From Gemmatimonadales bacterium (GTDB lineage Bacteria > Gemmatimonadota > Gemmatimonadetes > Gemmatimonadales > GWC2-71-9), in contig JBFJCP010000004.1 in assembly GCA_041615815.1 (NCBI GenBank), positions 32,001-96,000 on the forward strand: 64,000 nucleotides of DNA, in the 5' to 3' direction. Below are positions 1 through 64,000 of the stretch, piece after piece. How positions within the stretch are numbered: the stretch's first letter is position 1; each line of letters begins with the position of its first letter. The notes beneath the pieces are model-generated. The model was not told the DNA's origin, searched no databases, and saw only the letters and a program-made list of their open reading frames with translations. The position numbers and the translations under genes are program-made.

Positions 1-1452
1 TGGCATGTCGGTGGATTGCTGCCGGTTCGCGGAGGCGGTCAGGGCCGCCATGCGCTCGGCTCGCGTCCCGGAACGACCCATGTGTGCCAGGGAGAGTTCA
101 AACCAGCGAGCGCCGGTCTGTCCGCTTCCCACGCGTTCCTCGATGATCCCGAGGTATTGGTCCCGTTCGCTGGATCCCACGCCCGCAAGGTCTAGGCCGA
201 GCCGCGCCACGGGGAGGAGTTCCTGAAGGATCAATTCGGGGGCGCTGACCGCGGGTCCCCCCATCCAAGTGAACCCGGCCTTGAGGCCGCGTCGGGCGGC
301 CGCTACAAAGTTAGCACGGGCATCGTCGAAGTCCATGTGCTGCGTGACGTCGTCCCACGTCTCGAGCCCACCGAGCATCAGCCCCACCCAAAATGCGGCA
401 TTGGCCACTTCGTCCGCGATCGAGGGGCCCGCGGGGAGGATGCGACACTCGATTCTCAGGTGCGGCTTGCCGTTCGAGATGCCATAACACGGTCGGTTCC
501 ACTGGTACACGGTGCTGTTGTAGACCTGCAACGCCCGCAGTTCGGGAATCGCACCGCAGCGGAGGATCTCGAAGGGGTCCTCGTCGACGTCGGCACCGAC
601 CAGCGATGGGATGCGGGCAATGTCCTCTTGAAACAGCTCGATCACCGACCGCTCGACCCAGCGCTCTCCAAATCGGACCCTCGGGGTGAGGTCCCGCACA
701 TAGGGGATGGCGCCACGGGTGTCAATGGCGTGTTGAAACAGGGCAATGCGCGTTTCGGCCCACAAGCGTTTCCCGAAGAGGAGTGGGGAATTGACGGCGG
801 CGGCCAGGACCGGTGCCGTGAGCGCCTGGGCCAGGTTGTACGACCTGGAGAACGTCTCCGGGTCCACCTGGAGGTGGACCTGGAAGCTCGTGTTGCATCC
901 TTCCAGCATGACCGAGTCGTGCTCGATCCGCAGCTCATCAGTGCCCTGGATGAAGATCTGATAACAGCCGCCGCAGGCCCGGGTGACCGCTTCATTGAGG
1001 GCGGTGTAGCGATCTCGCGGGGTCATGTTGGTGAGCGAGAGGTCAGACTTGGCGAGGGTGGGCAGGATCCCGGTGAGGAGCACTTCGGCTCGGTGACGTT
1101 TTGCTTCGTCGCGAACCTGTCCGAGGAGTTCCACGAGGTATGCATGGAGCCGCTCGAACGCCCCGGCCTCGAGGGGGAGTGGATCGAGGTTGAGTTCGAG
1201 ATTGAAACGGGCCAACTCCGTCGTGAACTCGTGGCCTCTCAGGTTGGGGAGAATGTCGGTGGCCAGCGGGGCGGGTCGCCAGCCGGGGCCGACCAAGAAC
1301 AGCTCTTGCTCGGCTCCGATCCGTCGCATCCCAGTTTCGAACATGCCCTCCCTGAGCATGTGGTCCAGGGCACGGAGGTCGTTGAGGAGGGCACGGGTAA
1401 ACGCGCGAAAACGCTGAGGATCGAGGTCCGGGGTGACGTCGTGGCGGCCCAT
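1..1452 (-). CDS. Glutamate--cysteine ligase family 2 (GCS2)-like protein, 3' end outside window
   Basis: Absent from the ORF track because it runs off the edge. Manual minus-strand reading from ATG 1452: MGRHDVTPDLDPQRFRAF...RIGAEQELFLV...FTTELARFNLELN...CNTSFQVHLQV...NSPLLFGKRLWAETRIALFQ...PHLRIECRILPAGPS; frame reaches base 1. The 337..1470 + ORF is its antisense shadow. Confidence 0.85.
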   Translation of the reverse strand, partial: MGRHDVTPDLDPQRFRAFTRALLNDLRALDHMLREGMFETGMRRIGAEQELFLVGPGWRPAPLATDILPNLRGHEFTTELARFNLELNLDPLPLEAGAFERLHAYLVELLGQVRDEAKRHRAEVLLTGILPTLAKSDLSLTNMTPRDRYTALNEAVTRACGGCYQIFIQGTDELRIEHDSVMLEGCNTSFQVHLQVDPETFSRSYNLAQALTAPVLAAAVNSPLLFGKRLWAETRIALFQHAIDTRGAIPYVRDLTPRVRFGERWVERSVIELFQEDIARIPSLVGADVDEDPFEILRCGAIPELRALQVYNSTVYQWNRPCYGISNGKPHLRIECRILPAGPSIADEVANAAFWVGLMLGGLETWDDVTQHMDFDDARANFVAAARRGLKAGFTWMGGPAVSAPELILQELLPVARLGLDLAGVGSSERDQYLGIIEERVGSGQTGARWFELSLAHMGRSGTRAERMAALTASANRQQSTDMP

Positions 1453-1616
1453 GGACGCGGCTCTCGCTAGGGCAGAGAAGGACGTGAGAACGGTAGACTA
1501 CGAGGGTACAGGCTGGGATGAAGAGGGTTTAAGAAAACGTTCAGAATTCAGAATCGCGGATGCCCCAAGGCGCCGGTATGAGGGCCGCAGCGTTGGGTAT
1601 GCAACGAGGCGGCTTG

Positions 1617-1889
1617 CTAGCCCTGTCGGCCCTGTGCGACCTCCCGCTCTTCACCGGTCTCGAAGAACTCGCGGTTCTTGGCGATATAGCTTTTCCACTC
1701 TTCCGGCGTGTCTTCCTCGGGGAAGATGGCCGTGACCGGACACTCCGGTTCGCACGCGCCACAATCGATGCACTCGTCCGGGTGGATATACAACATATCG
1801 GGCCCTTCGTAGATGCAATCGACGGGACAGACGTCGACACATCCACGGTCCTTCACGTCGATGCAGGGCTCGGCAATGATATACGTCAT
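1617..1889 (-). CDS. fdxA: FdxA-type dicluster ferredoxin
   Basis: [17 protein letters not shown] and [12 protein letters not shown] motifs. Confidence 0.92.
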
Positions 1890-2001
1890 GGCGGATTCAG
1901 CTCTTCGGTCTTTCCTCGGCGCAATGTGACGGTGCTCGGAGGTGCTGTCAAGGCGTCGGCATTCTGTTGCTTGGAGCCGTTGCGGGGGTCATTTTGCGAC
2001 T

Positions 2002-2955
2002 ATGCGAATCGTCTCGTTGTTGGCGAGCGGCACGGAGATCGTGCAAGGACTGGGCCTAGGCGAGCAGCTCGTCGGGATATCGCACGAGTGCGATTTTCCA
2101 CCGGACGTGCTCGATAAACCTCGGGTCAGCAAACCCCGCTTCGATCCCACCGCGTTGGACAGTACGGAGATCGATCGAGCCGTTCGAGCGGCGATGGCGG
2201 AGCACGGCGCCGTGTACGAGCTCGATCGCGACCGGCTGCGGGAGCTGGCTCCAGATCTCATCCTGACGCAGGCGGTATGCGAGGTGTGCGCCGTCCCCAC
2301 CTCGATGGCGGAAGAAGCTACGGACGCGGTGCGTGGTGACGTCACGGTGGTCTCGCTGGATGCGCACGACGTGGCTGGAGTGTTTGACTCGATTCGCCTC
2401 GTGGCTGAGGCAGCCGGGGTACCGGAACGGGGGGCGCGGTACGAAATGTCTCTCAAGACGCGGGTGGCGGCGGTGGAGATGTGGGTCACCGGTGCAGCGC
2501 GCCCACGTGTGCTGGCGCTCGAGTGGCTGGCGCCACCGTTCGCCCCCGGACATTGGACGCCGGAGATGATCCGTCTCGCCGGTGGGGAGAGCATGCTTGG
2601 CACACCGGGAAAGCCATCGCGACCGGTGGACTGGGACGAGCTCGTGGGATTGGACCCCGACATTGTGGTGGTCATGCCCTGTGGGTACGATCTGGCAAGA
2701 GCCGCGGCGGATGCCGATCGGTATGAGGAGCGTCTGGTGGCGGTGGCCACGCGCGCCGTTGATGCGGGGCGAGCGTTCGTGGTAGATGGGTCGGCCTATT
2801 TCAATCGCTCAGGGCCGCGGCTCGTGGATGGCATCGAGATCCTCGCTGCCCTCTTCCATCCGGAACGGTTTGCTGATTACGATCTTGGGGAGTGCGCTGC
2901 CCAGTGGCGGCCCACCACGTCGCCGCGCGCCTCGGTGCGGGATGACGCCTCATGA
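2002..2955 (+). CDS. BtuF-like cobalamin/Fe-chelate-binding protein (no evident signal peptide)
   Basis: MRIVSLLASGTEIV..LVGISHECDFP, PDLILTQAVCEVCAV, AYFNRSGPRLVDG; ATG at 2002. Confidence 0.8.
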   Translation: MRIVSLLASGTEIVQGLGLGEQLVGISHECDFPPDVLDKPRVSKPRFDPTALDSTEIDRAVRAAMAEHGAVYELDRDRLRELAPDLILTQAVCEVCAVPTSMAEEATDAVRGDVTVVSLDAHDVAGVFDSIRLVAEAAGVPERGARYEMSLKTRVAAVEMWVTGAARPRVLALEWLAPPFAPGHWTPEMIRLAGGESMLGTPGKPSRPVDWDELVGLDPDIVVVMPCGYDLARAAADADRYEERLVAVATRAVDAGRAFVVDGSAYFNRSGPRLVDGIEILAALFHPERFADYDLGECAAQWRPTTSPRASVRDDAS

Positions 2956-2985
2956 CACCATTGTCCTTTTGAGCAGGAGCCGGTC

Positions 2986-3414
2986 TTGCGATACGATCCA
3001 GTCCTCGTGCAACCGATGCGTGACGAACTGACGAGCATCGGTTTTCAGGAGTTGAAAACCGCGGAAGATGTCGACAGCACCATCGGGCACGCGGATGGGA
3101 CGCTGTTGGTGGTCGTGAACTCCGTTTGTGGTTGTGCCGCGGGCAAAGCGCGGCCCGGCGTCACGTTGGCGCTGAGACATCGTGTGGTGCCGGATCGCCT
3201 GGCAACGGTATTTGCCGGAATGGAGATGGAGGCCACCGAGCGGACTCGCAGCTATTTCCTCGGTTATCCGCCGTCGTCGCCCCAGATTGCGCTCTTCAGG
3301 AACGGAGAGCTGGTGCACATGCTCGAACGGAGGGATATCGAGGGTCGGGACGCGATGGCGATCGCGGCGGATCTGACGGCGGCGTTCGAGCAGCACTGCG
3401 CACCCGTGGCCTAA
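2986..3414 (+). CDS. BrxA/BrxB (YphP/YqiW) family bacilliredoxin
   Basis: VVNSVCGCAAGKARP (CGC motif), YPPSSPQIALF; AGGAG RBS before TTG. Confidence 0.92.
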   Translation: MRYDPVLVQPMRDELTSIGFQELKTAEDVDSTIGHADGTLLVVVNSVCGCAAGKARPGVTLALRHRVVPDRLATVFAGMEMEATERTRSYFLGYPPSSPQIALFRNGELVHMLERRDIEGRDAMAIAADLTAAFEQHCAPVA

Positions 3415-3421
3415 CGGCGCG

Positions 3422-4147
3422 GTGATTCTGCTGGACCCCCAGGCCCACCCGATCGTTGGCCATCGGGGGGCCGCTGGCAGGTTTCCAGAGAATACGCTGC
3501 TCGCGTTCCAGCGCGCGTTGGCCGCGGGCGCCGACGCTCTCGAGCTCGATGTCCGGATTTCGGCCGACGGCGTACCGGTGGTCATTCATGATGCGACGCT
3601 GGACCGGACCACCGATGGGAGCGGGCTGGTCCGGGACCGCCGGGCAGCCGAGCTGGAAACACTGGATGCGGGCCGGGGCGAGCGCATCCCCCGACTCGTC
3701 AACGTGCTAGAGAGCTACCCGGCCGCGCCGTTGATCATCGAGATAAAGGAAGAGCCCGTCGCGTGTCCGGTGGCGGAACTCCTCCGGTGGACGGGAAGCA
3801 CCCGTCGCGTGCTTGTGGGAGCCTTCCAACGGAGTGCGCTGCGCGCATTTGCGGGACCGGAGTTTGCCAGAGCGGCAGCGCGCGCCGAGACGGCGCTGTT
3901 TTGGGCCGGGTCACGCATGGGTGCTGCCGTCACGGGCGGCGGGTACCGGGCGTTCACCGTCCCGGAGCGGCATCGCGGACTTCGCGTCGTCGACGCGCGG
4001 TTCGTCCGGTCCGCCACCCGGCGGGGGTTCCCGGTCCACGTCTGGACGGTCAACGACGTCGCAGACGCACGTCGGCTCCGTGCGATGGGAGTGGCCGGGA
4101 TCATCACCGATTTTCCCGAACGCATGCGGGAAGAACTTCAAGCGTGA
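3422..4147 (+). CDS. Glycerophosphodiester phosphodiesterase
   Basis: GHRGAAGRFPENTL, ELDVRISADGVPVVIHD, VWTVND, GIITDFP. Confidence 0.92.
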   Translation: MILLDPQAHPIVGHRGAAGRFPENTLLAFQRALAAGADALELDVRISADGVPVVIHDATLDRTTDGSGLVRDRRAAELETLDAGRGERIPRLVNVLESYPAAPLIIEIKEEPVACPVAELLRWTGSTRRVLVGAFQRSALRAFAGPEFARAAARAETALFWAGSRMGAAVTGGGYRAFTVPERHRGLRVVDARFVRSATRRGFPVHVWTVNDVADARRLRAMGVAGIITDFPERMREELQA

Positions 4148-4200
4148 GACACGAGAAGTGAGAAGTGAGGGGTAGGGGGGAAGGAGTAGGGAGTTGGGGG
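4144..4200 (+). repeat. Degenerate purine-rich heptamer tandem repeat
   Basis: GTGAGAC ACGAGAA GTGAGAA GTGAGGG GTAGGGG GGAAGGA GTAGGGA GTTGGGG. Confidence 0.6.
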
Positions 4201-4293
4201 TTCAGACGTGCAGCGGGGAACGAGAGCGGGGGCTAGGGGGATCGGGACTCTACTCGCCAGGGGGGGATCACGGCTGGTTCGGCTTGGCTGTAC

Positions 4294-5106
4294 TTGGGAC
4301 TTGGGGCCGTCATTGGCTCGATGGCGGTGGCGCTTGCCGTCCTGCTGCGATCACGGACGACGCGTGGTGACCACGGTCCGCCGGATGTCGCTGTGGGGCC
4401 GCCGGCGGACGATCAGTTCCCTGTCAAGGAGGAGCCCCCCCGGGAGCTGCTTGCCGCATGGGTCGAGTTTCTCAAGGACGATCTGGCGCGTGCGGTCAAC
4501 GCACTCAACAATCGCTTGAACGCCATCGCGGCCCTTGCCGAGGGGGTAGCCGGGGCCAACCTCACCGACGAGCAGCGAGAACAGGCCCAGCAGATCCGGA
4601 CGGAGGTGCGCCGCGCAGCCAAGATCACGCGTGGTCTCTTGCGGCGGGTGACGGCCATGGCACCGGACACGCTTCCCAATTGGTACGGCGAGTTGGAGGT
4701 CTCGACGAGCGCGCGGGCCGCGCACGTGCTGGTCGTCGAGGACGACGCCTCCAACCGCCGAGTCATCGACAAGCTTTTCACGAAACTCGGGCATCGGGTG
4801 ATCAGTGTCAGCAACGGGTTCGAGGCGTTTGAGTTGCTCGAGCGCACGGCCTTCGACTGCATCATTTGCGATCTGCGCATGCCGAGTCTCAGTGGGCGCA
4901 CCCTGTTCGAACAGGTGGAAGAGCGTCTCCCCCATTTGACGAGACGGTTCGTGTTCGTGACGGGGGACTACACCCGGCCCTCCTCGCGTGAGTTCTTGGA
5001 CCGGACTGGATGTCCCGTTGTCGCCAAGCCCTACGCGGTGGAGGAACTGCTCGCGGCGGCTGCGGAGGTGTTGGCCGGCGCCGGTGTCCTCGTGCGTGGC
5101 ATTTGA
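4294..5106 (+). CDS. Membrane-anchored response regulator with degenerate HisKA-like helix pair and no HATPase domain
   Basis: N-terminal hydrophobic helix; VNALNNRLNAI; receiver motifs VLVVEDD, CDLRMP, FVTG, KP; start uncertain. Confidence 0.8.
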   Translation: MGLGAVIGSMAVALAVLLRSRTTRGDHGPPDVAVGPPADDQFPVKEEPPRELLAAWVEFLKDDLARAVNALNNRLNAIAALAEGVAGANLTDEQREQAQQIRTEVRRAAKITRGLLRRVTAMAPDTLPNWYGELEVSTSARAAHVLVVEDDASNRRVIDKLFTKLGHRVISVSNGFEAFELLERTAFDCIICDLRMPSLSGRTLFEQVEERLPHLTRRFVFVTGDYTRPSSREFLDRTGCPVVAKPYAVEELLAAAAEVLAGAGVLVRGI

Positions 5107-5114
5107 AGGGGCAC

Positions 5115-5554
5115 GTGCGGTGGTGGATCGTTCTGGCGGCATTGGGGGCAGCAGGGCGCCGCCGTTGCAGTGCTGTGCAGCGATGCTTCATGGGTGACCA
5201 ATCCGGGGCCGGGTGCGGAGCGGTTTGCGGGACTGGAAGACCTGCACATCGTGCGGTTTTGGGGTGCAGACTGGGGGCCGGCGAGTGACGCGTTGGCGCG
5301 GCGATTCGCTGAGCGGCACGGCTCGCCGCCAGATCACGCGGAGGCGCTCACCTACGACCCTTTCATGTTGGTGGCAGCGGCGGTGCGCGGCCGCGCTGCA
5401 AGCCTATTTGCTCCGCCTCGGACATGGGAATACCTCGTTCTCGGGTCTCACCGGAGCTTACGTCTTCGCCCACGGTCGCCCGCGAGGGGACCGAATGGAC
5501 GTCGCGGTCGTGAGGGACAACCGCCTCGAGCCCCTGGCCATGAGCACGCCATGA
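5115..5554 (+). pseudogene. Fragmented LivJ/LivK-like periplasmic binding protein
   Basis: Three frames: signal-like VRWWIVLAALGAAG (GTG 5115); AVLCSDAS...FAERHGSPPDHAEALTYDPFMLVAAAVR; AALQAYLLRLG...FSGLTGAYVF...; stop overlaps next ATG (ATGA). Confidence 0.6.
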
Positions 5555-7419
5555 AACTGCGACAGCGTTTCGCGCTGCACATCGTGATGCTGACGGCACA
5601 TGTCGTGGTATTCACGGCGGCGGCGTTGTGGGTGGTGTGGCCGGGGCTCAGGCACGTGGATGACACGCTGGCGCCGCTGCAAGAGGTTTTCTTGGAGCTC
5701 CACGCGCGTCAGGGTCGCCTGGTGGCCGAGCTGAGCGAGGTCCGCACGCAAGTAAATCACGAATCAGAGGCCCACGCTCACGGTGGTCGCGCTTCCACTC
5801 GTGAGGCGGAACGTTCTCTCCTCGCACGTCATGGACGTCATCTGGACCCAGTTACGGTGGAAGTGCTCGCGGACGTGGAAGACACGTATGGGCGGATCGA
5901 GCTTGCGCTAGCGGAGGCAGTGGCGCTGCACGAGCTGGGCGATCAGCGTGGGGCCGAGGCGGTGCTCGCCGGTATCGACCGACAATGGAGCGACCTTCTC
6001 GAGAAGGCGGGACTGGCTCAAATCGCGGTCTTGGAGCAGGGGATCGCCGCCCGGACGGGCTTACAGGATGCGCTGCGAATGCTGAGATGGCTGGGGGTGG
6101 CATGGGCCGTCAGCCTCGTGACGCTCCTGTCATTCATCGCGTACGACGTGAATCGCACGGTGCTTCGGCCCATTAGGGCGTTCGACGTGGGCGTTCGGCG
6201 CTTGGCGGACGGGGATTGGACCGAGCCCATTGAGGCGTCGGGCGCCGTGGCAGAGCTCCGGGTTCTCGCCGACGACTTCAATGAGATGGCCGATGTGTTG
6301 CGACGCCGGGCGGGGCAGCACGCGCAGCTGGTAACTGCTGGTGAGTTGTTGGCGGGTGTGGCTCACGAACTGAACAATCCTTTGCAGGCGATCCGTGGCA
6401 CGGCCGAGCTCAATAAGGATAATGTGCGGGACACATCATCGGACTGGCACGAAGTGACGAAGCAGTCCCGGCGCGCTTCGAAACTGGTTCGAGATCTCCT
6501 CCGGTTCGTGCGCGCACGGCATCGCAGTTCTCGCCCCACCGAACTCAACGACGCGGTAAGCGACGCGCTGAACTTGGTTGCGTTCCAGTTCCGCGCGGAT
6601 GGTATCGATATCGAACTGTCCCTCGAGCCAGATCTCCCACCGGTGCTCATCGATCCCGACGAGCTCGTGGGGGTGCTGGTGAATCTCTTGGGGAATGCGC
6701 ATCGCGTGCTGCAGCAGCATGGTGGACGGCGACAGTTGGAGGTGCAGACGACCACCTCCCATCAAGGGGGTTGGGTCACGGTCACCGTGTCGGACTCGGG
6801 TCCCGGCATCGCTCCGGAATTCCGCCAGCGAGTTTTCGATCCATTCTTTACGACGCGCGAGGGTGGTGTGGGGCTGGGACTCGCAGTCTCGCGCGACACG
6901 GTCCGGCGGGCCGGTGGCGAGTTGCGCTTGGACGAGACATCGAGCGGCGCGTCGTTCACCGTCGCGCTTCCCGCGGCACCCCGCACCGGGCTCCCGGCCA
7001 TTACGGACGCGGACAGCGCGGTGCCGAGGCGGGAGTTCGCGGGGGTGTCGTTTCTGGTGGTCGACGACGAGAGGGCTATCCGCGACGTGCTGGTGCGGTT
7101 CCTCGAAGGCTTGGGCGCCACCGTGGAGGCCGCAGGCAGTGGGCGGGCCGCGCTGGCGGCCATCGAGCGGCGACGCTTCGACATGGTCGTGCTGGACCTC
7201 CGCATGCCGGACGTGGATGGACTGGAAGTGTACCGACGTTTGGCCCAGCGCCATCCGGAGCTCTCGGCCCGCACCATTATTCTGTCGGGAGATGTCTCGC
7301 AGCTCAACCGCGCCGGATTGGACATCCCGGCTCGCCGGATTCTGCTGAAGCCGGTGGAACTGGACCGCTTGCGAGGTGCCGTATCCGACGTGTTGGACCG
7401 TACCATGCACACGGCGTAG
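5551..7419 (+). CDS. Hybrid sensor histidine kinase (2 TM, HAMP, HisKA, HATPase, receiver)
   Basis: AHELNNPL H-box, NLLGNA N-box, DSGPGI, FDPFFTT, GLGL, VVDDE..LDLRMP; start placed at ATG 5551. Confidence 0.92.
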   Translation: MKLRQRFALHIVMLTAHVVVFTAAALWVVWPGLRHVDDTLAPLQEVFLELHARQGRLVAELSEVRTQVNHESEAHAHGGRASTREAERSLLARHGRHLDPVTVEVLADVEDTYGRIELALAEAVALHELGDQRGAEAVLAGIDRQWSDLLEKAGLAQIAVLEQGIAARTGLQDALRMLRWLGVAWAVSLVTLLSFIAYDVNRTVLRPIRAFDVGVRRLADGDWTEPIEASGAVAELRVLADDFNEMADVLRRRAGQHAQLVTAGELLAGVAHELNNPLQAIRGTAELNKDNVRDTSSDWHEVTKQSRRASKLVRDLLRFVRARHRSSRPTELNDAVSDALNLVAFQFRADGIDIELSLEPDLPPVLIDPDELVGVLVNLLGNAHRVLQQHGGRRQLEVQTTTSHQGGWVTVTVSDSGPGIAPEFRQRVFDPFFTTREGGVGLGLAVSRDTVRRAGGELRLDETSSGASFTVALPAAPRTGLPAITDADSAVPRREFAGVSFLVVDDERAIRDVLVRFLEGLGATVEAAGSGRAALAAIERRRFDMVVLDLRMPDVDGLEVYRRLAQRHPELSARTIILSGDVSQLNRAGLDIPARRILLKPVELDRLRGAVSDVLDRTMHTA

Positions 7420-7464
7420 AGCCGATCACCTCTTGGCACTTCACCACAGCGTGCGGACGTTCAT

Positions 7465-8541
7465 ATGTCTGTGACTAACTCCATGCCGCCTACTCGTAGC
7501 GCCGGCGCGTTCTTGCTCCGTCTCGTCGGCTACTACCTCCTCGTGGGTGGTATCCTGGTACTGCTCGTCCGCCTGTTCCCGGGATTCGAGCATATGTTGG
7601 CCCTCGATTTCCGAGATGCCGGGGGTGCCCCATTCTCCCGCGATGCGCTCCAGCCGCCGCAGGTGCTGAGCCCCACCCTGGGCCCGGCCATGAATACGGG
7701 TCTCCTGGGAACACTCGCGATGATTGGGGGACTCATCTTTGCGCTGCCGGTGGCGTGGACGTATACCGCAACCAAACGCGGCGAGAGTTACGACAAGTCG
7801 GTGGTGCAGATGATCGTCATGCTCCCGCTGGCGGTGGGGGGCGTGGTGTTGCTCGTTCGGGGGGAGCTGGCGCTGGCGTTTGCCCTGGCCGGGATCGTGG
7901 CAGCGGTCCGCTTCCGGACGACCTTCAAGGACGTGAAAGACGCGGTCTTCGCGTTTGTCGCCATTGGCCTCGGCCTCGCATCGGGCATGCAGGCGTGGGT
8001 GCTGGCGTTGGTCATCTCGTTTGTTTTTTGCATCGTCGTCGTGAGTCTGTGGCGGTTCGAGCTCGGAGAGCGCCAGGCCGAGCTGCCCCTGTCCACCGGC
8101 CCGCTCACGCTCTCCGAGGCATTGACTCCAGGCGACACGGAAAAAGCAGTGGTGGTTGGGGATCCCGCGCTGGTTGCTCCCCTCGCCGACGAAGAGCTGG
8201 CAGCCCACAAATCGACTGTCTCGCGACTCGAACAACATGTTCGGGCCGATGCCATTCGGGAGAAACAAAAATACAAACATTTACTGCTGGTCTATGCAGC
8301 AGATGTGGAAGAAGCGGAGGAACAGGTGGAGGACGTACTGGAGGAGTACGCGAATCGCTGGCAACTCATCGAGGTGCTCGGCGGCCGTGAGGGCGTTCAG
8401 ATTCTCGAGTACTTAGTACGGTTCAAGAAGCGTGCGGAGATGAGTGAGCTGTTGCGGCGCCTGCAGGGGAACGAGGGTGAATTGATCCGGGCCGTCGAGC
8501 TCAAGTCCATGAAGGGTTTGAGGGACCGACTGACGAAATGA
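7465..8541 (+). CDS. DUF4956 family membrane protein
   Basis: LALAFALAGIVAAVRFRTTFKDVKDAVFAFVAIGLGLASG; multiple TM helices. Confidence 0.82.
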   Translation: MSVTNSMPPTRSAGAFLLRLVGYYLLVGGILVLLVRLFPGFEHMLALDFRDAGGAPFSRDALQPPQVLSPTLGPAMNTGLLGTLAMIGGLIFALPVAWTYTATKRGESYDKSVVQMIVMLPLAVGGVVLLVRGELALAFALAGIVAAVRFRTTFKDVKDAVFAFVAIGLGLASGMQAWVLALVISFVFCIVVVSLWRFELGERQAELPLSTGPLTLSEALTPGDTEKAVVVGDPALVAPLADEELAAHKSTVSRLEQHVRADAIREKQKYKHLLLVYAADVEEAEEQVEDVLEEYANRWQLIEVLGGREGVQILEYLVRFKKRAEMSELLRRLQGNEGELIRAVELKSMKGLRDRLTK

Positions 8542-11216
8542 GCGTGCTCCGGGCCCCCACGGCGGCTGCCCTTGCTGCCTTGGTCTTGGGCACGAGCCCC
8601 CCCGCCGCAGCGCAGGACGACCTGGTCCCCCCTGAAGGTCGGGCGGTGGTCACGGTCGTCCCGGGAAGCGAGTACGGCGCCGGTCGGCTGCACCGCTTCT
8701 TCTTCGGCACCGACTATCGAAGTCTCTGGACCACACCCATTACCGTTCCCGTCCTGGATCTCGACTCACTCGAGGGGGGGTTGCGGCCGCTGCGCCGGGG
8801 TGGATTTGGCCAGACCACCTCCTTGCACCTGCTGTCTGCCGACGGGCGACGTTTCGTCTTCCGATCCGTGAATAAGGACCCATCCCGAGGTCTCCCGTCC
8901 ATGCTACGGGGGACCTTCGTGGACGCCATTGTGCAAGATCAGATCAGCGCGCTGCATCCCGACGCAGCGATCATCGTGGCGCCCCTGCTCGAGGCAGCGG
9001 GCGTGCTCCACGCTGAGCCGCACCTCCTGGTGATGCCGGACGATCCCCGCCTTGGTGAGTTCCGAAAAGAGTTCGCCGGCATGTTGGCGACGCTGGAGGA
9101 GCGGCCGGACGAAGCCGACGAAGGCGAACCCGGTTTTGCCGAGTCGCGTCGTGTGGTCGGCACGGAGCGGCTCTTTGAGCGCATGGAAGACAACCCGCGA
9201 AACCGCGTGGACGGTCGTGATTTTCTGGCGGCGCGGCTCATGGATTTGTTCCTGGGCGATCGGGACCGCCATTCGGACCAGTGGCGCTGGGCGCGATTTC
9301 CCGAGGGAGAGAATTTCGCGTGGCGTGCCATCCCGCGAGATCGGGACCAGGCCTTCTTTGCGCTGGGCGGCTTCGTGCCGTGGCTCACACGATTCTGGAC
9401 CCCGCAGTTCGTGGCGTTTGGCGATGATTACCCGAACCTCGTGTGGGCCACGTGGAACGGCCGTGGACTCGACCGACGAATTCTCGTGGGGCTCGAGCGC
9501 TCCGCGTGGCAGTCGGTGGCCGCGGACCTCCAAGCGCGGCTCAGCGATTCGGTGATCGACGCGGCGGTTGAGCGAATGCCGCCGGCACATTACGCCCTGA
9601 ATGGTGAACGCCTCGCCCGCCTCCTCAAGCTGCGACGCGACAAGCTCGGCGCCTTGGCAGGCGACTATTATCGATTACTGGCTGAGTATGTAGATATTCA
9701 TGCGACCGACAAGGACGAGGTTGCGTTCGTCACGCGCTTGCCGAACGAAGAGGTGGAAATCCGACTCTATCGCCGTCGAAAGCGGCGGGAGTTGTCGGAA
9801 GAAGATCGGTACTTCCGACGGTTGTTTCAGGGATCGGAAACAAAAGAGATACGTCTCTTCATGCATGGGGGAGACGATCGGGTGGTGGTCCAGGGAGCCG
9901 TGGATCGGAGTATCCTCATGCACATCGTTGGTGGTGGGGGGGATGACGAGCTTCTCGACTCCTCGCTGGTGCGGGATCAGCGCCGGCGGACCCGGTTCTA
10001 CGACTCGCGGGGAGACAACGAGTTCTTTGCGGGGTCCAAAACGGTCGTCGACACGTTCGAGCGAACCCGCGATCAGCTCACCGAGCGGTTCGAGGCGCCG
10101 CCACCAGTGGGTCCGTTTGGCGTCCATGCACGGAATTGGGGGAGCTGGCTGCGTCCGGCCGTGTGGGTCGCTGCCGAGCCAGATGTCGGGCTGTTCCTGG
10201 GTGGCGGAATGGTGTTGTACACGTATGGCTTCCGCAAAACCCCCTATCGGTACCAGCTCTCGCTGCGGGGCGGATACGCCCTTGGCGCCGGACGGGGTCG
10301 GGCAGAGGTCCGGTTGGAATCTCCGTCGTTGGCATACAATCTCGAGGGTGCAATCGTAGCGAGAGCGTCGGGCATCGACGTCGTCAACTTCCACGGATTC
10401 GGCAATGAGACGCTGGAGCTGGATGACGACTTTGTCCGGGTGCGGCAGGAGCTGTACACGTTCACACCCACGCTCACGCTCAAGCTGATGGGCGAATGGG
10501 GAAGGCGAGGGGACGACGACAGTGACACGGACCGGCGTCTTCCCCCATCGCTGTCACTCCAATTCGGTCCGGTAGTGAAAGTGGCGCGTACGAGGATCGA
10601 TGTCGGGGGCATTCTGGACCAGCTCCGTCCCCTGGGCATCAATACGTTTGGCCAGGTCGGTGCTGTGCTGGGAGTAGAATACGACTCGCGAGACCGGCTG
10701 CTCGCGCCGTCTCGTGGCTTGTATGTTCGAGCCGAAGGGCACGTCTACGCGCCGGTGCTCACGGTGGAAGAAGTGTTCGGCAGGAGTGGTGGTGAGGTGC
10801 GAACGTATCTGACGCCGGGGGACGGCTTCCACGCACCCACCCTCGCGCTGCGCGTGGGTGCCGAAAAGGTCTGGGGAACCTTCCCCTTCTTCGAGGCCGC
10901 GTTTGTCGGAGGCTCGACGACATTGCGGGGTTTTCGGAATCAGCGGTTTGCCGGCGACGGCGCTGTGTACGGAGGGGGTGAGCTCCGATTGGCGTTGGCG
11001 CGATACTCAGCAGTGGTTCCGGGACAGGTGGGGGTGTTTGGTTTTACCGACGTGGGCCGAGTCTTTTTCGAAGGAGAGGATTCCAACCGCTGGCACGTGG
11101 GAGCCGGTGGTGGCATCTGGCTATCGATCCTCGAGCGGGCGAATACGGTCAGTATCGGGCTCGCGAAGAGTGCCGAGCGGGTAGCGCTGTATGCCGGCGC
11201 TGGCTTCGCGTTTTGA
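8538..11216 (+). CDS. Omp85 (BamA/TamA)-family outer membrane protein with N-terminal kinase-like domain
   Basis: Signal peptide; GGFGQT, GDRDRHSDQW, IPRDRDQAF; C-terminal barrel with LRGFRNQRFAGD and terminal Phe. Confidence 0.78.
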   Translation: MSVLRAPTAAALAALVLGTSPPAAAQDDLVPPEGRAVVTVVPGSEYGAGRLHRFFFGTDYRSLWTTPITVPVLDLDSLEGGLRPLRRGGFGQTTSLHLLSADGRRFVFRSVNKDPSRGLPSMLRGTFVDAIVQDQISALHPDAAIIVAPLLEAAGVLHAEPHLLVMPDDPRLGEFRKEFAGMLATLEERPDEADEGEPGFAESRRVVGTERLFERMEDNPRNRVDGRDFLAARLMDLFLGDRDRHSDQWRWARFPEGENFAWRAIPRDRDQAFFALGGFVPWLTRFWTPQFVAFGDDYPNLVWATWNGRGLDRRILVGLERSAWQSVAADLQARLSDSVIDAAVERMPPAHYALNGERLARLLKLRRDKLGALAGDYYRLLAEYVDIHATDKDEVAFVTRLPNEEVEIRLYRRRKRRELSEEDRYFRRLFQGSETKEIRLFMHGGDDRVVVQGAVDRSILMHIVGGGGDDELLDSSLVRDQRRRTRFYDSRGDNEFFAGSKTVVDTFERTRDQLTERFEAPPPVGPFGVHARNWGSWLRPAVWVAAEPDVGLFLGGGMVLYTYGFRKTPYRYQLSLRGGYALGAGRGRAEVRLESPSLAYNLEGAIVARASGIDVVNFHGFGNETLELDDDFVRVRQELYTFTPTLTLKLMGEWGRRGDDDSDTDRRLPPSLSLQFGPVVKVARTRIDVGGILDQLRPLGINTFGQVGAVLGVEYDSRDRLLAPSRGLYVRAEGHVYAPVLTVEEVFGRSGGEVRTYLTPGDGFHAPTLALRVGAEKVWGTFPFFEAAFVGGSTTLRGFRNQRFAGDGAVYGGGELRLALARYSAVVPGQVGVFGFTDVGRVFFEGEDSNRWHVGAGGGIWLSILERANTVSIGLAKSAERVALYAGAGFAF

Positions 11217-11331
11217 GACGAGGCCGGGAACCCCCGTACTGGATGGGTGGTATCTTCCCTTAAGGCATTTTCCTCACGGTCTCGCCGCAGCGCCGTCACC
11301 AGGCTATCGACTTCACAAGGATCTGATCGAG

Positions 11332-13545
11332 ATGTCACGATACGTTGCCTACTTATGCGCCACACTGACGCTCGCGGGATCGGTGCATGCGCAACAGCCC
11401 GAGTTCACCGTGCAGACGATTTTCGGAGGCGATGCGTTCAGTGCCGAGACTCCGTCGATCGCATGGATGGCCGATGGGCGCCACTACGCCGTGCTGGAGC
11501 GCGGACCGGATGGTACAACCAACCTCTACAGCGTCGACGCCCGGTCAGGGGACCGTACGATGCTCGTCCGTGGTCGGGACCTCGTCCCTCCAGGTGGATC
11601 CGCCTCGCTCACGATCGAGGACTATGCATTCAGTCCCGACAGTACCGTGCTGCTCATCTATGCGAATTCGATTCGCGTATGGCGGCGCAACACCAAGGGA
11701 AAGTACTACCTGTGGGACTTCGCCCGTCGGTCGTTGCGGCCGTTGAGCGCCGTGGAGGGCTACCAGCAGTTCGCCAAGTTCTCGCCTGACGGACGCTACA
11801 TCGGTTTCGTGCGGAGCAACAACCTCTTCGTCCACGATCGTCGGAACGGTGAGGAGCGGCAGCTCACGGTGGATGGCAGCGACGACATCATCAACGGCAC
11901 GACCGATTGGGTGTACGAGGAGGAATTGGACCTTCGGGACGCCTATCGTTTCAGCCCGGACGGGAGCCGAATCGTCTTCTGGCGATTCGATCAGTCGGCC
12001 ATCAAGCCATTCTACCTGATCGATGAGACCACGCTCTATCCCACCCTCGTACCCGTCCGCTATCCGAAAGCGGGGACACGCAATTCGTCGGTCCGGCTGG
12101 GGGTCGTGGAGATCGCGTCCGGCCGAACCACTTGGATGGATCTCGGCCCCGAGCCGGATATGTACGTTGCCGAGGGTGGGTTTGCCGGATCGCCGGATGA
12201 AGTGTGGTTCACTCGACTCAACCGATACCAGAACCGACTCGATCTCGTGCTCGCCGACGTCCGCACGGGCGTCTCGCGGGTGGTCATGTCGGACCGGGAT
12301 TCTGCCTGGGTGGACGCCAACGTGCCCCGCTGGCTCGATGGCGGCCGCCGCTTCCTGTTTCCAAGTGAACGTGACGGATACCGGCAGCTGTTCTTGTTCA
12401 ATCGGAACGGGGATGTGCTGCGGAAGATCACTACCGCACCGTGGGACGTGACCGAGGTCTTCGGTGTCGACGAGCCCCGCGCGATCGTGTATTTCAGCGG
12501 GACGGGGGAAGGTCCGCGCACCCGACCCATTTATGCTATGACGCTCGACGGTGGGCACTTGCGGCAGGTAACACCGCCGGGTGGATGGCACGACGCCAGC
12601 TTTGGGCCCCACTACGATCTGTTCGTCGACACCTATTCCACGGCCACGATGCCGCCGGCGCAGGTGCTGTACGATCGCGAAGGGCGTCACCTGCGCACGA
12701 TCGGGAATAACGAGGAAATGCGACGGAGGCTCGAGGCTCTGGCGCTCGTTCCCCCGGAATTCACCGAGGTCCCGGGGGCCGACGGTGTGTCGCTCGGCGC
12801 ATTCATCGTCAAGCCACCCCATTTCGATCCGACCAAACAGTACCCGCTCTTGATGTACGTGTACGGTGGACCCGGCTCCCAAACGGTGACGGATCGTTGG
12901 GGTGGCACCCGATACCTCTGGCACCAGATGCTGGCGCGGGAGGGATACGTGGTGGCCAGCGTCGATAACCGCGGGACGGGAGCCCGTGGTAGAGATTTCA
13001 AGAAGATGACGTACCGCCGGCTGGGATATTTCGAACCGCGGGATCAGATTGCGGCGGCGCAATACTTGGCCGGGCTCTCGTGGATCGACGAGGACCGGCT
13101 TGGGATATGGGGGTGGAGTTACGGGGGCTACATGTCGCTGCTCTCGATGTTTCAGGGCGAAGGTGTCTTTCGGGCGGCAATCTCAGTGGCACCGGTGACC
13201 GACTGGCAGTTGTACGACACCATCTACACCGAGCGGTACATGCGTACACCGCAGGAGAACCCCGAGGGCTATGAGCGGGGTGCGCCCGTGAGCTATGCCG
13301 ATCGATTGCAGGGGAAGCTGCTGGTCGTGCACGGCACCGGAGACGATAACGTGCACTCGCAGAATACCACGTGGCTGGTCCGGCGATTGGAAGAGGCAGG
13401 CAAACAGTTCGACCTGCGTTTGTACCCCAACAAGACCCACTCGATTGCCGGGGCCCGGACACGAGTGAATCTGTATGGCTTGTTTACCGAGTGGCTCGAG
13501 GAGAACTTGAAGCCCGGGCCGGTCGCGCTGGGCATCACGCCCTAA
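11332..13545 (+). CDS. Dipeptidyl-peptidase IV (S9B)
   Basis: DWVYEEE, GWSYGG, HGTGDDNVH; signal peptide from ATG 11332. Confidence 0.95.
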   Translation: MSRYVAYLCATLTLAGSVHAQQPEFTVQTIFGGDAFSAETPSIAWMADGRHYAVLERGPDGTTNLYSVDARSGDRTMLVRGRDLVPPGGSASLTIEDYAFSPDSTVLLIYANSIRVWRRNTKGKYYLWDFARRSLRPLSAVEGYQQFAKFSPDGRYIGFVRSNNLFVHDRRNGEERQLTVDGSDDIINGTTDWVYEEELDLRDAYRFSPDGSRIVFWRFDQSAIKPFYLIDETTLYPTLVPVRYPKAGTRNSSVRLGVVEIASGRTTWMDLGPEPDMYVAEGGFAGSPDEVWFTRLNRYQNRLDLVLADVRTGVSRVVMSDRDSAWVDANVPRWLDGGRRFLFPSERDGYRQLFLFNRNGDVLRKITTAPWDVTEVFGVDEPRAIVYFSGTGEGPRTRPIYAMTLDGGHLRQVTPPGGWHDASFGPHYDLFVDTYSTATMPPAQVLYDREGRHLRTIGNNEEMRRRLEALALVPPEFTEVPGADGVSLGAFIVKPPHFDPTKQYPLLMYVYGGPGSQTVTDRWGGTRYLWHQMLAREGYVVASVDNRGTGARGRDFKKMTYRRLGYFEPRDQIAAAQYLAGLSWIDEDRLGIWGWSYGGYMSLLSMFQGEGVFRAAISVAPVTDWQLYDTIYTERYMRTPQENPEGYERGAPVSYADRLQGKLLVVHGTGDDNVHSQNTTWLVRRLEEAGKQFDLRLYPNKTHSIAGARTRVNLYGLFTEWLEENLKPGPVALGITP

Positions 13546-13589
13546 CGGCGGTCGCGCGATGCCGGACGCGCCCGCTGCCCACCCTGGGG

Positions 13590-14708
13590 TCAGTCCAACA
13601 GGAGGCGTCTGATCCCGCGGTCGAGGAGGGCAAGCGCCGCGTCGAGCTCCGCTGGCTCGTTGCCGAATCCGAGTCGCAGGTGATGTGGACGATCGAAGTG
13701 CTCGCCGGGCACGAGGAGGATATTCTCCTCCGCGCGGATCGACTCGACGAGTTGGAGCGCCTCCATCGGGTGCCGGTAGCGCACGAAGCAAATGGCCCCG
13801 GCCTGGGGGGGTCTCCAATCGAACAGCTCGCCAAACTGTCCGAGCCACCGTTCCAGCGTTGGATAGTTATTCAGGAGAATGGTTCGGGTTCGCTGAAGGA
13901 TGGCTTCCCGCACCGTGAGGGCCCGCACCGCCAGATAATCACTGGCCGGACTGGGACCGATGACCGTGTAATCGTGCCGTTGCACGACGGCATCCCGGAA
14001 CGTCCGTGGACCCACGATCCAACCGATGCGCAGTCCCGGAAGGGCGTATGCTTTGGAAAGTCCGTTGACGATGATGAGGCGGTCGTACCCGCCCCACAAC
14101 GAAGAAGTGGTGACACCGTCCAGTTCGGCCCCTTGATACACCTCGTCGGCTAGGACCCACGCTCCAACGGCGCTCGCCCGCTCGAGAATGCCCCGCCGCG
14201 CTTCCGCCGACAAGACGTGTCCCGTCGGATTGTTGGGGTTGGTGACGACGACCAATTTGGTCTTGGCCGGGATCGTCCGGGTCAGATCGTCCAAGTTGGG
14301 CTCCCAGCCGAGCTCACGGTGCAGCGGCAGCGAAGTGACGTGCGCACCGAAATTCCGAGCTATCCCCCAGGTCTGCAGATACGTGGGTGTCAGCACGGTC
14401 ACGCGGTCGCCGGGCTCGATCAAGGTCCAGCAGGCGACGAAGTTGGCTTCCGAGCTGCCAACCGTGACCACGATCTGGTCATTGCTGGTGCCATCGTAGA
14501 GATCGGCGACGGCTGTGCGGAGGCGCTCGGTGCCGTCAGACTGACTGTACACCATGCGGAGGGCCAAGAACTCCTCGGGATCCGTACCGGCCATCGTGAG
14601 CAGTTCGGAGATCGCGAGGGGATGTACCCCGCTTTCCGACAGGTTGTACCGCACGCGGTTCTCCCACGTGCTTTGCCAACGCTCGAGATCGAAAGCATGG
14701 AAGGACAC
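13590..14708 (-). CDS. Class I/II PLP-dependent aminotransferase
   Basis: NLSESG, NPNNPTG, DEVY, GLSKAYALPGLRIGW; GTG start with GGAG RBS. Confidence 0.9.
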   Translation of the reverse strand: MSFHAFDLERWQSTWENRVRYNLSESGVHPLAISELLTMAGTDPEEFLALRMVYSQSDGTERLRTAVADLYDGTSNDQIVVTVGSSEANFVACWTLIEPGDRVTVLTPTYLQTWGIARNFGAHVTSLPLHRELGWEPNLDDLTRTIPAKTKLVVVTNPNNPTGHVLSAEARRGILERASAVGAWVLADEVYQGAELDGVTTSSLWGGYDRLIIVNGLSKAYALPGLRIGWIVGPRTFRDAVVQRHDYTVIGPSPASDYLAVRALTVREAILQRTRTILLNNYPTLERWLGQFGELFDWRPPQAGAICFVRYRHPMEALQLVESIRAEENILLVPGEHFDRPHHLRLGFGNEPAELDAALALLDRGIRRLLLD

Positions 14709-14738
14709 GGCGCTGCTCCGAGGGGGACGAGCGAATAT

Positions 14739-14820
14739 GGCTGGATGGCAGGGAGGACGGAAGGCGAGAAAGTGAGAAGGTTGGAAAGTGAGCCTGTCGA
14801 ACATTCCAACCTTCCAATCC
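14739..14820. repeat. Octamer tandem repeat with inverted arm (hairpin)
   Basis: GGCTGGAT GGCAGGGA GGACGGAA GGCGAGAA AGTGAGAA GGTTGGAA; GAAGGTTGGAA pairs with TTCCAACCTTC. Confidence 0.65.
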
Positions 14821-14851
14821 ACTCGCCTCCGACGTCGCGCTGCTTCCGTTG

Positions 14852-15946
14852 TTAGCTTCCTCGTTGGATCCGGACGGAACCCGAGCCGGTGTCGATCTCG
14901 AGGCGGCCGTTGCCATCCCCGATGGTGCCTGCGACGTACGTCCGTTCCCATTTCTGAAGTTGCATGGGAAAATCGATGTCGATGCCCCCGCTGCCGGTGT
15001 CGATCTCCACACGGGCGCCGAAGTCGTCGGGGACGGTGACGGTCACGCCGCCGGACCCGGTATCGATGACCACACGTCGCGGGACGCTCGTAAGCTCGAG
15101 GTGCACGGAGCCGCTGCCCGTATCGAGTAGAACGTCCTGTGCGGAAGCGTTACCGACCTCGATGCGCCCCGAGCCGGTATCGACATTGAGATCGCTCACG
15201 GTGACATCCGAGACCGTGACTCCACCGGAGCCCGTGTCCACGATGAGGGTGCCACCGCTCACGCGACTGACGTCGACGGTGCCCGATCCGGTATCCAGGA
15301 GTATGTCACCCTGGGCATCGGAGACGCGAACATGTCCGCTACCGGTATCGACGACGAGCGACCCGGACGTTCCGCTGGCTTCCACGGAGGCGTGGTGCGT
15401 GTCGATGCGGATACGTCCGTCGACGTTGGTTGCGGTGACCTCACCGGCCGCGAGATAGAGATCGAGACGCTGTGAGGGCGGCACCAGGATCCGGAGATCT
15501 GCCCAGGCCTCGAATCCGCTGCCGTAACTGGAGATCCGAACGCGACGGCCGCGGCCGCGGTCTCGCCAGTCCGAGTCGCTGAAGGTGCCATCGTCCCGCA
15601 CTCGGAGTTGTGTGTCCCAGTGACCGCGATCGTCTCCGTACACGATGTCATCGTCGGGGTAGACGACTCGGAGGGTTTGGCGTCCGTCGATCGGGCCTCG
15701 TGCCACTTGGAGCCTCGACGCGTCGGGCCCGCGGCGGGTCAGCTCGACGACCACGGCGGACCCGGTTCCGCGGACCAGCGTGGCCGTGCCCGCCAGGTTG
15801 TAAATGACCACGTCGGGTGCGGCAATCTCGTATCGCTCTGTTTGTTGGGCGGTTGCGGGGAGCTCGAGCGCGAAGAGGAACAGACCGGCCATCGCGAGGG
15901 ATCGGTATGGGACGCACCAGGGCGCCCACATGCGCGGCAATATCAT
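14852..15946 (-). CDS. DUF4097 beta-strand repeat protein (exported)
   Basis: Repeated DTGSG-x-V units; signal-like N-terminus; start uncertain. Confidence 0.85.
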   Translation of the reverse strand: MILPRMWAPWCVPYRSLAMAGLFLFALELPATAQQTERYEIAAPDVVIYNLAGTATLVRGTGSAVVVELTRRGPDASRLQVARGPIDGRQTLRVVYPDDDIVYGDDRGHWDTQLRVRDDGTFSDSDWRDRGRGRRVRISSYGSGFEAWADLRILVPPSQRLDLYLAAGEVTATNVDGRIRIDTHHASVEASGTSGSLVVDTGSGHVRVSDAQGDILLDTGSGTVDVSRVSGGTLIVDTGSGGVTVSDVTVSDLNVDTGSGRIEVGNASAQDVLLDTGSGSVHLELTSVPRRVVIDTGSGGVTVTVPDDFGARVEIDTGSGGIDIDFPMQLQKWERTYVAGTIGDGNGRLEIDTGSGSVRIQRGS

Positions 15947-16044
15947 GGGGAAACTCCTTGGATCTCGGGCTTAGGATCCTGACGGTTTGCCCCGTTGGAT
16001 AGTTTCACTGGCCGGAACGTTGCATTCGGGGGGGGTCGGTTTCC

Positions 16045-16992
16045 TCAGGGCCCCCCGTCGGCAGACACGGGTTCGAACGGGGCGCGTGCCCCATCCTTCC
16101 CCTCAAGGCGGTTGTCGTAGAACCGCGTGGTCGGGTACGCGAAGTCGACATCGTCGAATCGGGCAAAGGCCTCGAGTATGTCTTCCCAAATGGTCTGGGC
16201 GGTTCCCCGTCGTTCCCTGGGGTCGCACAAATACCGCACCGTGAGGAGCACACCGCTATCGATGACGCTCGTGTACACGATGGGTGTGAGCTTGGAGTAG
16301 AAAATCATGAATCGGCGCGACACCTCGCGAATATTGTGCTCGGCTGTTTCGGTGAGATGGGTCGCGTGGTCTCGCGCAATCTCCTCGAGTGCTTCCTTGG
16401 CCCGGCGCCAGTTGCTTTCGAACGTGACCAAAACGGGAAGCTCATTCCAGATGTGCTGGAAGCCCTTCGTGTAATTCGCCAGAGGATCAGAGAGCACCCT
16501 ACCGTTGGGCACGTGGATGATGCGACCGGTGCTCTGATCGGCGTGCACCCAGTTCCCGATCTCCATGAGCGTGAACTGGAAGATCCGGATGTCGATCACG
16601 TCACCGCGGTTGTCGCCCACCTCAATACGGTCGCCAAGCTCGAATGGCCGGCGCCACACAATGAACGCCCAGCCTGCCAAATTCACGACCAAGTCCTTGA
16701 GGGCGATCGCCAGCCCAGCGGAGACCAGGCCCAGGAACGTCCCGAGCGAGCCAATGGCGTTGGCCCAGATGAAACCGACGATGATGACATCGAGCGCAAA
16801 CGAGGTGTAGCTACTGGATTTCTGCCACCGGTAGCGCGCCCGAATGTCGTCCACGCTGCGGAACACCACGGAGAGGACGATGCGGCGGAGACCCCAGACC
16901 GCGAGCACGACCAGGACCGACGCCAGCAGCTTCTGTTGGGTCGCCAGCCCGATGCCCAGGGATTGCTGAATCCAGGTAGAAACCTGTTCCAT
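16045..16992 (-). CDS. MscS family mechanosensitive channel
   Basis: AGLAIALKD, PFELGDRIEV, GRIIHVPN, FAYPT. Confidence 0.92.
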   Translation of the reverse strand: MEQVSTWIQQSLGIGLATQQKLLASVLVVLAVWGLRRIVLSVVFRSVDDIRARYRWQKSSSYTSFALDVIIVGFIWANAIGSLGTFLGLVSAGLAIALKDLVVNLAGWAFIVWRRPFELGDRIEVGDNRGDVIDIRIFQFTLMEIGNWVHADQSTGRIIHVPNGRVLSDPLANYTKGFQHIWNELPVLVTFESNWRRAKEALEEIARDHATHLTETAEHNIREVSRRFMIFYSKLTPIVYTSVIDSGVLLTVRYLCDPRERRGTAQTIWEDILEAFARFDDVDFAYPTTRFYDNRLEGKDGARAPFEPVSADGGP

Positions 16993-17051
16993 CCGTGTGT
17001 CCCGCTACGTTGGTGAATATATGACGACGGGTGGATGGCGTTCGCTAGCCC

Positions 17052-17702
17052 TCACACGGGGCTAGGCGCCAACGCGGCCAATTCGGAGGGGTGGGAGAGC
17101 CAAAAATCCGGTGTATAGGGCTCGAGCGCCTGCTTCGTGAACGGCCCCCAGAGGACCGCCGCCACGCGCACGCCGGCCGCGCGGCCGGCCCCCATGTCAT
17201 GGGTGGAATCTCCCACGAAAATCGTCTCACCGGCGGCGGCTCCCAATCGGTCGAGAGCCATCCGTACCGGTTCCGGATCCGGCTTTGGGCGCGCAACGTC
17301 GTCCGCGCACACCAGCACGTCGAAGTACCGGGCCAGGTCGCAGTGTTCCAGCCCCCGGATGGCCGATTCCCGCATCTTGCTGGTCACGACACCGAGGCGC
17401 GTCCCCCGGTCGTGCAGCAGACGAACGGCCGCGTCGACCCCGGGATACCGACGCACCAACCGATCGTGGTGCTGGCGGTTGTGTACGCGATACGTCTGCA
17501 CCATGGCCTCGATCTCAGCCGGGCTTGCCGTAAACCGTCGGAACTGCACCGAGATGGGGGTGCCAAGTCCCTCGAGCCAGAGCTCGTCCGGCGGGACCGC
17601 GCCGCGATGCGTCTCGAGGGTGTGACGATACGAGCTCAAAATCAGCTCGATGGTGTCGATCAGTGTCCCGTCGAGATCGAACAGCAGCGTGCTGGCTGAC
17701 AC
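17052..17702 (-). CDS. HAD-IA hydrolase, PpaX pyrophosphatase-like
   Basis: FDLDGTLIDT, VVTSK, KPDPEP, VGDSTHD. Confidence 0.88.
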   Translation of the reverse strand: MSASTLLFDLDGTLIDTIELILSSYRHTLETHRGAVPPDELWLEGLGTPISVQFRRFTASPAEIEAMVQTYRVHNRQHHDRLVRRYPGVDAAVRLLHDRGTRLGVVTSKMRESAIRGLEHCDLARYFDVLVCADDVARPKPDPEPVRMALDRLGAAAGETIFVGDSTHDMGAGRAAGVRVAAVLWGPFTKQALEPYTPDFWLSHPSELAALAPSPV

Positions 17703-19837
17703 TACGCCCGCATCGGCAGTCGACGGATGCGGGTCCCGCGTGCCCGCGCGAGCGCATTAGCGACCGCCGGCGCAATGGGCGGCGTACCGATTTCCCCGAC
17801 CCCGCCGGGGGTCGGGTGTCCCGCGATCATGTGCACGTCGATTGCGGGCATTTCGTTCATTCGGAGCATCCGATAGTCGTGAAAATTGCTTTGCACCGCC
17901 CGCCCGTTCTGGATGGTGACTTCCCCGTAGAGTGCCGCGGTGAGGCCATAGACGACGGCACTCTCGAGCTGAGCCTCGACCGTGTTCGGATTGACGACGG
18001 GACCGCAATCGACGGCGCAGGTGACGCGATGAACACGAACGGTGTCGGCGGTGGCAGAAACCTCGGCCACCTGGGCCACGATGCTGCCGAAGGATTCGTG
18101 GAGCGCCAGGCCGCGTGCCCGACCCGTGGCGGCGGGCGTTCGCCAGCCGGCGCGTTCCGCCGCCATCTCCACCACCCGGCGATAGCGTGGCCGGCCGGCC
18201 AAGAGATGCTGGCGCAACGCGAGCGGATCGCGCGCCGTGGCGCGGGCAACCTCGTCCAGGAAACACTCGATGGCGAAGGCGTTCTGCGAGTGGTTGACCG
18301 ACCGCCAGAAGCCCACCGGGACCCCGGTATCCGCCCGATGATAATCCACCACCACATTCGGAATCTCGTAGGGGAGCTGCACGGCCCCCTCTACCGCTTC
18401 CTGGTCGACACCGTCCTTGATGAAATCCGGGAACACCCTGCCCATGACCGACGGGCACACGATCCGATGACTCCAGGCCACTGGCCATCCGTCGCCGTCC
18501 AACCCGGCGCGGAGGACGTGATAGGACGCCGGCCGATAGAAATCGTGCTGGATGTCGTCCTCGCGGGACCACACGACCTTGACGGGCCTGCCCGTTGCCT
18601 TCGACAGCTCGAGCGCGTCGGTCACGAAGTCGAGTTCGAAGCGGCGTCCGAATCCGCCACCCAGGAACGTGGTGTGGACCGCGATCTTTTCGGCTTCGAG
18701 CCCGGTGATGCTGGCCGCCAGCCGGCGGCATCCGCCTTGGTTTTGCGTCGGTGCCCACACGTCGCACCCGTCCGGCCGCACGTGTGCCGTCGCATTCATC
18801 GGCTCCATGGTGGCGTGTGCCAGGAACGGGAGCTCGTACACCGCCTGCACGGTGCGAGCCGCACGCGCCATGGCCTGATCAACATTGCCGTCGTTCCGAG
18901 CGACCGCTCCCGGACGCGCGGCCATTTCCCGAAACCGAGTGCTGATGGCGTCACTCGCGAGCTGTGCGTGCTCCCCTTCATCCCACGAGATCTTCAACGC
19001 ACGCTTCCCCTGCAGCGCGGACCAGTACGTATCCGCAAGCACGCCCACCCCGTGGTCCATGCGGACAACGCGCTGCACGCCCGGCACGGCGAGCGTGGCC
19101 CGGTCGTCGACGTCCGTCGCGTGTCCGCCGAACACCGGGCACCGGGCCACCGTCGCCACGACCATCCCCGGGACCCGTACGTCGATCCCAAAGGTGGCGG
19201 TGCCGTCCACTTTCTGCGGGGTGTCCAAGCGCGGGCGGGGTGTCCCGATGAGTTTGAAGTCCGCGGGATCCTTGAGAGGAACGGATTCCGGTACTCGCTG
19301 GCCGGCGGCAGCCTCGACCAGCGTGCCGTACGCGGCTCGGCGACCGCTGGGTGCGTGTTCGACGGCTCCGCGCTCGGCGCGGCATTCGGAGGCCGGCACG
19401 CCCCACTGCTCGGCGGCGGCGGCGATCAGCATGACCCGCGCCGCGGCGCCCGCTGTGCGGAGCGGCTCCCACGCCACACGCACACTCGTGCTCCCGCCCG
19501 TTGCCTGCGTGCCGACCAAAGGATTGGCATACGCCGGGTCGCCGGAGGCGAACGCGAAGCGGACGCTCTCCCAGTCCACTTCGAGCTCCTCGGCTACCAG
19601 CATCGGAAGCGCGGTTGCGACACCTTGTCCCATTTCCGAGCGGTCGACCAGGATCGTGACCACGCCCTCCGCGTCGATGCGAACCCACGCGTTGGGGGCG
19701 AAACCGTCCGCGCCCCTGGCTCGAGGGTCCGCGTCCCTGGGTCGGCAGGCCGGGAGGTGGACACCCAGCACGAGCGCGGCACTGGCCGCTCCTGTGACCT
19801 TCACGAAATCCCGTCGCGTCACCGCACGATTCGTCAT
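17702..19837 (-). CDS. iorB: Isoquinoline 1-oxidoreductase beta-like molybdopterin subunit, Tat-exported
   Basis: TRRDFVK Tat motif, SEMGQG, LGGGFGRR, WRSV, GGVGE. Confidence 0.88.
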   Translation of the reverse strand: MTNRAVTRRDFVKVTGAASAALVLGVHLPACRPRDADPRARGADGFAPNAWVRIDAEGVVTILVDRSEMGQGVATALPMLVAEELEVDWESVRFAFASGDPAYANPLVGTQATGGSTSVRVAWEPLRTAGAAARVMLIAAAAEQWGVPASECRAERGAVEHAPSGRRAAYGTLVEAAAGQRVPESVPLKDPADFKLIGTPRPRLDTPQKVDGTATFGIDVRVPGMVVATVARCPVFGGHATDVDDRATLAVPGVQRVVRMDHGVGVLADTYWSALQGKRALKISWDEGEHAQLASDAISTRFREMAARPGAVARNDGNVDQAMARAARTVQAVYELPFLAHATMEPMNATAHVRPDGCDVWAPTQNQGGCRRLAASITGLEAEKIAVHTTFLGGGFGRRFELDFVTDALELSKATGRPVKVVWSREDDIQHDFYRPASYHVLRAGLDGDGWPVAWSHRIVCPSVMGRVFPDFIKDGVDQEAVEGAVQLPYEIPNVVVDYHRADTGVPVGFWRSVNHSQNAFAIECFLDEVARATARDPLALRQHLLAGRPRYRRVVEMAAERAGWRTPAATGRARGLALHESFGSIVAQVAEVSATADTVRVHRVTCAVDCGPVVNPNTVEAQLESAVVYGLTAALYGEVTIQNGRAVQSNFHDYRMLRMNEMPAIDVHMIAGHPTPGGVGEIGTPPIAPAVANALARARGTRIRRLPMRA

Positions 19838-19838
19838 C

Positions 19839-20303
19839 TCACACCCCCCGCGGCGCCCGGGCGGCGCGGTGCACGGCCCGGCGGATTCGATTGTACGTAC
19901 CACAGCGGCACACGTTGCCCGACAGGGCGGCGTCGATATCGGCGTCGGAGGGATCGGGGTTCGCGGCCAGCAAGGCGGCGGCGCTCATGAGCTGTCCGGA
20001 TTGGCAATACCCGCATTGGGGAACGTCTTCATCGATCCAGGCTCGCTGCAGTGGATGCAGCGTGTCGCTCGCCAACCCCTCGATCGTGGTGATGGACTTG
20101 CCGGCCGCAGCGGCGATAGGTGTCGAGCACGACCGGACCGGTTGACCGTCGAGGTGGATGGTACACGCCCCGCATTGGGCGATCCCGCAGCCGAACTTAG
20201 TTCCCGGAAGCCCCACGACATCCCTGACGATCCAGAGAATGGGTACGTCGGGGGATACGTCGAGAGACTGCGGCACGCCATTCAGGCTGAAACTGATCGC
20301 CAT
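19839..20303 (-). CDS. iorA: (2Fe-2S)-binding IorA-like subunit
   Basis: [32 protein letters not shown]. Confidence 0.9.
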
Positions 20304-20458
20304 CGTACACGCTCCGATGGGGTTGGGGGTGCACGAAAGGTGGTGGAGCGACGGAAGCCGGTCAACGGGCAAGACGTGATGAGTGAGGACGTGGAGTGTA
20401 GCAGGTCGTCAGATCGCAGATTCCAGCATGCGGACGGCAGATCGTCTGTGGTGAGATC

Positions 20459-21184
20459 TCATTCTTCCTTGGGTGTGGATTCGCCTATGGGGTGCTCGGT
20501 GAGCCGGGCCGTTTGATCGGTGAGCCGCTCGAGCAGGTGGCGGAACCGGCGGTCCGTGCGGCGTGCCACAAGGCGCCAAAACGCTCTGGTACCCGTCCAA
20601 GCGACTCCGACGAGACCGGCTGAGATCCCTGTCCCCAGGAGGAACGATGGCTCCAACGTGGTCCACACCAGCGCCGACGCGGCCGTGGCCGCCACCCCAG
20701 CGCCGATCAGGGTCCAATGAGCCGGATCGTCGTACCGGCCGAGGAGGCGAATCCGCGTCCTTCCGTAGCGAGTGGCGATCTGCGCCTGGATGAGCGGGCC
20801 CTCGTCGGTCTTGTGCGTCCACTCGATTCCATCCGACAATTCGCGCACATCGCCCGATTTGGCCAATGTCCACCGAATGGTTTCCACCAGCTCGTCGAGC
20901 TCACGATTGTCGAGGTCTCCGCCCACAGTGCGTTCGAGCTGAAACGTGGTGGGGCCGCCAATGATACGTTCGAGGGTCCTGGGTTCCTCGGCCGACAGCG
21001 CGGCGGCGGCGCGCTGGACCGCTTCGGGATCGATACCGGCTTCGGTGGCAATGCGCTCGATTTCCGCGATGGTGTGGCCGGACGGCACGAGGTCCGCGGG
21101 GGCGAACTCCTCGAGTTGTGCGGCCAACTTGAGGATCAGCGCGGTTTCCCGTTCCGTGTATCGGCGTTCGGGCTCGATGGCCAT
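20459..21184 (-). CDS. Hypothetical membrane protein (2 C-terminal TM helices)
   Basis: ERRYTERETALILKLAAQLE...IERIATEAGIDP; protein-like composition. Confidence 0.7.
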   Translation of the reverse strand: MAIEPERRYTERETALILKLAAQLEEFAPADLVPSGHTIAEIERIATEAGIDPEAVQRAAAALSAEEPRTLERIIGGPTTFQLERTVGGDLDNRELDELVETIRWTLAKSGDVRELSDGIEWTHKTDEGPLIQAQIATRYGRTRIRLLGRYDDPAHWTLIGAGVAATAASALVWTTLEPSFLLGTGISAGLVGVAWTGTRAFWRLVARRTDRRFRHLLERLTDQTARLTEHPIGESTPKEE

Positions 21185-21378
21185 GCGGGAAAGGTCAGGT
21201 CCGCGGAAGACACCGTCAACCGAAACGCCATGCGGTTGCCCATGATGGCCTGGAGCAAGGAGCGGGCACGGTGTCAAAGCACCCGTCGCCCGTGCCCCGT
21301 TTGTTGTCGCGTCAGGTCACGTCCGTACCCATGGTTGGATGGGATCCGCACGGTCCATCCGGTGCGCCAGGAGATACG

Positions 21379-22368
21379 ATGATTTGGCTCGTGCTCGGGC
21401 TTGGGACGCTGTTCCTCGGGATACTCCTCGTGCGGTACATGGTTTCGATGCCATCGCGATCGCACCGTGGATCCCTCCCGCCACTCAGCGAAGCGGAAGC
21501 GGTGGTGGCGATCCAGCTTCGGCGGCACGTCGAGATGTTGGCGCATGCGATCGGCGAGCGCCACCTGTACCGCCCCGCCGCCCTGGAGGCGGCGGCCGAT
21601 TATATCTCCGCCGAATTGACGGCCGCGGGGCTCCCGGTCGTGTCGCAGCGCTTTGCCGTTCAGGGAGTAGAGGTGCGAAATCTCATTGCGACCGTTGACG
21701 GCGCGGACCTTGGGCAGGAGATCGTCGTCATCGGCGCCCACTACGACTCCGTGCCGGGGTGTCCGGCTGCCAACGACAATGGATCGGGTGTGGCGGCCAT
21801 GCTGGAGCTGGGGCGGTTGTGGTCGGGGCGCCCGTGCCGAAGAACCTTGCGCTTGGTAGCGTTCGTCAACGAGGAACCGCCTTTTTGCTTTACGAGTGCC
21901 ATGGGAAGCCGCCGATACGCGCGTGTCTGTCGCCGTCGGAACGACGACGTAGTGGCCATGGCATCGTTGGAGACGATCGGGTGGTACTCGGAAGCGCCCG
22001 GGAGTCAGCGGTATCCCCCGCCGTTTGGATTGTTCTATCCCAAGGTCGGGAATTTCATTGGCTTCGTGGGTAATCTGCGGTCCCGGCGGTTGGTCCAACG
22101 GTGCGTGGGATGGTTTCGACGTGGCGTTGCCTTCCCGTCTGAGGGAACGGCCGCACCGGGATACCTGCCGGGAATTTTCTGGTCGGATCACTGGTCGTTT
22201 TGGCGCGAGGGGTACCGCGCCCTGATGGTGACCGACACAGCCCCGTTCCGGTATCCGTATTACCATACGGCGCAGGATACCGCCGACAGAGTCGACTATG
22301 AACGGACCGCGCGGGTGGTTACCGGCCTGAACCGCGTGATCGAGGGACTGGTGAACGAGACGATGTGA
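21379..22368 (+). CDS. M28 family metallopeptidase
   Basis: IGAHYDS, ANDNGSG, NEEPP, WSDH, YHTAQD; AGGAG RBS. Confidence 0.9.
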   Translation: MIWLVLGLGTLFLGILLVRYMVSMPSRSHRGSLPPLSEAEAVVAIQLRRHVEMLAHAIGERHLYRPAALEAAADYISAELTAAGLPVVSQRFAVQGVEVRNLIATVDGADLGQEIVVIGAHYDSVPGCPAANDNGSGVAAMLELGRLWSGRPCRRTLRLVAFVNEEPPFCFTSAMGSRRYARVCRRRNDDVVAMASLETIGWYSEAPGSQRYPPPFGLFYPKVGNFIGFVGNLRSRRLVQRCVGWFRRGVAFPSEGTAAPGYLPGIFWSDHWSFWREGYRALMVTDTAPFRYPYYHTAQDTADRVDYERTARVVTGLNRVIEGLVNETM

Positions 22369-22369
22369 A

Positions 22370-22399
22370 GAGTGAGGCGGGCCAGCTCCGGCCTCACTC
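22370..22399. terminator. Hairpin between convergent genes
   Basis: GAGTGAGGC...GCCTCACTC inverted repeat; no U-tract. Confidence 0.45.
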
Positions 22400-22414
22400 G
22401 TCACGCTGCACCGT

Positions 22415-24868
22415 TCATCGTCCGATCGGCGTTCCCGACGGTGGTGTCAGCGGCGCGCTGCGACCGGTGGCCTCGTCACGTCGCTGCAGGAATCGTTCGA
22501 TGTCGGACCACGCGAGCACCCGGTGGGCTTCGTCGGGTGGGCGTGTGGTGGTGCTGGACTGGATCAGCTCGGTGATGCGCCGGAGCCCCCATTCCGCTGC
22601 GGCCCGAACTTCCACGGTCGCGTCCGAGTTGGCGGCGAGGGCAATGAGCTCATCCACCACGACGCGCTCCACAACACGACGGAGTGCGGGGAGTCGCGGC
22701 TCGGGTCCTGCGCCCCACGTCCGGTCGATGAGGCGTCCTACGATCTCCTCCAATGGCGGTGCGTCGGGATCTCGGGCGGCGAAGGTGACGACGCGATGTG
22801 CCCGCTCCGGTGTCAACAGCCCGCCGACGATCATCGCGGCCAGGGTACGCGCGGCTCCTAAATGATCGAAGGCGGAGCCGGCGTCGGATCGAAACGCCCG
22901 GTCGTGCGCCGCAAATCCGAACGGTCGGGGAGCTAGATTGGCGAGAATGCGCTCCGGAATGGCGAGGGCGCTCGGGTCGAGAGCATCCAGCACGAGCTCG
23001 AGCGCGCGTCGCTGGCGGTCTGCGTCGATGATCCGCGTCACGGGGGCCTCGTCGCCCCGGAGCCCGTACCGGAACGCCATTCCTCCCACAGTCTTGATGG
23101 CAGCTTCCAGCGTATACCGGTGGTGGAGATAGACGGTGGCCAGGCGGCGGCTGAGGTTCGCATAGGGCTCACCTTCGGCCACGGCGGTCGCATCGAACGC
23201 ATCCAGCAGGGCTCGTCGCACGAAGGTGACCCGCCCGAGCTCGGCCAGCATATCCGTGCCGTTCACCCAGACACTGGCTTCGGGATACGACCCCGATGCG
23301 CCCTGGTCCGGGTTGGTGATGAATTCGAATCCCAGGGCAGCAGCCTCCTGGAGCAACGCTTGAAGGCCGCTGGCTTCCTCTTCGGGCGCGAACGGTGTGT
23401 ACGCATAGCGGATTGCCAAGGTGTCGTACGCCCCGGGGCCATCGCGATATGCCTGGGACAAATCGATGGCGCCGTTGGTGATTTGAATGAACGGGGCGGG
23501 GTAGTCCATTACGGAGGCGCGGCCGTAGCTGGTCGCGATGAAATTGTGGGCCAAGCCGAGGGTGTGTCCGACCTCGTGGGCCGAGTGCTGCCGGCGGCGG
23601 GCCATCACGAATTCCTCAGCGCCTACGGTCTGATCGAGCGAAGCGACCCAGCGGACGAGTCCGGGATCCGTGGAGAGCGCGTCGTCCGGCGTCTCTTGGT
23701 CCACAGCGGGACGGGTGCTCGCGAAGATGTCCTGGTCCACCAAGGATCGGTGAGAATCCATGCGCACGGCGGCCTTGATGATCTCGCCGGTGCGGGGGTC
23801 CACGAAGGAGGGGCCAATGGATGAGCCCGCTTCCGTGCGATGGACCCATTGGATCACGTGGTATCGGGCATCCAGGGGATCCATGTCTGGTGGCATATCC
23901 TCGATGCGGAACGCGTCGATGAAGCCCGCGGATTCGAATACGCGATTCCACCACATCGCGCCCTCACGGAAGGCGGTGCGGTACGGCTCGGGAATGGCCC
24001 GATCCATGTAGTAGACGATCGGTTCGAGGGGCTCGCTCCGGTCCGCGAGCGGATTTCGCTTCGCCAGGCGATGTCGGACGATGTAGCGGGACTCGTAGTC
24101 TTGATCGAAGGGCTTGGCGTAGTCGTTGAACACGATGGGGAACACGCCGACGCGGGGGTCGAATTGTCGGGGCCGGTAGCCGTCGTCCGGCAACTGGACG
24201 AAGGAGTGATGCTGTCGGAGTGTGACGGCGCGCCCGTCGGGTGCGTGACGGTTGATCTCCTGGGCGGGATCCGTGATAGCGAAGGTGAGTGCTGCCTCCA
24301 CCTCGGTGTTTTGCGGGAAGGCTTTGGTGCCCGCGAGGTAGATGGTGCTCCGCTGTGCATCCAGCCGGACGCCGCGATTGTCTCGCTCCAGCGTGGCCCC
24401 GACGTTCATGACGTCGGTGAGAAAATAGTCCGTGGCATCGACGAGCACGCGCCCACTCTGCTCGGCGACGATGTCAAAAGACGCGAGGGTGGATACGGGG
24501 AACGACTCGACGACGGAGCGGCGGAGCGCGTCGTTGCCGCTCGTCGCCCGGTATCGGGGGTTCTGGAGCACGAAGAGTATGCGTGGGCCAACCCGCTCGA
24601 ATCGGCCGAGTTGCTCGTCGCCGATCATCCCACGGTCCAAGCCGAGGCTCCGAGATCCGATGCCCGTGACGAGCGATGTGAGATAGAGAAACTCGCGCTG
24701 CACGTCCGGGATCTCGAGGAACAGGCGGCCCTTTGCCGCGTCCCAGTAGAGGGAATAAAAGCCGCTGTGGCGTTGCATCCCTCTCGTGTATTCGTCGATC
24801 GACTGTTGAGCCTGAGCAGGAGCGATGGCCAGGGCGACGGCGGAGAGAACGAGGCTCACTCGAATCAT
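22415..24868 (-). CDS. Exported zinc metalloprotease (DUF5117/DUF4953, EcxA-like metzincin)
   Basis: HEVGHTLGLAHNF, SVMDY Met-turn, DPRTGEI; signal peptide; GGAGG RBS. Confidence 0.9.
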   Translation of the reverse strand: MIRVSLVLSAVALAIAPAQAQQSIDEYTRGMQRHSGFYSLYWDAAKGRLFLEIPDVQREFLYLTSLVTGIGSRSLGLDRGMIGDEQLGRFERVGPRILFVLQNPRYRATSGNDALRRSVVESFPVSTLASFDIVAEQSGRVLVDATDYFLTDVMNVGATLERDNRGVRLDAQRSTIYLAGTKAFPQNTEVEAALTFAITDPAQEINRHAPDGRAVTLRQHHSFVQLPDDGYRPRQFDPRVGVFPIVFNDYAKPFDQDYESRYIVRHRLAKRNPLADRSEPLEPIVYYMDRAIPEPYRTAFREGAMWWNRVFESAGFIDAFRIEDMPPDMDPLDARYHVIQWVHRTEAGSSIGPSFVDPRTGEIIKAAVRMDSHRSLVDQDIFASTRPAVDQETPDDALSTDPGLVRWVASLDQTVGAEEFVMARRRQHSAHEVGHTLGLAHNFIATSYGRASVMDYPAPFIQITNGAIDLSQAYRDGPGAYDTLAIRYAYTPFAPEEEASGLQALLQEAAALGFEFITNPDQGASGSYPEASVWVNGTDMLAELGRVTFVRRALLDAFDATAVAEGEPYANLSRRLATVYLHHRYTLEAAIKTVGGMAFRYGLRGDEAPVTRIIDADRQRRALELVLDALDPSALAIPERILANLAPRPFGFAAHDRAFRSDAGSAFDHLGAARTLAAMIVGGLLTPERAHRVVTFAARDPDAPPLEEIVGRLIDRTWGAGPEPRLPALRRVVERVVVDELIALAANSDATVEVRAAAEWGLRRITELIQSSTTTRPPDEAHRVLAWSDIERFLQRRDEATGRSAPLTPPSGTPIGR

Positions 24869-25020
24869 GATTCCTCCAAAGGGCGCTTCGCGGCTTGCTG
24901 GGAGGGATGGGCGGGCGACGGGGATTGTGGAAAATGTCACTCCCGCCCCCCAAATGCCCTATTATAGGTAGTCCGACGGTCGGCTCGCGAGAGCCCAGCG
25001 ATTGCCCACCGGAGGTCCCA

Positions 25021-25551
25021 ATGTCCCATTCACCGTTGACGGTGGCCGGCATGGCCATCGGTCTCCTGGTCGTCTTGCCCCAGATGAGTGAGGCGCAAGA
25101 TCGCCATCCCCACAGTGAGCCCTTCCCCGGCCACATCGCCGAGCTCGGGCTCCGGACCGGGTACGACGCGCAGCTTGGCGTGGCGAGCGCGGGCGGACAA
25201 TTGCGATTCCCACTGGGGCTGTTCGTGGAGATTCTCGCCAGTGGCGACTACTTCCTCTCGGAGGGGGTGAGTCAGTGGCAGGCCAACGCGGACGCGGGGT
25301 TTCGACCGCTGCCCACGGAGTTGATCTATGGAGGGATCGGGCTTTCCATAGCCCGCCGCGTCCTAGAGCCGCAGGAGCGTCCCGGACCGCTTACCCGCCC
25401 GGGTGTGAATCTTCTGGGTGGAATCGCCACGCCCCGCCAACTGCGGTCCAGCATTCGCCCGTACGCCGAAGCCCGATGGACCTTCATCCGGGACTATGAC
25501 AGGCAGTTCAGTCTCGTTGGCGGGATCAACGTCAGATTGGGCAAGCGCTAG
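25021..25551 (+). CDS. Small putative outer-membrane beta-barrel protein
   Basis: GGAGG RBS, signal peptide, amphipathic strands (RPYAEARW, FSLVGGINVRL). Confidence 0.65.
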   Translation: MSHSPLTVAGMAIGLLVVLPQMSEAQDRHPHSEPFPGHIAELGLRTGYDAQLGVASAGGQLRFPLGLFVEILASGDYFLSEGVSQWQANADAGFRPLPTELIYGGIGLSIARRVLEPQERPGPLTRPGVNLLGGIATPRQLRSSIRPYAEARWTFIRDYDRQFSLVGGINVRLGKR

Positions 25552-26081
25552 TCCCGATGGAGCGGCGCGGCCAACAAGATCTGGCCCTGGAGCGTGGGCG
25601 GGATCAGCACGCGGTCGATCAAGTGGATCACGCCGTTGGAAGCCCCGATGTCGGTCTGGAGGATCGCGGCATTTTCGATCCGCGGTCCCCCAGACGTGCT
25701 CAACGTGATCGTCTGGCGCGTGGCCGTAAGGAGCTGGCCACCGACATCGAAATCGTTACTGAAGACCAGCACCACCGATATGTGATACCCGGCCACCTGG
25801 AACGCCACGGCGGGATCCGCGAAGATCGTGTCGCGAGTGGACGCGGCCAGTGCGGCAAACGCATCGTCGGTGGGCGCGAAGACGGTGAATGGTCCCTCAT
25901 CTTGCAGCGAGGTCTCGAGGATCGTGCCCTCGAGCGCCGACGCAAGACTGGTGGTGTTGGTGAGAGATCGGAGCGCTTCGAGCAGCGTGAGGTCTTCGGT
26001 GCCGAACGGGTCACTGTTGCAGGCTAGGCTCGCGCCAATTGCTGCCAGCGCCGCGAGCTGGGCGAATCGCTTGGATCCCAT
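25548..26081 (-). CDS. Fasciclin (FAS1) domain lipoprotein
   Basis: GPFTVFAPTDDAF, ASNGVIHLIDRVL; SLAC lipobox. Confidence 0.9.
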   Translation of the reverse strand: MGSKRFAQLAALAAIGASLACNSDPFGTEDLTLLEALRSLTNTTSLASALEGTILETSLQDEGPFTVFAPTDDAFAALAASTRDTIFADPAVAFQVAGYHISVVLVFSNDFDVGGQLLTATRQTITLSTSGGPRIENAAILQTDIGASNGVIHLIDRVLIPPTLQGQILLAAPLHRD

Positions 26082-26115
26082 CTTCCACCTTGTCACCGGA
26101 CGGTCGTGAGGTTGA

Positions 26116-26144
26116 AGGCTGGCCAGGTGTTGGAAGCATGTCAA
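26116..26144 (-). promoter_or_regulatory. Sigma70-like promoter for fasciclin gene
   Basis: TTGACA-N17-CAGCCT. Confidence 0.5.
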
Positions 26145-26214
26145 CCGGGCGGTCATCGAGGCTTGCCCGAGGTTCACGATGTCATCAGCTTAGAGGCGCT
26201 CTGGGAGCCAAAAG

Positions 26215-27231
26215 GTGACTGCCGCGATCCTCGTCCTACTCGTCGTCCTCGTCGTGCTCGTGGGCTTCCTCCTGCTCCAACTACGGGCGGCGTCGCCGGC
26301 GACCGCGACGATTCTCCAGCAACAACTGATTGAGGTGCGGGCACGGCTCGATGCCTTGGTAGAAGCCCAGCGCGAGCTTCCGACTACCGTCACCAGCGGG
26401 AATCTCGAACAAGCCCGTGCCCTCGCCGATGTGCGCGAGCGAATGGCACAGCTCACAGAGGTCACGCGGCGCTTGGAGCAGGTGGGCGAATCCGTCTCCG
26501 AGGTTCACGAGCTGCTGCGGGTCCCGAAGTTGCGCGGCAATCTCGGTGAGGTGTGGTTGGAAGAGTTACTGCGGCAGGTGTTCCCGAGCTCACTCTACTC
26601 GACACAGTACTCGTTCACAACCGGTGAGCGGGTGGACGCCGTCCTCCGGGTGGGGGATCGTCTGGTATCCATCGATGCGAAGTTTCCTCTCGAAGCGTGC
26701 CAGCGTATGGCGGCTGGAGACGATCAGGACCGGCTACGGAGCGCGTTTCGTCGGTCGCTGAAGCAACGCATCGATGAGATCGCCGCCAAGTACATCCGTC
26801 CCGAAGAAGGGACCTATGGGTTCGCCATGATGTATGTCCCGGCGGAAGCGGTGTACTACGAGGCCATCGTGCGGGGTGAGGATTTGGAGGATGGCGCGAG
26901 TGTCATGGCCTACGCCTTGAATCGACGTGTGATCATCGTTTCCCCCAACACGTTTTACGCCTATCTGGTCGCTCTCCTGCACGGGCTGCGTGGTCTCGAG
27001 GTGGATCAGCGAGCGCAGGAGATCTTGAACGCCCTCGTGGGCGTGCAGCAACAAGTGGAGCGGTTCCAACGGTCGTTCGACGTGTTGGGCCGACACCTCG
27101 AACACGCGGGACGGCAGCACAGTGCCTCGCGGCGGCAACTCCAGCGCCTCCAAGACGTCCTCGCTCAGCTTGGTGGTGTCGAGCTGTCCGGCGACCACCC
27201 GGCGCTCAGGGTCGAGGAGGGTGGGAGATGA
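26215..27231 (+). CDS. rmuC: DNA recombination protein RmuC
   Basis: RGNLGEVWLEELL, IDAKFPL, KYIRPEEGT, IIVSPNTF. Confidence 0.92.
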   Translation: MTAAILVLLVVLVVLVGFLLLQLRAASPATATILQQQLIEVRARLDALVEAQRELPTTVTSGNLEQARALADVRERMAQLTEVTRRLEQVGESVSEVHELLRVPKLRGNLGEVWLEELLRQVFPSSLYSTQYSFTTGERVDAVLRVGDRLVSIDAKFPLEACQRMAAGDDQDRLRSAFRRSLKQRIDEIAAKYIRPEEGTYGFAMMYVPAEAVYYEAIVRGEDLEDGASVMAYALNRRVIIVSPNTFYAYLVALLHGLRGLEVDQRAQEILNALVGVQQQVERFQRSFDVLGRHLEHAGRQHSASRRQLQRLQDVLAQLGGVELSGDHPALRVEEGGR

Positions 27232-27890
27232 GTCTAGTCCTTCAGGTCGCCATCGCCTTTGCCGCCGCCAGTCTCCTGCTGTTTCTCCTGGGCATCGTCG
27301 CGGTCCGCAAGCGCCGCTATCTGCTCGTAGGCATGCTCCTCATGCTGGCCGTCCTCTCGATGTCCGTGGCTGGTCTCTGCGCCACGATCAGCGTGGCCAC
27401 ACGAGGCTATCGGGCCCTCACGCATGAGGAGGTGGCCGCCGTTGTCGAGACCCGGCCCACGGGACCCCAGAGCTTCGCCGCCGACTTTGCATTCGCGGAC
27501 GGGCGAACGGCCACCTACACGTTGAATGGCGAGGAATTGTACGTCGACGCCCACATCCTGAAATGGAAACCCATTGCCAATCTGCTGGGTCTCCATACGG
27601 CCTACGAGCTGGACCGCGTGGCCGGGCGCTACACCGACCTCGAGGACGAGCAGACGCTACCCCGATCGGTGTTCTCGATTGCCGAAGAGAAACCGGTCGA
27701 CATGTTCGACCTGCGCCGGCGGTTGTTGCTGTTCCGGCCACTGGTGGACGCGGAATACGGATCCGCGACGTTCATTCTGGCCAATCGCCCCGCCCGATAC
27801 GAGATCCGGGTGAGCACGACGGGCCTCCTGGTACGACCGGCCCCACCCACGCCATCGGAGCCGCAGGGTGAGCCACGAAGTGGCGGGTGA
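27228..27890 (+). CDS. Hypothetical membrane protein
   Basis: Two N-terminal TM helices; ATGA overlap with rmuC; YELDRVAGRY, VDAEYGSATF. Confidence 0.75.
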   Translation: MSLVLQVAIAFAAASLLLFLLGIVAVRKRRYLLVGMLLMLAVLSMSVAGLCATISVATRGYRALTHEEVAAVVETRPTGPQSFAADFAFADGRTATYTLNGEELYVDAHILKWKPIANLLGLHTAYELDRVAGRYTDLEDEQTLPRSVFSIAEEKPVDMFDLRRRLLLFRPLVDAEYGSATFILANRPARYEIRVSTTGLLVRPAPPTPSEPQGEPRSGG

Positions 27891-27893
27891 GTC

Positions 27894-28613
27894 TCAGTTT
27901 GAATGGAACACGACCAGCTGCGGACGGTTGGCCGCGACGGAATTGTTGCGTGAGTCGAATCGCTTCGCCGTCGTCTGCCCCCCTTCGTCTCCAATGACAA
28001 TCCACCCAAAGTTGTTGCCAGGATCGATCCGCCAGCCCTCCACGTCGGCCGTCATCGTCGCAGACCGCCAGCTGTAGGATCCCGTGGATAGCACCTCGGT
28101 GACAGCGCTCGCCGTGGGATCGAAGTCGCCTCCGGGCGTCGTCCACAACGTGCCGTCGTGAAACGTGTGCAGCCACGTGGCGTCACCGGCGGCCGCCCGC
28201 GCGCCCATGCCCTCCGCGCCTCCGGCGTCCGAGCCGGCCTCGCCCCAGTCCGCTTGGAGCCGATGAAGTCGAATCATCACCGGCCCCGCGATGGTTCGAC
28301 CCATCCGCATGGTCAGCCGTACGCTATCGATGGTGGCGCCAGATGGGATACCCCCGCCCGCGATATCGAAACGCAGTAGGGCACGTCGCAGCGCTCCCTG
28401 GTTGGTCGCGCTCGTGGCGCCGGCAAACATGAACTCTCCGGCACCGTTGCTCAGGGTATCGCTCTCGGCGTAGAGCGTGTTGTCTCGATCCGGAGACAGC
28501 GTGACGGCGTTGGCGGGTGGCGGCCCATTCCCCGGTGGGGACGTGGGATCACCACTGCAAGCGGTGGACATCCAGACCACTGACACAATAGCAATGGTTC
28601 GGGCGTGAATCAC
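27894..28613 (-). CDS. DNRLRE-domain (CBM96-like) lipoprotein
   Basis: STAC lipobox, DNTLY, RRALLRFD, NFGWIV, FDSRNN...RPQLVV; start uncertain. Confidence 0.75.
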   Translation of the reverse strand: MIHARTIAIVSVVWMSTACSGDPTSPPGNGPPPANAVTLSPDRDNTLYAESDTLSNGAGEFMFAGATSATNQGALRRALLRFDIAGGGIPSGATIDSVRLTMRMGRTIAGPVMIRLHRLQADWGEAGSDAGGAEGMGARAAAGDATWLHTFHDGTLWTTPGGDFDPTASAVTEVLSTGSYSWRSATMTADVEGWRIDPGNNFGWIVIGDEGGQTTAKRFDSRNNSVAANRPQLVVFHSN

Positions 28614-29347
28614 GAATCGTTCTGCGTCCGGGATCGTCCTGCGCTTTGCCCAATGTCCGTATGATTTCCGGGTCGTAGCGTCGGAACTCGGTTCCGTAAT
28701 CGTTTGGCGCATCCGATCTCTCGGGTTAGGGTCGGTGATCTCGGTCGGTCTCGATTGGCGAAGGTTACCTTCAAATCAGAGGAGACGGTACGCCGACACG
28801 GACGTCGTATGCTGTGAGGATTGTCACGCTGCCGATTTGATTCGCCGCCGCTTCGCTCCGCGCCCGAGCTCAGCGTGTCGTCCAGCGGACCGATTCTTTC
28901 TCGCGATGGGTGCCGCATGGTGCCTCCTGTTGGAGCATTGAACCGGCGCCAACGGAAACCCGTACGAGCATGAACTCCTTCGATTCCGCGAAGCGGAAGT
29001 CGGTTCCGCGTGGGTTTATGAAACCGGTGGTCTGATCACGATGAAGGAAGCGCGAGCACGGGGCGTTCGTGGTTTTGAAGGCGTCCACTGCCGTCGTAAC
29101 GGTCGTGACGAACCCGTTCGCATGCGCTTCCCACCGCAGAATCGGAGCGTGCGTCGGTTCATCGGAACAGTCGTTGGGGCGGTGGCGCCAGTTGGTACGT
29201 CGGCTTCGACGGGAGATATGTGAAGCAACAGCGAGGGTAGAGGCACGAAGTGGGGGAGCACGACGCGCAGTGGCCACCCCCGAGTTCCCGGTGGCGGACT
29301 GGGCATCATGTCCCGATCGATCCTCCTCACCGCTCCCCCCGGATCGC

Positions 29348-29485
29348 TCACTCTTCCCTGCTGTCGCGGTAGAGCGTCGGTGCCAGCGCCGGTCGTCCGG
29401 CCAGGCGGGCCGCGGTGGCTGGGGTCACCTCCAACGGGGGCACGCACCGGCACCGGCACGGCTGGGGTCGAGTTTCGTGGTTCAC
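29348..29485 (-). CDS. Putative 45-aa CxCxC micro-protein
   Basis: GGAGG RBS, GTG start overlapping previous stop; MNHETRPQPCRCRCVPPLEV... Confidence 0.35.
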   Translation of the reverse strand: MNHETRPQPCRCRCVPPLEVTPATAARLAGRPALAPTLYRDSREE

Positions 29486-29619
29486 GCGGACCTCCCGTGG
29501 GTGGCTGGACCGTCGCCCACTCCGCTGCAAGGACATGGGACTGGAGTACGGCTGGGGCAGCAGTCAACCGTCGGTCTCCATACGATGGCCCGGATGAGAA
29601 TGATAAACTTCGAATACAT
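29482..29619 (-). CDS. Putative 45-aa Cys-rich micro-protein
   Basis: MYSKFIILIRAIVWRPTVDCCPSRTPVPCPCSG...; ATG lies at the operator edge in the same register as the marR ATG. Confidence 0.35.
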   Translation of the reverse strand: MYSKFIILIRAIVWRPTVDCCPSRTPVPCPCSGVGDGPATHGRSA

Positions 29620-29642
29620 GTGATTGTTATATACAACTATAT
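29618..29642 (-). promoter_or_regulatory. Second copy of putative MarR operator containing TATAGT -10
   Basis: ATGTGATTG-N7-CAACTATAT; one arm identical and the other 6/9 to the 30190 site. Confidence 0.65.
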
Positions 29643-29666
29643 TGTCCGAACAAAGACGCCCGTCCC

Positions 29667-30191
29667 TCATACGGAATCCACCGTGCAGCAGGCTCCCCCG
29701 CTCGTATCCACGCGGGCAGCGGCTGCCCGAGCCATGCGGCTGATGAGCGCCGTCATCGCAGCTCGGATCTCGGGGTCGAAATCGCTCAGCAGGCGCTTGC
29801 AGTCGGCCAACAGATCCTGCTGGATCTCGGCGCAGAACCGCCGGCCGGTCTCCGTGGCGTGGAGGAGGACGGCGCGCCCGTCCCGGGGATGCGACGTCTT
29901 GGCGACATACCCCTTCTTGACCAACCCAGCCACCACGCGGCTGGCGGTGCTCTTCTCGATGTAGAGGGCGGCGGACAGCGCGTTCAGGGTGAGTGGGCCT
30001 CGCTCGAGAACCGCTTCGAGGGCATGACATTGGGTGGCGGAAATCTCCCGGTCGCAAAGACAGTCGCGATTCCGGAACTGCAGCACCCGGACGAGCTCCG
30101 TCAGCGCATCTCGTAGGGTTTCGCCCTCGCGATCTAGGCTCGCGTCTGCGGGCCGGGTTATTGCGTCCGCGCTCACCATGACTGGGTCCAT
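29667..30191 (-). CDS. Cys-rich MarR family regulator (possible metalloid sensor)
   Basis: wHTH LTLNALSAALYIEKSTASRVVAGLVKKGYV, DGRAVLL; DCLC, QCH, C-terminal ACC; alternative start 30179. Confidence 0.88.
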   Translation of the reverse strand: MDPVMVSADAITRPADASLDREGETLRDALTELVRVLQFRNRDCLCDREISATQCHALEAVLERGPLTLNALSAALYIEKSTASRVVAGLVKKGYVAKTSHPRDGRAVLLHATETGRRFCAEIQQDLLADCKRLLSDFDPEIRAAMTALISRMARAAAARVDTSGGACCTVDSV

Positions 30192-30236
30192 ATAGTTGGT
30201 AACAACAACTATATTTGGGTCGCTGGGGCGCGTCAA
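30190..30236 (-). promoter_or_regulatory. marR promoter with overlapping perfect palindromic operator
   Basis: TTGACG-N17-TATAGT; ATATAGTTG-N7-CAACTATAT at 30190-30214. Confidence 0.8.
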
Positions 30237-30415
30237 GGGGCCAAGGGATCCGGATGGAGGTCCCGAAACGCCGCAGCCGGCCCGGGAGGGTCGTGGGTGG
30301 GTAGCGGCGTGGAAGTTGCTACTCTCGGTCTGTGAAGGGGTATTAATCCCTACAGGTGTGGACTCTTGGGCGCGGTTTGGCTAGGATTGGCGCCTGACAA
30401 CAGAGCTTTCGGACC

Positions 30416-31822
30416 ATGTCCAGATCCGCTACGACTTCGCAAGACGCGGCCGCCCGTCCCTCGGCCGGCGCCGCGCCCTTCGCCCACGGCGGCGAGGACC
30501 TCAATCCCTATCACATTGCCCAGCAGCAATTCGATCGAGCCGCCCGGTACATTCCTGGGCTCGAGAATGGGCTCGCCGACTTCTTGAAGCGGCCCTCCCG
30601 AACGGTCACGGTCGAGTTCCCCATCGAGACGTCGGACGGGGCAGTCCGCATGTTCATCGGGTATCGGGTGCTGCACAGCTCGATCCGGGGTCCGGGCAAG
30701 GGCGGGATTCGGTACCATCCGGACGTCACCGACGACGAGGTGCGGGCGTTGGCGTCCTGGATGACTTGGAAGTGCGCCGTCGTGGACGTGCCCTTCGGTG
30801 GTGCGAAAGGTGGCGTCGTGTGCAATCCGAAGGAGCTCACCGATGCCGACATTCGGAAGATCACGCGTCGGTTCATCGCGGCGCTCGGGGACACGATTGG
30901 GCCGCATACCGATATCCCGGCACCGGACGTCAACACCGATTCCGGCACGATGGCCCGGATTTACGATACGTATCAGATGATGCATCCGGGCGACAACAGC
31001 TTGCCGGTGGTGACCGGGAAGCCTGTCGATCTCGGCGGTTCGTTGGGCCGTCGGGAAGCTACCGCCCGGGGATCCCTCTTTGCGACGCAGCGTGCGTTGG
31101 CGCGCGGCGTGGTTCCTGGGCTCGAGTCGGTGGAAGGTGCGACCATAGCGATCCAGGGGTATGGCAATGCCGGCTCGATTGCCGCCGAGCTGTTCACGGA
31201 AGCTGGGGGCAAGGTGATTGCCGTGAGCGATTCCCGAGGTGGCATCCTCTCAGAGGAGGGTCTGGATCCGCGAGCGGTGTTCGAGCACAAGAAACGAACG
31301 GGCTCAGTGGTAGGATTCCCGGGGACTACGTCGGTCAGCAACGATGAGATCATTGCCGTTCCTTGCGATATTCTGATTCCCGCCGCGCTGGAGAATCAGA
31401 TTCGTGGTGACAACGCAGCAACTGTGCGGGCTCGTCTCGTGGTCGAGGCCGCCAATGGGCCGACGACGCCCGCGGGCGATGAGGTGCTCTTCGGTCGCGG
31501 CATTCCGGTGCTCCCGGACATCCTGGCGAACGCCGGAGGTGTGACCGTGAGCTACTTCGAGTGGGTCCAGAACATCAACAACGAGCAGTGGGACGAAGAC
31601 GAGGTCAACGAGAAGCTCCGGCGGAAAATGGAACGGGCCACCGATGCCGTCATCGACACGCAGCAGCAGATAAAGGATTCGCTCGAGTCGCTCGAAGCAG
31701 ACCGTGTGCGGCGTGGGGTGAATGGTAGCCCCTTGGCACCGGTGGATCTGCGAACGGCCGCGTTCATTCTTGCCGTGGGGCGGGTCTCACGGGTGACGAT
31801 CGAACGAGGCATCTGGCCCTAA
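30416..31822 (+). CDS. gdhA: Glu/Leu/Phe/Val dehydrogenase (glutamate dehydrogenase)
   Basis: GPGKGGIRY, FGGAKGG, DIPAPDVNT, QGYGNAG, ANAGGVTVSYFEW. Confidence 0.92.
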   Translation: MSRSATTSQDAAARPSAGAAPFAHGGEDLNPYHIAQQQFDRAARYIPGLENGLADFLKRPSRTVTVEFPIETSDGAVRMFIGYRVLHSSIRGPGKGGIRYHPDVTDDEVRALASWMTWKCAVVDVPFGGAKGGVVCNPKELTDADIRKITRRFIAALGDTIGPHTDIPAPDVNTDSGTMARIYDTYQMMHPGDNSLPVVTGKPVDLGGSLGRREATARGSLFATQRALARGVVPGLESVEGATIAIQGYGNAGSIAAELFTEAGGKVIAVSDSRGGILSEEGLDPRAVFEHKKRTGSVVGFPGTTSVSNDEIIAVPCDILIPAALENQIRGDNAATVRARLVVEAANGPTTPAGDEVLFGRGIPVLPDILANAGGVTVSYFEWVQNINNEQWDEDEVNEKLRRKMERATDAVIDTQQQIKDSLESLEADRVRRGVNGSPLAPVDLRTAAFILAVGRVSRVTIERGIWP

Positions 31823-31828
31823 TCCCGA

Positions 31829-31990
31829 GGGAAGGCGAGAAAGTCCGGCGGTCGGAGGGTTCGAAGTCGTTCAGCGAGGGCGTGACCCTGGGGGGGCCAC
31901 GCCCTCGCCGCATGATTGGGGGTTCGAGACCCGACGTGCCGTGGCGCCCCCCGTCCCACCGTCGAACCTTCCAGCCTTCCAACCTTCCCT
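31829..31990. repeat. Octamer repeat arrays in inverted orientation between convergent genes
   Basis: GGCGAGAA AGTCCGGC GGTCGGAG GGTTCGAA ... CCGTCCCA CCGTCGAA CCTTCCAG CCTTCCAA CCTTCCCT. Confidence 0.6.
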
Positions 31991-33019
31991 CTACTCCCCG
32001 TAATACCGATTCATTTCGCCGTACATGCGGGCCGCGCGTTCTCTGGCATCTGCGTCCCCAAAGATCTTCTCACCGTCGAAGCGCCCGTTCTCGATGAAGA
32101 CGTTCGAGATGTTTCTCCCTTTGGTGATGCTCCCCGCCATGTAGACGCCGGGGACGTTCGTTTCGAGGGTCTCTGGTTTCAACGACGGCAGCCCGTCTTC
32201 GTCGAGCTCGATCCCCACGCGCTCGAACAGCGCAAAGTCCGGGCGAAACCCTGTGAGTGCATAAACCCGGGCTGCCGGTATCCGTTCTTCCCCGCCATCC
32301 GGAACGCTGACTCGTACGTGATTCGGCTCGATCGCGAGCACCTGCGCGCCGAATCGGGCGTCAATTTCCCCGGCTTTGATCCGGTTCTCGATGTCGGGTT
32401 TGATCCAGTACTTGACGGAGCGGGAAAAGGCCGCGCCCCGGTAGACGAGGGTGACTCTGGCTCCGGCGCGAAACAGCTCGAGGGAAGCTTCCACCGCGGA
32501 GTTCTTTCCGCCGATCACCACAACATCGAGTCCATAATCGGCATGCGCCTCGCGAAAATAGTGACTAACGTGGGGCAGGTCCTCTCCCGACACGTCGAGG
32601 CGATTGGGGTGATCGAAGTATCCCGTGGCCAACACGAGGCGGGCACAATGAATGGATCTCGTGCGCTCGCGTGATGCCACCTGGCAGACGATGCCATGGT
32701 CGTGGCCGGCGGCTTCGAGCAAGCGAGTATGCGTCTCGACGCGAAGCCCCTCCGTGCGGACGACTCCCCGATAGTACTTCAACGCCTCTTCTCTTGTCGG
32801 CTTCGCCCCGGTGCAGACCACCGGGTGCCCGCCCACCTCGAGGCGTTCCGGTGTCGTAAAGAACACCATCCCGATGGGGTAGTGGAGAATCGAATTGCAG
32901 ATCGCTCCGGCGTCGATCACCAGGGGGTCGAGGCCACGGCGGGTGGCCGAGATGGCACAGGCAATCCCGATGGGGCCAGCGCCAGCGATGACGACCGATT
33001 CAGACCGTGGGTTGGGCAT
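31991..33019 (-). CDS. ypdA: YpdA family putative bacillithiol disulfide reductase
   Basis: GAGPIG, FFTTPERLE, KPTREEALKYY, GGKNSA, VKYWIKPDIENRI, FIENGRF. Confidence 0.93.
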   Translation of the reverse strand: MPNPRSESVVIAGAGPIGIACAISATRRGLDPLVIDAGAICNSILHYPIGMVFFTTPERLEVGGHPVVCTGAKPTREEALKYYRGVVRTEGLRVETHTRLLEAAGHDHGIVCQVASRERTRSIHCARLVLATGYFDHPNRLDVSGEDLPHVSHYFREAHADYGLDVVVIGGKNSAVEASLELFRAGARVTLVYRGAAFSRSVKYWIKPDIENRIKAGEIDARFGAQVLAIEPNHVRVSVPDGGEERIPAARVYALTGFRPDFALFERVGIELDEDGLPSLKPETLETNVPGVYMAGSITKGRNISNVFIENGRFDGEKIFGDADARERAARMYGEMNRYYGE

Positions 33020-33112
33020 GGGGGGGAATCTAATTCGGAGGATGGGCGCATCGGCGGGTGGAGAGGCTCGCACCCGGCGATCGTCTCGATTTGTGATGGG
33101 TGGTGGACTTGG

Positions 33113-33138
33113 GGGGGCGGGTCCGCCGACCCGCCCCC
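33113..33138 (-). terminator. GC hairpin downstream of aceA
   Basis: GGGGGCGGGTC-CGCC-GACCCGCCCCC; no U-tract. Confidence 0.5.
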
Positions 33139-33161
33139 GGGTGAGTGGCTGGGTGGGGCGA

Positions 33162-34469
33162 TCAGCTCGCCTGGCGCACTTGTTTCTGGTCTTCGGCGCC
33201 GAACTGTTCTTCTTCGGTGGATCCCGTCATCGCCAGCGTGGATGACGTGCCACCGGTAATGACCTGGGTGATATCGTCGAAGTATTTGGCGCCAACGAAC
33301 TGCTGGTGCCGCACGGCCTCGTACCCCTGTCCCTCCGACGCGAACTCGCTTTCCTGCAGGTCCGCGTAGGCGGCCATGCCACGCTTGCGGTAGTCCATGG
33401 CTAGCGTGAACATCGCATAGTTCATGGAATGAAATGCGGATAGCGTGACGAACTGGAATTTGTAGCCCATCGCGCCGAGCATGCGCTGGAAGCCCGCGAT
33501 CTCGGTGTCGCTGAGATGCATCTTCCAATTGAAAGAGGGCGAGCAGTTGTACGCTAGCAGCTTGCCTGGGTATCGCGCGTGCATGGCATCGGCAAACTGG
33601 CGTGCCTCGTCGATGTTCGGCGTTGAGGTCTCGAACCACAAGAGATCGGCGTAGGGCGCATAGGCGAGTCCACGGGCAATGGCGGCCTCGATGCCGCTGC
33701 GGACGCGGAGAAACCCTTCCGCCGTGCGCTCGCCGGTGACGAACGGCGCATCATACGGATCGATGTCGTTTGCCAGGAGGCCTGCACTGAGGGCGTCGGT
33801 GCGAGCGATCAGGATCGTGTCGATGCCGCACACATCGGCGGCTAGCCGCGCAGCCACCAGCTTCTTGATGAACTCACGCGTGGGCACCAGGACTTTCCCG
33901 CCCAGGTGGCCGCATTTCTTCAGCGAGGCGAGCTGGTCCTCGAAGTGGACGCCGGCGGCTCCCTGTTGGATCATGTGCTTCATGAGCTCGAACGCGTTCA
34001 GAACCCCGCCGAATCCGGCCTCGGCATCCGCGACAATGGGCACCATCCAGTCAATACTGTTCTGGCCCGACATGTGATGGATCTGGTCGGCGCGGAGCAG
34101 GGCGTTGTTGAGCCGCCCCACGAGATTGGGGACACTGTCCGCGGGGTACAGACTCTGGTCCGGATAGACTTCGCCGGCATCGTTCATGTCACCGGCCACC
34201 TGCCAGCCGCTGAGATAGATCGCCTTGAGCCCAGCCTTCACCTGCTGCATCGCTTGCCCGCCGGTCATGGCACTGAGGGCTGGCACGTACGGATCCGCGT
34301 GCAGCAGGTCCCAGAGTCGGGCCGCGCCGCGGCGGGCCAGAGAATGCTCCACGTGGATGGTGCCAGCGAGGCGACGCACATCGTCTGCGCTGTAAGGACG
34401 CGTGATCCCGTTCCAGCGAGGGTCCTGACTCCAGCGGTGCTCGAGTTGGTTGAAGACAGCGTGATTCAT
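33162..34469 (-). CDS. aceA: Isocitrate lyase
   Basis: [35 protein letters not shown]. Confidence 0.97.
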
Positions 34470-34483
34470 CGAAATCTCATTGG

Positions 34484-36130
34484 TTAGTCGATATGCTCGT
34501 ACGCGGCCACGGTGAGCCACTCGGTGAACTCGTCGTTGGTCATCATCCGCTCGAAGAGGCCTGCGGCGAGCTTCAGCTTCCCGCGGTCTCGCCCGTTCTC
34601 GCAGAGCGTCTGCATCACTTGCCCGATGATCTGCTTGATCAATGTGGGAGTGACGGTCTGTCCATCAGTGAGCTCGGCGCCGTGCTTCACCCACTGCCAC
34701 ACCTGCGACCGAGAGATCTCCGCGGTCGCGGCGTCCTCCATCAGGTGGTAAATCGGAACGCAACCGGTTCCGCTGAGCCAGGCGGCGAGATACTGAACCC
34801 CCACATCGATGTTGTGGCGGAGCCCTTCCTCGGTCACGGCCCCGCTCGGGACACGGAGGAGATCACCCGACGTGGCAAACACGTCTTTCCGTTTCCGGTC
34901 GAGTTGGTTGGGCGTGGGCATGTAGAGGTCGAACACTTCCTTGGCCACCGCAACGAGACCTGGATGCGCCACCCACGTCCCGTCATGTCCCGCGGTCACC
35001 TCGCGCAACTTGTCCTGCCGCACTTTCTCGATCCCACGCCGGTTGGCAACGGGATCGTTCTTGACGGGAATCTGTGCCGCCATCCCCCCCATCGCGTGGA
35101 TACCCCGGCGGTGGCAAGTCCGGATCAACAATTCGACGTACGCGTTGAGGAAGTGCCGGTCCATCGTGACCTGTCCACGGTCGGGGAGCATGAACTTGGA
35201 ACGAGCACGGAATTTCTTGATGAAGCTGAAGATGTAGTCCCACCGTCCACAGTTCAGGCCTGCCGAATGATCCCGCAGCTCCCAGAGGATCTCATCCATC
35301 TCGAACGCTGCCAAGATGTTCTCGATGAGCACGGTGGCTCGGATCGTTCCCCGCCGGAGACCGAGGTGATCTTGGGCGGCATTGAAGACGTCGTTCCACA
35401 GCCGGGCTTCGAGATGCGATTCGAGTTTGGGGAGGTAGAAGTACGGACCGCCTCCACGCTCGGTCAGCGCCACGGCGTTGTGGAAAAAGAAAAGGCCGAA
35501 GTCGAATAGCGACCCCGAAACCGGCGATCCGTCCACGAGGAGGTGCCGTTCATGGAGATGCCAGCCCCGGGGTCGCACGAACAAGGTGGCGAGTTGGTCC
35601 CCAAGCTGATAATGCTTGCCGCTCGGATTGGTGTAGGTGATGGTGCCGCGGACGGCGTCTCGGAGATTGCGCTGTCCATCCACGTTGTTGGCCCAGGTAG
35701 GACTGTTGGAGTCCTCGAAATCGGCCATGTAGACATTCGCCCCCGAGTTGAGGGCGTTGATGACCATCTTACGATCCACCGGGCCCGTGATCTCGACCCG
35801 GCGATCTTCCAGATCGTGGGGGATGGGCGCGACGGTCCACTCACTCTCCCGGATCTCTCTCGTTTCGTTCAGAAAATCCGGCATGACGCCGGCGTCCAAT
35901 TGCTCCTGGACCTCCGCCCGCCGTGCGAGGATTTGCTGGCGCCGGGACTCGAAGGTGCGATGAAGTTCAGCGATGAAGGCCAGAGCCCCTGGGGTAAGGA
36001 TGTCCGCCCACTCGTCGGCCACCGGAGCCGTAACCGTGACTCCCAGGGGCTTGATCTGCGCCGGGTCGAACCGGCCGATGCCGGGTGTCCGTGCCGAGTG
36101 CGTGTCCCTCACGCTGGGGTCAGCGCGCAT
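34484..36130 (-). CDS. aceB: Malate synthase A
   Basis: [46 protein letters not shown]. Confidence 0.97.
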
Positions 36131-36288
36131 GACCATCTCCTGAATCGGGTTCGCTGCTCCCGCTCCCGCACCCAAAGGGGGGGTGGCTTTGCAGGTTCCC
36201 CAGGGCAAATGGCATGCCTGCAACAGGGCCGTGAAAAAGGACCTGAGTAAGGGGGCAAGCGTTGCATGCTCGCAACGGTTTCAGAGCA

Positions 36289-36490
36289 AGAGCGGCACGG
36301 GGATTCGGGGGGAAAGGTGCGACAGGGGGAGCTGCAGATCGGCCGGGAGGGGCGGGAGGGGCTGGGGAAGCGGGATTGGCAATGAACGCAGAAGCGGTAG
36401 TGGCACGAGCGCATGCTCTGCCTCCTCAGCCTCTTTTGCCCATGCTGCCTCCTCTACCCCTCCTGTCCTCTCTGCTTCCGGTCCTTCTCG
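36289..36490. repeat. Degenerate ~9-mer purine-rich and pyrimidine-rich arrays in inverted arrangement
   Basis: G-rich arm (GGGGCGGGA GGGGCTGGG GAAGCGGGA) followed by C/T-rich arm (CTCTGCCTC CTCAGCCTC TTTTGCCCA TGCTGCCTC CTCTACCCC). Confidence 0.5.
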
Positions 36491-36492
36491 TC

Positions 36493-36966
36493 CTACACCA
36501 CGTTCTGCACCGCGAAGCGAAGCACCTTGGGCTTCACGAGGCGCTCGAAGTCCCGATACGCCAGTCGGATGAGTTCGGTGTGGGAACCGGCATTGAAGGC
36601 GATTTCCTCATCCTCCGCCAGGCTCGCCGCGACATAGACATTCAGGTCATAGAGGTTCCCGAAGGGCGGCATGGCGCCCAGCTCGCAGTCGGGGAACAGG
36701 TCCTTGAACTCCGTCTCGGTGGCGAGTTGAACCTTGACGTTGCCCAACACGCCTTTCAGCTGGTCGAAGTCGACGTGGAAGGAAGCCGGCAGTACGGCCA
36801 TCGACATTTTGCCGTCGACTTTGATCATCACCGTCTTTGCCAACTCCCGTCCGGATACATGGGCCGACGCGGCGATCTCTTGAGCCGTATACGCCGGAGA
36901 GTGCCGCATCGTCACGTACTTGATGTGGTTCTCGTCGAGGAACTGCTTGAGCTTGGCGAGGGGCAT
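36493..36966 (-). CDS. YbaK/EbsC aminoacyl-tRNA deacylase family
   Basis: YTAQEIAA, LAKTVMIK, FPDCELGAMPPFG, FNAGSHTE; AAGGAGG RBS. Confidence 0.92.
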   Translation of the reverse strand: MPLAKLKQFLDENHIKYVTMRHSPAYTAQEIAASAHVSGRELAKTVMIKVDGKMSMAVLPASFHVDFDQLKGVLGNVKVQLATETEFKDLFPDCELGAMPPFGNLYDLNVYVAASLAEDEEIAFNAGSHTELIRLAYRDFERLVKPKVLRFAVQNVV

Positions 36967-37068
36967 CGTGACCTCCTTCATCCCGAGGGTTCCGTCGACT
37001 CCCGCGACGGCCGGGCGGTTCTTCTAGCGTACGCTGGCCGGACGCGCACGGCCAGGGGGGCATTTCGA

Positions 37069-37102
37069 AGGCTAGCAGGTAGGTCGTGAAGCCCTCGTGA
37101 AG
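37069..37102 (-). promoter_or_regulatory. Pho-box-like direct repeat plus -10 upstream of YbaK gene
   Basis: TTCAC-N6-TTCAC-N11-TAGCCT. Confidence 0.45.
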
Positions 37103-37213
37103 GCCGCGCGAGGTGTGGCCGACACGCGTGATGCGGTCAGCGAAACCGGAGGCGTCCCCGGAGAGCCCTGAAGACGAGCATCCCGGCGAGTACGGTGCGC
37201 GGCGCACGATGAT

Positions 37214-38092
37214 TCATGGGGCTCGGTGGTCGATGCCAGCTCGCTCGCAAGGAGGGCTCGTCTGAGCATTCGCGAGATAATCGGCCGTGTTCCGAGCACG
37301 GCGGGCCCAAAAGTCCGCCACTGGTCCCAGCCAGCCATTCAGACGGCGATGCGCTTCTGCCGCCTCCCGCGCATACTCGGCTAACCAACGGACGAGTCGT
37401 CCCGGATCCTGCGAGGCCATTGCGTGGAGTGCGTATCGACGCTCGCCCGCCCGCAGCCCCACGCCGAGGTCGCGCGCTGCGCGGCCGACGTCAGAGCGGG
37501 TCAGGATGAGACCGCTTCGTACCGGAGTCAGCATGGTCACCAGGACGTCAGGACGGGCACCCGCGGCGTCCCAGGCCGGGGGCGCACTTCGGAGGTGAAG
37601 CGGCAACGACCCGGAGTATGGCATGTCCCAGGCCTCCCGTTCGAGCACTTCTCGCACGAGCCCGCCCCAGGCAACGTAGGCTGGCGGGCCAGTCTGCTGG
37701 AGTTTGTCGAGGAAGATGGGAACCCAGCTCAGAAGGTGCTCCCACAGCAGGGCGGCGCGGGGCCGGCGGAAGACGGCTGCGCGCTCGGGCGGTGCCTTGC
37801 GCTCGAGGTCGGCGAGGTGGGCGTAGAGGCTCAGGAGGACGGCCAAGTGGTCGGGTTCCGCTGGCGGTGGCTCACCCAGGGCGCGCCAGAATCCGGCGAT
37901 GCGGTCTCGGGCCTCCCCTCCCAGCATGCCTTCGTCGCCGAGGTATACGGACGCGAACGGATAGAGCTCGAACAGAAACAGCCGCGTGTACTCCTCGCTC
38001 GAGGGAACGGGAAGCTCGAGAAGCGCGGCGAGCCGCGCGGTCTCGGGGTGTGGTGGTTCGGCGAGCGCGCCGAGGGCGCGAAGGAGCTCCAT
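37214..38092 (-). CDS. TorD/DmsD family molybdoenzyme chaperone
   Basis: EEYTRLF..PFASVYL, EPDHLAVLL, EHLLSWVP; TAATG overlap with upstream gene. Confidence 0.88.
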   Translation of the reverse strand: MELLRALGALAEPPHPETARLAALLELPVPSSEEYTRLFLFELYPFASVYLGDEGMLGGEARDRIAGFWRALGEPPPAEPDHLAVLLSLYAHLADLERKAPPERAAVFRRPRAALLWEHLLSWVPIFLDKLQQTGPPAYVAWGGLVREVLEREAWDMPYSGSLPLHLRSAPPAWDAAGARPDVLVTMLTPVRSGLILTRSDVGRAARDLGVGLRAGERRYALHAMASQDPGRLVRWLAEYAREAAEAHRRLNGWLGPVADFWARRARNTADYLANAQTSPPCERAGIDHRAP

Positions 38093-40998
38093 TATCTGGT
38101 GACGGGTTCGGGGAGCCGAAAATGCTCCTTGGGTGGTTTCAGGGGGCGCAGCAGCCAGAACGGTCGCCGGGTTCGGTCTGGCGAATAGCGGTGAGCCGGT
38201 CGTGTCTTTTGAAGCCACTGTTGGTACACGATCCGGGCTTTTTCGGTGTCGACGGAAATGTCGCCGTAGGCATCATCGGGCTCCGCGCGTCGCACCCGCA
38301 CTGCCTGATGCCAGCAGTGCTGGCCGGAAATCGGATCCGGATGCACGGGGAAGGTCATGTTTTGGTGCACGCCGGCGTCCGTCCACCAGATCCGGCCCGT
38401 GTCGGGATCGGTAGACGGATACGGTTCCACATTCGTCCTGCGTGCGAGATCCCACGTCGAGCCTCGTTGCTGCAAGGCAACCGTGGCCATGAGCTGACGC
38501 TGGCCGTTGTCGCCCACCTTCCAGCGGCCCATGTGGTGACTGCAGGCCACCACGCCCGGTCGGATCCCTTCCGTCACCCACGCTTTCACCACAAAGTAGC
38601 CGATCTCCGTTTCCACCCGGACCAGTTGTGCGGTGCGGACACCGACTCGCGCTGCGTCCACGGGATGAATCCACAGGGGATTCGTGTGGGCGATCTCATC
38701 GAGCCACTTCGCGTTCGCGCTTCGGGTATGGATGTGCACGGGGAGCCGAAAGGTGGAGATGAGCGGCATCTGCCCGTCTTCGAGCTTGTCGGGATGCACG
38801 TGGCTCGGGAGGTAGGTGGGGACCGTGCATTCCGTCCAGCCCCACCTCGCGAGCGTTCGCGAGTAGAACTCCAGGCGCCCACTAGGCGTGGGAAATCCCC
38901 GGAGGATCTTTCCGTCAATGCGCACGCCAACGGCGCGACGTCCCTCGGCGTCGGGGTCGGGGCTCGGTTGGGGAACGACATTGGGTGACGGGTCTTTGGG
39001 TGCCCTGGTGTATACGCGTCCCAAGTGGTCCTCACCGATGTCCTGCAGGTCGTCGGGAGGAACTTCCTGTGCGTAGATGGGCCCGATCGTCCGCTCGATC
39101 TCGAATGCGCCGTAGCGCCGCATGTACTGGAGCGGTGTGAGTCCTTCGGCTGAAGCCCGTTCGGGCAGTCCGGGAACCGAGTGTTCGAATGCGTAGGCGT
39201 AGTACTCATCCACGGTGAGCTTCTCGCCCGGTGCCTTCTTCGATTCCACATACTTCCGAATTCCCAGTTGGCCGTCCGGATCGATTCGCCATGTGAGGTC
39301 CATCCAGAACTCGTTTTCCTCCCACACTTCTCCGGGGTTCACCTCGCGGGTATCCCGCACCGGCTGATTCATTCGGACGCGTGCGGCCCGGAGTACGGGT
39401 TGGCGAAAGCCGATCCACTGGGCGTCATGCGTTTCGTACGAGTGGAGGTCGTGTCGTTCCGAGCTGTGGCCCATGGGTAGCACGTAATCGGCGAAATACG
39501 CCGTCTCGTTCCACGTGGGTGTGAGGGCGACATGGAGTCCAACGAGCTGTTCGTCTGTGAGGACCTCGATCCAGGAGAAGCCATCGGGGTTGGTCCACAC
39601 GGGGTTGTAGACCCGCGTGAAGTACACGTCGATCCGTCCCCGCCCATCCTTGAGGAAGTGCGGAAGCAGGAACGACAGCTCGTTCATGGCGAGTGGGTAT
39701 TCGAGGGGCCAGGTGAGCTCGTTCCATCGGGGTGGATGCGGCGGCGTGTAGATCGGCCTGGGCACGAACTTGTTCCAGGCATTGGGATAGGTACCGCCCG
39801 GGACGGCGACGGCACCCATTAGAGCATTGAGGAAAAAGAGTGAGCGCGAGACTTGCCAGCCGCCTTCATTACCGGCGGCGGCGCTCCGCCAGTTGTGCGT
39901 GGAGAGCCGGGTCCCGGCGGTCGAGACCACCCGGGCAATCTCCGCGATCGTCTCCGCATCCACGCCGGATTCCCGTGCGGCGAAGTCGAAGGTGTACGAG
40001 CGGTAGCGGTCTTTGAGCGCGCGCTCGAAGTTTTCAAACGTTGGTACGAGATCGGATCGTTCAGCCTCCAGATATTCCTGCCAGTTGAACCACCGGCGCA
40101 CGAACTCCCGATTGTAGAGATTGTGTTGAATGAGGTAATTGGCGACCGCTAAGAGGATCGCGGCCTCCGATCCCGGATACGAGGAGACCCAGTGGTCGGC
40201 GTGGGTCGCCGTGTTGGATAGACGCGTATCGAAGACGATGAGTTTGGCCCCGTTCTGCTTGGCGTCGATCACGCGCTGGGCATGCGGGTTGAAGTAATGA
40301 CCGGTCTCCAGATGGGCTGAGACCAGCAGGATGACCCGCGCGTTGGCGTGATCCGGACTCGGTCGGTCGTAACCCATCCAATACTGATAGCCGGCGCGGC
40401 CGCCCGACGAGCAGACGTTGGTGTGCGAGTTGTGACCGTCCACGCCCCAGGCGGCGAGGATCCTTTCAGTGAAGCCGTCCTCTCCCGGCCTTCCCACGTG
40501 ATACATGACTTCGTTGTGACGGTTTTCGGCGATGGCCCTCCCAATGCGGCGCGCGATGTCGCTCAGCGCCTCCTCCCAGCTCACCTGGACCCACGAGCCT
40601 TCCCCCCGAGCACCCGCCCGTTTGAGCGGATAGAGAATGCGATCGGGATCGGTGACCTGATTGATCGTCGCCGGTCCCTTGGCGCAGTTCCGTCCTCTGG
40701 AGCCTGGGTGCTCCGGGTTCCCCTCGAACTTGCGAACCTGGTGCGTTGCTTGGTCGACGTATGCCAGCAGCCCGCAGGCGGATTCACAGTTGAAGCAGGT
40801 GGTGGGCACGAGCATGTACCGATGTTCCCGCCGCTCCGGCCAGGCACGCGAGTCGAGTTCGACCCAGTGGTCCCATCGCTCTTTGGGTGGGTACGCCGCG
40901 AGGTGGATGCGGCTCGGACCGGGGTAGAACGTCTCGCCGCGGGCTTCCGTGGCCGCTCGGGCAGCGCTGAGGCGTCGGTTCAGTTCGTCGAGCGTCAT
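38092..40998 (-). CDS. Mo/W-bisPGD oxidoreductase catalytic subunit (Psr/Ttr/Arr/Soe-like), no Tat signal
   Basis: TTCFNCESACG...NCAKG [4Fe-4S], SHTNVCSS putative Cys ligand, ADYVLP, HTRSAN, WIHPVDA. Confidence 0.9.
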   Translation of the reverse strand: MTLDELNRRLSAARAATEARGETFYPGPSRIHLAAYPPKERWDHWVELDSRAWPERREHRYMLVPTTCFNCESACGLLAYVDQATHQVRKFEGNPEHPGSRGRNCAKGPATINQVTDPDRILYPLKRAGARGEGSWVQVSWEEALSDIARRIGRAIAENRHNEVMYHVGRPGEDGFTERILAAWGVDGHNSHTNVCSSGGRAGYQYWMGYDRPSPDHANARVILLVSAHLETGHYFNPHAQRVIDAKQNGAKLIVFDTRLSNTATHADHWVSSYPGSEAAILLAVANYLIQHNLYNREFVRRWFNWQEYLEAERSDLVPTFENFERALKDRYRSYTFDFAARESGVDAETIAEIARVVSTAGTRLSTHNWRSAAAGNEGGWQVSRSLFFLNALMGAVAVPGGTYPNAWNKFVPRPIYTPPHPPRWNELTWPLEYPLAMNELSFLLPHFLKDGRGRIDVYFTRVYNPVWTNPDGFSWIEVLTDEQLVGLHVALTPTWNETAYFADYVLPMGHSSERHDLHSYETHDAQWIGFRQPVLRAARVRMNQPVRDTREVNPGEVWEENEFWMDLTWRIDPDGQLGIRKYVESKKAPGEKLTVDEYYAYAFEHSVPGLPERASAEGLTPLQYMRRYGAFEIERTIGPIYAQEVPPDDLQDIGEDHLGRVYTRAPKDPSPNVVPQPSPDPDAEGRRAVGVRIDGKILRGFPTPSGRLEFYSRTLARWGWTECTVPTYLPSHVHPDKLEDGQMPLISTFRLPVHIHTRSANAKWLDEIAHTNPLWIHPVDAARVGVRTAQLVRVETEIGYFVVKAWVTEGIRPGVVACSHHMGRWKVGDNGQRQLMATVALQQRGSTWDLARRTNVEPYPSTDPDTGRIWWTDAGVHQNMTFPVHPDPISGQHCWHQAVRVRRAEPDDAYGDISVDTEKARIVYQQWLQKTRPAHRYSPDRTRRPFWLLRPLKPPKEHFRLPEPVTR

Positions 40999-41008
40999 CG
41001 TCTATTCC

Positions 41009-42571
41009 TCAGGCCAGCGGCACGGACTGTCCAGCCTGCACGTAGGCGTGTTCGTGGGCCAGGAGGCCGGCGAGTGCCAGCGGAACCGCGGCGACGCCGA
41101 TCCAGGGAGCCGCGGCCCCGCCGAGGACGAGCACCGCCCCGACCCAGAAGAACATGCGGTAGCGACCATTGGTCATTTCCCAGCTCGCCAGCCGTGCGTG
41201 TGCCGTGGGGTGGGTGAGGCTGGCTTCCCCGGCCACCATGAGCAGGTGCACGACACTGCTGCCGGACAGGAGCCAGGTCACGGCGTTCACCGCGGTTGGC
41301 TCGAACTGCGCCGCCAAGGGAAGAAGCGTGGCGGATCCGGCGAGGACGGCTTGGACGAGGAGGTGTGGTGGAAGGAGCGGGTTTTGCCACAGGTCCCGGG
41401 CTTTGGCCTGTGCGAACAGGTAGGCCGTGTAGACCGCCGTGAGCGCTCCCAATGGGAATCCGGCGATGATGAGCCACGTCTGCCATTCACTCTCGCCGGC
41501 GAGCGTGGCCAGGAAGTGGAGTGCAAGGACTAGCGAGTACCCACCGATGATGTAGGCGCCCTTGACCAACCAGCTCGACCGTTGTGAGTGGGTGAAGATG
41601 AGATGGAAGCGCTCGGGGTGTTCCAGGTCCCAGAGAAGCAACGCGCCCGTGGCGGCCAGAAAGATGCCGCCCAGCACTGGTGCCGCCCACTGCCACAGGG
41701 GACTCGCGCTTCCAATCACCCCCAGCGCCAAGAGGAGCGCAGGAATCAGATAGGCCCCGGCGGCGATGCCTTTGGTCCAGGTGTAGAGGCTGACGCGCCA
41801 ATCCCACGGTGCTTGGTGCGGCACGTCGTAGGATAGGATGGCGGCGGCGGAGCTGTTGGCCGGTCCCGGATGCCCCGACACCACGTTGTTGCTGCCGTGC
41901 CCTCGTTCGCTCCACATGAAGAGGCCGCCCTCGGGCCGCGTTGCCGCGATCGGATCGAGGGTGGCTTGGTGGGCGCCTTTATAGAACAGTTTGGGCCGTG
42001 TCTCTTTTTCCGGTCGCCTGACGGTCACGACATCCCGTTTGACGTAGTGCGACACGGGAGAGCCCGGGTCGTTCAGGTCGCCCACCAGGATCGCTTCGGT
42101 GGGGCAGACGACGACGCAGGCCGGCTCCAGTCCCATGTCAAGCCGATGTGCGCAGAAGTTGCACTTTTCGGCTGCGTGGTCGGCTGGATTGATGAAGATG
42201 GCGTCGTAGGGACATGCCGCAATGCACGCCTTGCAGCCGATGCAGATGGCCTTGTGGAAGTCGACGATGCCGTCGGGCCGCCGATACATGGCGGCGGTGG
42301 GGCAGGCGATGACGCATGGAGGGTCATCGCATTGGTTACAGCGGGTCACCTGAAAAGCCCGCCGCACGTTGGGATACGTCCCGATGTCGACGTACTTCAC
42401 GTAGGTCCGATTGACGGAGAGTGGGACTTCGTTCTCCGACTTGCAGGCGGTGCTACAGGCGTGACAGCCGATGCAGCGGCTGTGATCGATGACCTTCGCC
42501 CATTGGGGGGGGAGGGTTTCGAGTCGCGGTGGTGCCGCCCAGTTCGTCGGCGCCTGCGGTGCAGCCGTCAT
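41009..42571 (-). CDS. 4x[4Fe-4S] (NrfC/PsrB) fused to NrfD/PsrC membrane anchor
   Basis: CIGCHACSTAC, CNQCDDPPCVIACP, CIGCKACIAACP, KCNFC..PACVVVCP; DLEHPERF, SSWLVKGA, YTAYLF, multiple TMs. Confidence 0.92.
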   Translation of the reverse strand: MTAAPQAPTNWAAPPRLETLPPQWAKVIDHSRCIGCHACSTACKSENEVPLSVNRTYVKYVDIGTYPNVRRAFQVTRCNQCDDPPCVIACPTAAMYRRPDGIVDFHKAICIGCKACIAACPYDAIFINPADHAAEKCNFCAHRLDMGLEPACVVVCPTEAILVGDLNDPGSPVSHYVKRDVVTVRRPEKETRPKLFYKGAHQATLDPIAATRPEGGLFMWSERGHGSNNVVSGHPGPANSSAAAILSYDVPHQAPWDWRVSLYTWTKGIAAGAYLIPALLLALGVIGSASPLWQWAAPVLGGIFLAATGALLLWDLEHPERFHLIFTHSQRSSWLVKGAYIIGGYSLVLALHFLATLAGESEWQTWLIIAGFPLGALTAVYTAYLFAQAKARDLWQNPLLPPHLLVQAVLAGSATLLPLAAQFEPTAVNAVTWLLSGSSVVHLLMVAGEASLTHPTAHARLASWEMTNGRYRMFFWVGAVLVLGGAAAPWIGVAAVPLALAGLLAHEHAYVQAGQSVPLA

Positions 42572-42803
42572 CGGCGGTTCTCTCCACAGCAAGTCTGATC
42601 CGAGCGGCAGCGCGCAAGCTCGCTCGCTGGCGCGCGCTCGACCACCGCTGAACTATGCCTTCAGCGAGGTCGCGTCAAGACCGAGGAAGCCTGATCCCAA
42701 CGGCATGCAAGCGTTCCGGAATCGAATGATCAACCCATCGATGAAGCGAATCAGTTGTGAGTGACGTTTTTCTCGAGGGGAATGGTGCGGCGATCGTCGT
42801 CTT

Positions 42804-43106
42804 CTACGGAAGGTCGCAGCTTCGAATGCATCCCAGGATCGCGGTGACCTTGGGTTCGGTGATCCAGTAATAGACGTTCGCGCCTACGCGACGCGAGTCG
42901 ACGATGCCTCGCCCTTTGAGGGTGCTCAACTGCTGCGAGACGGCGGCTTGCGTGGCCCCGCAGAGATTCTGCAGTTGGGACACGGTCAGCTCGCCATGCT
43001 CGAGTGCATCCAGAATGCGCAGGCGGAGTGGGTGACCGAGGCACTTGATGACAGAGGCTGCCCGGTCGAGCACGTCGGGATCGAGCGAATCGAACGAAGT
43101 GGTCAT
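42804..43106 (-). CDS. ArsR/SmtB family regulator (Cys-containing)
   Basis: KCLGHPLRLRIL, ELTVSQL, AVSQQLSTLK, VYY, C-terminal CIRSC. Confidence 0.9.
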   Translation of the reverse strand: MTTSFDSLDPDVLDRAASVIKCLGHPLRLRILDALEHGELTVSQLQNLCGATQAAVSQQLSTLKGRGIVDSRRVGANVYYWITEPKVTAILGCIRSCDLP

Positions 43107-43178
43107 GGTTCCTAGCCTACGTCACGGCTGCGCGGAGTCTGTCTTTCGCGGCCTGTTGGTCTCCGTCCACGGGCAGCC

Positions 43179-43805
43179 TCAGGTCTGCTGTTTGACCTTG
43201 GGTGTCTTCTCCACCGGGTAGCCGCGCTCGAGCCAATCGACCATGCCGCCGAACACGAGCCGCGCGTCCTTGCCCGCTCGCTGCATGATGGACGCCACGA
43301 ACGAGCTTCGAACCTGATCGCCGCACACCAGCGCCAACGGCTTCTGATCGTCCACGCCTTCGAATTTGTCCCACGGCTCGGTCCATTCGAGCACTTCCGA
43401 GCCCGGAATGTGGCCGTACCGGAATTCGAAGCCCTCGCGCGTGTCGATGACGCGGAAGGTATCGAGTCCGTCTTTGAGTTCGTCCACGTTCATGAGGGGC
43501 AGTGTGGCGGTTGGGAAGCCGGTGGCCTTCCAGCCCTTGAGCCCGCCCTCCAGATACCCCGCCACCGTGAAACCGGCCTTGGTCAGAAGATCGACGGCCA
43601 CCTTCGCAATGGGCTCGGGCTCGGCGTGGACGATGTAGGTAGCGCTCGTGGGAAGTGACAACTCGGCCCGATCCGCCAGGTCGGCGCGATTGAACTGGAA
43701 GTTCACCGCTCCGGGCACGTGCTCCGTCGCAAATGGCTTGGGCGGGCGCATGTCGAGAATCACGGCGCCTGCCGCTGCTGCGGCCCGGACGGCTTGCGGT
43801 ATCAT
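43179..43805 (-). CDS. Tandem rhodanese-domain sulfurtransferase
   Basis: LDMR..EHVPGA (domain 1, no Cys); IDTRE..GHIPGS, VCGDQVRS, GGMVDW (domain 2). Confidence 0.88.
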   Translation of the reverse strand: MIPQAVRAAAAAGAVILDMRPPKPFATEHVPGAVNFQFNRADLADRAELSLPTSATYIVHAEPEPIAKVAVDLLTKAGFTVAGYLEGGLKGWKATGFPTATLPLMNVDELKDGLDTFRVIDTREGFEFRYGHIPGSEVLEWTEPWDKFEGVDDQKPLALVCGDQVRSSFVASIMQRAGKDARLVFGGMVDWLERGYPVEKTPKVKQQT

Positions 43806-44602
43806 ACGCCGGCTCCCTTCAGCTCTTCTCTCGAGATCAGGCCGAGGTTGTACGACTTGATGCGCTCAAAGTTTTCGGGAAACGGTTTGGCGGTTTCATG
43901 CACGAACTTGCCAAATGCCTTGGCGTTGGGCTGCCGCATGGCGAGGTTGAACTGCTTTTCAAAGGCGATCGTCGACACCGCCTTGCCGCTCATGTTGACG
44001 CCGCCACACGTCGAACCGCCGTAATGCCCCGGGTACACCTCGACGTAATCAGGGAGGGTGAATAACTTCTCGGTCACGCTGCGGTAGAGCGTCTCGGCTC
44101 GGGCCGTCTCGTCCATGACGTCCACCGCCTGGTCTCCCAGGAGTAGGTCCGGCCGTCCCACATCACCGACGAACAGCGCGTCGCCCGTGAGCACGAACCA
44201 CGGATCGCTGGAGCGCGCGGTATCGGTTACGAGGAACGAGGTGTGCTCCGGCGTGTGGCCTGGCGTGTGGATCGCTTCGAGCCGGATCCCGCCGATCTCG
44301 ATGGTCTCACCGTCTTTGATTGGCGTGAAATCGTACGTCACAAGGCCCTGAGCGGACTCGTGCAGGTAGTGTGGCACCCCGTTCATCTCTGCGAGCTCAC
44401 GGGCGCAGGACACGTAATCGGCATGCACATGCGTTTCGTACACGCCCACGATGCTCAGGCCGAGATCGGCAGCCTCCAATACGTAGAAGTCAGTCCCGAG
44501 GTCTTCGATGGGATCGACGATGACGGCCTCTTTGGCCCGCGGGCATCCTAACAGATACGACGCCTGCGCGAGCGGCTCGTGCCGGAATTGTTTCATGATC
44601 AC
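43802..44602 (-). CDS. MBL-fold persulfide dioxygenase (CstB-like PDO domain)
   Basis: ETHVHADY, HTPGHTPEH, TGDALFVGDVGRPDL, PGHYGGSTCG. Confidence 0.85.
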   Translation of the reverse strand: MIMKQFRHEPLAQASYLLGCPRAKEAVIVDPIEDLGTDFYVLEAADLGLSIVGVYETHVHADYVSCARELAEMNGVPHYLHESAQGLVTYDFTPIKDGETIEIGGIRLEAIHTPGHTPEHTSFLVTDTARSSDPWFVLTGDALFVGDVGRPDLLLGDQAVDVMDETARAETLYRSVTEKLFTLPDYVEVYPGHYGGSTCGGVNMSGKAVSTIAFEKQFNLAMRQPNAKAFGKFVHETAKPFPENFERIKSYNLGLISREELKGAGV

Positions 44603-44605
44603 GGC

Positions 44606-44857
44606 TCAGTCCTCCTCTTCGACTTTCCGCATGTAGAACACAAGCACACCGTCGCCTTCCTCATGCCACTCGAGAAGCTCATTTCCCGTGTCCTCCGCCC
44701 ACGCCGGGAAGTCCGCGATGGACCCGCGGTCTGTGGCGAGGATTTTGAGAATGTCCCCGTCGTCGAGGGAGCGCATTTCTTTGGCGGCCTTCACCACCGG
44801 CATGGGGCAGAGGAGCCCGCGGGCATCGAGGATCTTGGTTTCTTGTACGTCGGGCAT
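44606..44857 (-). CDS. tusA: Sulfur carrier TusA family
   Basis: LDARGLLCPMPVVK, DFPAWAEDTGNELL. Confidence 0.93.
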   Translation of the reverse strand: MPDVQETKILDARGLLCPMPVVKAAKEMRSLDDGDILKILATDRGSIADFPAWAEDTGNELLEWHEEGDGVLVFYMRKVEEED

Positions 44858-44944
44858 CTCATCTCTCCGCTAATGACCTGTCATACGTGTACCATCACGC
44901 CCGTCCGGCTGATCCCGAGTCATGGGGGACGGTCGGAGCGGGCC

Positions 44945-45505
44945 TCACACGAATACCGTCACGTGTGACTTGCGAGCCTCCGAAAGGAATGCGGCAGCGC
45001 CCGCGAACTCCACACCATCGATGAAATCGTCTTCTTCGTATTCAAAGACGTCCATCGTCATCTGGCAGGCAATGAGCCGCACATCCAATTCCCGGGCGGC
45101 ATCCAGGAGCTCGCGAATCGTGGCCACCTTCTTTTTCTTGAACTTCGCCTTCATCATCCCGGTGGCCATGCGGGTCATCCCGGGCATCGCGGTCAGTATG
45201 TCCGGCATGGGTACAGGCATGGGCATGCCCGGATTCCCCACGGGTGACACTTTGAGGAGGTTCTCGAAATCCTTGTGGATGACGTTCAGGCCGTAAAACG
45301 TGAAGAACACCGCTGCGTCCATCCCCGCGGCGGCGGCTGCCGTTGCGAGAATCAGGGGTGGATACGCCCAGTCCAGCGTGCCCTTGGATGCGATGATGCG
45401 GGCGTTCTTGCGCGCGGGATCTCGCTTGAATGCCCGCTGGATCTCCTCGCGGACGATGGTGCGAACGGCTTCCTCGGTGAGTCCGGTCTGATTGGTCTCC
45501 AACAT
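44945..45505 (-). CDS. DsrE2-like (DsrE/DrsE family) sulfur carrier
   Basis: KGTLDWAYPPLILA, FFTFYGL, LIACQMTMDVF, GAAAFL. Confidence 0.9.
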   Translation of the reverse strand: MLETNQTGLTEEAVRTIVREEIQRAFKRDPARKNARIIASKGTLDWAYPPLILATAAAAAGMDAAVFFTFYGLNVIHKDFENLLKVSPVGNPGMPMPVPMPDILTAMPGMTRMATGMMKAKFKKKKVATIRELLDAARELDVRLIACQMTMDVFEYEEDDFIDGVEFAGAAAFLSEARKSHVTVFV

Positions 45506-45580
45506 CGTGGCCTCGCGGGTGGTGTGGGCTGGCCAGGGAGTGGGTACGGAGAATCTGGCGTCCCGCTCGATTGGTGCACC

Positions 45581-45628
45581 ATAATATACGAGAAATGTAA
45601 TATTATAGTATATCATTATTATTGTCAA
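45581..45628 (-). promoter_or_regulatory. AT-rich promoter with 26-bp imperfect palindrome (candidate ArsR operator)
   Basis: TTGACA-N17-TAATAT on minus strand; ATAATAT-N12-ATATTAT at 45581-45606. Confidence 0.7.
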
Positions 45629-45648
45629 CCGACCTGTCAGGCGAGGGC

Positions 45649-47226
45649 ATGACTCCAGTGCATGCAGACGGCGCGCGCCGGATTCGAGTGGCCGACGTGG
45701 TGGCCGGTGGGAGCGTGGCCCTCGTGCTCGCCCCGCAGTCGCTGGCATTTGCCGAGCTGGCTGGTCTGCCGGCCTACCACGGGCTGTATGCGGCGGCCAT
45801 ACCCCCGATCGTGGCTGCCGTCTTTGCCTCCTCCCCCTATTTGCAGACCGGTCCCACGGCCATGACGAGCCTGCTCACCTTCGGCGCCCTGAGCTCACTC
45901 GCCGCAGTCGGCACTCCGAGCTATGTGGCGCTGGCGGCGTTGCTCGCGCTGGTCGTGGGGTTGCTGCGAGTCGGGTTGGGCATGGTGCGGTTGGGGTGGG
46001 TGGCCTACCTGATGTCGCGTCCCATAATCACGGGTTTCACCACGGGTGCGGCCATTCTGATCCTGGCGTCCCAGCTGCCCACGGCACTCGGGGTCGCGGC
46101 GCCGGAGGGGCGCCTTCTGGTTCGTGCATGGTGGGCGCTCACGCACGTGCGCGAGTGGGAGATCGGGGCCCTCGTCCTTGCCGTGGCCACCGTCACGATC
46201 GTGCTGGGCGGTCGCAAGCTCCACGCGTTGTTCCCCGGGGTGCTCGTCGCGCTGGCGTTGGCCTTGGTGGCGAGTGTGCTCATGGGTTACCAGGGATCGG
46301 TCGTGGGATCGGTGCCCAGCGGTCTTCCCCCGGTGTCCCTGGCGCTCCCATGGACCGAGCTGCCCCGTTTGCTCGTGCCGGGTGCCGTGATCGCCCTGGT
46401 CGGGTTTGCCGAGCCCGCGGCGATCGCTCGTACCTACGCGACGCAGGACCGGCAGCCCTGGAGTCCGGATCGGGAGTTCGTGAGCCAGGGTGCCGCCAAT
46501 TTCGCCGCGGGGCTCTCGGGTGGGTTCCCCGTGGGCGGATCGTTCTCCCGCACGTCCCTCAATCGTCTTGCCGGAGGGCGGACGCGGTGGAGCGGTGCTG
46601 TCACGGGTGTCGCGGTCCTCGCGTTTCTACTCGTTGCTGGCATCCTCGCGCCACTCCCAAGGGCCGTTCTCGGGGCGATCGTGATTTCGGCGGTCGTCAC
46701 GCTGATCCAGTTCAAGCCGCTTGTCCGACTCTACCAATACTCGCGCCCGCAGGCGCTGGTAGCGTGGACCACGTTTGTCGCTACGCTCGCCCTGGCCCCC
46801 CGGATCGAGCGAGCGGTGCTGGTGGGGATCGGACTGGCGATCTTCATTCACTTGTGGCGGGAGCTTCGCCTTCATGTTTCCACCCGATACCAGGGGACCA
46901 CCCTGCGCCTCGCGCCGAAGGGCGTCCTCTTCTTTGCCTCGGCGCCGAACCTGGATGAAGCCTTTCTGCGCGAGCTGGCAGCGCATCCGGAGACGGAGCG
47001 CGTCGTCGTGGATCTCTCGGGTCTCGGTCGGATCGACTACACGGGAGCGCTCGCGCTGAAGGACGTCACCGATGACGCCCGGGGGGCCGGCCTCAAGGTC
47101 GAGTTGACCGGCGTTCCGCCGCAGGCACGCCGCGTCCTCGTCCGCGTCATCGGCGCAGACTGGCCGCTGCTCCGCTCACACAAATGGGACGTTCGCGCTG
47201 ACCCGGTCGTGCCTCCCACCCCATAG
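45649..47226 (+). CDS. SulP family anion transporter with STAS domain
   Basis: PQSLAFAELAGLP..GLYAA, GPTA, GSFSRT, LFFASA, IDYTG. Confidence 0.93.
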   Translation: MTPVHADGARRIRVADVVAGGSVALVLAPQSLAFAELAGLPAYHGLYAAAIPPIVAAVFASSPYLQTGPTAMTSLLTFGALSSLAAVGTPSYVALAALLALVVGLLRVGLGMVRLGWVAYLMSRPIITGFTTGAAILILASQLPTALGVAAPEGRLLVRAWWALTHVREWEIGALVLAVATVTIVLGGRKLHALFPGVLVALALALVASVLMGYQGSVVGSVPSGLPPVSLALPWTELPRLLVPGAVIALVGFAEPAAIARTYATQDRQPWSPDREFVSQGAANFAAGLSGGFPVGGSFSRTSLNRLAGGRTRWSGAVTGVAVLAFLLVAGILAPLPRAVLGAIVISAVVTLIQFKPLVRLYQYSRPQALVAWTTFVATLALAPRIERAVLVGIGLAIFIHLWRELRLHVSTRYQGTTLRLAPKGVLFFASAPNLDEAFLRELAAHPETERVVVDLSGLGRIDYTGALALKDVTDDARGAGLKVELTGVPPQARRVLVRVIGADWPLLRSHKWDVRADPVVPPTP

Positions 47227-47269
47227 CCTCCCGAGCGCCGGGAACATCCACCCCATTTCGCCATATCAA

Positions 47270-47303
47270 GTTCACCTTTTCTTCACTGGGCCAGACCCAG
47301 CCT
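47270..47303 (+). promoter_or_regulatory. Pho-box-like direct repeat plus -10 upstream of beta-barrel gene
   Basis: GTTCACC-N4-CTTCACT-N10-CAGCCT. Confidence 0.45.
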
Positions 47304-47363
47304 GTCAGCACGCGGTTGGTTCAGTTGTTCCATGCTGGATCACATCATGTCAGGAGGCACGGT

Positions 47364-48014
47364 ATGAAGAGCTTGTGCAGTCGGTTGGTCTTGGCGGTGG
47401 GGCTGGTTCTCCTACCGGTGGCGTCGCTGCCCGCTCAAGGAGTGACTGCCGGTTTCAAAGGGGGATTGAACGGCGCTGACGTGAGTTTCGATCCCGAGGT
47501 GGATACAGGTCTCAGGGTGGGATTCATCGGTGGCGGAGCGCTGGCCTTCGGCCTCCATCCCTCGTTTGCCATTCAAGGCGAGGTGCTGTTCAGCCAAAAA
47601 GGCACCGAAGTGGACGACGAGGTCGAAGGTGTTTCGGCGACCTTGGGAGTGAACTACATCGAAATCCCGCTGCTGGCCAAGGTCATGATCCCCGCCGGCG
47701 TAGTCACGCCCATCTTCTATGCTGGTCCCGCGGTCGCCTTCGAGGCGTCCTGTTCGCTGAGCGGGGACATCGATGGGATCGAGGTGGACATCGATTGCGA
47801 CGATCCGCTTGCGGATGTCCAGCGCAAGAAGACCGACTTTGGCCTCGTGGGCGGCGCCGGTCTCGAGATTGGCACGGGACCCGTGGCGTTCACGGTCGAA
47901 GGTCGCTACAACCTGGGACTCGTGAACATCGACGACACTGGGGACCCGGGTTCGAGCGCGAAACTCCGCACGTTCTCTCTCCTGGTGGGTCTGCTGTTCA
48001 AGCTCCCCACCTGA
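47364..48014 (+). CDS. Outer membrane beta-barrel (porin family, PorT-like)
   Basis: Signal peptide, GFKGGLN, FSQKG, NYIEIPLL, DFGLVGGAG, RYNLGL; AGGAGG RBS. Confidence 0.88.
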   Translation: MKSLCSRLVLAVGLVLLPVASLPAQGVTAGFKGGLNGADVSFDPEVDTGLRVGFIGGGALAFGLHPSFAIQGEVLFSQKGTEVDDEVEGVSATLGVNYIEIPLLAKVMIPAGVVTPIFYAGPAVAFEASCSLSGDIDGIEVDIDCDDPLADVQRKKTDFGLVGGAGLEIGTGPVAFTVEGRYNLGLVNIDDTGDPGSSAKLRTFSLLVGLLFKLPT

Positions 48015-48039
48015 CGCGTCATCGGCTTGGCGCAGCCAG

Positions 48040-48077
48040 CGGGCCTCCGTCCCGACGCGGGACGGAGGCCCGTGTTT
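48040..48077 (+). terminator. Rho-independent terminator-like hairpin
   Basis: 15-bp perfect stem CGGGCCTCCGTCCCG-ACG-CGGGACGGAGGCCCG followed by TGTTT. Confidence 0.7.
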
Positions 48078-48123
48078 GTACGCGGCATGTTGCCCTCGTG
48101 CCTGCGGCCGTCCAAAATTCGGC

Positions 48124-50346
48124 ATGAAACGACGCGAAGGGCTCCGGAAGCTCATGGGTCAGGAGCGGTACATCGACGACCTGCTGGTCGAGGGCTGCCT
48201 CTGGGGTATGACGGTTCGGAGCCCTGCGCCGCGTGGCCGTATCCGCGCGGTGCGGTTTGGGAGGGACATCGATTGGTCGCAGATCGTCGTCGTGGATCAC
48301 ACCGATCTCCCTGGTCCCAATGAGACTCTCCTCATCGAGCCGGACCAACCGGTGCTGGCTGCGCACTATGTCCGTCACGTGCACGAGCCGGTGCTGGTGG
48401 TGGCCCATCCTTCGCGAGACATGGCACGGCGCGCGGCCCGCGCCATCGAGATCGATGTCGATCCGGACCCACCGGCCTTGGATTTTCGGGTCCCGCCCAG
48501 TCCCGACCAGATTCAATACGGCCGTGACAACGTCCTGAAACATCTGACGATCACCAAAGGGGACGTGGAGCGTGCCTTGGCCGCCGCGCCACACGTCATC
48601 GAAGGCACCTACGAAACCGGCGCTCAAGAGCACGTCTACCTCGAGAACCAGGGCATGATTGCCTACGTCGAGGACGGCGTGCTCGTCGTGCGGGGCTCCA
48701 TGCAGTGCCCATACTACGTGCTCAAGGCGTTGACCCACGCACTTGCGCGTGACGAGGCTCGGGTACGGATCGTTCAGGCGCCGACCGGTGGAGGGTTTGG
48801 TGGCAAAGAAGAGTACCCGTCCACGGTCGCGCTCCACGCGGCGTTGCTGACCCTCAAAGCCGAGCGGCCGGTCAAGCTCATCTACGATCGGGCCGAGGAC
48901 ATGGCTGCCACGACGAAGCGTCACCCGGCGTGGGTGCGCCATCGCACGGGTGTCGACGACGGTGGCCGACTACTCGCCCAGGACATCGAGGTCCGGATCA
49001 ACGGTGGGGCGTACGTGACCCTATCGCCGGTCGTGTTGAGCCGCGCAGTGATCCATGCGGCTGGCCCGTATGCGTGCGACCACGTGCGGATCGACGGGAA
49101 GGCGATCCTGACGAATGCGGTGCCCTTTGGCGCGTTTCGTGGATTCGGCGCCCCGCAGACCCAGTTTGCCAACGAGCGCCACATGGACGTCGTGGCCCGC
49201 GCCCTTGGTATCGATCCTGTCGAACTCCGACGAATCAACCTCATTCGTGATGGGCAGAGCACCTCGACGGGTCAGGTCATCCACGACGGGACGGACCGCG
49301 TGGCGGTGATGGAGCAGGCGCTGGACGCGGCTCGGTATCACGAAAAGCGCCGGGAACACATCGCGTTCAACGCCTCGCACCCGACACACCGTCGTGGCAT
49401 CGGGTTCGCGACCTTTTACCACGGGGCAGGCTTCACGGGGAGCGGCGAGGTGATGTTACGATCACGTCTCCATGTGGCGGGACGGGCCGATGGCACGATC
49501 GAGATCTTGAGCGCCAATATCGAAATGGGCCAGGGGACGATCACCGTGTTCACGCAGATCGCGGCGGATCGGTTAGGATACGCGCCCGCGGATATCGTCA
49601 TCGCCGAAGCGGATACGGCCCGCGTCCCCAACTCGGGGCCAACCGTCGCCTCTCGAACGTCGATGATCGTGGGCCGGTTACTGGAGCGCGCCTGCGATGA
49701 CTTGCGAGCCCAACTGGGGCTGCCCAACGCGAGCCGAGGGGCGGCCGTCAAGGACGCTATCCTGAGGTGGCATCGTGCCAACCCCGGGGAGGCGCTCGTG
49801 GGTCGCGCGACGTATGAGAAGCCCCGTGACGTCCAGTGGGACGACGCGACGTATCGCGGTGATGCCTATGGGACCTTTGCGTGGGCGACGTACGTGGCGG
49901 AGGTGGAGGTCGATCTCCGAACCTATGTGGTGCGCGTCATCGACTTTGTGGCGGTACAAGAGATTGGAAGGGTGATCAACGAGACGCTTGCTCGGGGGCA
50001 GGTGCAGGGTGGGGTGGTGCAGGGCATCGGTTGGGCATTGATGGAAGAATGCCAGTGGCAGGACGGCGCCATGGCCAACAATCAACTCACGAATTACATC
50101 ATTCCCACGAGCGATGATGTTCCCGCCATCCAGGTCGAGTTTCTCGAGACCCCATATCCTTACGGAGCCAAGGGGGCCAAAGGGCTGGGTGAGCTACCCA
50201 TCGATGGGCCGGCTCCCGCCGTGGTGAACGCCATCGAGGCCGCCACCGGTGCGGACGCTCGCGTGATTCCGGTAACCCCGGAGCGTCTCATGCTGCTGAT
50301 GGAGCGGTCGCTGGCCGGCGGACCCCGGGGCGCTGGGAGGACGTGA
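48124..50346 (+). CDS. Xanthine dehydrogenase molybdopterin-binding subunit
   Basis: [36 protein letters not shown]; purine cluster context; start uncertain. Confidence 0.88.
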
Positions 50347-50816
50347 ACGTGTCGGAGACCATCAACATCACCTTCACCCTGAACGGTGCCAACCTGGCGC
50401 TGGACGTGAGCCCGGCGGAACGGCTCTTGGACGTGCTCCGTTATCGGCTCGATCTGACGGGTACCAAGGAGGGGTGCGCGGAAGGTGAGTGCGGCGCGTG
50501 CACGGTGTACCTGGACGGGGTCCCCGTGAACGCCTGTTTGGTTCCTGCGTATCAAGTACGGGGAAGTCGGGTGGAGACCATCGAGTCGTTGGACGGTGCA
50601 GCTCTCGACCCCCTGCTCGAGAGCGGCGCCACGCAATGCGGCGCTTGCACCCCCGGAGTCGTGATGACCGCGTGGTGGATACGTCAGAACACGGATCTGT
50701 TGGAGACCCATAGCATCCGCGAGCTGATGGCCGGCAATCTCTGCCGGTGCACCGGCTACGACGGGATCGTCGATGGGATCGAGGCGATGATCCGAAGAGC
50801 TCGGAGCGAGCGGTGA
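50343..50816 (+). CDS. Xanthine dehydrogenase 2Fe-2S subunit
   Basis: [32 protein letters not shown]. Confidence 0.92.
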
Positions 50817-51643
50817 GCGTTCGCCTTCCGCGCACGCTGGACGAGGGTCTCGCGATGCTGGCGGATACGCCAGGCGCTGTCCCGATGGCGGGAGGCACCG
50901 ATCTGCTGGTTCACTGGCCCCAGCGTCTCGACCACCACGGCGTGACCTACGTCGACCTGTGGAAGGTGGATGAGCTCCGGCCGCTCCGGTGGACCGACGA
51001 CGCACTGATGCTCGGCGCGCTGACCACCTACTGGGACGTGATGCGCGATGCCCGCGCCCGGGAGCTGTTCCCGCTCTTGATGCATGCGGCGAGGCAAGTC
51101 GGTGCCGTCCAGATCCAGGCGCGGGGCACGTGGGCTGGCAACATCGTGAACGCCTCCCCTGCCGCGGACGGCGTGCCCGTCCTCATGGCGTACGATGCCG
51201 TCGTTGTCCTGCGCTCTCTCGATGGCGAAGTTGAGGTGCCACTCGCCGACTTCTATCTCGGCTACAAGAAGATGCGACGTCGTCCAGACCAGCTGGTCAC
51301 CGCGATCCGCATTCCCCGACGCCGATACGAGTACGAGATGTTCGAGAAGGTGGGCTCGCGGCGTGCCCAAGCCATCACCAAGATCGGTGTTGCTGTGACG
51401 AGGGCCGACGGTGCATGGCGAGTCGTCGCGAACAGTATGGCGCCCACGGTCCGGCGATGTTTGGCTCTCGAGGATCTGCTCTCGCGCCGGGTCCCCATTG
51501 CGTCGCCGTCCGATCTCGTGCCGGCGATCCGCGCGGACGTGTCTCCCATCGACGACATTCGGTCCACGGCCGCGTATCGGGAGCGGGTCATGGCGCGGGT
51601 ACTGTATTATGAGCTCGCCGCGATCTGTGACTGGTGGCGATAA
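50813..51643 (+). CDS. Xanthine dehydrogenase FAD-binding subunit
   Basis: [37 protein letters not shown] overlap. Confidence 0.9.
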
Positions 51644-51661
51644 CGGGCCTGATGGGAACCT

Positions 51662-53098
51662 ATGACGATTACGACACTCGATAGTCGATCGCTCGAGCCG
51701 GTGCTCGAGACCCTGCGGGCCGTCCACGAACGGTTTGCCGAACAGTATCCCGGCGAGCGGGATGCCCGTCAGGCCGTGCACACGGTCTACGGCGGAGCAC
51801 ACCTCTTCACCGCGGACGCGGCTCGCAAGCTAGGCGATGTGGCCGAACGGTTCCTGGACGAGTACGCAGGGAATTTCGCGCTCTTTGCCCGGGCCTTGCA
51901 TCTCAAGGGCTACGAATCGCTGCCGGCGGTCCCGACAGCGCTCGAGGGGGCATATCACGCCGATGCGGCGAGCCTCCGGCGTTCGAATCCGCAGGCTTGG
52001 TTCCTGTGCGCCGTGTACGAACGGGTACGGGAAAAGCTCCATCGGGAACCGGTGGAGGATTATCGCCTCGATTTCGAGGACGGGTACGGCAGTCGACCGG
52101 ACGACGAGGAGGACCGCTGCGCGGTGACGGCCGCGGCGCAAGTGGCGAAAGGCATGGACGCCGGGACCCTCCCGCCGTTCATCGGTATTCGCATCAAGCC
52201 ACTGAACCGTGATTTTGGGGGACGGGGAGTGCGCACTCTCGATCTCTTTCTGACGGCGCTCACCCGACACACCGGCGGCGCCCTCCCGCCCAATTTCGTC
52301 ATCACACTTCCCAAGGTCGTGCTCCCGGAGCAGGTGGCGGCGCTGGCAAACCTCTGCGACATCCTGGAGCCCAAGGTGGGATGCTCGGCCGGCGCGCTCC
52401 ATCTCGAGATCATGGTCGAAACACCGCAGGCCATTGTCGGGCCCGACGGATGGTCCCCACTTCCGGCGATGATCGCGGCCGCGCGCGGGCGATGCGTGGC
52501 CGCCCATTTCGGCGTCTACGATTACACCGCGAGCCTCTCGGTCACCGCGGCGCATCAGACCATGCAACACGCCCTCTGCGATCATGCGCGCCGCGCGATG
52601 CAGGTATCGCTCGCCGGGACGGGCGTTTGGCTGTCGGACGGGGCCACCAACGTGCTGCCGGTCCCGGTCCACCGCGCGGCGCAAGACGAAACCCTCACGC
52701 CGGACCAATTGGAGGCGAACCGCCAATCCGTCCATGCCGCGTGGCGGCGCCATTTCGCCGATGTGCGCCACTCGTTGATCAACGCCTATTATCAGGGGTG
52801 GGATCTGCATCCCGCGCAACTCCCCACTCGGTACGCTGCGCTTTACTCCTTTTTTCTCGAAAGTGTGGACACGGCCGCCGAACGGCTAAGGGGCTTCGTG
52901 GCCAAGGCGGGGCAAGCCACACTCGTGGGTGACGTGTTCGACGACGCGGCCACGGGGCAGGGTCTGCTCAACTTTTTCTTGCGGGGTCTCAATTGCGGCG
53001 CCATCACCGACGACGAGGCCCTGACCACGGGACTGACCTTGGATGAGCTTCGGAGCCGATCGTTCCTCAAAATCATAGAGGGGAGAAGGCGTGCATAA
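51662..53098 (+). CDS. DUF6986-type HpcH/HpaI aldolase / citrate lyase-like protein
   Basis: RQAVHTVYGGAHLF, EPVEDYRLDFEDGYG, EIMVETP, HFGVYDY, QGWDLHPAQL. Confidence 0.8.
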   Translation: MTITTLDSRSLEPVLETLRAVHERFAEQYPGERDARQAVHTVYGGAHLFTADAARKLGDVAERFLDEYAGNFALFARALHLKGYESLPAVPTALEGAYHADAASLRRSNPQAWFLCAVYERVREKLHREPVEDYRLDFEDGYGSRPDDEEDRCAVTAAAQVAKGMDAGTLPPFIGIRIKPLNRDFGGRGVRTLDLFLTALTRHTGGALPPNFVITLPKVVLPEQVAALANLCDILEPKVGCSAGALHLEIMVETPQAIVGPDGWSPLPAMIAAARGRCVAAHFGVYDYTASLSVTAAHQTMQHALCDHARRAMQVSLAGTGVWLSDGATNVLPVPVHRAAQDETLTPDQLEANRQSVHAAWRRHFADVRHSLINAYYQGWDLHPAQLPTRYAALYSFFLESVDTAAERLRGFVAKAGQATLVGDVFDDAATGQGLLNFFLRGLNCGAITDDEALTTGLTLDELRSRSFLKIIEGRRRA

Positions 53099-54365
53099 AG
53101 ACACGCGTCGCCTTGCTGCGTGGTGCGTGTACGATTGGGCGAACTCACCGTTTACCACCCTCGTCGTCACGTTCATCTACGGCACCTATTTCACGCAGGC
53201 CATTGCTCCCGACGAAATCGAGGGGACCGCGCTGTGGTCGCGCGCCATTACGGTCACGGCGCTCGTCGTGGCGCTACTGTCGCCGCTGTTGGGCGCCGCG
53301 GCGGATCGCGGGGGGTTGCGGGTGCGCTTCCTCTTGTGGTCGACGCTCATCTGTGTTGCCGCGACGGCGGCCCTGACGTATGTGGCTCCCGATGGGGCCA
53401 CGGCGGTGTACTTGGCGCTCACGCTCTTCGTCCTCGCCAACATCGCGTTCGAGATGGGGATGGTGTTCTATAACTCGTTGCTCCCGGTGGTGGCGCCCGC
53501 TGAACAGATCGGGAGAGTATCCGGCTATGGGTGGGGACTGGGCTATGTGGGGGGGCTCGCCGCGCTGGTGGTGGCACTGGTCGCGTTCATTCAGCCTGAG
53601 GTTCCCTGGTTCGGTATCACGAAGGAGGCGGGATTCCATATCCGTGCCACCAATCTCCTCGTGGCGGTCTGGTTTCTCGTCTTCAGCATTCCCTTCTTCT
53701 GGTTCGTTCGAGAGGAGCGCCGACCGAAGGTCCAGGGGGCCGCCCCCGGCGCCTTTCAGGAACTCGCGCGGACCTTTCGGGAGCTGCGGCGGTTTCGCGA
53801 AGCCGCCAAGTTTCTGCTGGCGCGGCTCATCTACAACGATGGGCTCGTGACGATCTTTGCCTTCGGTGGGATCTACGCCGCTGGGACCTTCGGGTTCAGT
53901 TTCACCGAGATTCTCATTTTCGGTATCGCCATCAACGTCGCCGCCGGAATTGGTGCCCTGCTGTTCGGATTCATTGACGACTGGATTGGTGGAAAGAAGA
54001 CCGTCTTGGTGAGTGTCGTGGCACTCGCGGTGGCGACCGCGATCGCGGCGTGGTCACCCGATCGAGCATGGTTCTGGGTGGCGGGAATGTTGATCGGGAT
54101 CTTTGCCGGTCCCAATCAGTCTGCCAGCCGATCGCTGATGGGTCGGTTCGTTCCTCGGGGGCGGCAGGCGGAGTTCTTCGGGTTCTATGCCTTTTCTGGG
54201 AAGTTCACCGCGTTTCTGGGCCCCTTGTTGCTTGGCGTTTTCACGCAGCTCACGGGCACGCAGCGGGGCGGTGTTGCCGTCGTCTTGGTGTTCTTTGTGA
54301 TCGGGGGACTTCTCATGTTTGCGGTGGACGAGCGGGCCGGGATCGCCGCCGCCTCCGAGGACTAG
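53091..54365 (+). CDS. MFS transporter (UMF1/Atg22-like)
   Basis: WCVYDWANS, GWGLGYVGG, IYNDG, SASRSLM, EFFGFY. Confidence 0.9.
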   Translation: MHKDTRRLAAWCVYDWANSPFTTLVVTFIYGTYFTQAIAPDEIEGTALWSRAITVTALVVALLSPLLGAAADRGGLRVRFLLWSTLICVAATAALTYVAPDGATAVYLALTLFVLANIAFEMGMVFYNSLLPVVAPAEQIGRVSGYGWGLGYVGGLAALVVALVAFIQPEVPWFGITKEAGFHIRATNLLVAVWFLVFSIPFFWFVREERRPKVQGAAPGAFQELARTFRELRRFREAAKFLLARLIYNDGLVTIFAFGGIYAAGTFGFSFTEILIFGIAINVAAGIGALLFGFIDDWIGGKKTVLVSVVALAVATAIAAWSPDRAWFWVAGMLIGIFAGPNQSASRSLMGRFVPRGRQAEFFGFYAFSGKFTAFLGPLLLGVFTQLTGTQRGGVAVVLVFFVIGGLLMFAVDERAGIAAASED

Positions 54366-54372
54366 TCGCGCC

Positions 54373-55176
54373 TCAAGGAATGACCACGCCAGCGTAGGCG
54401 ACGACATTGCGATCGTCGCCGGTCACGGCTCCGCTATGCCGATAATCCACCACGGTCCCCTCGCGTGCCCCGAGCAGGCGCGCGGCCACGGTCGTCACCG
54501 CGACGGCCGCGCGGCCGCACATGCTGACCCGCTTGCGCCGACACACCCGGAGGAGCTCCTGACCATCCAGCTGCCGCACCGCGCGTAAGGCCGCGCGGTC
54601 CTTGCGTGCAGCGCGTTTGGCGGGCTCGTAGTGCGTCATGTCCGACGACGCCAGCAGCAGGACGGTGTCCGGCCATTGCCGCACGAGGTGGGCGAGTGCC
54701 CGTCCCAACCGCTCACATTCGGCCCAGTCGTCGAAGGCCAGGAGCAGCGGCACAATGGAGACATCGGGGGCGAGTGCGGCGAGGAATGGGAGGATGACTT
54801 CGATGGCATGCTCTCGCTGATGCGCGTGAGGGTCGTGTGCGGTCAATAGACAAGATTGTTCGAGGGCTTCGGCAAACTCTTGGGCGATCTTGACGGGGCC
54901 CATGGGTGTCTCGAAGGCACCTCGCGCCCACAGGCTCGCCCGAGACGATGTTCCGAGGGTCCCGGAGTGGTTGGGTCCGAGAATGACCACGACACGGGGA
55001 ATTTCGATGCGGGCGAACACCGACGCCGCGCAGCGGCCGGAGTAGACCAGGCCCGCGTGTGGGACGACGGCCGCCCGAACGGACCGGGTAGGCGCCCGGT
55101 ACTCGCGCAGGTATTGGTCCACCTGCTCGCGGAGTTCCGCCGGATTGCCGGTGTAGAATCGGTCGGCCACGGCCAT
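54373..55176 (-). CDS. amrB: AmmeMemoRadiSam system protein B (MEMO1 family)
   Basis: AVADRFY, PHAGLVYSG, GPNH, EHAIEV, ASSDMTHY, SMCG; start uncertain. Confidence 0.9.
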   Translation of the reverse strand: MAVADRFYTGNPAELREQVDQYLREYRAPTRSVRAAVVPHAGLVYSGRCAASVFARIEIPRVVVILGPNHSGTLGTSSRASLWARGAFETPMGPVKIAQEFAEALEQSCLLTAHDPHAHQREHAIEVILPFLAALAPDVSIVPLLLAFDDWAECERLGRALAHLVRQWPDTVLLLASSDMTHYEPAKRAARKDRAALRAVRQLDGQELLRVCRRKRVSMCGRAAVAVTTVAARLLGAREGTVVDYRHSGAVTGDDRNVVAYAGVVIP

Positions 55177-55214
55177 CGGCCGAATGTCGGGACGACCATC
55201 GGGGGAAACCAGGA

Positions 55215-56303
55215 TCAGTCCTGCACCCGGACGGGACGCCGTTGCCGTCCCCAGGAGCCCGGGCGGCCGCCGAACACCCCCGCACACGGCGTCCCGCAAC
55301 GCTTGCAGTGCCCGGCGTTGGTGAGTTGCCACGCGTCGAGCGAATACCAGTCGCGTCCGATGAGCAGGGCCGAACAGGTGTGGCAATACGTGCTATCCCG
55401 CGTCGGATCGTGGACATTGCCGGTGTAGACGTAGCGCAGCCCATGCCGGAGGGCGATGTCGCGAGCGCGGATGAGGGCCTCGCGAGGCGTTGACGGCGTG
55501 TCCAGCATCTTCCAATCCGGATGAAACGCCGTGAAGTGGAGGGGAACGTCTGGTCCCAGGTGCTGGACGATCCACTGCGCCTGCGCCTCGAGCTCGGGAA
55601 CCGCGTCGTTCTCCCCCGGGATCACGAGGGTGGTGATCTCGAGCCAGGTCTCGGTTTCGTGCCGTACGTATTCGAGCGTCTCGAGCACCGGCGCGAGATG
55701 GCCGGCGCAGATCTTATGATAGAAGGTGTCGCTGAAAGCCTTGAGATCGATGTTGGCCGCATCCATATGGCGGTAGAACTCTGCACGCGGCTCGGGGCAC
55801 TGGTAGCCGGCCGTCACGGCCACGGTTTTGACGCCGCGGGCCCGGCAGGCTTTCGCGACGTCGATCGCATACTCGTGGAAGACCACGGGGTCGTTGTACG
55901 TGAACGCGACGCTGGAACAGCGCCAGCGGACCGCGGTGTCGGCGACCGCGGCCGGTGAGGCGACATCGGCGAGCGTATCGATCTCACGGGACTTACTAAT
56001 ATCCCAGTTCTGACAGAACTTACAGGCGAGATTACAGCCGGCGGTTCCGAAGGAGAGAACAGGCGTGCCGGGCAGAAAATGGTAGAGCGGTTTCTTCTCG
56101 ATGGGGTCGATGCAAAAGCCGCTGGAGCGGCCGTAGGTGGTGAGCACCACCTGGGCATCGAGGGAGCGACGCACAAAACACAGGCCGCGTTGGCCCTCGC
56201 GGAGACGACAGGCGCGGGGACAGATGTCGCACTGCACCCGACCATCGTCGAGGCGGTGCCAGTACTGCGTGGGGTGGACAGATTCGGCCACAGCCGTCAT
56301 CAT
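55215..56303 (-). CDS. amrS: AmmeMemoRadiSam system radical SAM enzyme
   Basis: CDICPRAC, DPIEKKPLYHF, GCNLACKFCQNWDIS, YVYTGNV. Confidence 0.93.
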   Translation of the reverse strand: MMTAVAESVHPTQYWHRLDDGRVQCDICPRACRLREGQRGLCFVRRSLDAQVVLTTYGRSSGFCIDPIEKKPLYHFLPGTPVLSFGTAGCNLACKFCQNWDISKSREIDTLADVASPAAVADTAVRWRCSSVAFTYNDPVVFHEYAIDVAKACRARGVKTVAVTAGYQCPEPRAEFYRHMDAANIDLKAFSDTFYHKICAGHLAPVLETLEYVRHETETWLEITTLVIPGENDAVPELEAQAQWIVQHLGPDVPLHFTAFHPDWKMLDTPSTPREALIRARDIALRHGLRYVYTGNVHDPTRDSTYCHTCSALLIGRDWYSLDAWQLTNAGHCKRCGTPCAGVFGGRPGSWGRQRRPVRVQD

Positions 56304-56335
56304 GCGATCCCTCGTCACACTATAGAATGATAACC

Positions 56336-56809
56336 ATGAAGATCGCGCTCGTTGTGGCCGGCGTTCTCGCGGGGCTCGTTGTCGTCGGGGTGACTGGGCT
56401 GTGGGTGGCCGCCCGGATCGTGCCGCGGCCGTCTGAGGTTGGCAAGCCTACCGATCGGTTGTCGCCGTGTCCGGCCTCCCCCAATTGTGTGTCGTCGCAG
56501 GGCGCCGGCGCCCGGCATGCTGCGGCGCCCCTGCCGTACACGGGGTCGCTGGACGAGGCGCTGGCGCGGCTGGTGCGGGTGTTGGAGGATCAGAAGCGCA
56601 CGGTCATTGTGACCCGGACCGACACGTATGTGCATGCCGAGGCGCGGTCCGCGCTCTTCAGGTTCGTCGATGATGTTGAGTTCGTGTTGGACGATCGTGA
56701 GAAGGTGGTGCACTTCCGGTCGGCATCGCGGGTCGGCAGGTCGGACTACGGTGTCAATCGCGCACGCATGGAGCGGATCCGCGCAGCGTTCACGGCCAGC
56801 GTGGACTAG
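56336..56809 (+). CDS. DUF1499 family protein
   Basis: CPASPNCVSSQ, FRFVDDVEF, RSASRVGRSDYGVNRAR. Confidence 0.9.
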   Translation: MKIALVVAGVLAGLVVVGVTGLWVAARIVPRPSEVGKPTDRLSPCPASPNCVSSQGAGARHAAAPLPYTGSLDEALARLVRVLEDQKRTVIVTRTDTYVHAEARSALFRFVDDVEFVLDDREKVVHFRSASRVGRSDYGVNRARMERIRAAFTASVD

Positions 56810-56900
56810 TGATTACGCATTCAGCGCGGAGCACGCCGAGACCCCAGGTGAAATACGGATCCGGCTTGTAAGAGGTGGGCACTAGCGCGTGCCTACGTCA

Positions 56901-57425
56901 TTACTGCACGACGAGCCGGGCACGGAATCGGCTGGCGAGGCTCACCCGTCGCATCTCGTCGTCCGTCATCGATATCCATACGAGGTCGGCTCCGTTCACC
57001 GTGCCCTCCACCATTCTGCGGTCCACGCGCGTCACCACGAACGACAGGGTGGATTCAGCGTCATGATGCACGCCGATGTCGTTCGGTAGGCTGAGTTGCA
57101 TCACGGCACCCAATTGTTGGTCATCAACGTTGCTCAGATCCACAGGCCGGCCCACGAGATCGTCCACGCCCTGCGCGGCGGATCGCCACTGCACACTCCC
57201 GCTCGGCACGGCGGTCACGATGTTGACTGCCGCGGGATCCTGCCCGAGTGCAAAGAACACCCGTCCGTCTGGCAACGCCATCGAGACCAGATCGATCTGA
57301 CCAAATCGAAACTCTTCACCATTCACGGTTCCCCGCCAATAGGTATCGTTCCCACGACCACAGCCGATGGCCAAGACCGCGAGGACACCGGCGGCGATCG
57401 CCGCACGGGACGCTGGGTCAGTCAA
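56901..57425 (-). CDS. Hypothetical lipoprotein
   Basis: LAIGC lipobox; overlaps puuD stop. Confidence 0.6.
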   Translation of the reverse strand: MTDPASRAAIAAGVLAVLAIGCGRGNDTYWRGTVNGEEFRFGQIDLVSMALPDGRVFFALGQDPAAVNIVTAVPSGSVQWRSAAQGVDDLVGRPVDLSNVDDQQLGAVMQLSLPNDIGVHHDAESTLSFVVTRVDRRMVEGTVNGADLVWISMTDDEMRRVSLASRFRARLVVQ

Positions 57426-58608
57426 TCGACGCTCCCTGTTGCATCCAGCGCGCTAGCACAGTCCGCTCGTCGGGCGTCATGCCCGTGAGGTTGGCCAGAG
57501 GCATGGTCTGCGTCTCGATGGCGACGGCGCGGATCTGCTCCAGGTGCCGAGAGATTTGCTCGGGAGTGTCGAGAACCACGCCGAGTGGGGCGACGGGGAA
57601 CCCCGGTTGGGTCGGCCTTGCCGAGTGACACGGGGTGCAGCGACGCTGAATGATGTGGTGGACTTCGGCAAACGTCACGGGCTCCTCCGCCTGCGTCCCC
57701 GGTGCGGCGATGCGTGGTGCGGTGACGAACGTGAGGCCCACGATTGCGACGGCAGCGGCGGGCAGGATCCAGACGTGCTGCCGCTGCCGATTCCGGAGGT
57801 TGAAGTAATGGCGAACGCCAACTCCCACCACCGCGAGGGCGGCGAGGATGGCCCAATTATAGGGGTGCCCATAGGTGAACGGATAGTGGTTGCTCACCAT
57901 GATGAAGAGCACGGGCAAGGTCATGTAGTTGTTATGGACGGCACGGAGCGCGGCCTTCCTTCCCAGGGCAGCATCCGGCACCCGCTGCTCACGGATCGCT
58001 CTCACCATCTCCTTTTGCTGTGGGATGATCACGCGGAAGACATTGGCGGCCATGAGGGTGCCGAGCATAGCGCCCACGTGGATGTAGGCGCCGCGGCTCG
58101 AAAAAATGCGGGTCAGCCCAAAGGTAGTGGCTAGGACGAGTCCGAGGGCAGTGAGGGTGAAGGCGAGTTGGGAGTGCACGAGCGACGTGCGGCATAGAGC
58201 GTCGTACACCAGCCATCCACCCGCCAGCGTGACCAGGCTGACCACCACGGCGGCCGCGGGACGCACTCCGGAGACCGATGCATCCAAGAGAAAGGCGTCC
58301 GCTCCCAGATAGTAGATCAGCACGAGCAGAGCGAAGCCGGTGATCCAGGTGGCGTACGCCTCCCACTTGAACCAGTGGAGGGTGTCCGGGAGTCGATTGG
58401 GCGCCACGTCGTATTTGACGACGCGATAGAAGCCCCCGCCGTGCACCGACCACATTTCCCCGCCGACCCCGGGCTCTGGCGCTGCCGGACGTTCGAGGCG
58501 GCGATTCAGCCAGTTGAAGTAGAAGGAGGTTCCGATCCACGCAATGCCGACGATAACGTGGATCCACCGCAGCACGAGGTTGAGCCAGTGAGTAAGGTAG
58601 GCGTCCAC
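57418..58608 (-). CDS. puuD: Urate hydroxylase PuuD (membrane protein with C-terminal cytochrome c)
   Basis: RWIHVIVGIAWIG, WSVHGGGFY, LHWFKWEAY, HNNYMTLPV, MVSNHYP, CTPCH. Confidence 0.95.
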   Translation of the reverse strand: MDAYLTHWLNLVLRWIHVIVGIAWIGTSFYFNWLNRRLERPAAPEPGVGGEMWSVHGGGFYRVVKYDVAPNRLPDTLHWFKWEAYATWITGFALLVLIYYLGADAFLLDASVSGVRPAAAVVVSLVTLAGGWLVYDALCRTSLVHSQLAFTLTALGLVLATTFGLTRIFSSRGAYIHVGAMLGTLMAANVFRVIIPQQKEMVRAIREQRVPDAALGRKAALRAVHNNYMTLPVLFIMVSNHYPFTYGHPYNWAILAALAVVGVGVRHYFNLRNRQRQHVWILPAAAVAIVGLTFVTAPRIAAPGTQAEEPVTFAEVHHIIQRRCTPCHSARPTQPGFPVAPLGVVLDTPEQISRHLEQIRAVAIETQTMPLANLTGMTPDERTVLARWMQQGASID

Positions 58609-58642
58609 GTGATCCCTACACCGAGACGAGCCACATGGGGAT

Positions 58643-58984
58643 TCAGCTTCCTCGGTAGGTCGAGTACCCGAAGGGGCTCACGAGAAGCGGTACGTGATAG
58701 TGTTGCCCGGGGCGTACCAAGAACACCACGTCCACGTACGGATAGAACCCCGGAGTGTCCTCGGCCGCGAAATATTCCGCCACCGCAAACCGCAGGCGAT
58801 ACGTGCCCGCTTGTCGGATGGCGGGCTCACTGAGGAGATCACCCACGCGTCCGTCGGCGTCGGTATGGCGCTGCGCCACCTTGGCCCAACCGCCACTGTC
58901 CCCCATGAGGTAGAGCGTAATCGCCACTCCGGCGGCAGGTTTGCCGGTGGCAGTATCGAGCACGTGCGAAGTGATAGCGCTCAT
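58643..58984 (-). CDS. uraH: 5-hydroxyisourate hydrolase
   Basis: ITSHVLDT, HYHVPLL, C-terminal YRGS. Confidence 0.96.
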   Translation of the reverse strand: MSAITSHVLDTATGKPAAGVAITLYLMGDSGGWAKVAQRHTDADGRVGDLLSEPAIRQAGTYRLRFAVAEYFAAEDTPGFYPYVDVVFLVRPGQHYHVPLLVSPFGYSTYRGS

Positions 58985-59472
58985 GAGTCGACCAGTTTGC
59001 GCAGACGGAGTTCGGTGATTTTGGCCTGCTCGCCGGCGGCCAGGCGGAGTTCGGTCCCGGGATCATTGCGCAGCCGGTGGTAGAGGGCGGTCAATATCTC
59101 CTCACCGCTTCGGCCTGTGGCGCAAATGAGAAAGATATGTCCGAACCGTTGCTCGTACGCGCGGTTGCCCTCGACGAGGGCGTCGCGTGTGTCCGTGCCG
59201 GCGCCGGCCATCCCGGCTTGCTCCTGCTCGGCCCACCCCTTAGTCCCGCGGGCACCGATCCGCGGATGATGGGCGAACGCCTCGAGCCAATCTGCCGGAT
59301 CGAGGTCCCACCAGGTCGTGCCAGCCCGCCGAAAGAGCGTCTCGTCGTCGGGATAAGGTCGCAACGCGAGCATGTGCCGGACCCAGCGGCGCGAGCCGCA
59401 ACACGAGTGGAGCACGTCCCGACACCGGTCGTCGGACAGCGCGTTGAGGTGTTGGGCGACCGTGTCGCGCAT
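58981..59472 (-). CDS. uraD: OHCU decarboxylase
   Basis: CCGSRRW, EAFAHHPRIG, EQEQAG, YEQRFGHIFLICATG, EQAKI. Confidence 0.93.
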   Translation of the reverse strand: MRDTVAQHLNALSDDRCRDVLHSCCGSRRWVRHMLALRPYPDDETLFRRAGTTWWDLDPADWLEAFAHHPRIGARGTKGWAEQEQAGMAGAGTDTRDALVEGNRAYEQRFGHIFLICATGRSGEEILTALYHRLRNDPGTELRLAAGEQAKITELRLRKLVDS

Positions 59473-59477
59473 GTGGC

Positions 59478-60470
59478 CTATCGGTCTTGCGGCCGTCCAT
59501 AGAGTCGAAAGCGGCTCACCCCACCATCCGGGTAAATGTTCAGTCGCACGTGGGTCACCGGTGTCGGAATCTCCGGTGGTTGAAATCGGTGCTGGGTGTG
59601 GCCCTGGAGCGGCGAAGGGGGCAGGAGCGGTAACCAATCCGCCTGCTCGAGCGACTCGCCTTCGGTGGCGGAGAGGTCGCACGCGTCCACACTGCACTGC
59701 GCCGGGTAGTTCCCTTTGAAGTGGGTGGTATCGACGAGGATCTCCTCGACGATCCCCCGTCGCCCCAGACGCAGGACCACCCAATCGTGGCCAGCGTCCC
59801 GTCGCCGACGGGTCTCCCACCCGTCCCCCATGTTGGCCGCCGGTCCGGGCATGAGCAGGTTGAGCGGTTCCGAGAAGAACTCGTCACTGCATGAGAGTGG
59901 CGTCCCGCCGTGCACGGCCGCGACGAGATCTACCGGCGTGCCGGCCGCGAGGATGCGGTCCCAATCCGGCCGGGCGTCGCCGAACACCCGCAACCGGGCC
60001 ACGCCGCCGTCCGGGTAGATGTTGAGCCGCACATGCGACCATCGATGCCCCGCCGCGACCGGGAAACGGTTCTCGGTGTGGCCCTGTAGCGGGGATGGGG
60101 GCACGATCTCGGCCCAGGCGTCCGACTCGTGCAGGGCCTCCTGGGACGCACGCTCCGGAAACGTCCCAGCATCAATCGAGCAAGACGACGGATAATTGCC
60201 GCGGAAATGATTGGTGTCCACCACGATCTCCCGAATCACCCCCGGCACACCGAGGCAGATGATGCACCAATCGAATCCCGGTTCGCGGCGTCGTCGCGTC
60301 TCCCATCCGTCCATCCACTTGCCGCGGTCGGTGAACTTGTCCTCGACGAAGATACCACGGCCGGGTTTGAGGAGGTTTTCCTTGGCGCCGAAGAACTCAT
60401 CGTTCGCCACCAAGGCCTGGCCTCCCAACCGCTCGGCGGCGAGATCAAGGAGTGGGGAGGATGCGCTCAT
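59478..60470 (-). CDS. alc: Allantoicase
   Basis: Two repeats of DEFF..., DGWETRRRR, HVRLNIYPDGGV. Confidence 0.96.
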   Translation of the reverse strand: MSASSPLLDLAAERLGGQALVANDEFFGAKENLLKPGRGIFVEDKFTDRGKWMDGWETRRRREPGFDWCIICLGVPGVIREIVVDTNHFRGNYPSSCSIDAGTFPERASQEALHESDAWAEIVPPSPLQGHTENRFPVAAGHRWSHVRLNIYPDGGVARLRVFGDARPDWDRILAAGTPVDLVAAVHGGTPLSCSDEFFSEPLNLLMPGPAANMGDGWETRRRRDAGHDWVVLRLGRRGIVEEILVDTTHFKGNYPAQCSVDACDLSATEGESLEQADWLPLLPPSPLQGHTQHRFQPPEIPTPVTHVRLNIYPDGGVSRFRLYGRPQDR

Positions 60471-61828
60471 GCCGGCGTCCGCTGCAAGTGTTGTCCGAAC
60501 CGCTCATGCGCCAACTGACCCTCATCGAACACACAACGGCCGCGCAGGAAAGTCTGGTGGACCACTCCCGCCAATGTCCGTCCCTCGTATGGGGTCAACG
60601 GATGCCGATGGTGCAGAGCGGCGCCCCGCACCACGAATTGCTCGTCGGGATCCCACAAGACGAGATCCCCGTCCATGCCGGGCGCGATCTCTCCTTTGCG
60701 GTGGGACAAGCCCGCGAGACGCGCCGGTGCGCGGCAGAGCCAATGCACGAGGTCGCTGAGACCGTGATGATGACCTCGTGCCCCCGTCCACGTGGCCGGT
60801 AGCAGCAGTTGCAGCGATGCAATGCCTCCCCAAGCTCGCATGAAATCGCCCGTCGAGAGACACTTGAGCGCCGGTGGGGACGGTGAGTGGTCCGACGCGA
60901 CGAGGTCGATCGTGCCGTCCGCCAACCCCCCCCACAGCCGTTCGCGGTTCTCGCGCTCGCGAATCGGTGGCGCACACTTGTAGGGCGTAGCACCGTCTGG
61001 GATATCCTCGGCGGCGAACGTGAGATAGTGCGGACAAGTCTCGACGGTGAGCGGCACCCCCTCGCTCCGAGCGGCGCTGAGCATGGGCAACGCGTCGGCA
61101 GAGGACAGGTGGACGACGTGCATGGGGCTTCCAAACTCGCGGCAAAGGCGTATGACCAGATCAATCGCTTCATGCTCGGCGGCTCGAGGGCGCGAAGCAA
61201 GATAGTCTTCGTACCGGCGCACCGTGGCGTTGGCAGCGACTGATTCGGTGGCGGTCGCGATGGGGCCGGGCATTTCCGCATGGACCAAGAGCGGCTGTCT
61301 CCGCTGGGCCAGGTGCGGCAACGCGTGCCGGAGCAGAGGCTCCGACACCTGGGGGAAGTCGTCGATCCCGGAGGGAACGAGAAAGCACTTGCATCCCAAG
61401 ACCCCGGCCTCGAGCAGTCCGTCCAGCGCTCCCCGATTGTCGGGGACCACGCCGCCCCAGAACCCGTAGTCCACAAGGCATTTTCCTCGGCTCTCGTCCA
61501 GTTTGGCCTGAACGGCGGCCGGTGTGGTGGTGACCGGCGACGAGTTGAGGGGCATGTCGACCAGGGTGGTGATCCCACCGGCTGCGGCCGCCGCGGTCGC
61601 GGTGGCGAATCCCTCCCAATCGGTTCGGCCCGGCTCGTTCACGTGCACGTGAACATCCATGACGCCCGGCATCACCACGAGATTGCCGGCATCGACCGTC
61701 CGAACGGCCTTGACGTCCGTGCCGCGAGGGGCGACGCGCTCGATCACGCCATCCACGACGACCACCGTGGCTGCACGGGGGCCGTCCCGCGTGATCACCC
61801 GGTTGCTGGAGAGGGCGAGATCGACCAT
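60467..61828 (-). CDS. allB: Allantoinase
   Basis: HVHVNEPGRTDWEGF, DMPLNS, ETCPHYL, KCAPPIR, SDHSP. Confidence 0.95.
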   Translation of the reverse strand: MVDLALSSNRVITRDGPRAATVVVVDGVIERVAPRGTDVKAVRTVDAGNLVVMPGVMDVHVHVNEPGRTDWEGFATATAAAAAGGITTLVDMPLNSSPVTTTPAAVQAKLDESRGKCLVDYGFWGGVVPDNRGALDGLLEAGVLGCKCFLVPSGIDDFPQVSEPLLRHALPHLAQRRQPLLVHAEMPGPIATATESVAANATVRRYEDYLASRPRAAEHEAIDLVIRLCREFGSPMHVVHLSSADALPMLSAARSEGVPLTVETCPHYLTFAAEDIPDGATPYKCAPPIRERENRERLWGGLADGTIDLVASDHSPSPPALKCLSTGDFMRAWGGIASLQLLLPATWTGARGHHHGLSDLVHWLCRAPARLAGLSHRKGEIAPGMDGDLVLWDPDEQFVVRGAALHHRHPLTPYEGRTLAGVVHQTFLRGRCVFDEGQLAHERFGQHLQRTPA

Positions 61829-62003
61829 TCGCGATAGGATAGACGCCGCCAGACCCCACGGCCAGAGGTCAGGCGCGCGTCTGGGGCCGGACGAGAGCCC
61901 GGCGCGGCCGAGCGACCACGGTGATTTGACCAGACCGGGCCGTAGCACGAAACTCCAGCCAGCGTACCTCGTAGAGTCCGGAGAACCTCGACCCCCCAAT
62001 CTC

Positions 62004-63233
62004 GTGCCAGATCCAGCGCCCGATCTCTCTCGCTTGCGCATTGACCGCGACTCGCCGTCGCCGGCTTCGAAGCGTGCGCTTCGGCGAAGCCTCGTGCTGG
62101 CTGGCCTAGCGCTAGCACTCGTGGCCGCGACGCTCCTGTGGTTCCGCTCTGGTGAAGCGCCTGAGGTCGAGGTGGCCCTGGCGGAGGTGAGTGGGGGTGC
62201 CGCCGGTGGGACCACGGGAATCACGGCGAACGGATATGTGGTGGCCCGCACCAAAGCCTCGGTCTCATCCAAGGTCTCTGGGCGTCTGGCCTATCTCGGG
62301 GTGACCGAAGGTTCCGTGGTCAAACGCGGCGAGGTGATCGCGCGTCTCGAGAACGATGATTACCAGGCCAGCCTGGCTCAATCTGAGGCGGACCTGGCGC
62401 GGGCACGTGCGGCACTGCGGGAAGCGGAGGCGCAACGGGATCAGTTACGGCGCGACCTTGCGCGGGAGCGCGAGCTCCTCGAGCAGAATCTGACGTCGGC
62501 GCGGGAGGTGGAGGATCTGGCGGCGCGCCTCACCGGGGGGGAGGCGCGCGTGGGTGTGCAGGCGGCACAAGTCCAGGCCGCCGAGGCCGGTGTCGGCGTT
62601 GCCCGTGCGAATCTCGAGAACACCTACATTCGAGCGCCGTTCAATGGCACGGTGCTCCGCAAGGACGCCGAGGTGGGTGAGGTCGTGGCGCCGGTGGCCA
62701 CAGGAGGCGGGCTCACCCGCGGGGCGGTGGTGACCATGGCGGACATGGAGACCCTCGAGGTCGAGGTCGACGTCAACGAGGCCTATATCGCGCAAATCGC
62801 GGGGGGTCAGCCGGCGCGCATCTATCTGGACGCCTATCCGAACGAAGCCTATCAGGGGGCGGTGCGTCAGGTGGTCCCCACGGCCGATCGGCAGCGGGCC
62901 ACGGTGTTAGTGAAGGTGAACATCTTGGATCGTGACAGCCGGATCCTGCCCGAGATGGCGGCCCGAGTGGACTTTCTCAACGAGCCCGCCACGGGTGACG
63001 CGCCGGAGCCCGCCCGGATTTTCGTACCTGCGACGGCAGTACGGAGTGACGGCGGCGAGACGGTGGTCTGGCTGGTGCGGGATGGGAGGCTCGAACGGCG
63101 GATCGTGGATGCGGGTCCGGTGTCGGCGGGTCGACGGGAGATTCGATCCGGCTTGTCTGGGGGAGAGCAAGTGATCGTGGCCGGTCCCGCCGATCTCGCA
63201 GAGGGCGGTAGTGTGCGGCCGCGACGGCCGTAA
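62004..63233 (+). CDS. Efflux periplasmic adaptor (MacA-like)
   Basis: TM anchor, ANGYVVAR, coiled coil, IRAPFNG, EVDVNE; GTG start inferred. Confidence 0.88.
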
Positions 63234-63252
63234 CTCATCACGGGAGTCACGG

Positions 63253-63924
63253 ATGGCCTTGGTGGAGATTCGTCAACTCAGCAAGTCGTACTATCGGGAT
63301 ACCCAGGAGATCCCCGTCTTCGACGGCGTCGATCTCGACATCGAGGCCGGGGACTTCTTGGCGCTCATGGGTCCCTCGGGAAGTGGCAAGAGTACCCTGC
63401 TCAACCTGATTGCCGGATTGGACTTCCCGGACCGAGGGGAGATCAAGGTCGGCGAGGTGGTGATTACCGGCATGACGCGCCGGGCGCTCGCCGCGTGGAG
63501 GGCCCGCCACATCGGCTTCGTCTTTCAATTTTACAATCTTTTGCCGGTGCTCACGGCCTTTCAGAACGTGGAGCTCCCGCTCCTGCTCACCAATCTTTCC
63601 AAGCGGCAGCGCCGCGAGCATGTGATGACGGCGTTGGGCGTCGTGGGCCTCACAGACCGGGCCGAACACTTTCCTCGCCAGCTTTCGGGAGGACAGGAGC
63701 AACGGGTGGGCATCGCGCGAGCGGTGGTCAGCGACCCGACCATCATTCTCGCCGATGAGCCTACCGGTGATTTGGACGCTGCTTCCGCCGATGAGATTCT
63801 CACGCTCCTCGAGCGCCTGAACAAAGAGTTTGGCAAGACGGTGCTTATGGTGACCCACGACGCCCACGCGGCGGAGCGGGCCCATGCCGTGATGCATCTC
63901 GACAAGGGAGTGCTCCAGGCATGA
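63253..63924 (+). CDS. ABC transporter ATP-binding protein (LolD/MacB-like)
   Basis: [30 protein letters not shown]. Confidence 0.95.
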
Positions 63925-64000
63925 AATACATGCGGCTCATTTGGGCCAATCTGCTGCGACGCAAGACCCGCACGGTGTTGACGGTGTTGAGTGTGGCCGT
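63921..64000 (+). CDS. ABC transporter permease (MacB/FtsX-like), truncated by window edge
   Basis: ATGA overlap; [26 protein letters not shown]. Confidence 0.8.

Follow-up and report, generated by a model that had tools for sequence, protein, structure and literature searches.

A sulfane-sulfur island of Gemmatimonadales with a split CstB and a Tat-less molybdenum enzyme of the 'Unk' clade: a candidate route to sulfate

The window, i.e., the whole stretch of 64,000 nucleotides of Gemmatimonadales DNA that was analysed, encodes a quinone-linked molybdenum (Mo) complex next to proteins for sulfane-sulfur handling and an anion permease, which raises the question of which reaction this complex catalyzes and how its neighbours take part in it. 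In the original prediction, persulfide was to be converted via sulfite into sulfate, with subsequent export. Of this, the oxidation of sulfite to sulfate is still the likeliest function of the Mo complex, while sulfite is probably not the direct dioxygenase product.

Gene content, split CstB and promoter

As had been predicted, eight co-oriented genes diverge from SulP across one AT-rich promoter; all nine are intact, eight on the minus and SulP on the plus strand, with Pfam matches exceeding the cut-offs (Table 1). From the DsrE2 to the Mo gene, the minus-strand spacings are, in order, 87, 3, -4, 72, 232 and 10 bp, and the Mo gene stop overlaps the chaperone start by 1 base. With 232 bp separating arsR from the gene for the BC fusion, a second promoter may be located there. 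DsrE2 scores 206 bits versus a cut-off of 210 for NF047629, and both its Cys147 and Cys17 of TusA are conserved in 20/20 aligned homologues. SulP, which falls below the TIGR00815 cut-off, is predicted to export sulfate or another oxyanion, whereby we infer both substrate and direction.

Table 1. Features of the island with their positions in the window
Feature	Position	Strand	Characteristics
DsrE2-type sulfur carrier	44945-45505	minus	PF13686 E 4e-50; Cys147
TusA sulfur carrier	44606-44857	minus	PF01206; CPMP motif Cys17
MBL/PDO, putative persulfide dioxygenase domain of split CstB	43802-44602	minus	Fe triad, Gln13, Cys199-Gly200 loop
Double rhodanese, putative pseudorhodanese + rhodanese half of split CstB	43179-43805	minus	PF00581 x2; Cys161, Arg123, Arg166
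ArsR/SmtB regulator, predicted persulfide or thiol sensor	42804-43106	minus	NF033788 over cut-off; conserved cysteines
BC fusion: 4x[4Fe-4S] subunit + NrfD/PsrC anchor	41009-42571	minus	PF13247, PF03916; 56 kDa; predicted N-in
Tat-less Mo/W-bisPGD catalytic subunit, 'Unk'/PSRLC3-type clade	38092-40998	minus	FS0 motif, Cys196 ligand, Arg170/His192/Arg371 pocket
TorD/NarJ-like private chaperone	37214-38092	minus	PF02613 E 1e-12
SulP/SLC26 anion permease + STAS domain	45649-47226	plus	PF00916 E 5e-79, PF01740
AT-rich divergent promoter, palindrome-like site, candidate ArsR operator	45575-45640	none	

The best PDB matches of the dioxygenase are 3R2U (E 2e-47) and 3TP9 (E 5e-46), with ETHE1 reaching only 3e-18. 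Alignment to 3R2U assigns Q13, H58/H60, H116, D141, G196 and C199-G200 to the His-His-Asp iron site, Gln13 and the Gly-x-x-Cys-Gly loop (C201-G202 in CstB). The double rhodanese matches residues 277-473 of 3TP9 and holds its only Cys within the second domain; C161, R123 and R166 are invariant in 8/8, and R123 (-38) and R166 (+5) are spaced from C161 as are R370 and R413 from C408 of CstB, a correspondence based on this spacing and the 3TP9 match rather than on direct alignment to CstB. Both here and in relatives the two genes overlap, and in loci L014 and L016 as well as in Acidobacteriota loci they are fused. Judged from its sequence, the pair corresponds to a CstB divided over two genes and retains the mechanistic residues, for which reason thiosulfate, not sulfite, is its likely product, as CstB was reported to release thiosulfate and no sulfite (PMC12934615). 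A standard sulfite-releasing ETHE1-type PDO was ruled out for this gene, considering the far better match of CstB structures and the existence of fused forms. The direct formation of sulfite by the dioxygenase, as initially assumed, was hence not confirmed, and getting from persulfide to sulfite requires an extra rhodanese step.

The island resembles the cst operon of S. aureus (tauE-cstR-cstA-cstB-sqr; PMC12934615) in its CstB-type PDO and rhodanese pair and its cysteine-bearing repressor. Differing from that operon, it distributes CstB over two genes, has ArsR for CstR and SulP for TauE, possesses an additional quinone-linked Mo complex and has its sqr elsewhere in the genome (contig C2). 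The domains of CstA are TusA- and DsrE-type carriers, which are separate genes in the island, and the cst oxyanion transporter gene is divergent, as is the one for SulP.

The divergent promoter is 17-28% GC (40-bp windows) versus ~64% in its surroundings and contains a sigma-70-like match at 45628-45600 of the minus strand. Using a matrix built from the island promoters of eight other genomes, its candidate operator ranks second genome-wide (shuffle p 0.018). Among close homologues of ArsR, Cys93 is conserved in 12/12 and Cys22 and Cys97 in 10/12; the protein reaches 54 of 155 bits with the BigR model and has conserved cysteines, the first of which is presumably not at the BigR position. The same ArsR subfamily precedes sqr in five genomes without the island. 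Tested for the operator, the host's own sqr promoter gave p 0.046, those of the other six island-bearing genomes p 0.003, 0.005, 0.041, 0.053, 0.14 and 0.91 (in the last case the AT-richest window used did not include the site) and those of three genomes without the island p 0.03, 0.34 and 0.86, all values being uncorrected; of the arsR-sqr upstream regions only 1/5 passed. Overall the operator evidence is mixed, and the type III sqr operon of the host is possibly under the same ArsR as the island.

Family and orientation of the molybdenum enzyme

The Mo complex had been likened to SoeABC, and a phylogeny of its catalytic subunit had been proposed as a check. In this phylogeny the subunit joins the RHA1 pRHL3 protein and a Sulfurovum protein in one clade (support 100/100), with an Azoarcus enzyme as sister, i.e., it falls into the Unk clade and apart from SoeA, PsrA/PhsA, TtrA and ArxA. 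The trees took 29 and 18 of 47 aligned rows, with rows dropped partly for redundancy, and yielded no firm deep order among Unk, SoeA, PhsA, TtrA and ArxA. ArrA was represented in the tree by ArxA alone and elsewhere by structure 6CZ7; SoeA rows were located by a motif and identified via context (sat, apr, DmsC-type anchor), not by accession, and the TtrA row was a Proteus record, TtrA not having been found in the 121 gammaproteobacterial genomes searched. In the trees the subunit is no closer to SoeA (23-26% identity) than to other Cys-ligated families, and a grouping of the family with SoeA that excludes the Tat-bearing Unk enzymes was rejected (AU p 0.018). Membership in SoeABC was therefore rejected: the complex belongs to a clade of its own, to which Psr-like enzymes with a Tat signal are most closely related.

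Identity is 57.5% to the Rhodococcus RHA1 plasmid protein and 38% to the group I 'Psr' of Sulfurovum/Sulfurimonas, which has the family signatures in common with it. To PsrABC/PhsABC and ArrAB, which share the fold and the ligating Cys (2VPW, 6CZ7) and differ by Tat export, identity is 18-27%, and the NCBIfam cut-offs are missed by far (PhsA 200 of 694 bits, ArrA 112 of 1600). Membership in PsrA/PhsA was rejected for the lack of Tat export, a gene order other than ABC and the low equivalog score, that in TtrA and ArrA/ArxA as the subunit neither groups with nor scores as these families.

The N-terminus lacks a twin-arginine motif and any Tat signal, B precedes A, B belongs to the ~60 kDa class (56 kDa here), a separate C is missing, and a FeS-NrfD fusion lies directly upstream of the Mo gene in 62/62 loci with room. 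As far as the accessible part of the Duval report goes (PMC2500031), B(C)A order, absence of Tat, a ~60 kDa B (B-C fusion) and a Cys ligand characterize its Tat-less Unk subgroup, just as here, and RHA1 is on its Unk list; our RHA1 member was linked to this list through the strain rather than through the old accession YP_709030.1. Its sequence features accordingly place the Mo enzyme among those members of the Unk clade (Duval 2008) that lack Tat and have B and C fused. PSRLC3 from green sulfur bacteria and the psrBCA sets of Marine Groups A and II (Wright et al. 2014, PMC3906813) are reported to be of the same Tat-less B(C)A type, and the branch probably corresponds to these complexes, the basis being overlapping species lists and the two-gene Tat-less layout. 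Its function was there left unknown, or was suggested to be the oxidation of sulfite in green sulfur bacteria and the reduction of polysulfide in the marine groups (PMC2500031, PMC3906813).

According to loop-charge topology the anchor is N-in, like SoeC, and together with the absence of Tat this predicts a cytoplasm-facing Mo catalytic subunit, so that a cytoplasmic, quinone-linked complex, as originally proposed, stands as a prediction. Likeness to SoeABC extends to a Tat-less, Cys-ligated Mo-bisPGD enzyme, an N-in anchor of eight helices, the Arg/His/Arg pocket and an occasional position beside SulP (L130); SoeABC differs by its order ABC and DmsC-type anchor, the island encoding a fused BC, then A, and a NrfD-type anchor. 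The closest relative with any physiology is the Sulfurovum/Sulfurimonas group I 'Psr' (psrBCA-D-E; PMC10045233), with which the B-C-A-D order is common. It differs by a Tat signal, separate B and C and an anchor predicted N-out, and is therefore regarded as periplasmic; compared with these Tat-bearing relatives, the island's anchor would lie in the membrane in flipped orientation.

Neighbourhood and host genome

All nine genes are kept in four relatives (G001, G010, G015, G019) in three further gene orders, hence their clustering is not due to chance. The full set was found in only 2/80 genome loci (locus L027 and G001 being one contig), whereby a fixed nine-gene unit across phyla was rejected and the island is rather seen as modular, built up around a core of two genes. 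The originally claimed sulfane-sulfur handling and conserved linkage are supported: in 30/37 well-flanked loci of five phyla a persulfide enzyme or a transporter for sulfur compounds is encoded no farther than 7 kb away, and Rhodococcus jostii RHA1, with the same cluster on plasmid pRHL3, and a haloarchaeon likewise carry one near the Mo gene. Neighbours in the 37 loci comprise CstB-/ETHE1-type PDO (19), rhodanese (20), SulP (13), TauE (2), sulfate-binding protein (4) and YeeE (1); the chaperone adjoins the Mo gene in 16, and two Chloroflexota loci have an Hdr-like cluster with TusA/DsrE2 nearby. Within the 251 sampled genomes of Gemmatimonadota, the Mo enzyme family occurs in 61 and a close PDO orthologue in eight, beside the Mo gene in 8/8; 53/61 genomes with a Mo-enzyme match lack this orthologue.

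Considering that 7/37 loci have no sulfur neighbour, the complex might have a different substrate, be it a further sulfur oxyanion, an S-sulfonate, or arsenate or some other oxyanion without sulfur, the sulfur genes reflecting shared regulation or cofactor supply, as TusA provides sulfur for Moco too. ArrA is the top structural match of the Mo subunit, and in Azoarcus KH32C a Tat-bearing relative resides in an arsenic cluster; however, a scan of 110 neighbour proteins showed no arsenic genes among the recurrent neighbours of the Tat-less family, and the sulfur neighbours that keep reappearing include PDOs that are not orthologous to each other and transporters of three families, which renders this explanation improbable.

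The absence of sqr, as noted originally, is true for the window, but a different contig of the host (C2) holds a type III sqr-tusE-dsrE2-rhodanese operon; a genome search found no dsrA, aprA, soxB or SoeA. Menaquinone genes and four COX1-family genes are present. The host also encodes a sulfite-oxidase-fold protein, which could handle exported sulfite. In the window's family, SQR was found in 11/14 genomes with the Mo enzyme versus 20/99 without, and type III SQR in 7/8 genomes with the close PDO orthologue; two families have the Mo enzyme in 43/54 genomes and SQR in 1/54, all these counts ignoring kinship, and SQR of the searched type lies within 7 kb in 0/80 loci. The latter absences are weak evidence, as the query would miss distant SQR types. 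The sulfite-releasing Xsc occurs in 19/251 genomes, 16 of which carry the Mo enzyme; a link to taurine-derived sulfite was rejected, as within the two relevant families there is no enrichment (p 0.30).

The SQR absences bear on the idea that the complex replaces SQR as a Psr working in reverse, forming from sulfide a carrier-bound persulfide that feeds TusA, DsrE2 and CstB, a role that falls to SQR in the cst system of staphylococci. The island maps part for part onto cst with the Mo enzyme in the place of sqr, the Psr of W. succinogenes is able to oxidise sulfide in vitro, and the reaction is estimated at -36 kJ/mol. SQR nevertheless accompanies the full island in those 7/8 genomes and seems to be linked with its ArsR, and we hold this substitution to be quite unlikely.

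Direction of the reaction and proposed pathway

Electron transfer from sulfite to menaquinone is estimated at -85 kJ/mol, and the reductive options at +36 to +63 kJ/mol, i.e., uphill from menaquinol, with a heme-free anchor. A reductive role, which the original prediction had allowed for, was kept: as a cytoplasmic thiosulfate or polysulfide/persulfide reductase using quinol, the complex would remove the thiosulfate formed by CstB or clear persulfide at low O2. The Cys-ligated Psr-like fold, the annotation of the marine homologues as polysulfide reductase and the sister group, Sulfurovum-type Psr, strongly transcribed during sulfur reduction albeit without significant induction, are in line with this. 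Against it, sulfide would be freed inside a cell respiring with heme-copper oxidases, the enzyme is present in Rhodococcus jostii, an aerobe, and pocket Arg170 is unlike PsrA (His) and PhsA, which lacks it; all in all, such a reductase seems unlikely.

Arg170 is common to SoeA and ArxA (ArrA also has Arg at this position), and this speaks for sulfite:menaquinone oxidation, as do the N-in topology, the energetics, the SQR and PDO co-occurrence, the presence of menaquinone and COX1-family genes in a host without SoeA or AprA and the neighbours of the Mo enzyme, most of which, though variable between lineages, either supply sulfite or transport oxyanions. For green sulfur bacteria, oxidation of Dsr-derived sulfite by their version of the complex has been proposed (PMC3906813, PMC6338057). 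The suggested pathway, to which we give an even chance, leads from persulfide via thiosulfate to sulfite, followed by sulfite:menaquinone oxidation and export by SulP, and would make up the later steps of aerobic sulfide oxidation to sulfate. Initially, SQR would convert sulfide to persulfide, carried on TusE/DsrE2/TusA and small thiols, and persulfide would inactivate the ArsR repressor, opening both promoters. Next, the split CstB would use O2 to turn two persulfides into thiosulfate, which a rhodanese, that of the island or of the sqr operon, would split into sulfite and recycled carrier-bound persulfide. The cytoplasm-facing BC-A complex would then oxidise sulfite to sulfate and reduce menaquinone, menaquinol feeding alternative complex III and heme-copper oxidases, and finally SulP would export sulfate. 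The proposal is weakened by the need for the rhodanese step, as CstB yields no sulfite, by the nearest relatives with physiology being Tat-bearing Campylobacterota enzymes annotated as polysulfide reductases, by the loci without a sulfur neighbour and the genomes without a close PDO orthologue, and by Xsc co-occurrence not exceeding background.

The claim that this combination is uncharacterised stood for the gene set: a literature search, with subscription journals outside its coverage, found no paper on it and no assay of the family. It fell for the Mo complex itself, in print since 2008. All parts are of known kinds; new are the split CstB, the predicted flipped anchor and the link to sqr, and the accessible parts of PMC2500031 and PMC3906813 hold neither a flipped anchor nor a link to CstB, TusA, DsrE2, SulP or ArsR. 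In function the BC-A complex would be analogous to SoeABC, and it would stem from another branch. Tentatively, with somewhat less than an even chance, the Tat-less Unk/PSRLC3 enzymes may represent a second class of cytoplasmic sulfite:quinone oxidoreductases with an evolutionary origin of its own, i.e., a flipped periplasmic Psr-like complex with its anchor fused to the FeS subunit. This very large family (at least 8000 clusters at 90% identity) has had no function assigned since 2008, and with the cluster on pRHL3 of the cultured RHA1 the question is open to direct testing; the natural split of CstB likewise offers a test of whether the sulfonate shuttle functions between two proteins. In a sediment survey, as far as accessible, SQR and type III PDO are common in Gemmatimonadota and SoeABC is missing (PMC12345210), and the island is a candidate for this missing step. 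If there is such a second class, its enzymes would provide the last step from sulfide to sulfate and conserve energy in doing so, in Gemmatimonadota, Acidobacteriota, Chloroflexota, Actinomycetota, Binatia and haloarchaea; what has been described as 'polysulfide reductases' of marine SAR406 and Marine Group II would run in the opposite direction. The island likely lets oxygen-breathing heterotrophs finish the oxidation of toxic sulfur to sulfate.

Family affiliation of the Mo subunit and its anchor

The Mo subunit comprises 968 residues, possesses the FS0 motif, is devoid of a Tat signal and carries a cysteine (Cys196) which aligns with the Mo-ligating cysteine of PsrA and ArrA. Comparison with NCBIfam left every family below its cut-off, and the predicted structure (pLDDT 90) was nearest to ArrA and PsrA at 18-22% identity. 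Its family is both large (at least 8000 candidates passed, every one that was scored) and conserved. In the best 80 genome loci, spanning Gemmatimonadota, Acidobacteriota, Chloroflexota, Actinomycetota, Binatia and others, the Mo subunit is 65-83% identical, the nearest named homologues among them being from Gemmatimonadales (83%; locus L027), the probable order of the host; identities in cultured organisms are 62.5% (Thermomicrobium roseum), 57.5% (Rhodococcus jostii RHA1) and 51-54% (haloarchaea).

Two trees (29 rows, LG+G4; 18 rows, mixture model) united the Mo subunit, its cultured homologues and the Sulfurovum enzyme in a 100/100 clade, whose sister is formed by Tat-bearing enzymes including that of Azoarcus KH32C (99/99 with 29 rows, 99/97 with 18). 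The phylogeny called for by the original prediction set the family apart from PhsA, TtrA and ArxA, and the SoeA relationship it had drawn upon did not stand: SoeA likewise falls outside the clade in both trees, and a constrained grouping with it was rejected (p 0.018), the SoeA rows being assigned from gene context, not accession. Frameshifts interrupt the Mo gene of G010, of G022 and of the Sulfurovum mangrovi record; all three may be assembly errors. The Tat-bearing Unk-type complex of Azoarcus KH32C adjoins arsA, ACR3 and a PhnD-like sensor system and is possibly an arsenic enzyme.

Loop-charge prediction assigned an N-in orientation to the fused 4Fe-4S/NrfD (BC) anchor and SoeC as opposed to N-out for the Sulfurovum and Azoarcus anchors, the pattern being sharpest for RHA1, Halomicrococcus and SoeC; in the window's own anchor, a hydropathy scan detected seven of eight helices. 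By these opposing orientations, the anchor was probably inverted between the periplasmic and cytoplasmic branches; the tree allows either order, although its outgroup is Tat-bearing. The Sulfurovum A (Mo-subunit) gene encodes a twin-arginine signal in the reading frame that precedes a frameshift.

The island, its split CstB and the conserved linkage

All nine genes of the proposed island were found intact and of the families originally named. The dsrE2-sulP intergenic stretch is AT-rich, with a sigma-70-like match directed toward dsrE2. A MarR-family gene in the window has AT-rich palindrome-like sites at both ends, and a Pyr_redox_3 flavoprotein 4 kb off the island resembles YpdA-type thiol disulfide reductases. 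The flanks encode, by names taken from sequence, glutamate dehydrogenase, isocitrate lyase and malate synthase, further a three-gene xanthine-dehydrogenase-family cluster and a YbaK/ProX-type editing protein, which adjoins the island also in the genomes G001 and G002.

The best solved-structure relatives of the PDO are 3R2U, the S. aureus CstB, and 3TP9, whose rhodanese half is matched by the following double-rhodanese gene; in two loci (L014, L016) both form a single protein. Residues tied to CstB self-S-sulfonation (PMC12934615) are kept in the PDO (Gln13, the iron ligands, Gly196, Cys199-Gly200) and in the double rhodanese (Cys161, arginines at -38 and +5). According to that source CstB yields thiosulfate without sulfite release, which alters the pathway originally proposed: reaching sulfite from persulfide would need a further rhodanese step. 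A second MBL-fold protein of the genome, with an N-terminal rhodanese domain, is 34% identical to the island PDO.

Linkage was counted in those 37 of the best 80 loci having 7 kb on both sides, seven being closely related Binatia. Beside the Mo gene, BC was found in all 37 and the chaperone in 16; persulfide enzymes and carriers were PDO (19), rhodanese (20), TusA (6) and DsrE2 (5), and transporters SulP (13), TauE (2), YeeE (1) and a sulfate-binding protein (4). A persulfide enzyme, a sulfur transporter or both accompany the Mo gene in 30/37 and neither does in seven, upholding the expected conservation. Since both CstB-type-loop and ETHE1-type PDOs are used, the sequences point to repeated recruitment to the Mo locus. 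RHA1 shows the row MBL, DsrE-like, TusA, BC, A; Halomicrococcus has MBL-rhodanese and TauE, T. roseum a CsoR-like regulator only, and the Natrinema locus none of such neighbours. All nine genes are retained, in several orders, in the relatives G001, G010, G015, G019, G131, G167 and G171. Two Chloroflexota loci (L001, L060) continue beyond the Mo complex with genes for ArsR, TusA, DsrE2 and Hdr-like proteins, which probably make up an sHdr cluster. In one locus, SDR and HisD-like genes lie directly upstream of BC-A-D-SulP; the HisD-like gene could encode a sulfopropanediol dehydrogenase, for which NCBIfam gave no confirmation.

Coordinates of features in the window, its genome (G000) and compared loci
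Feature	Locus or window	Genome contig
MarR-family gene	window 29667-30236	
Palindrome-like sites	window 29599-29659, 30187-30222	
Pyr_redox_3 flavoprotein	window 31991-33073	
Island flanks	window 30416-36981, 48076-51643	
sqr-tusE-dsrE2-rhodanese operon	L107:6210-9358	G000:C2:114209-117357
Second MBL-fold protein	L108:6165-7319	G000:C37:18164-19318
Sulfite-oxidase-fold protein		G000:C2:234055-235218
Frameshifted Mo gene, S. mangrovi	L105:8830-12178	
Frameshifted Mo gene, G010	L112:9280-12046	
Frameshifted Mo gene, G022	L113	
Azoarcus KH32C Unk-type complex	L106:1-15136	
SDR and HisD-like genes	L017:6157-8292	

Host genome and regulation

In the window's genome (95.7% complete), neither dsrA nor aprA was detected, and soxB gave a below-cut-off match only. 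The sqr gene, missing from the window, is present on contig C2, heading the sqr-tusE-dsrE2-rhodanese operon as a type III SQR above its NCBIfam cut-off. The genome further encodes one CCG-domain protein, GlcF-like in appearance, four members of the COX1 family, an ActB-like component of alternative complex III and the futalosine route to menaquinone. Among 251 phylum genomes, the Mo enzyme occurs in 61 (one a Tat-type relative), SQR in 45, Xsc in 19, a close PDO orthologue in eight and SoeA in none. SQR was encountered within 7 kb of the Mo gene in none of the 37 loci.

The island's ArsR subfamily directly precedes sqr in five genomes lacking the island (L160, L163, L164, L166, L167), and sqr promoters of island-bearing genomes often hold an island-like site. 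A matrix from eight other genomes ranks the window site 2nd in the window's genome and its sqr site 11th, shuffle tests giving a mixed outcome. A regulon shared by island and sqr is suggested by these sequence patterns. Contig C2 also encodes a sulfite-oxidase-fold protein (387 residues, twin-arginine-like N-terminus), which could oxidise sulfite outside the membrane.

Proposed function of the Mo complex

Sulfite is the substrate in best accord with all the neighbourhoods, with a pocket rich in Arg and with menaquinone energetics computed from standard potentials; the neighbourhoods are CstB with rhodanese, ETHE1-type PDO with YeeE, Hdr-like and, from the literature, Dsr. The complex would oxidise sulfite and reduce menaquinone, a sulfite:menaquinone oxidoreductase activity to which we give an even chance. 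Psr-type reductions can require proton motive force (PMC6303296). A reductive role is unlikely. High expression under sulfur reduction of the Sulfurovum group I genes, to which the S. mangrovi enzyme presumably belongs, lends it slight support, but induction was not significant (PMC10045233). Substitution of the Mo complex for SQR is considered quite unlikely, and use of another substrate appears very improbable.

The core complex is a known orphan, because accounts of it were already published. Duval et al. 2008 (PMC2500031) described the Unk clade, in which the gene order is BCA, and within it a subgroup without Tat having a 60 kDa B subunit; Rhodococcus RHA1, Chloroflexus, green sulfur bacteria and Sulfurovum are among the organisms listed there. 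From marine groups, Wright et al. 2014 (PMC3906813) described Tat-less psrBCA operons that contain BC fusions, and they reported the proposal that the green-sulfur-bacterial complex oxidises sulfite; the name PSRLC3 was used in PMC6338057 and PMC5473276, and Wells et al. 2023 mention Cys-ligated lineages without names. Our literature search found neither an assay nor a description of the island's gene combination. The island is conserved, and is a known detox module joined to a known orphan respiratory complex, in new form.
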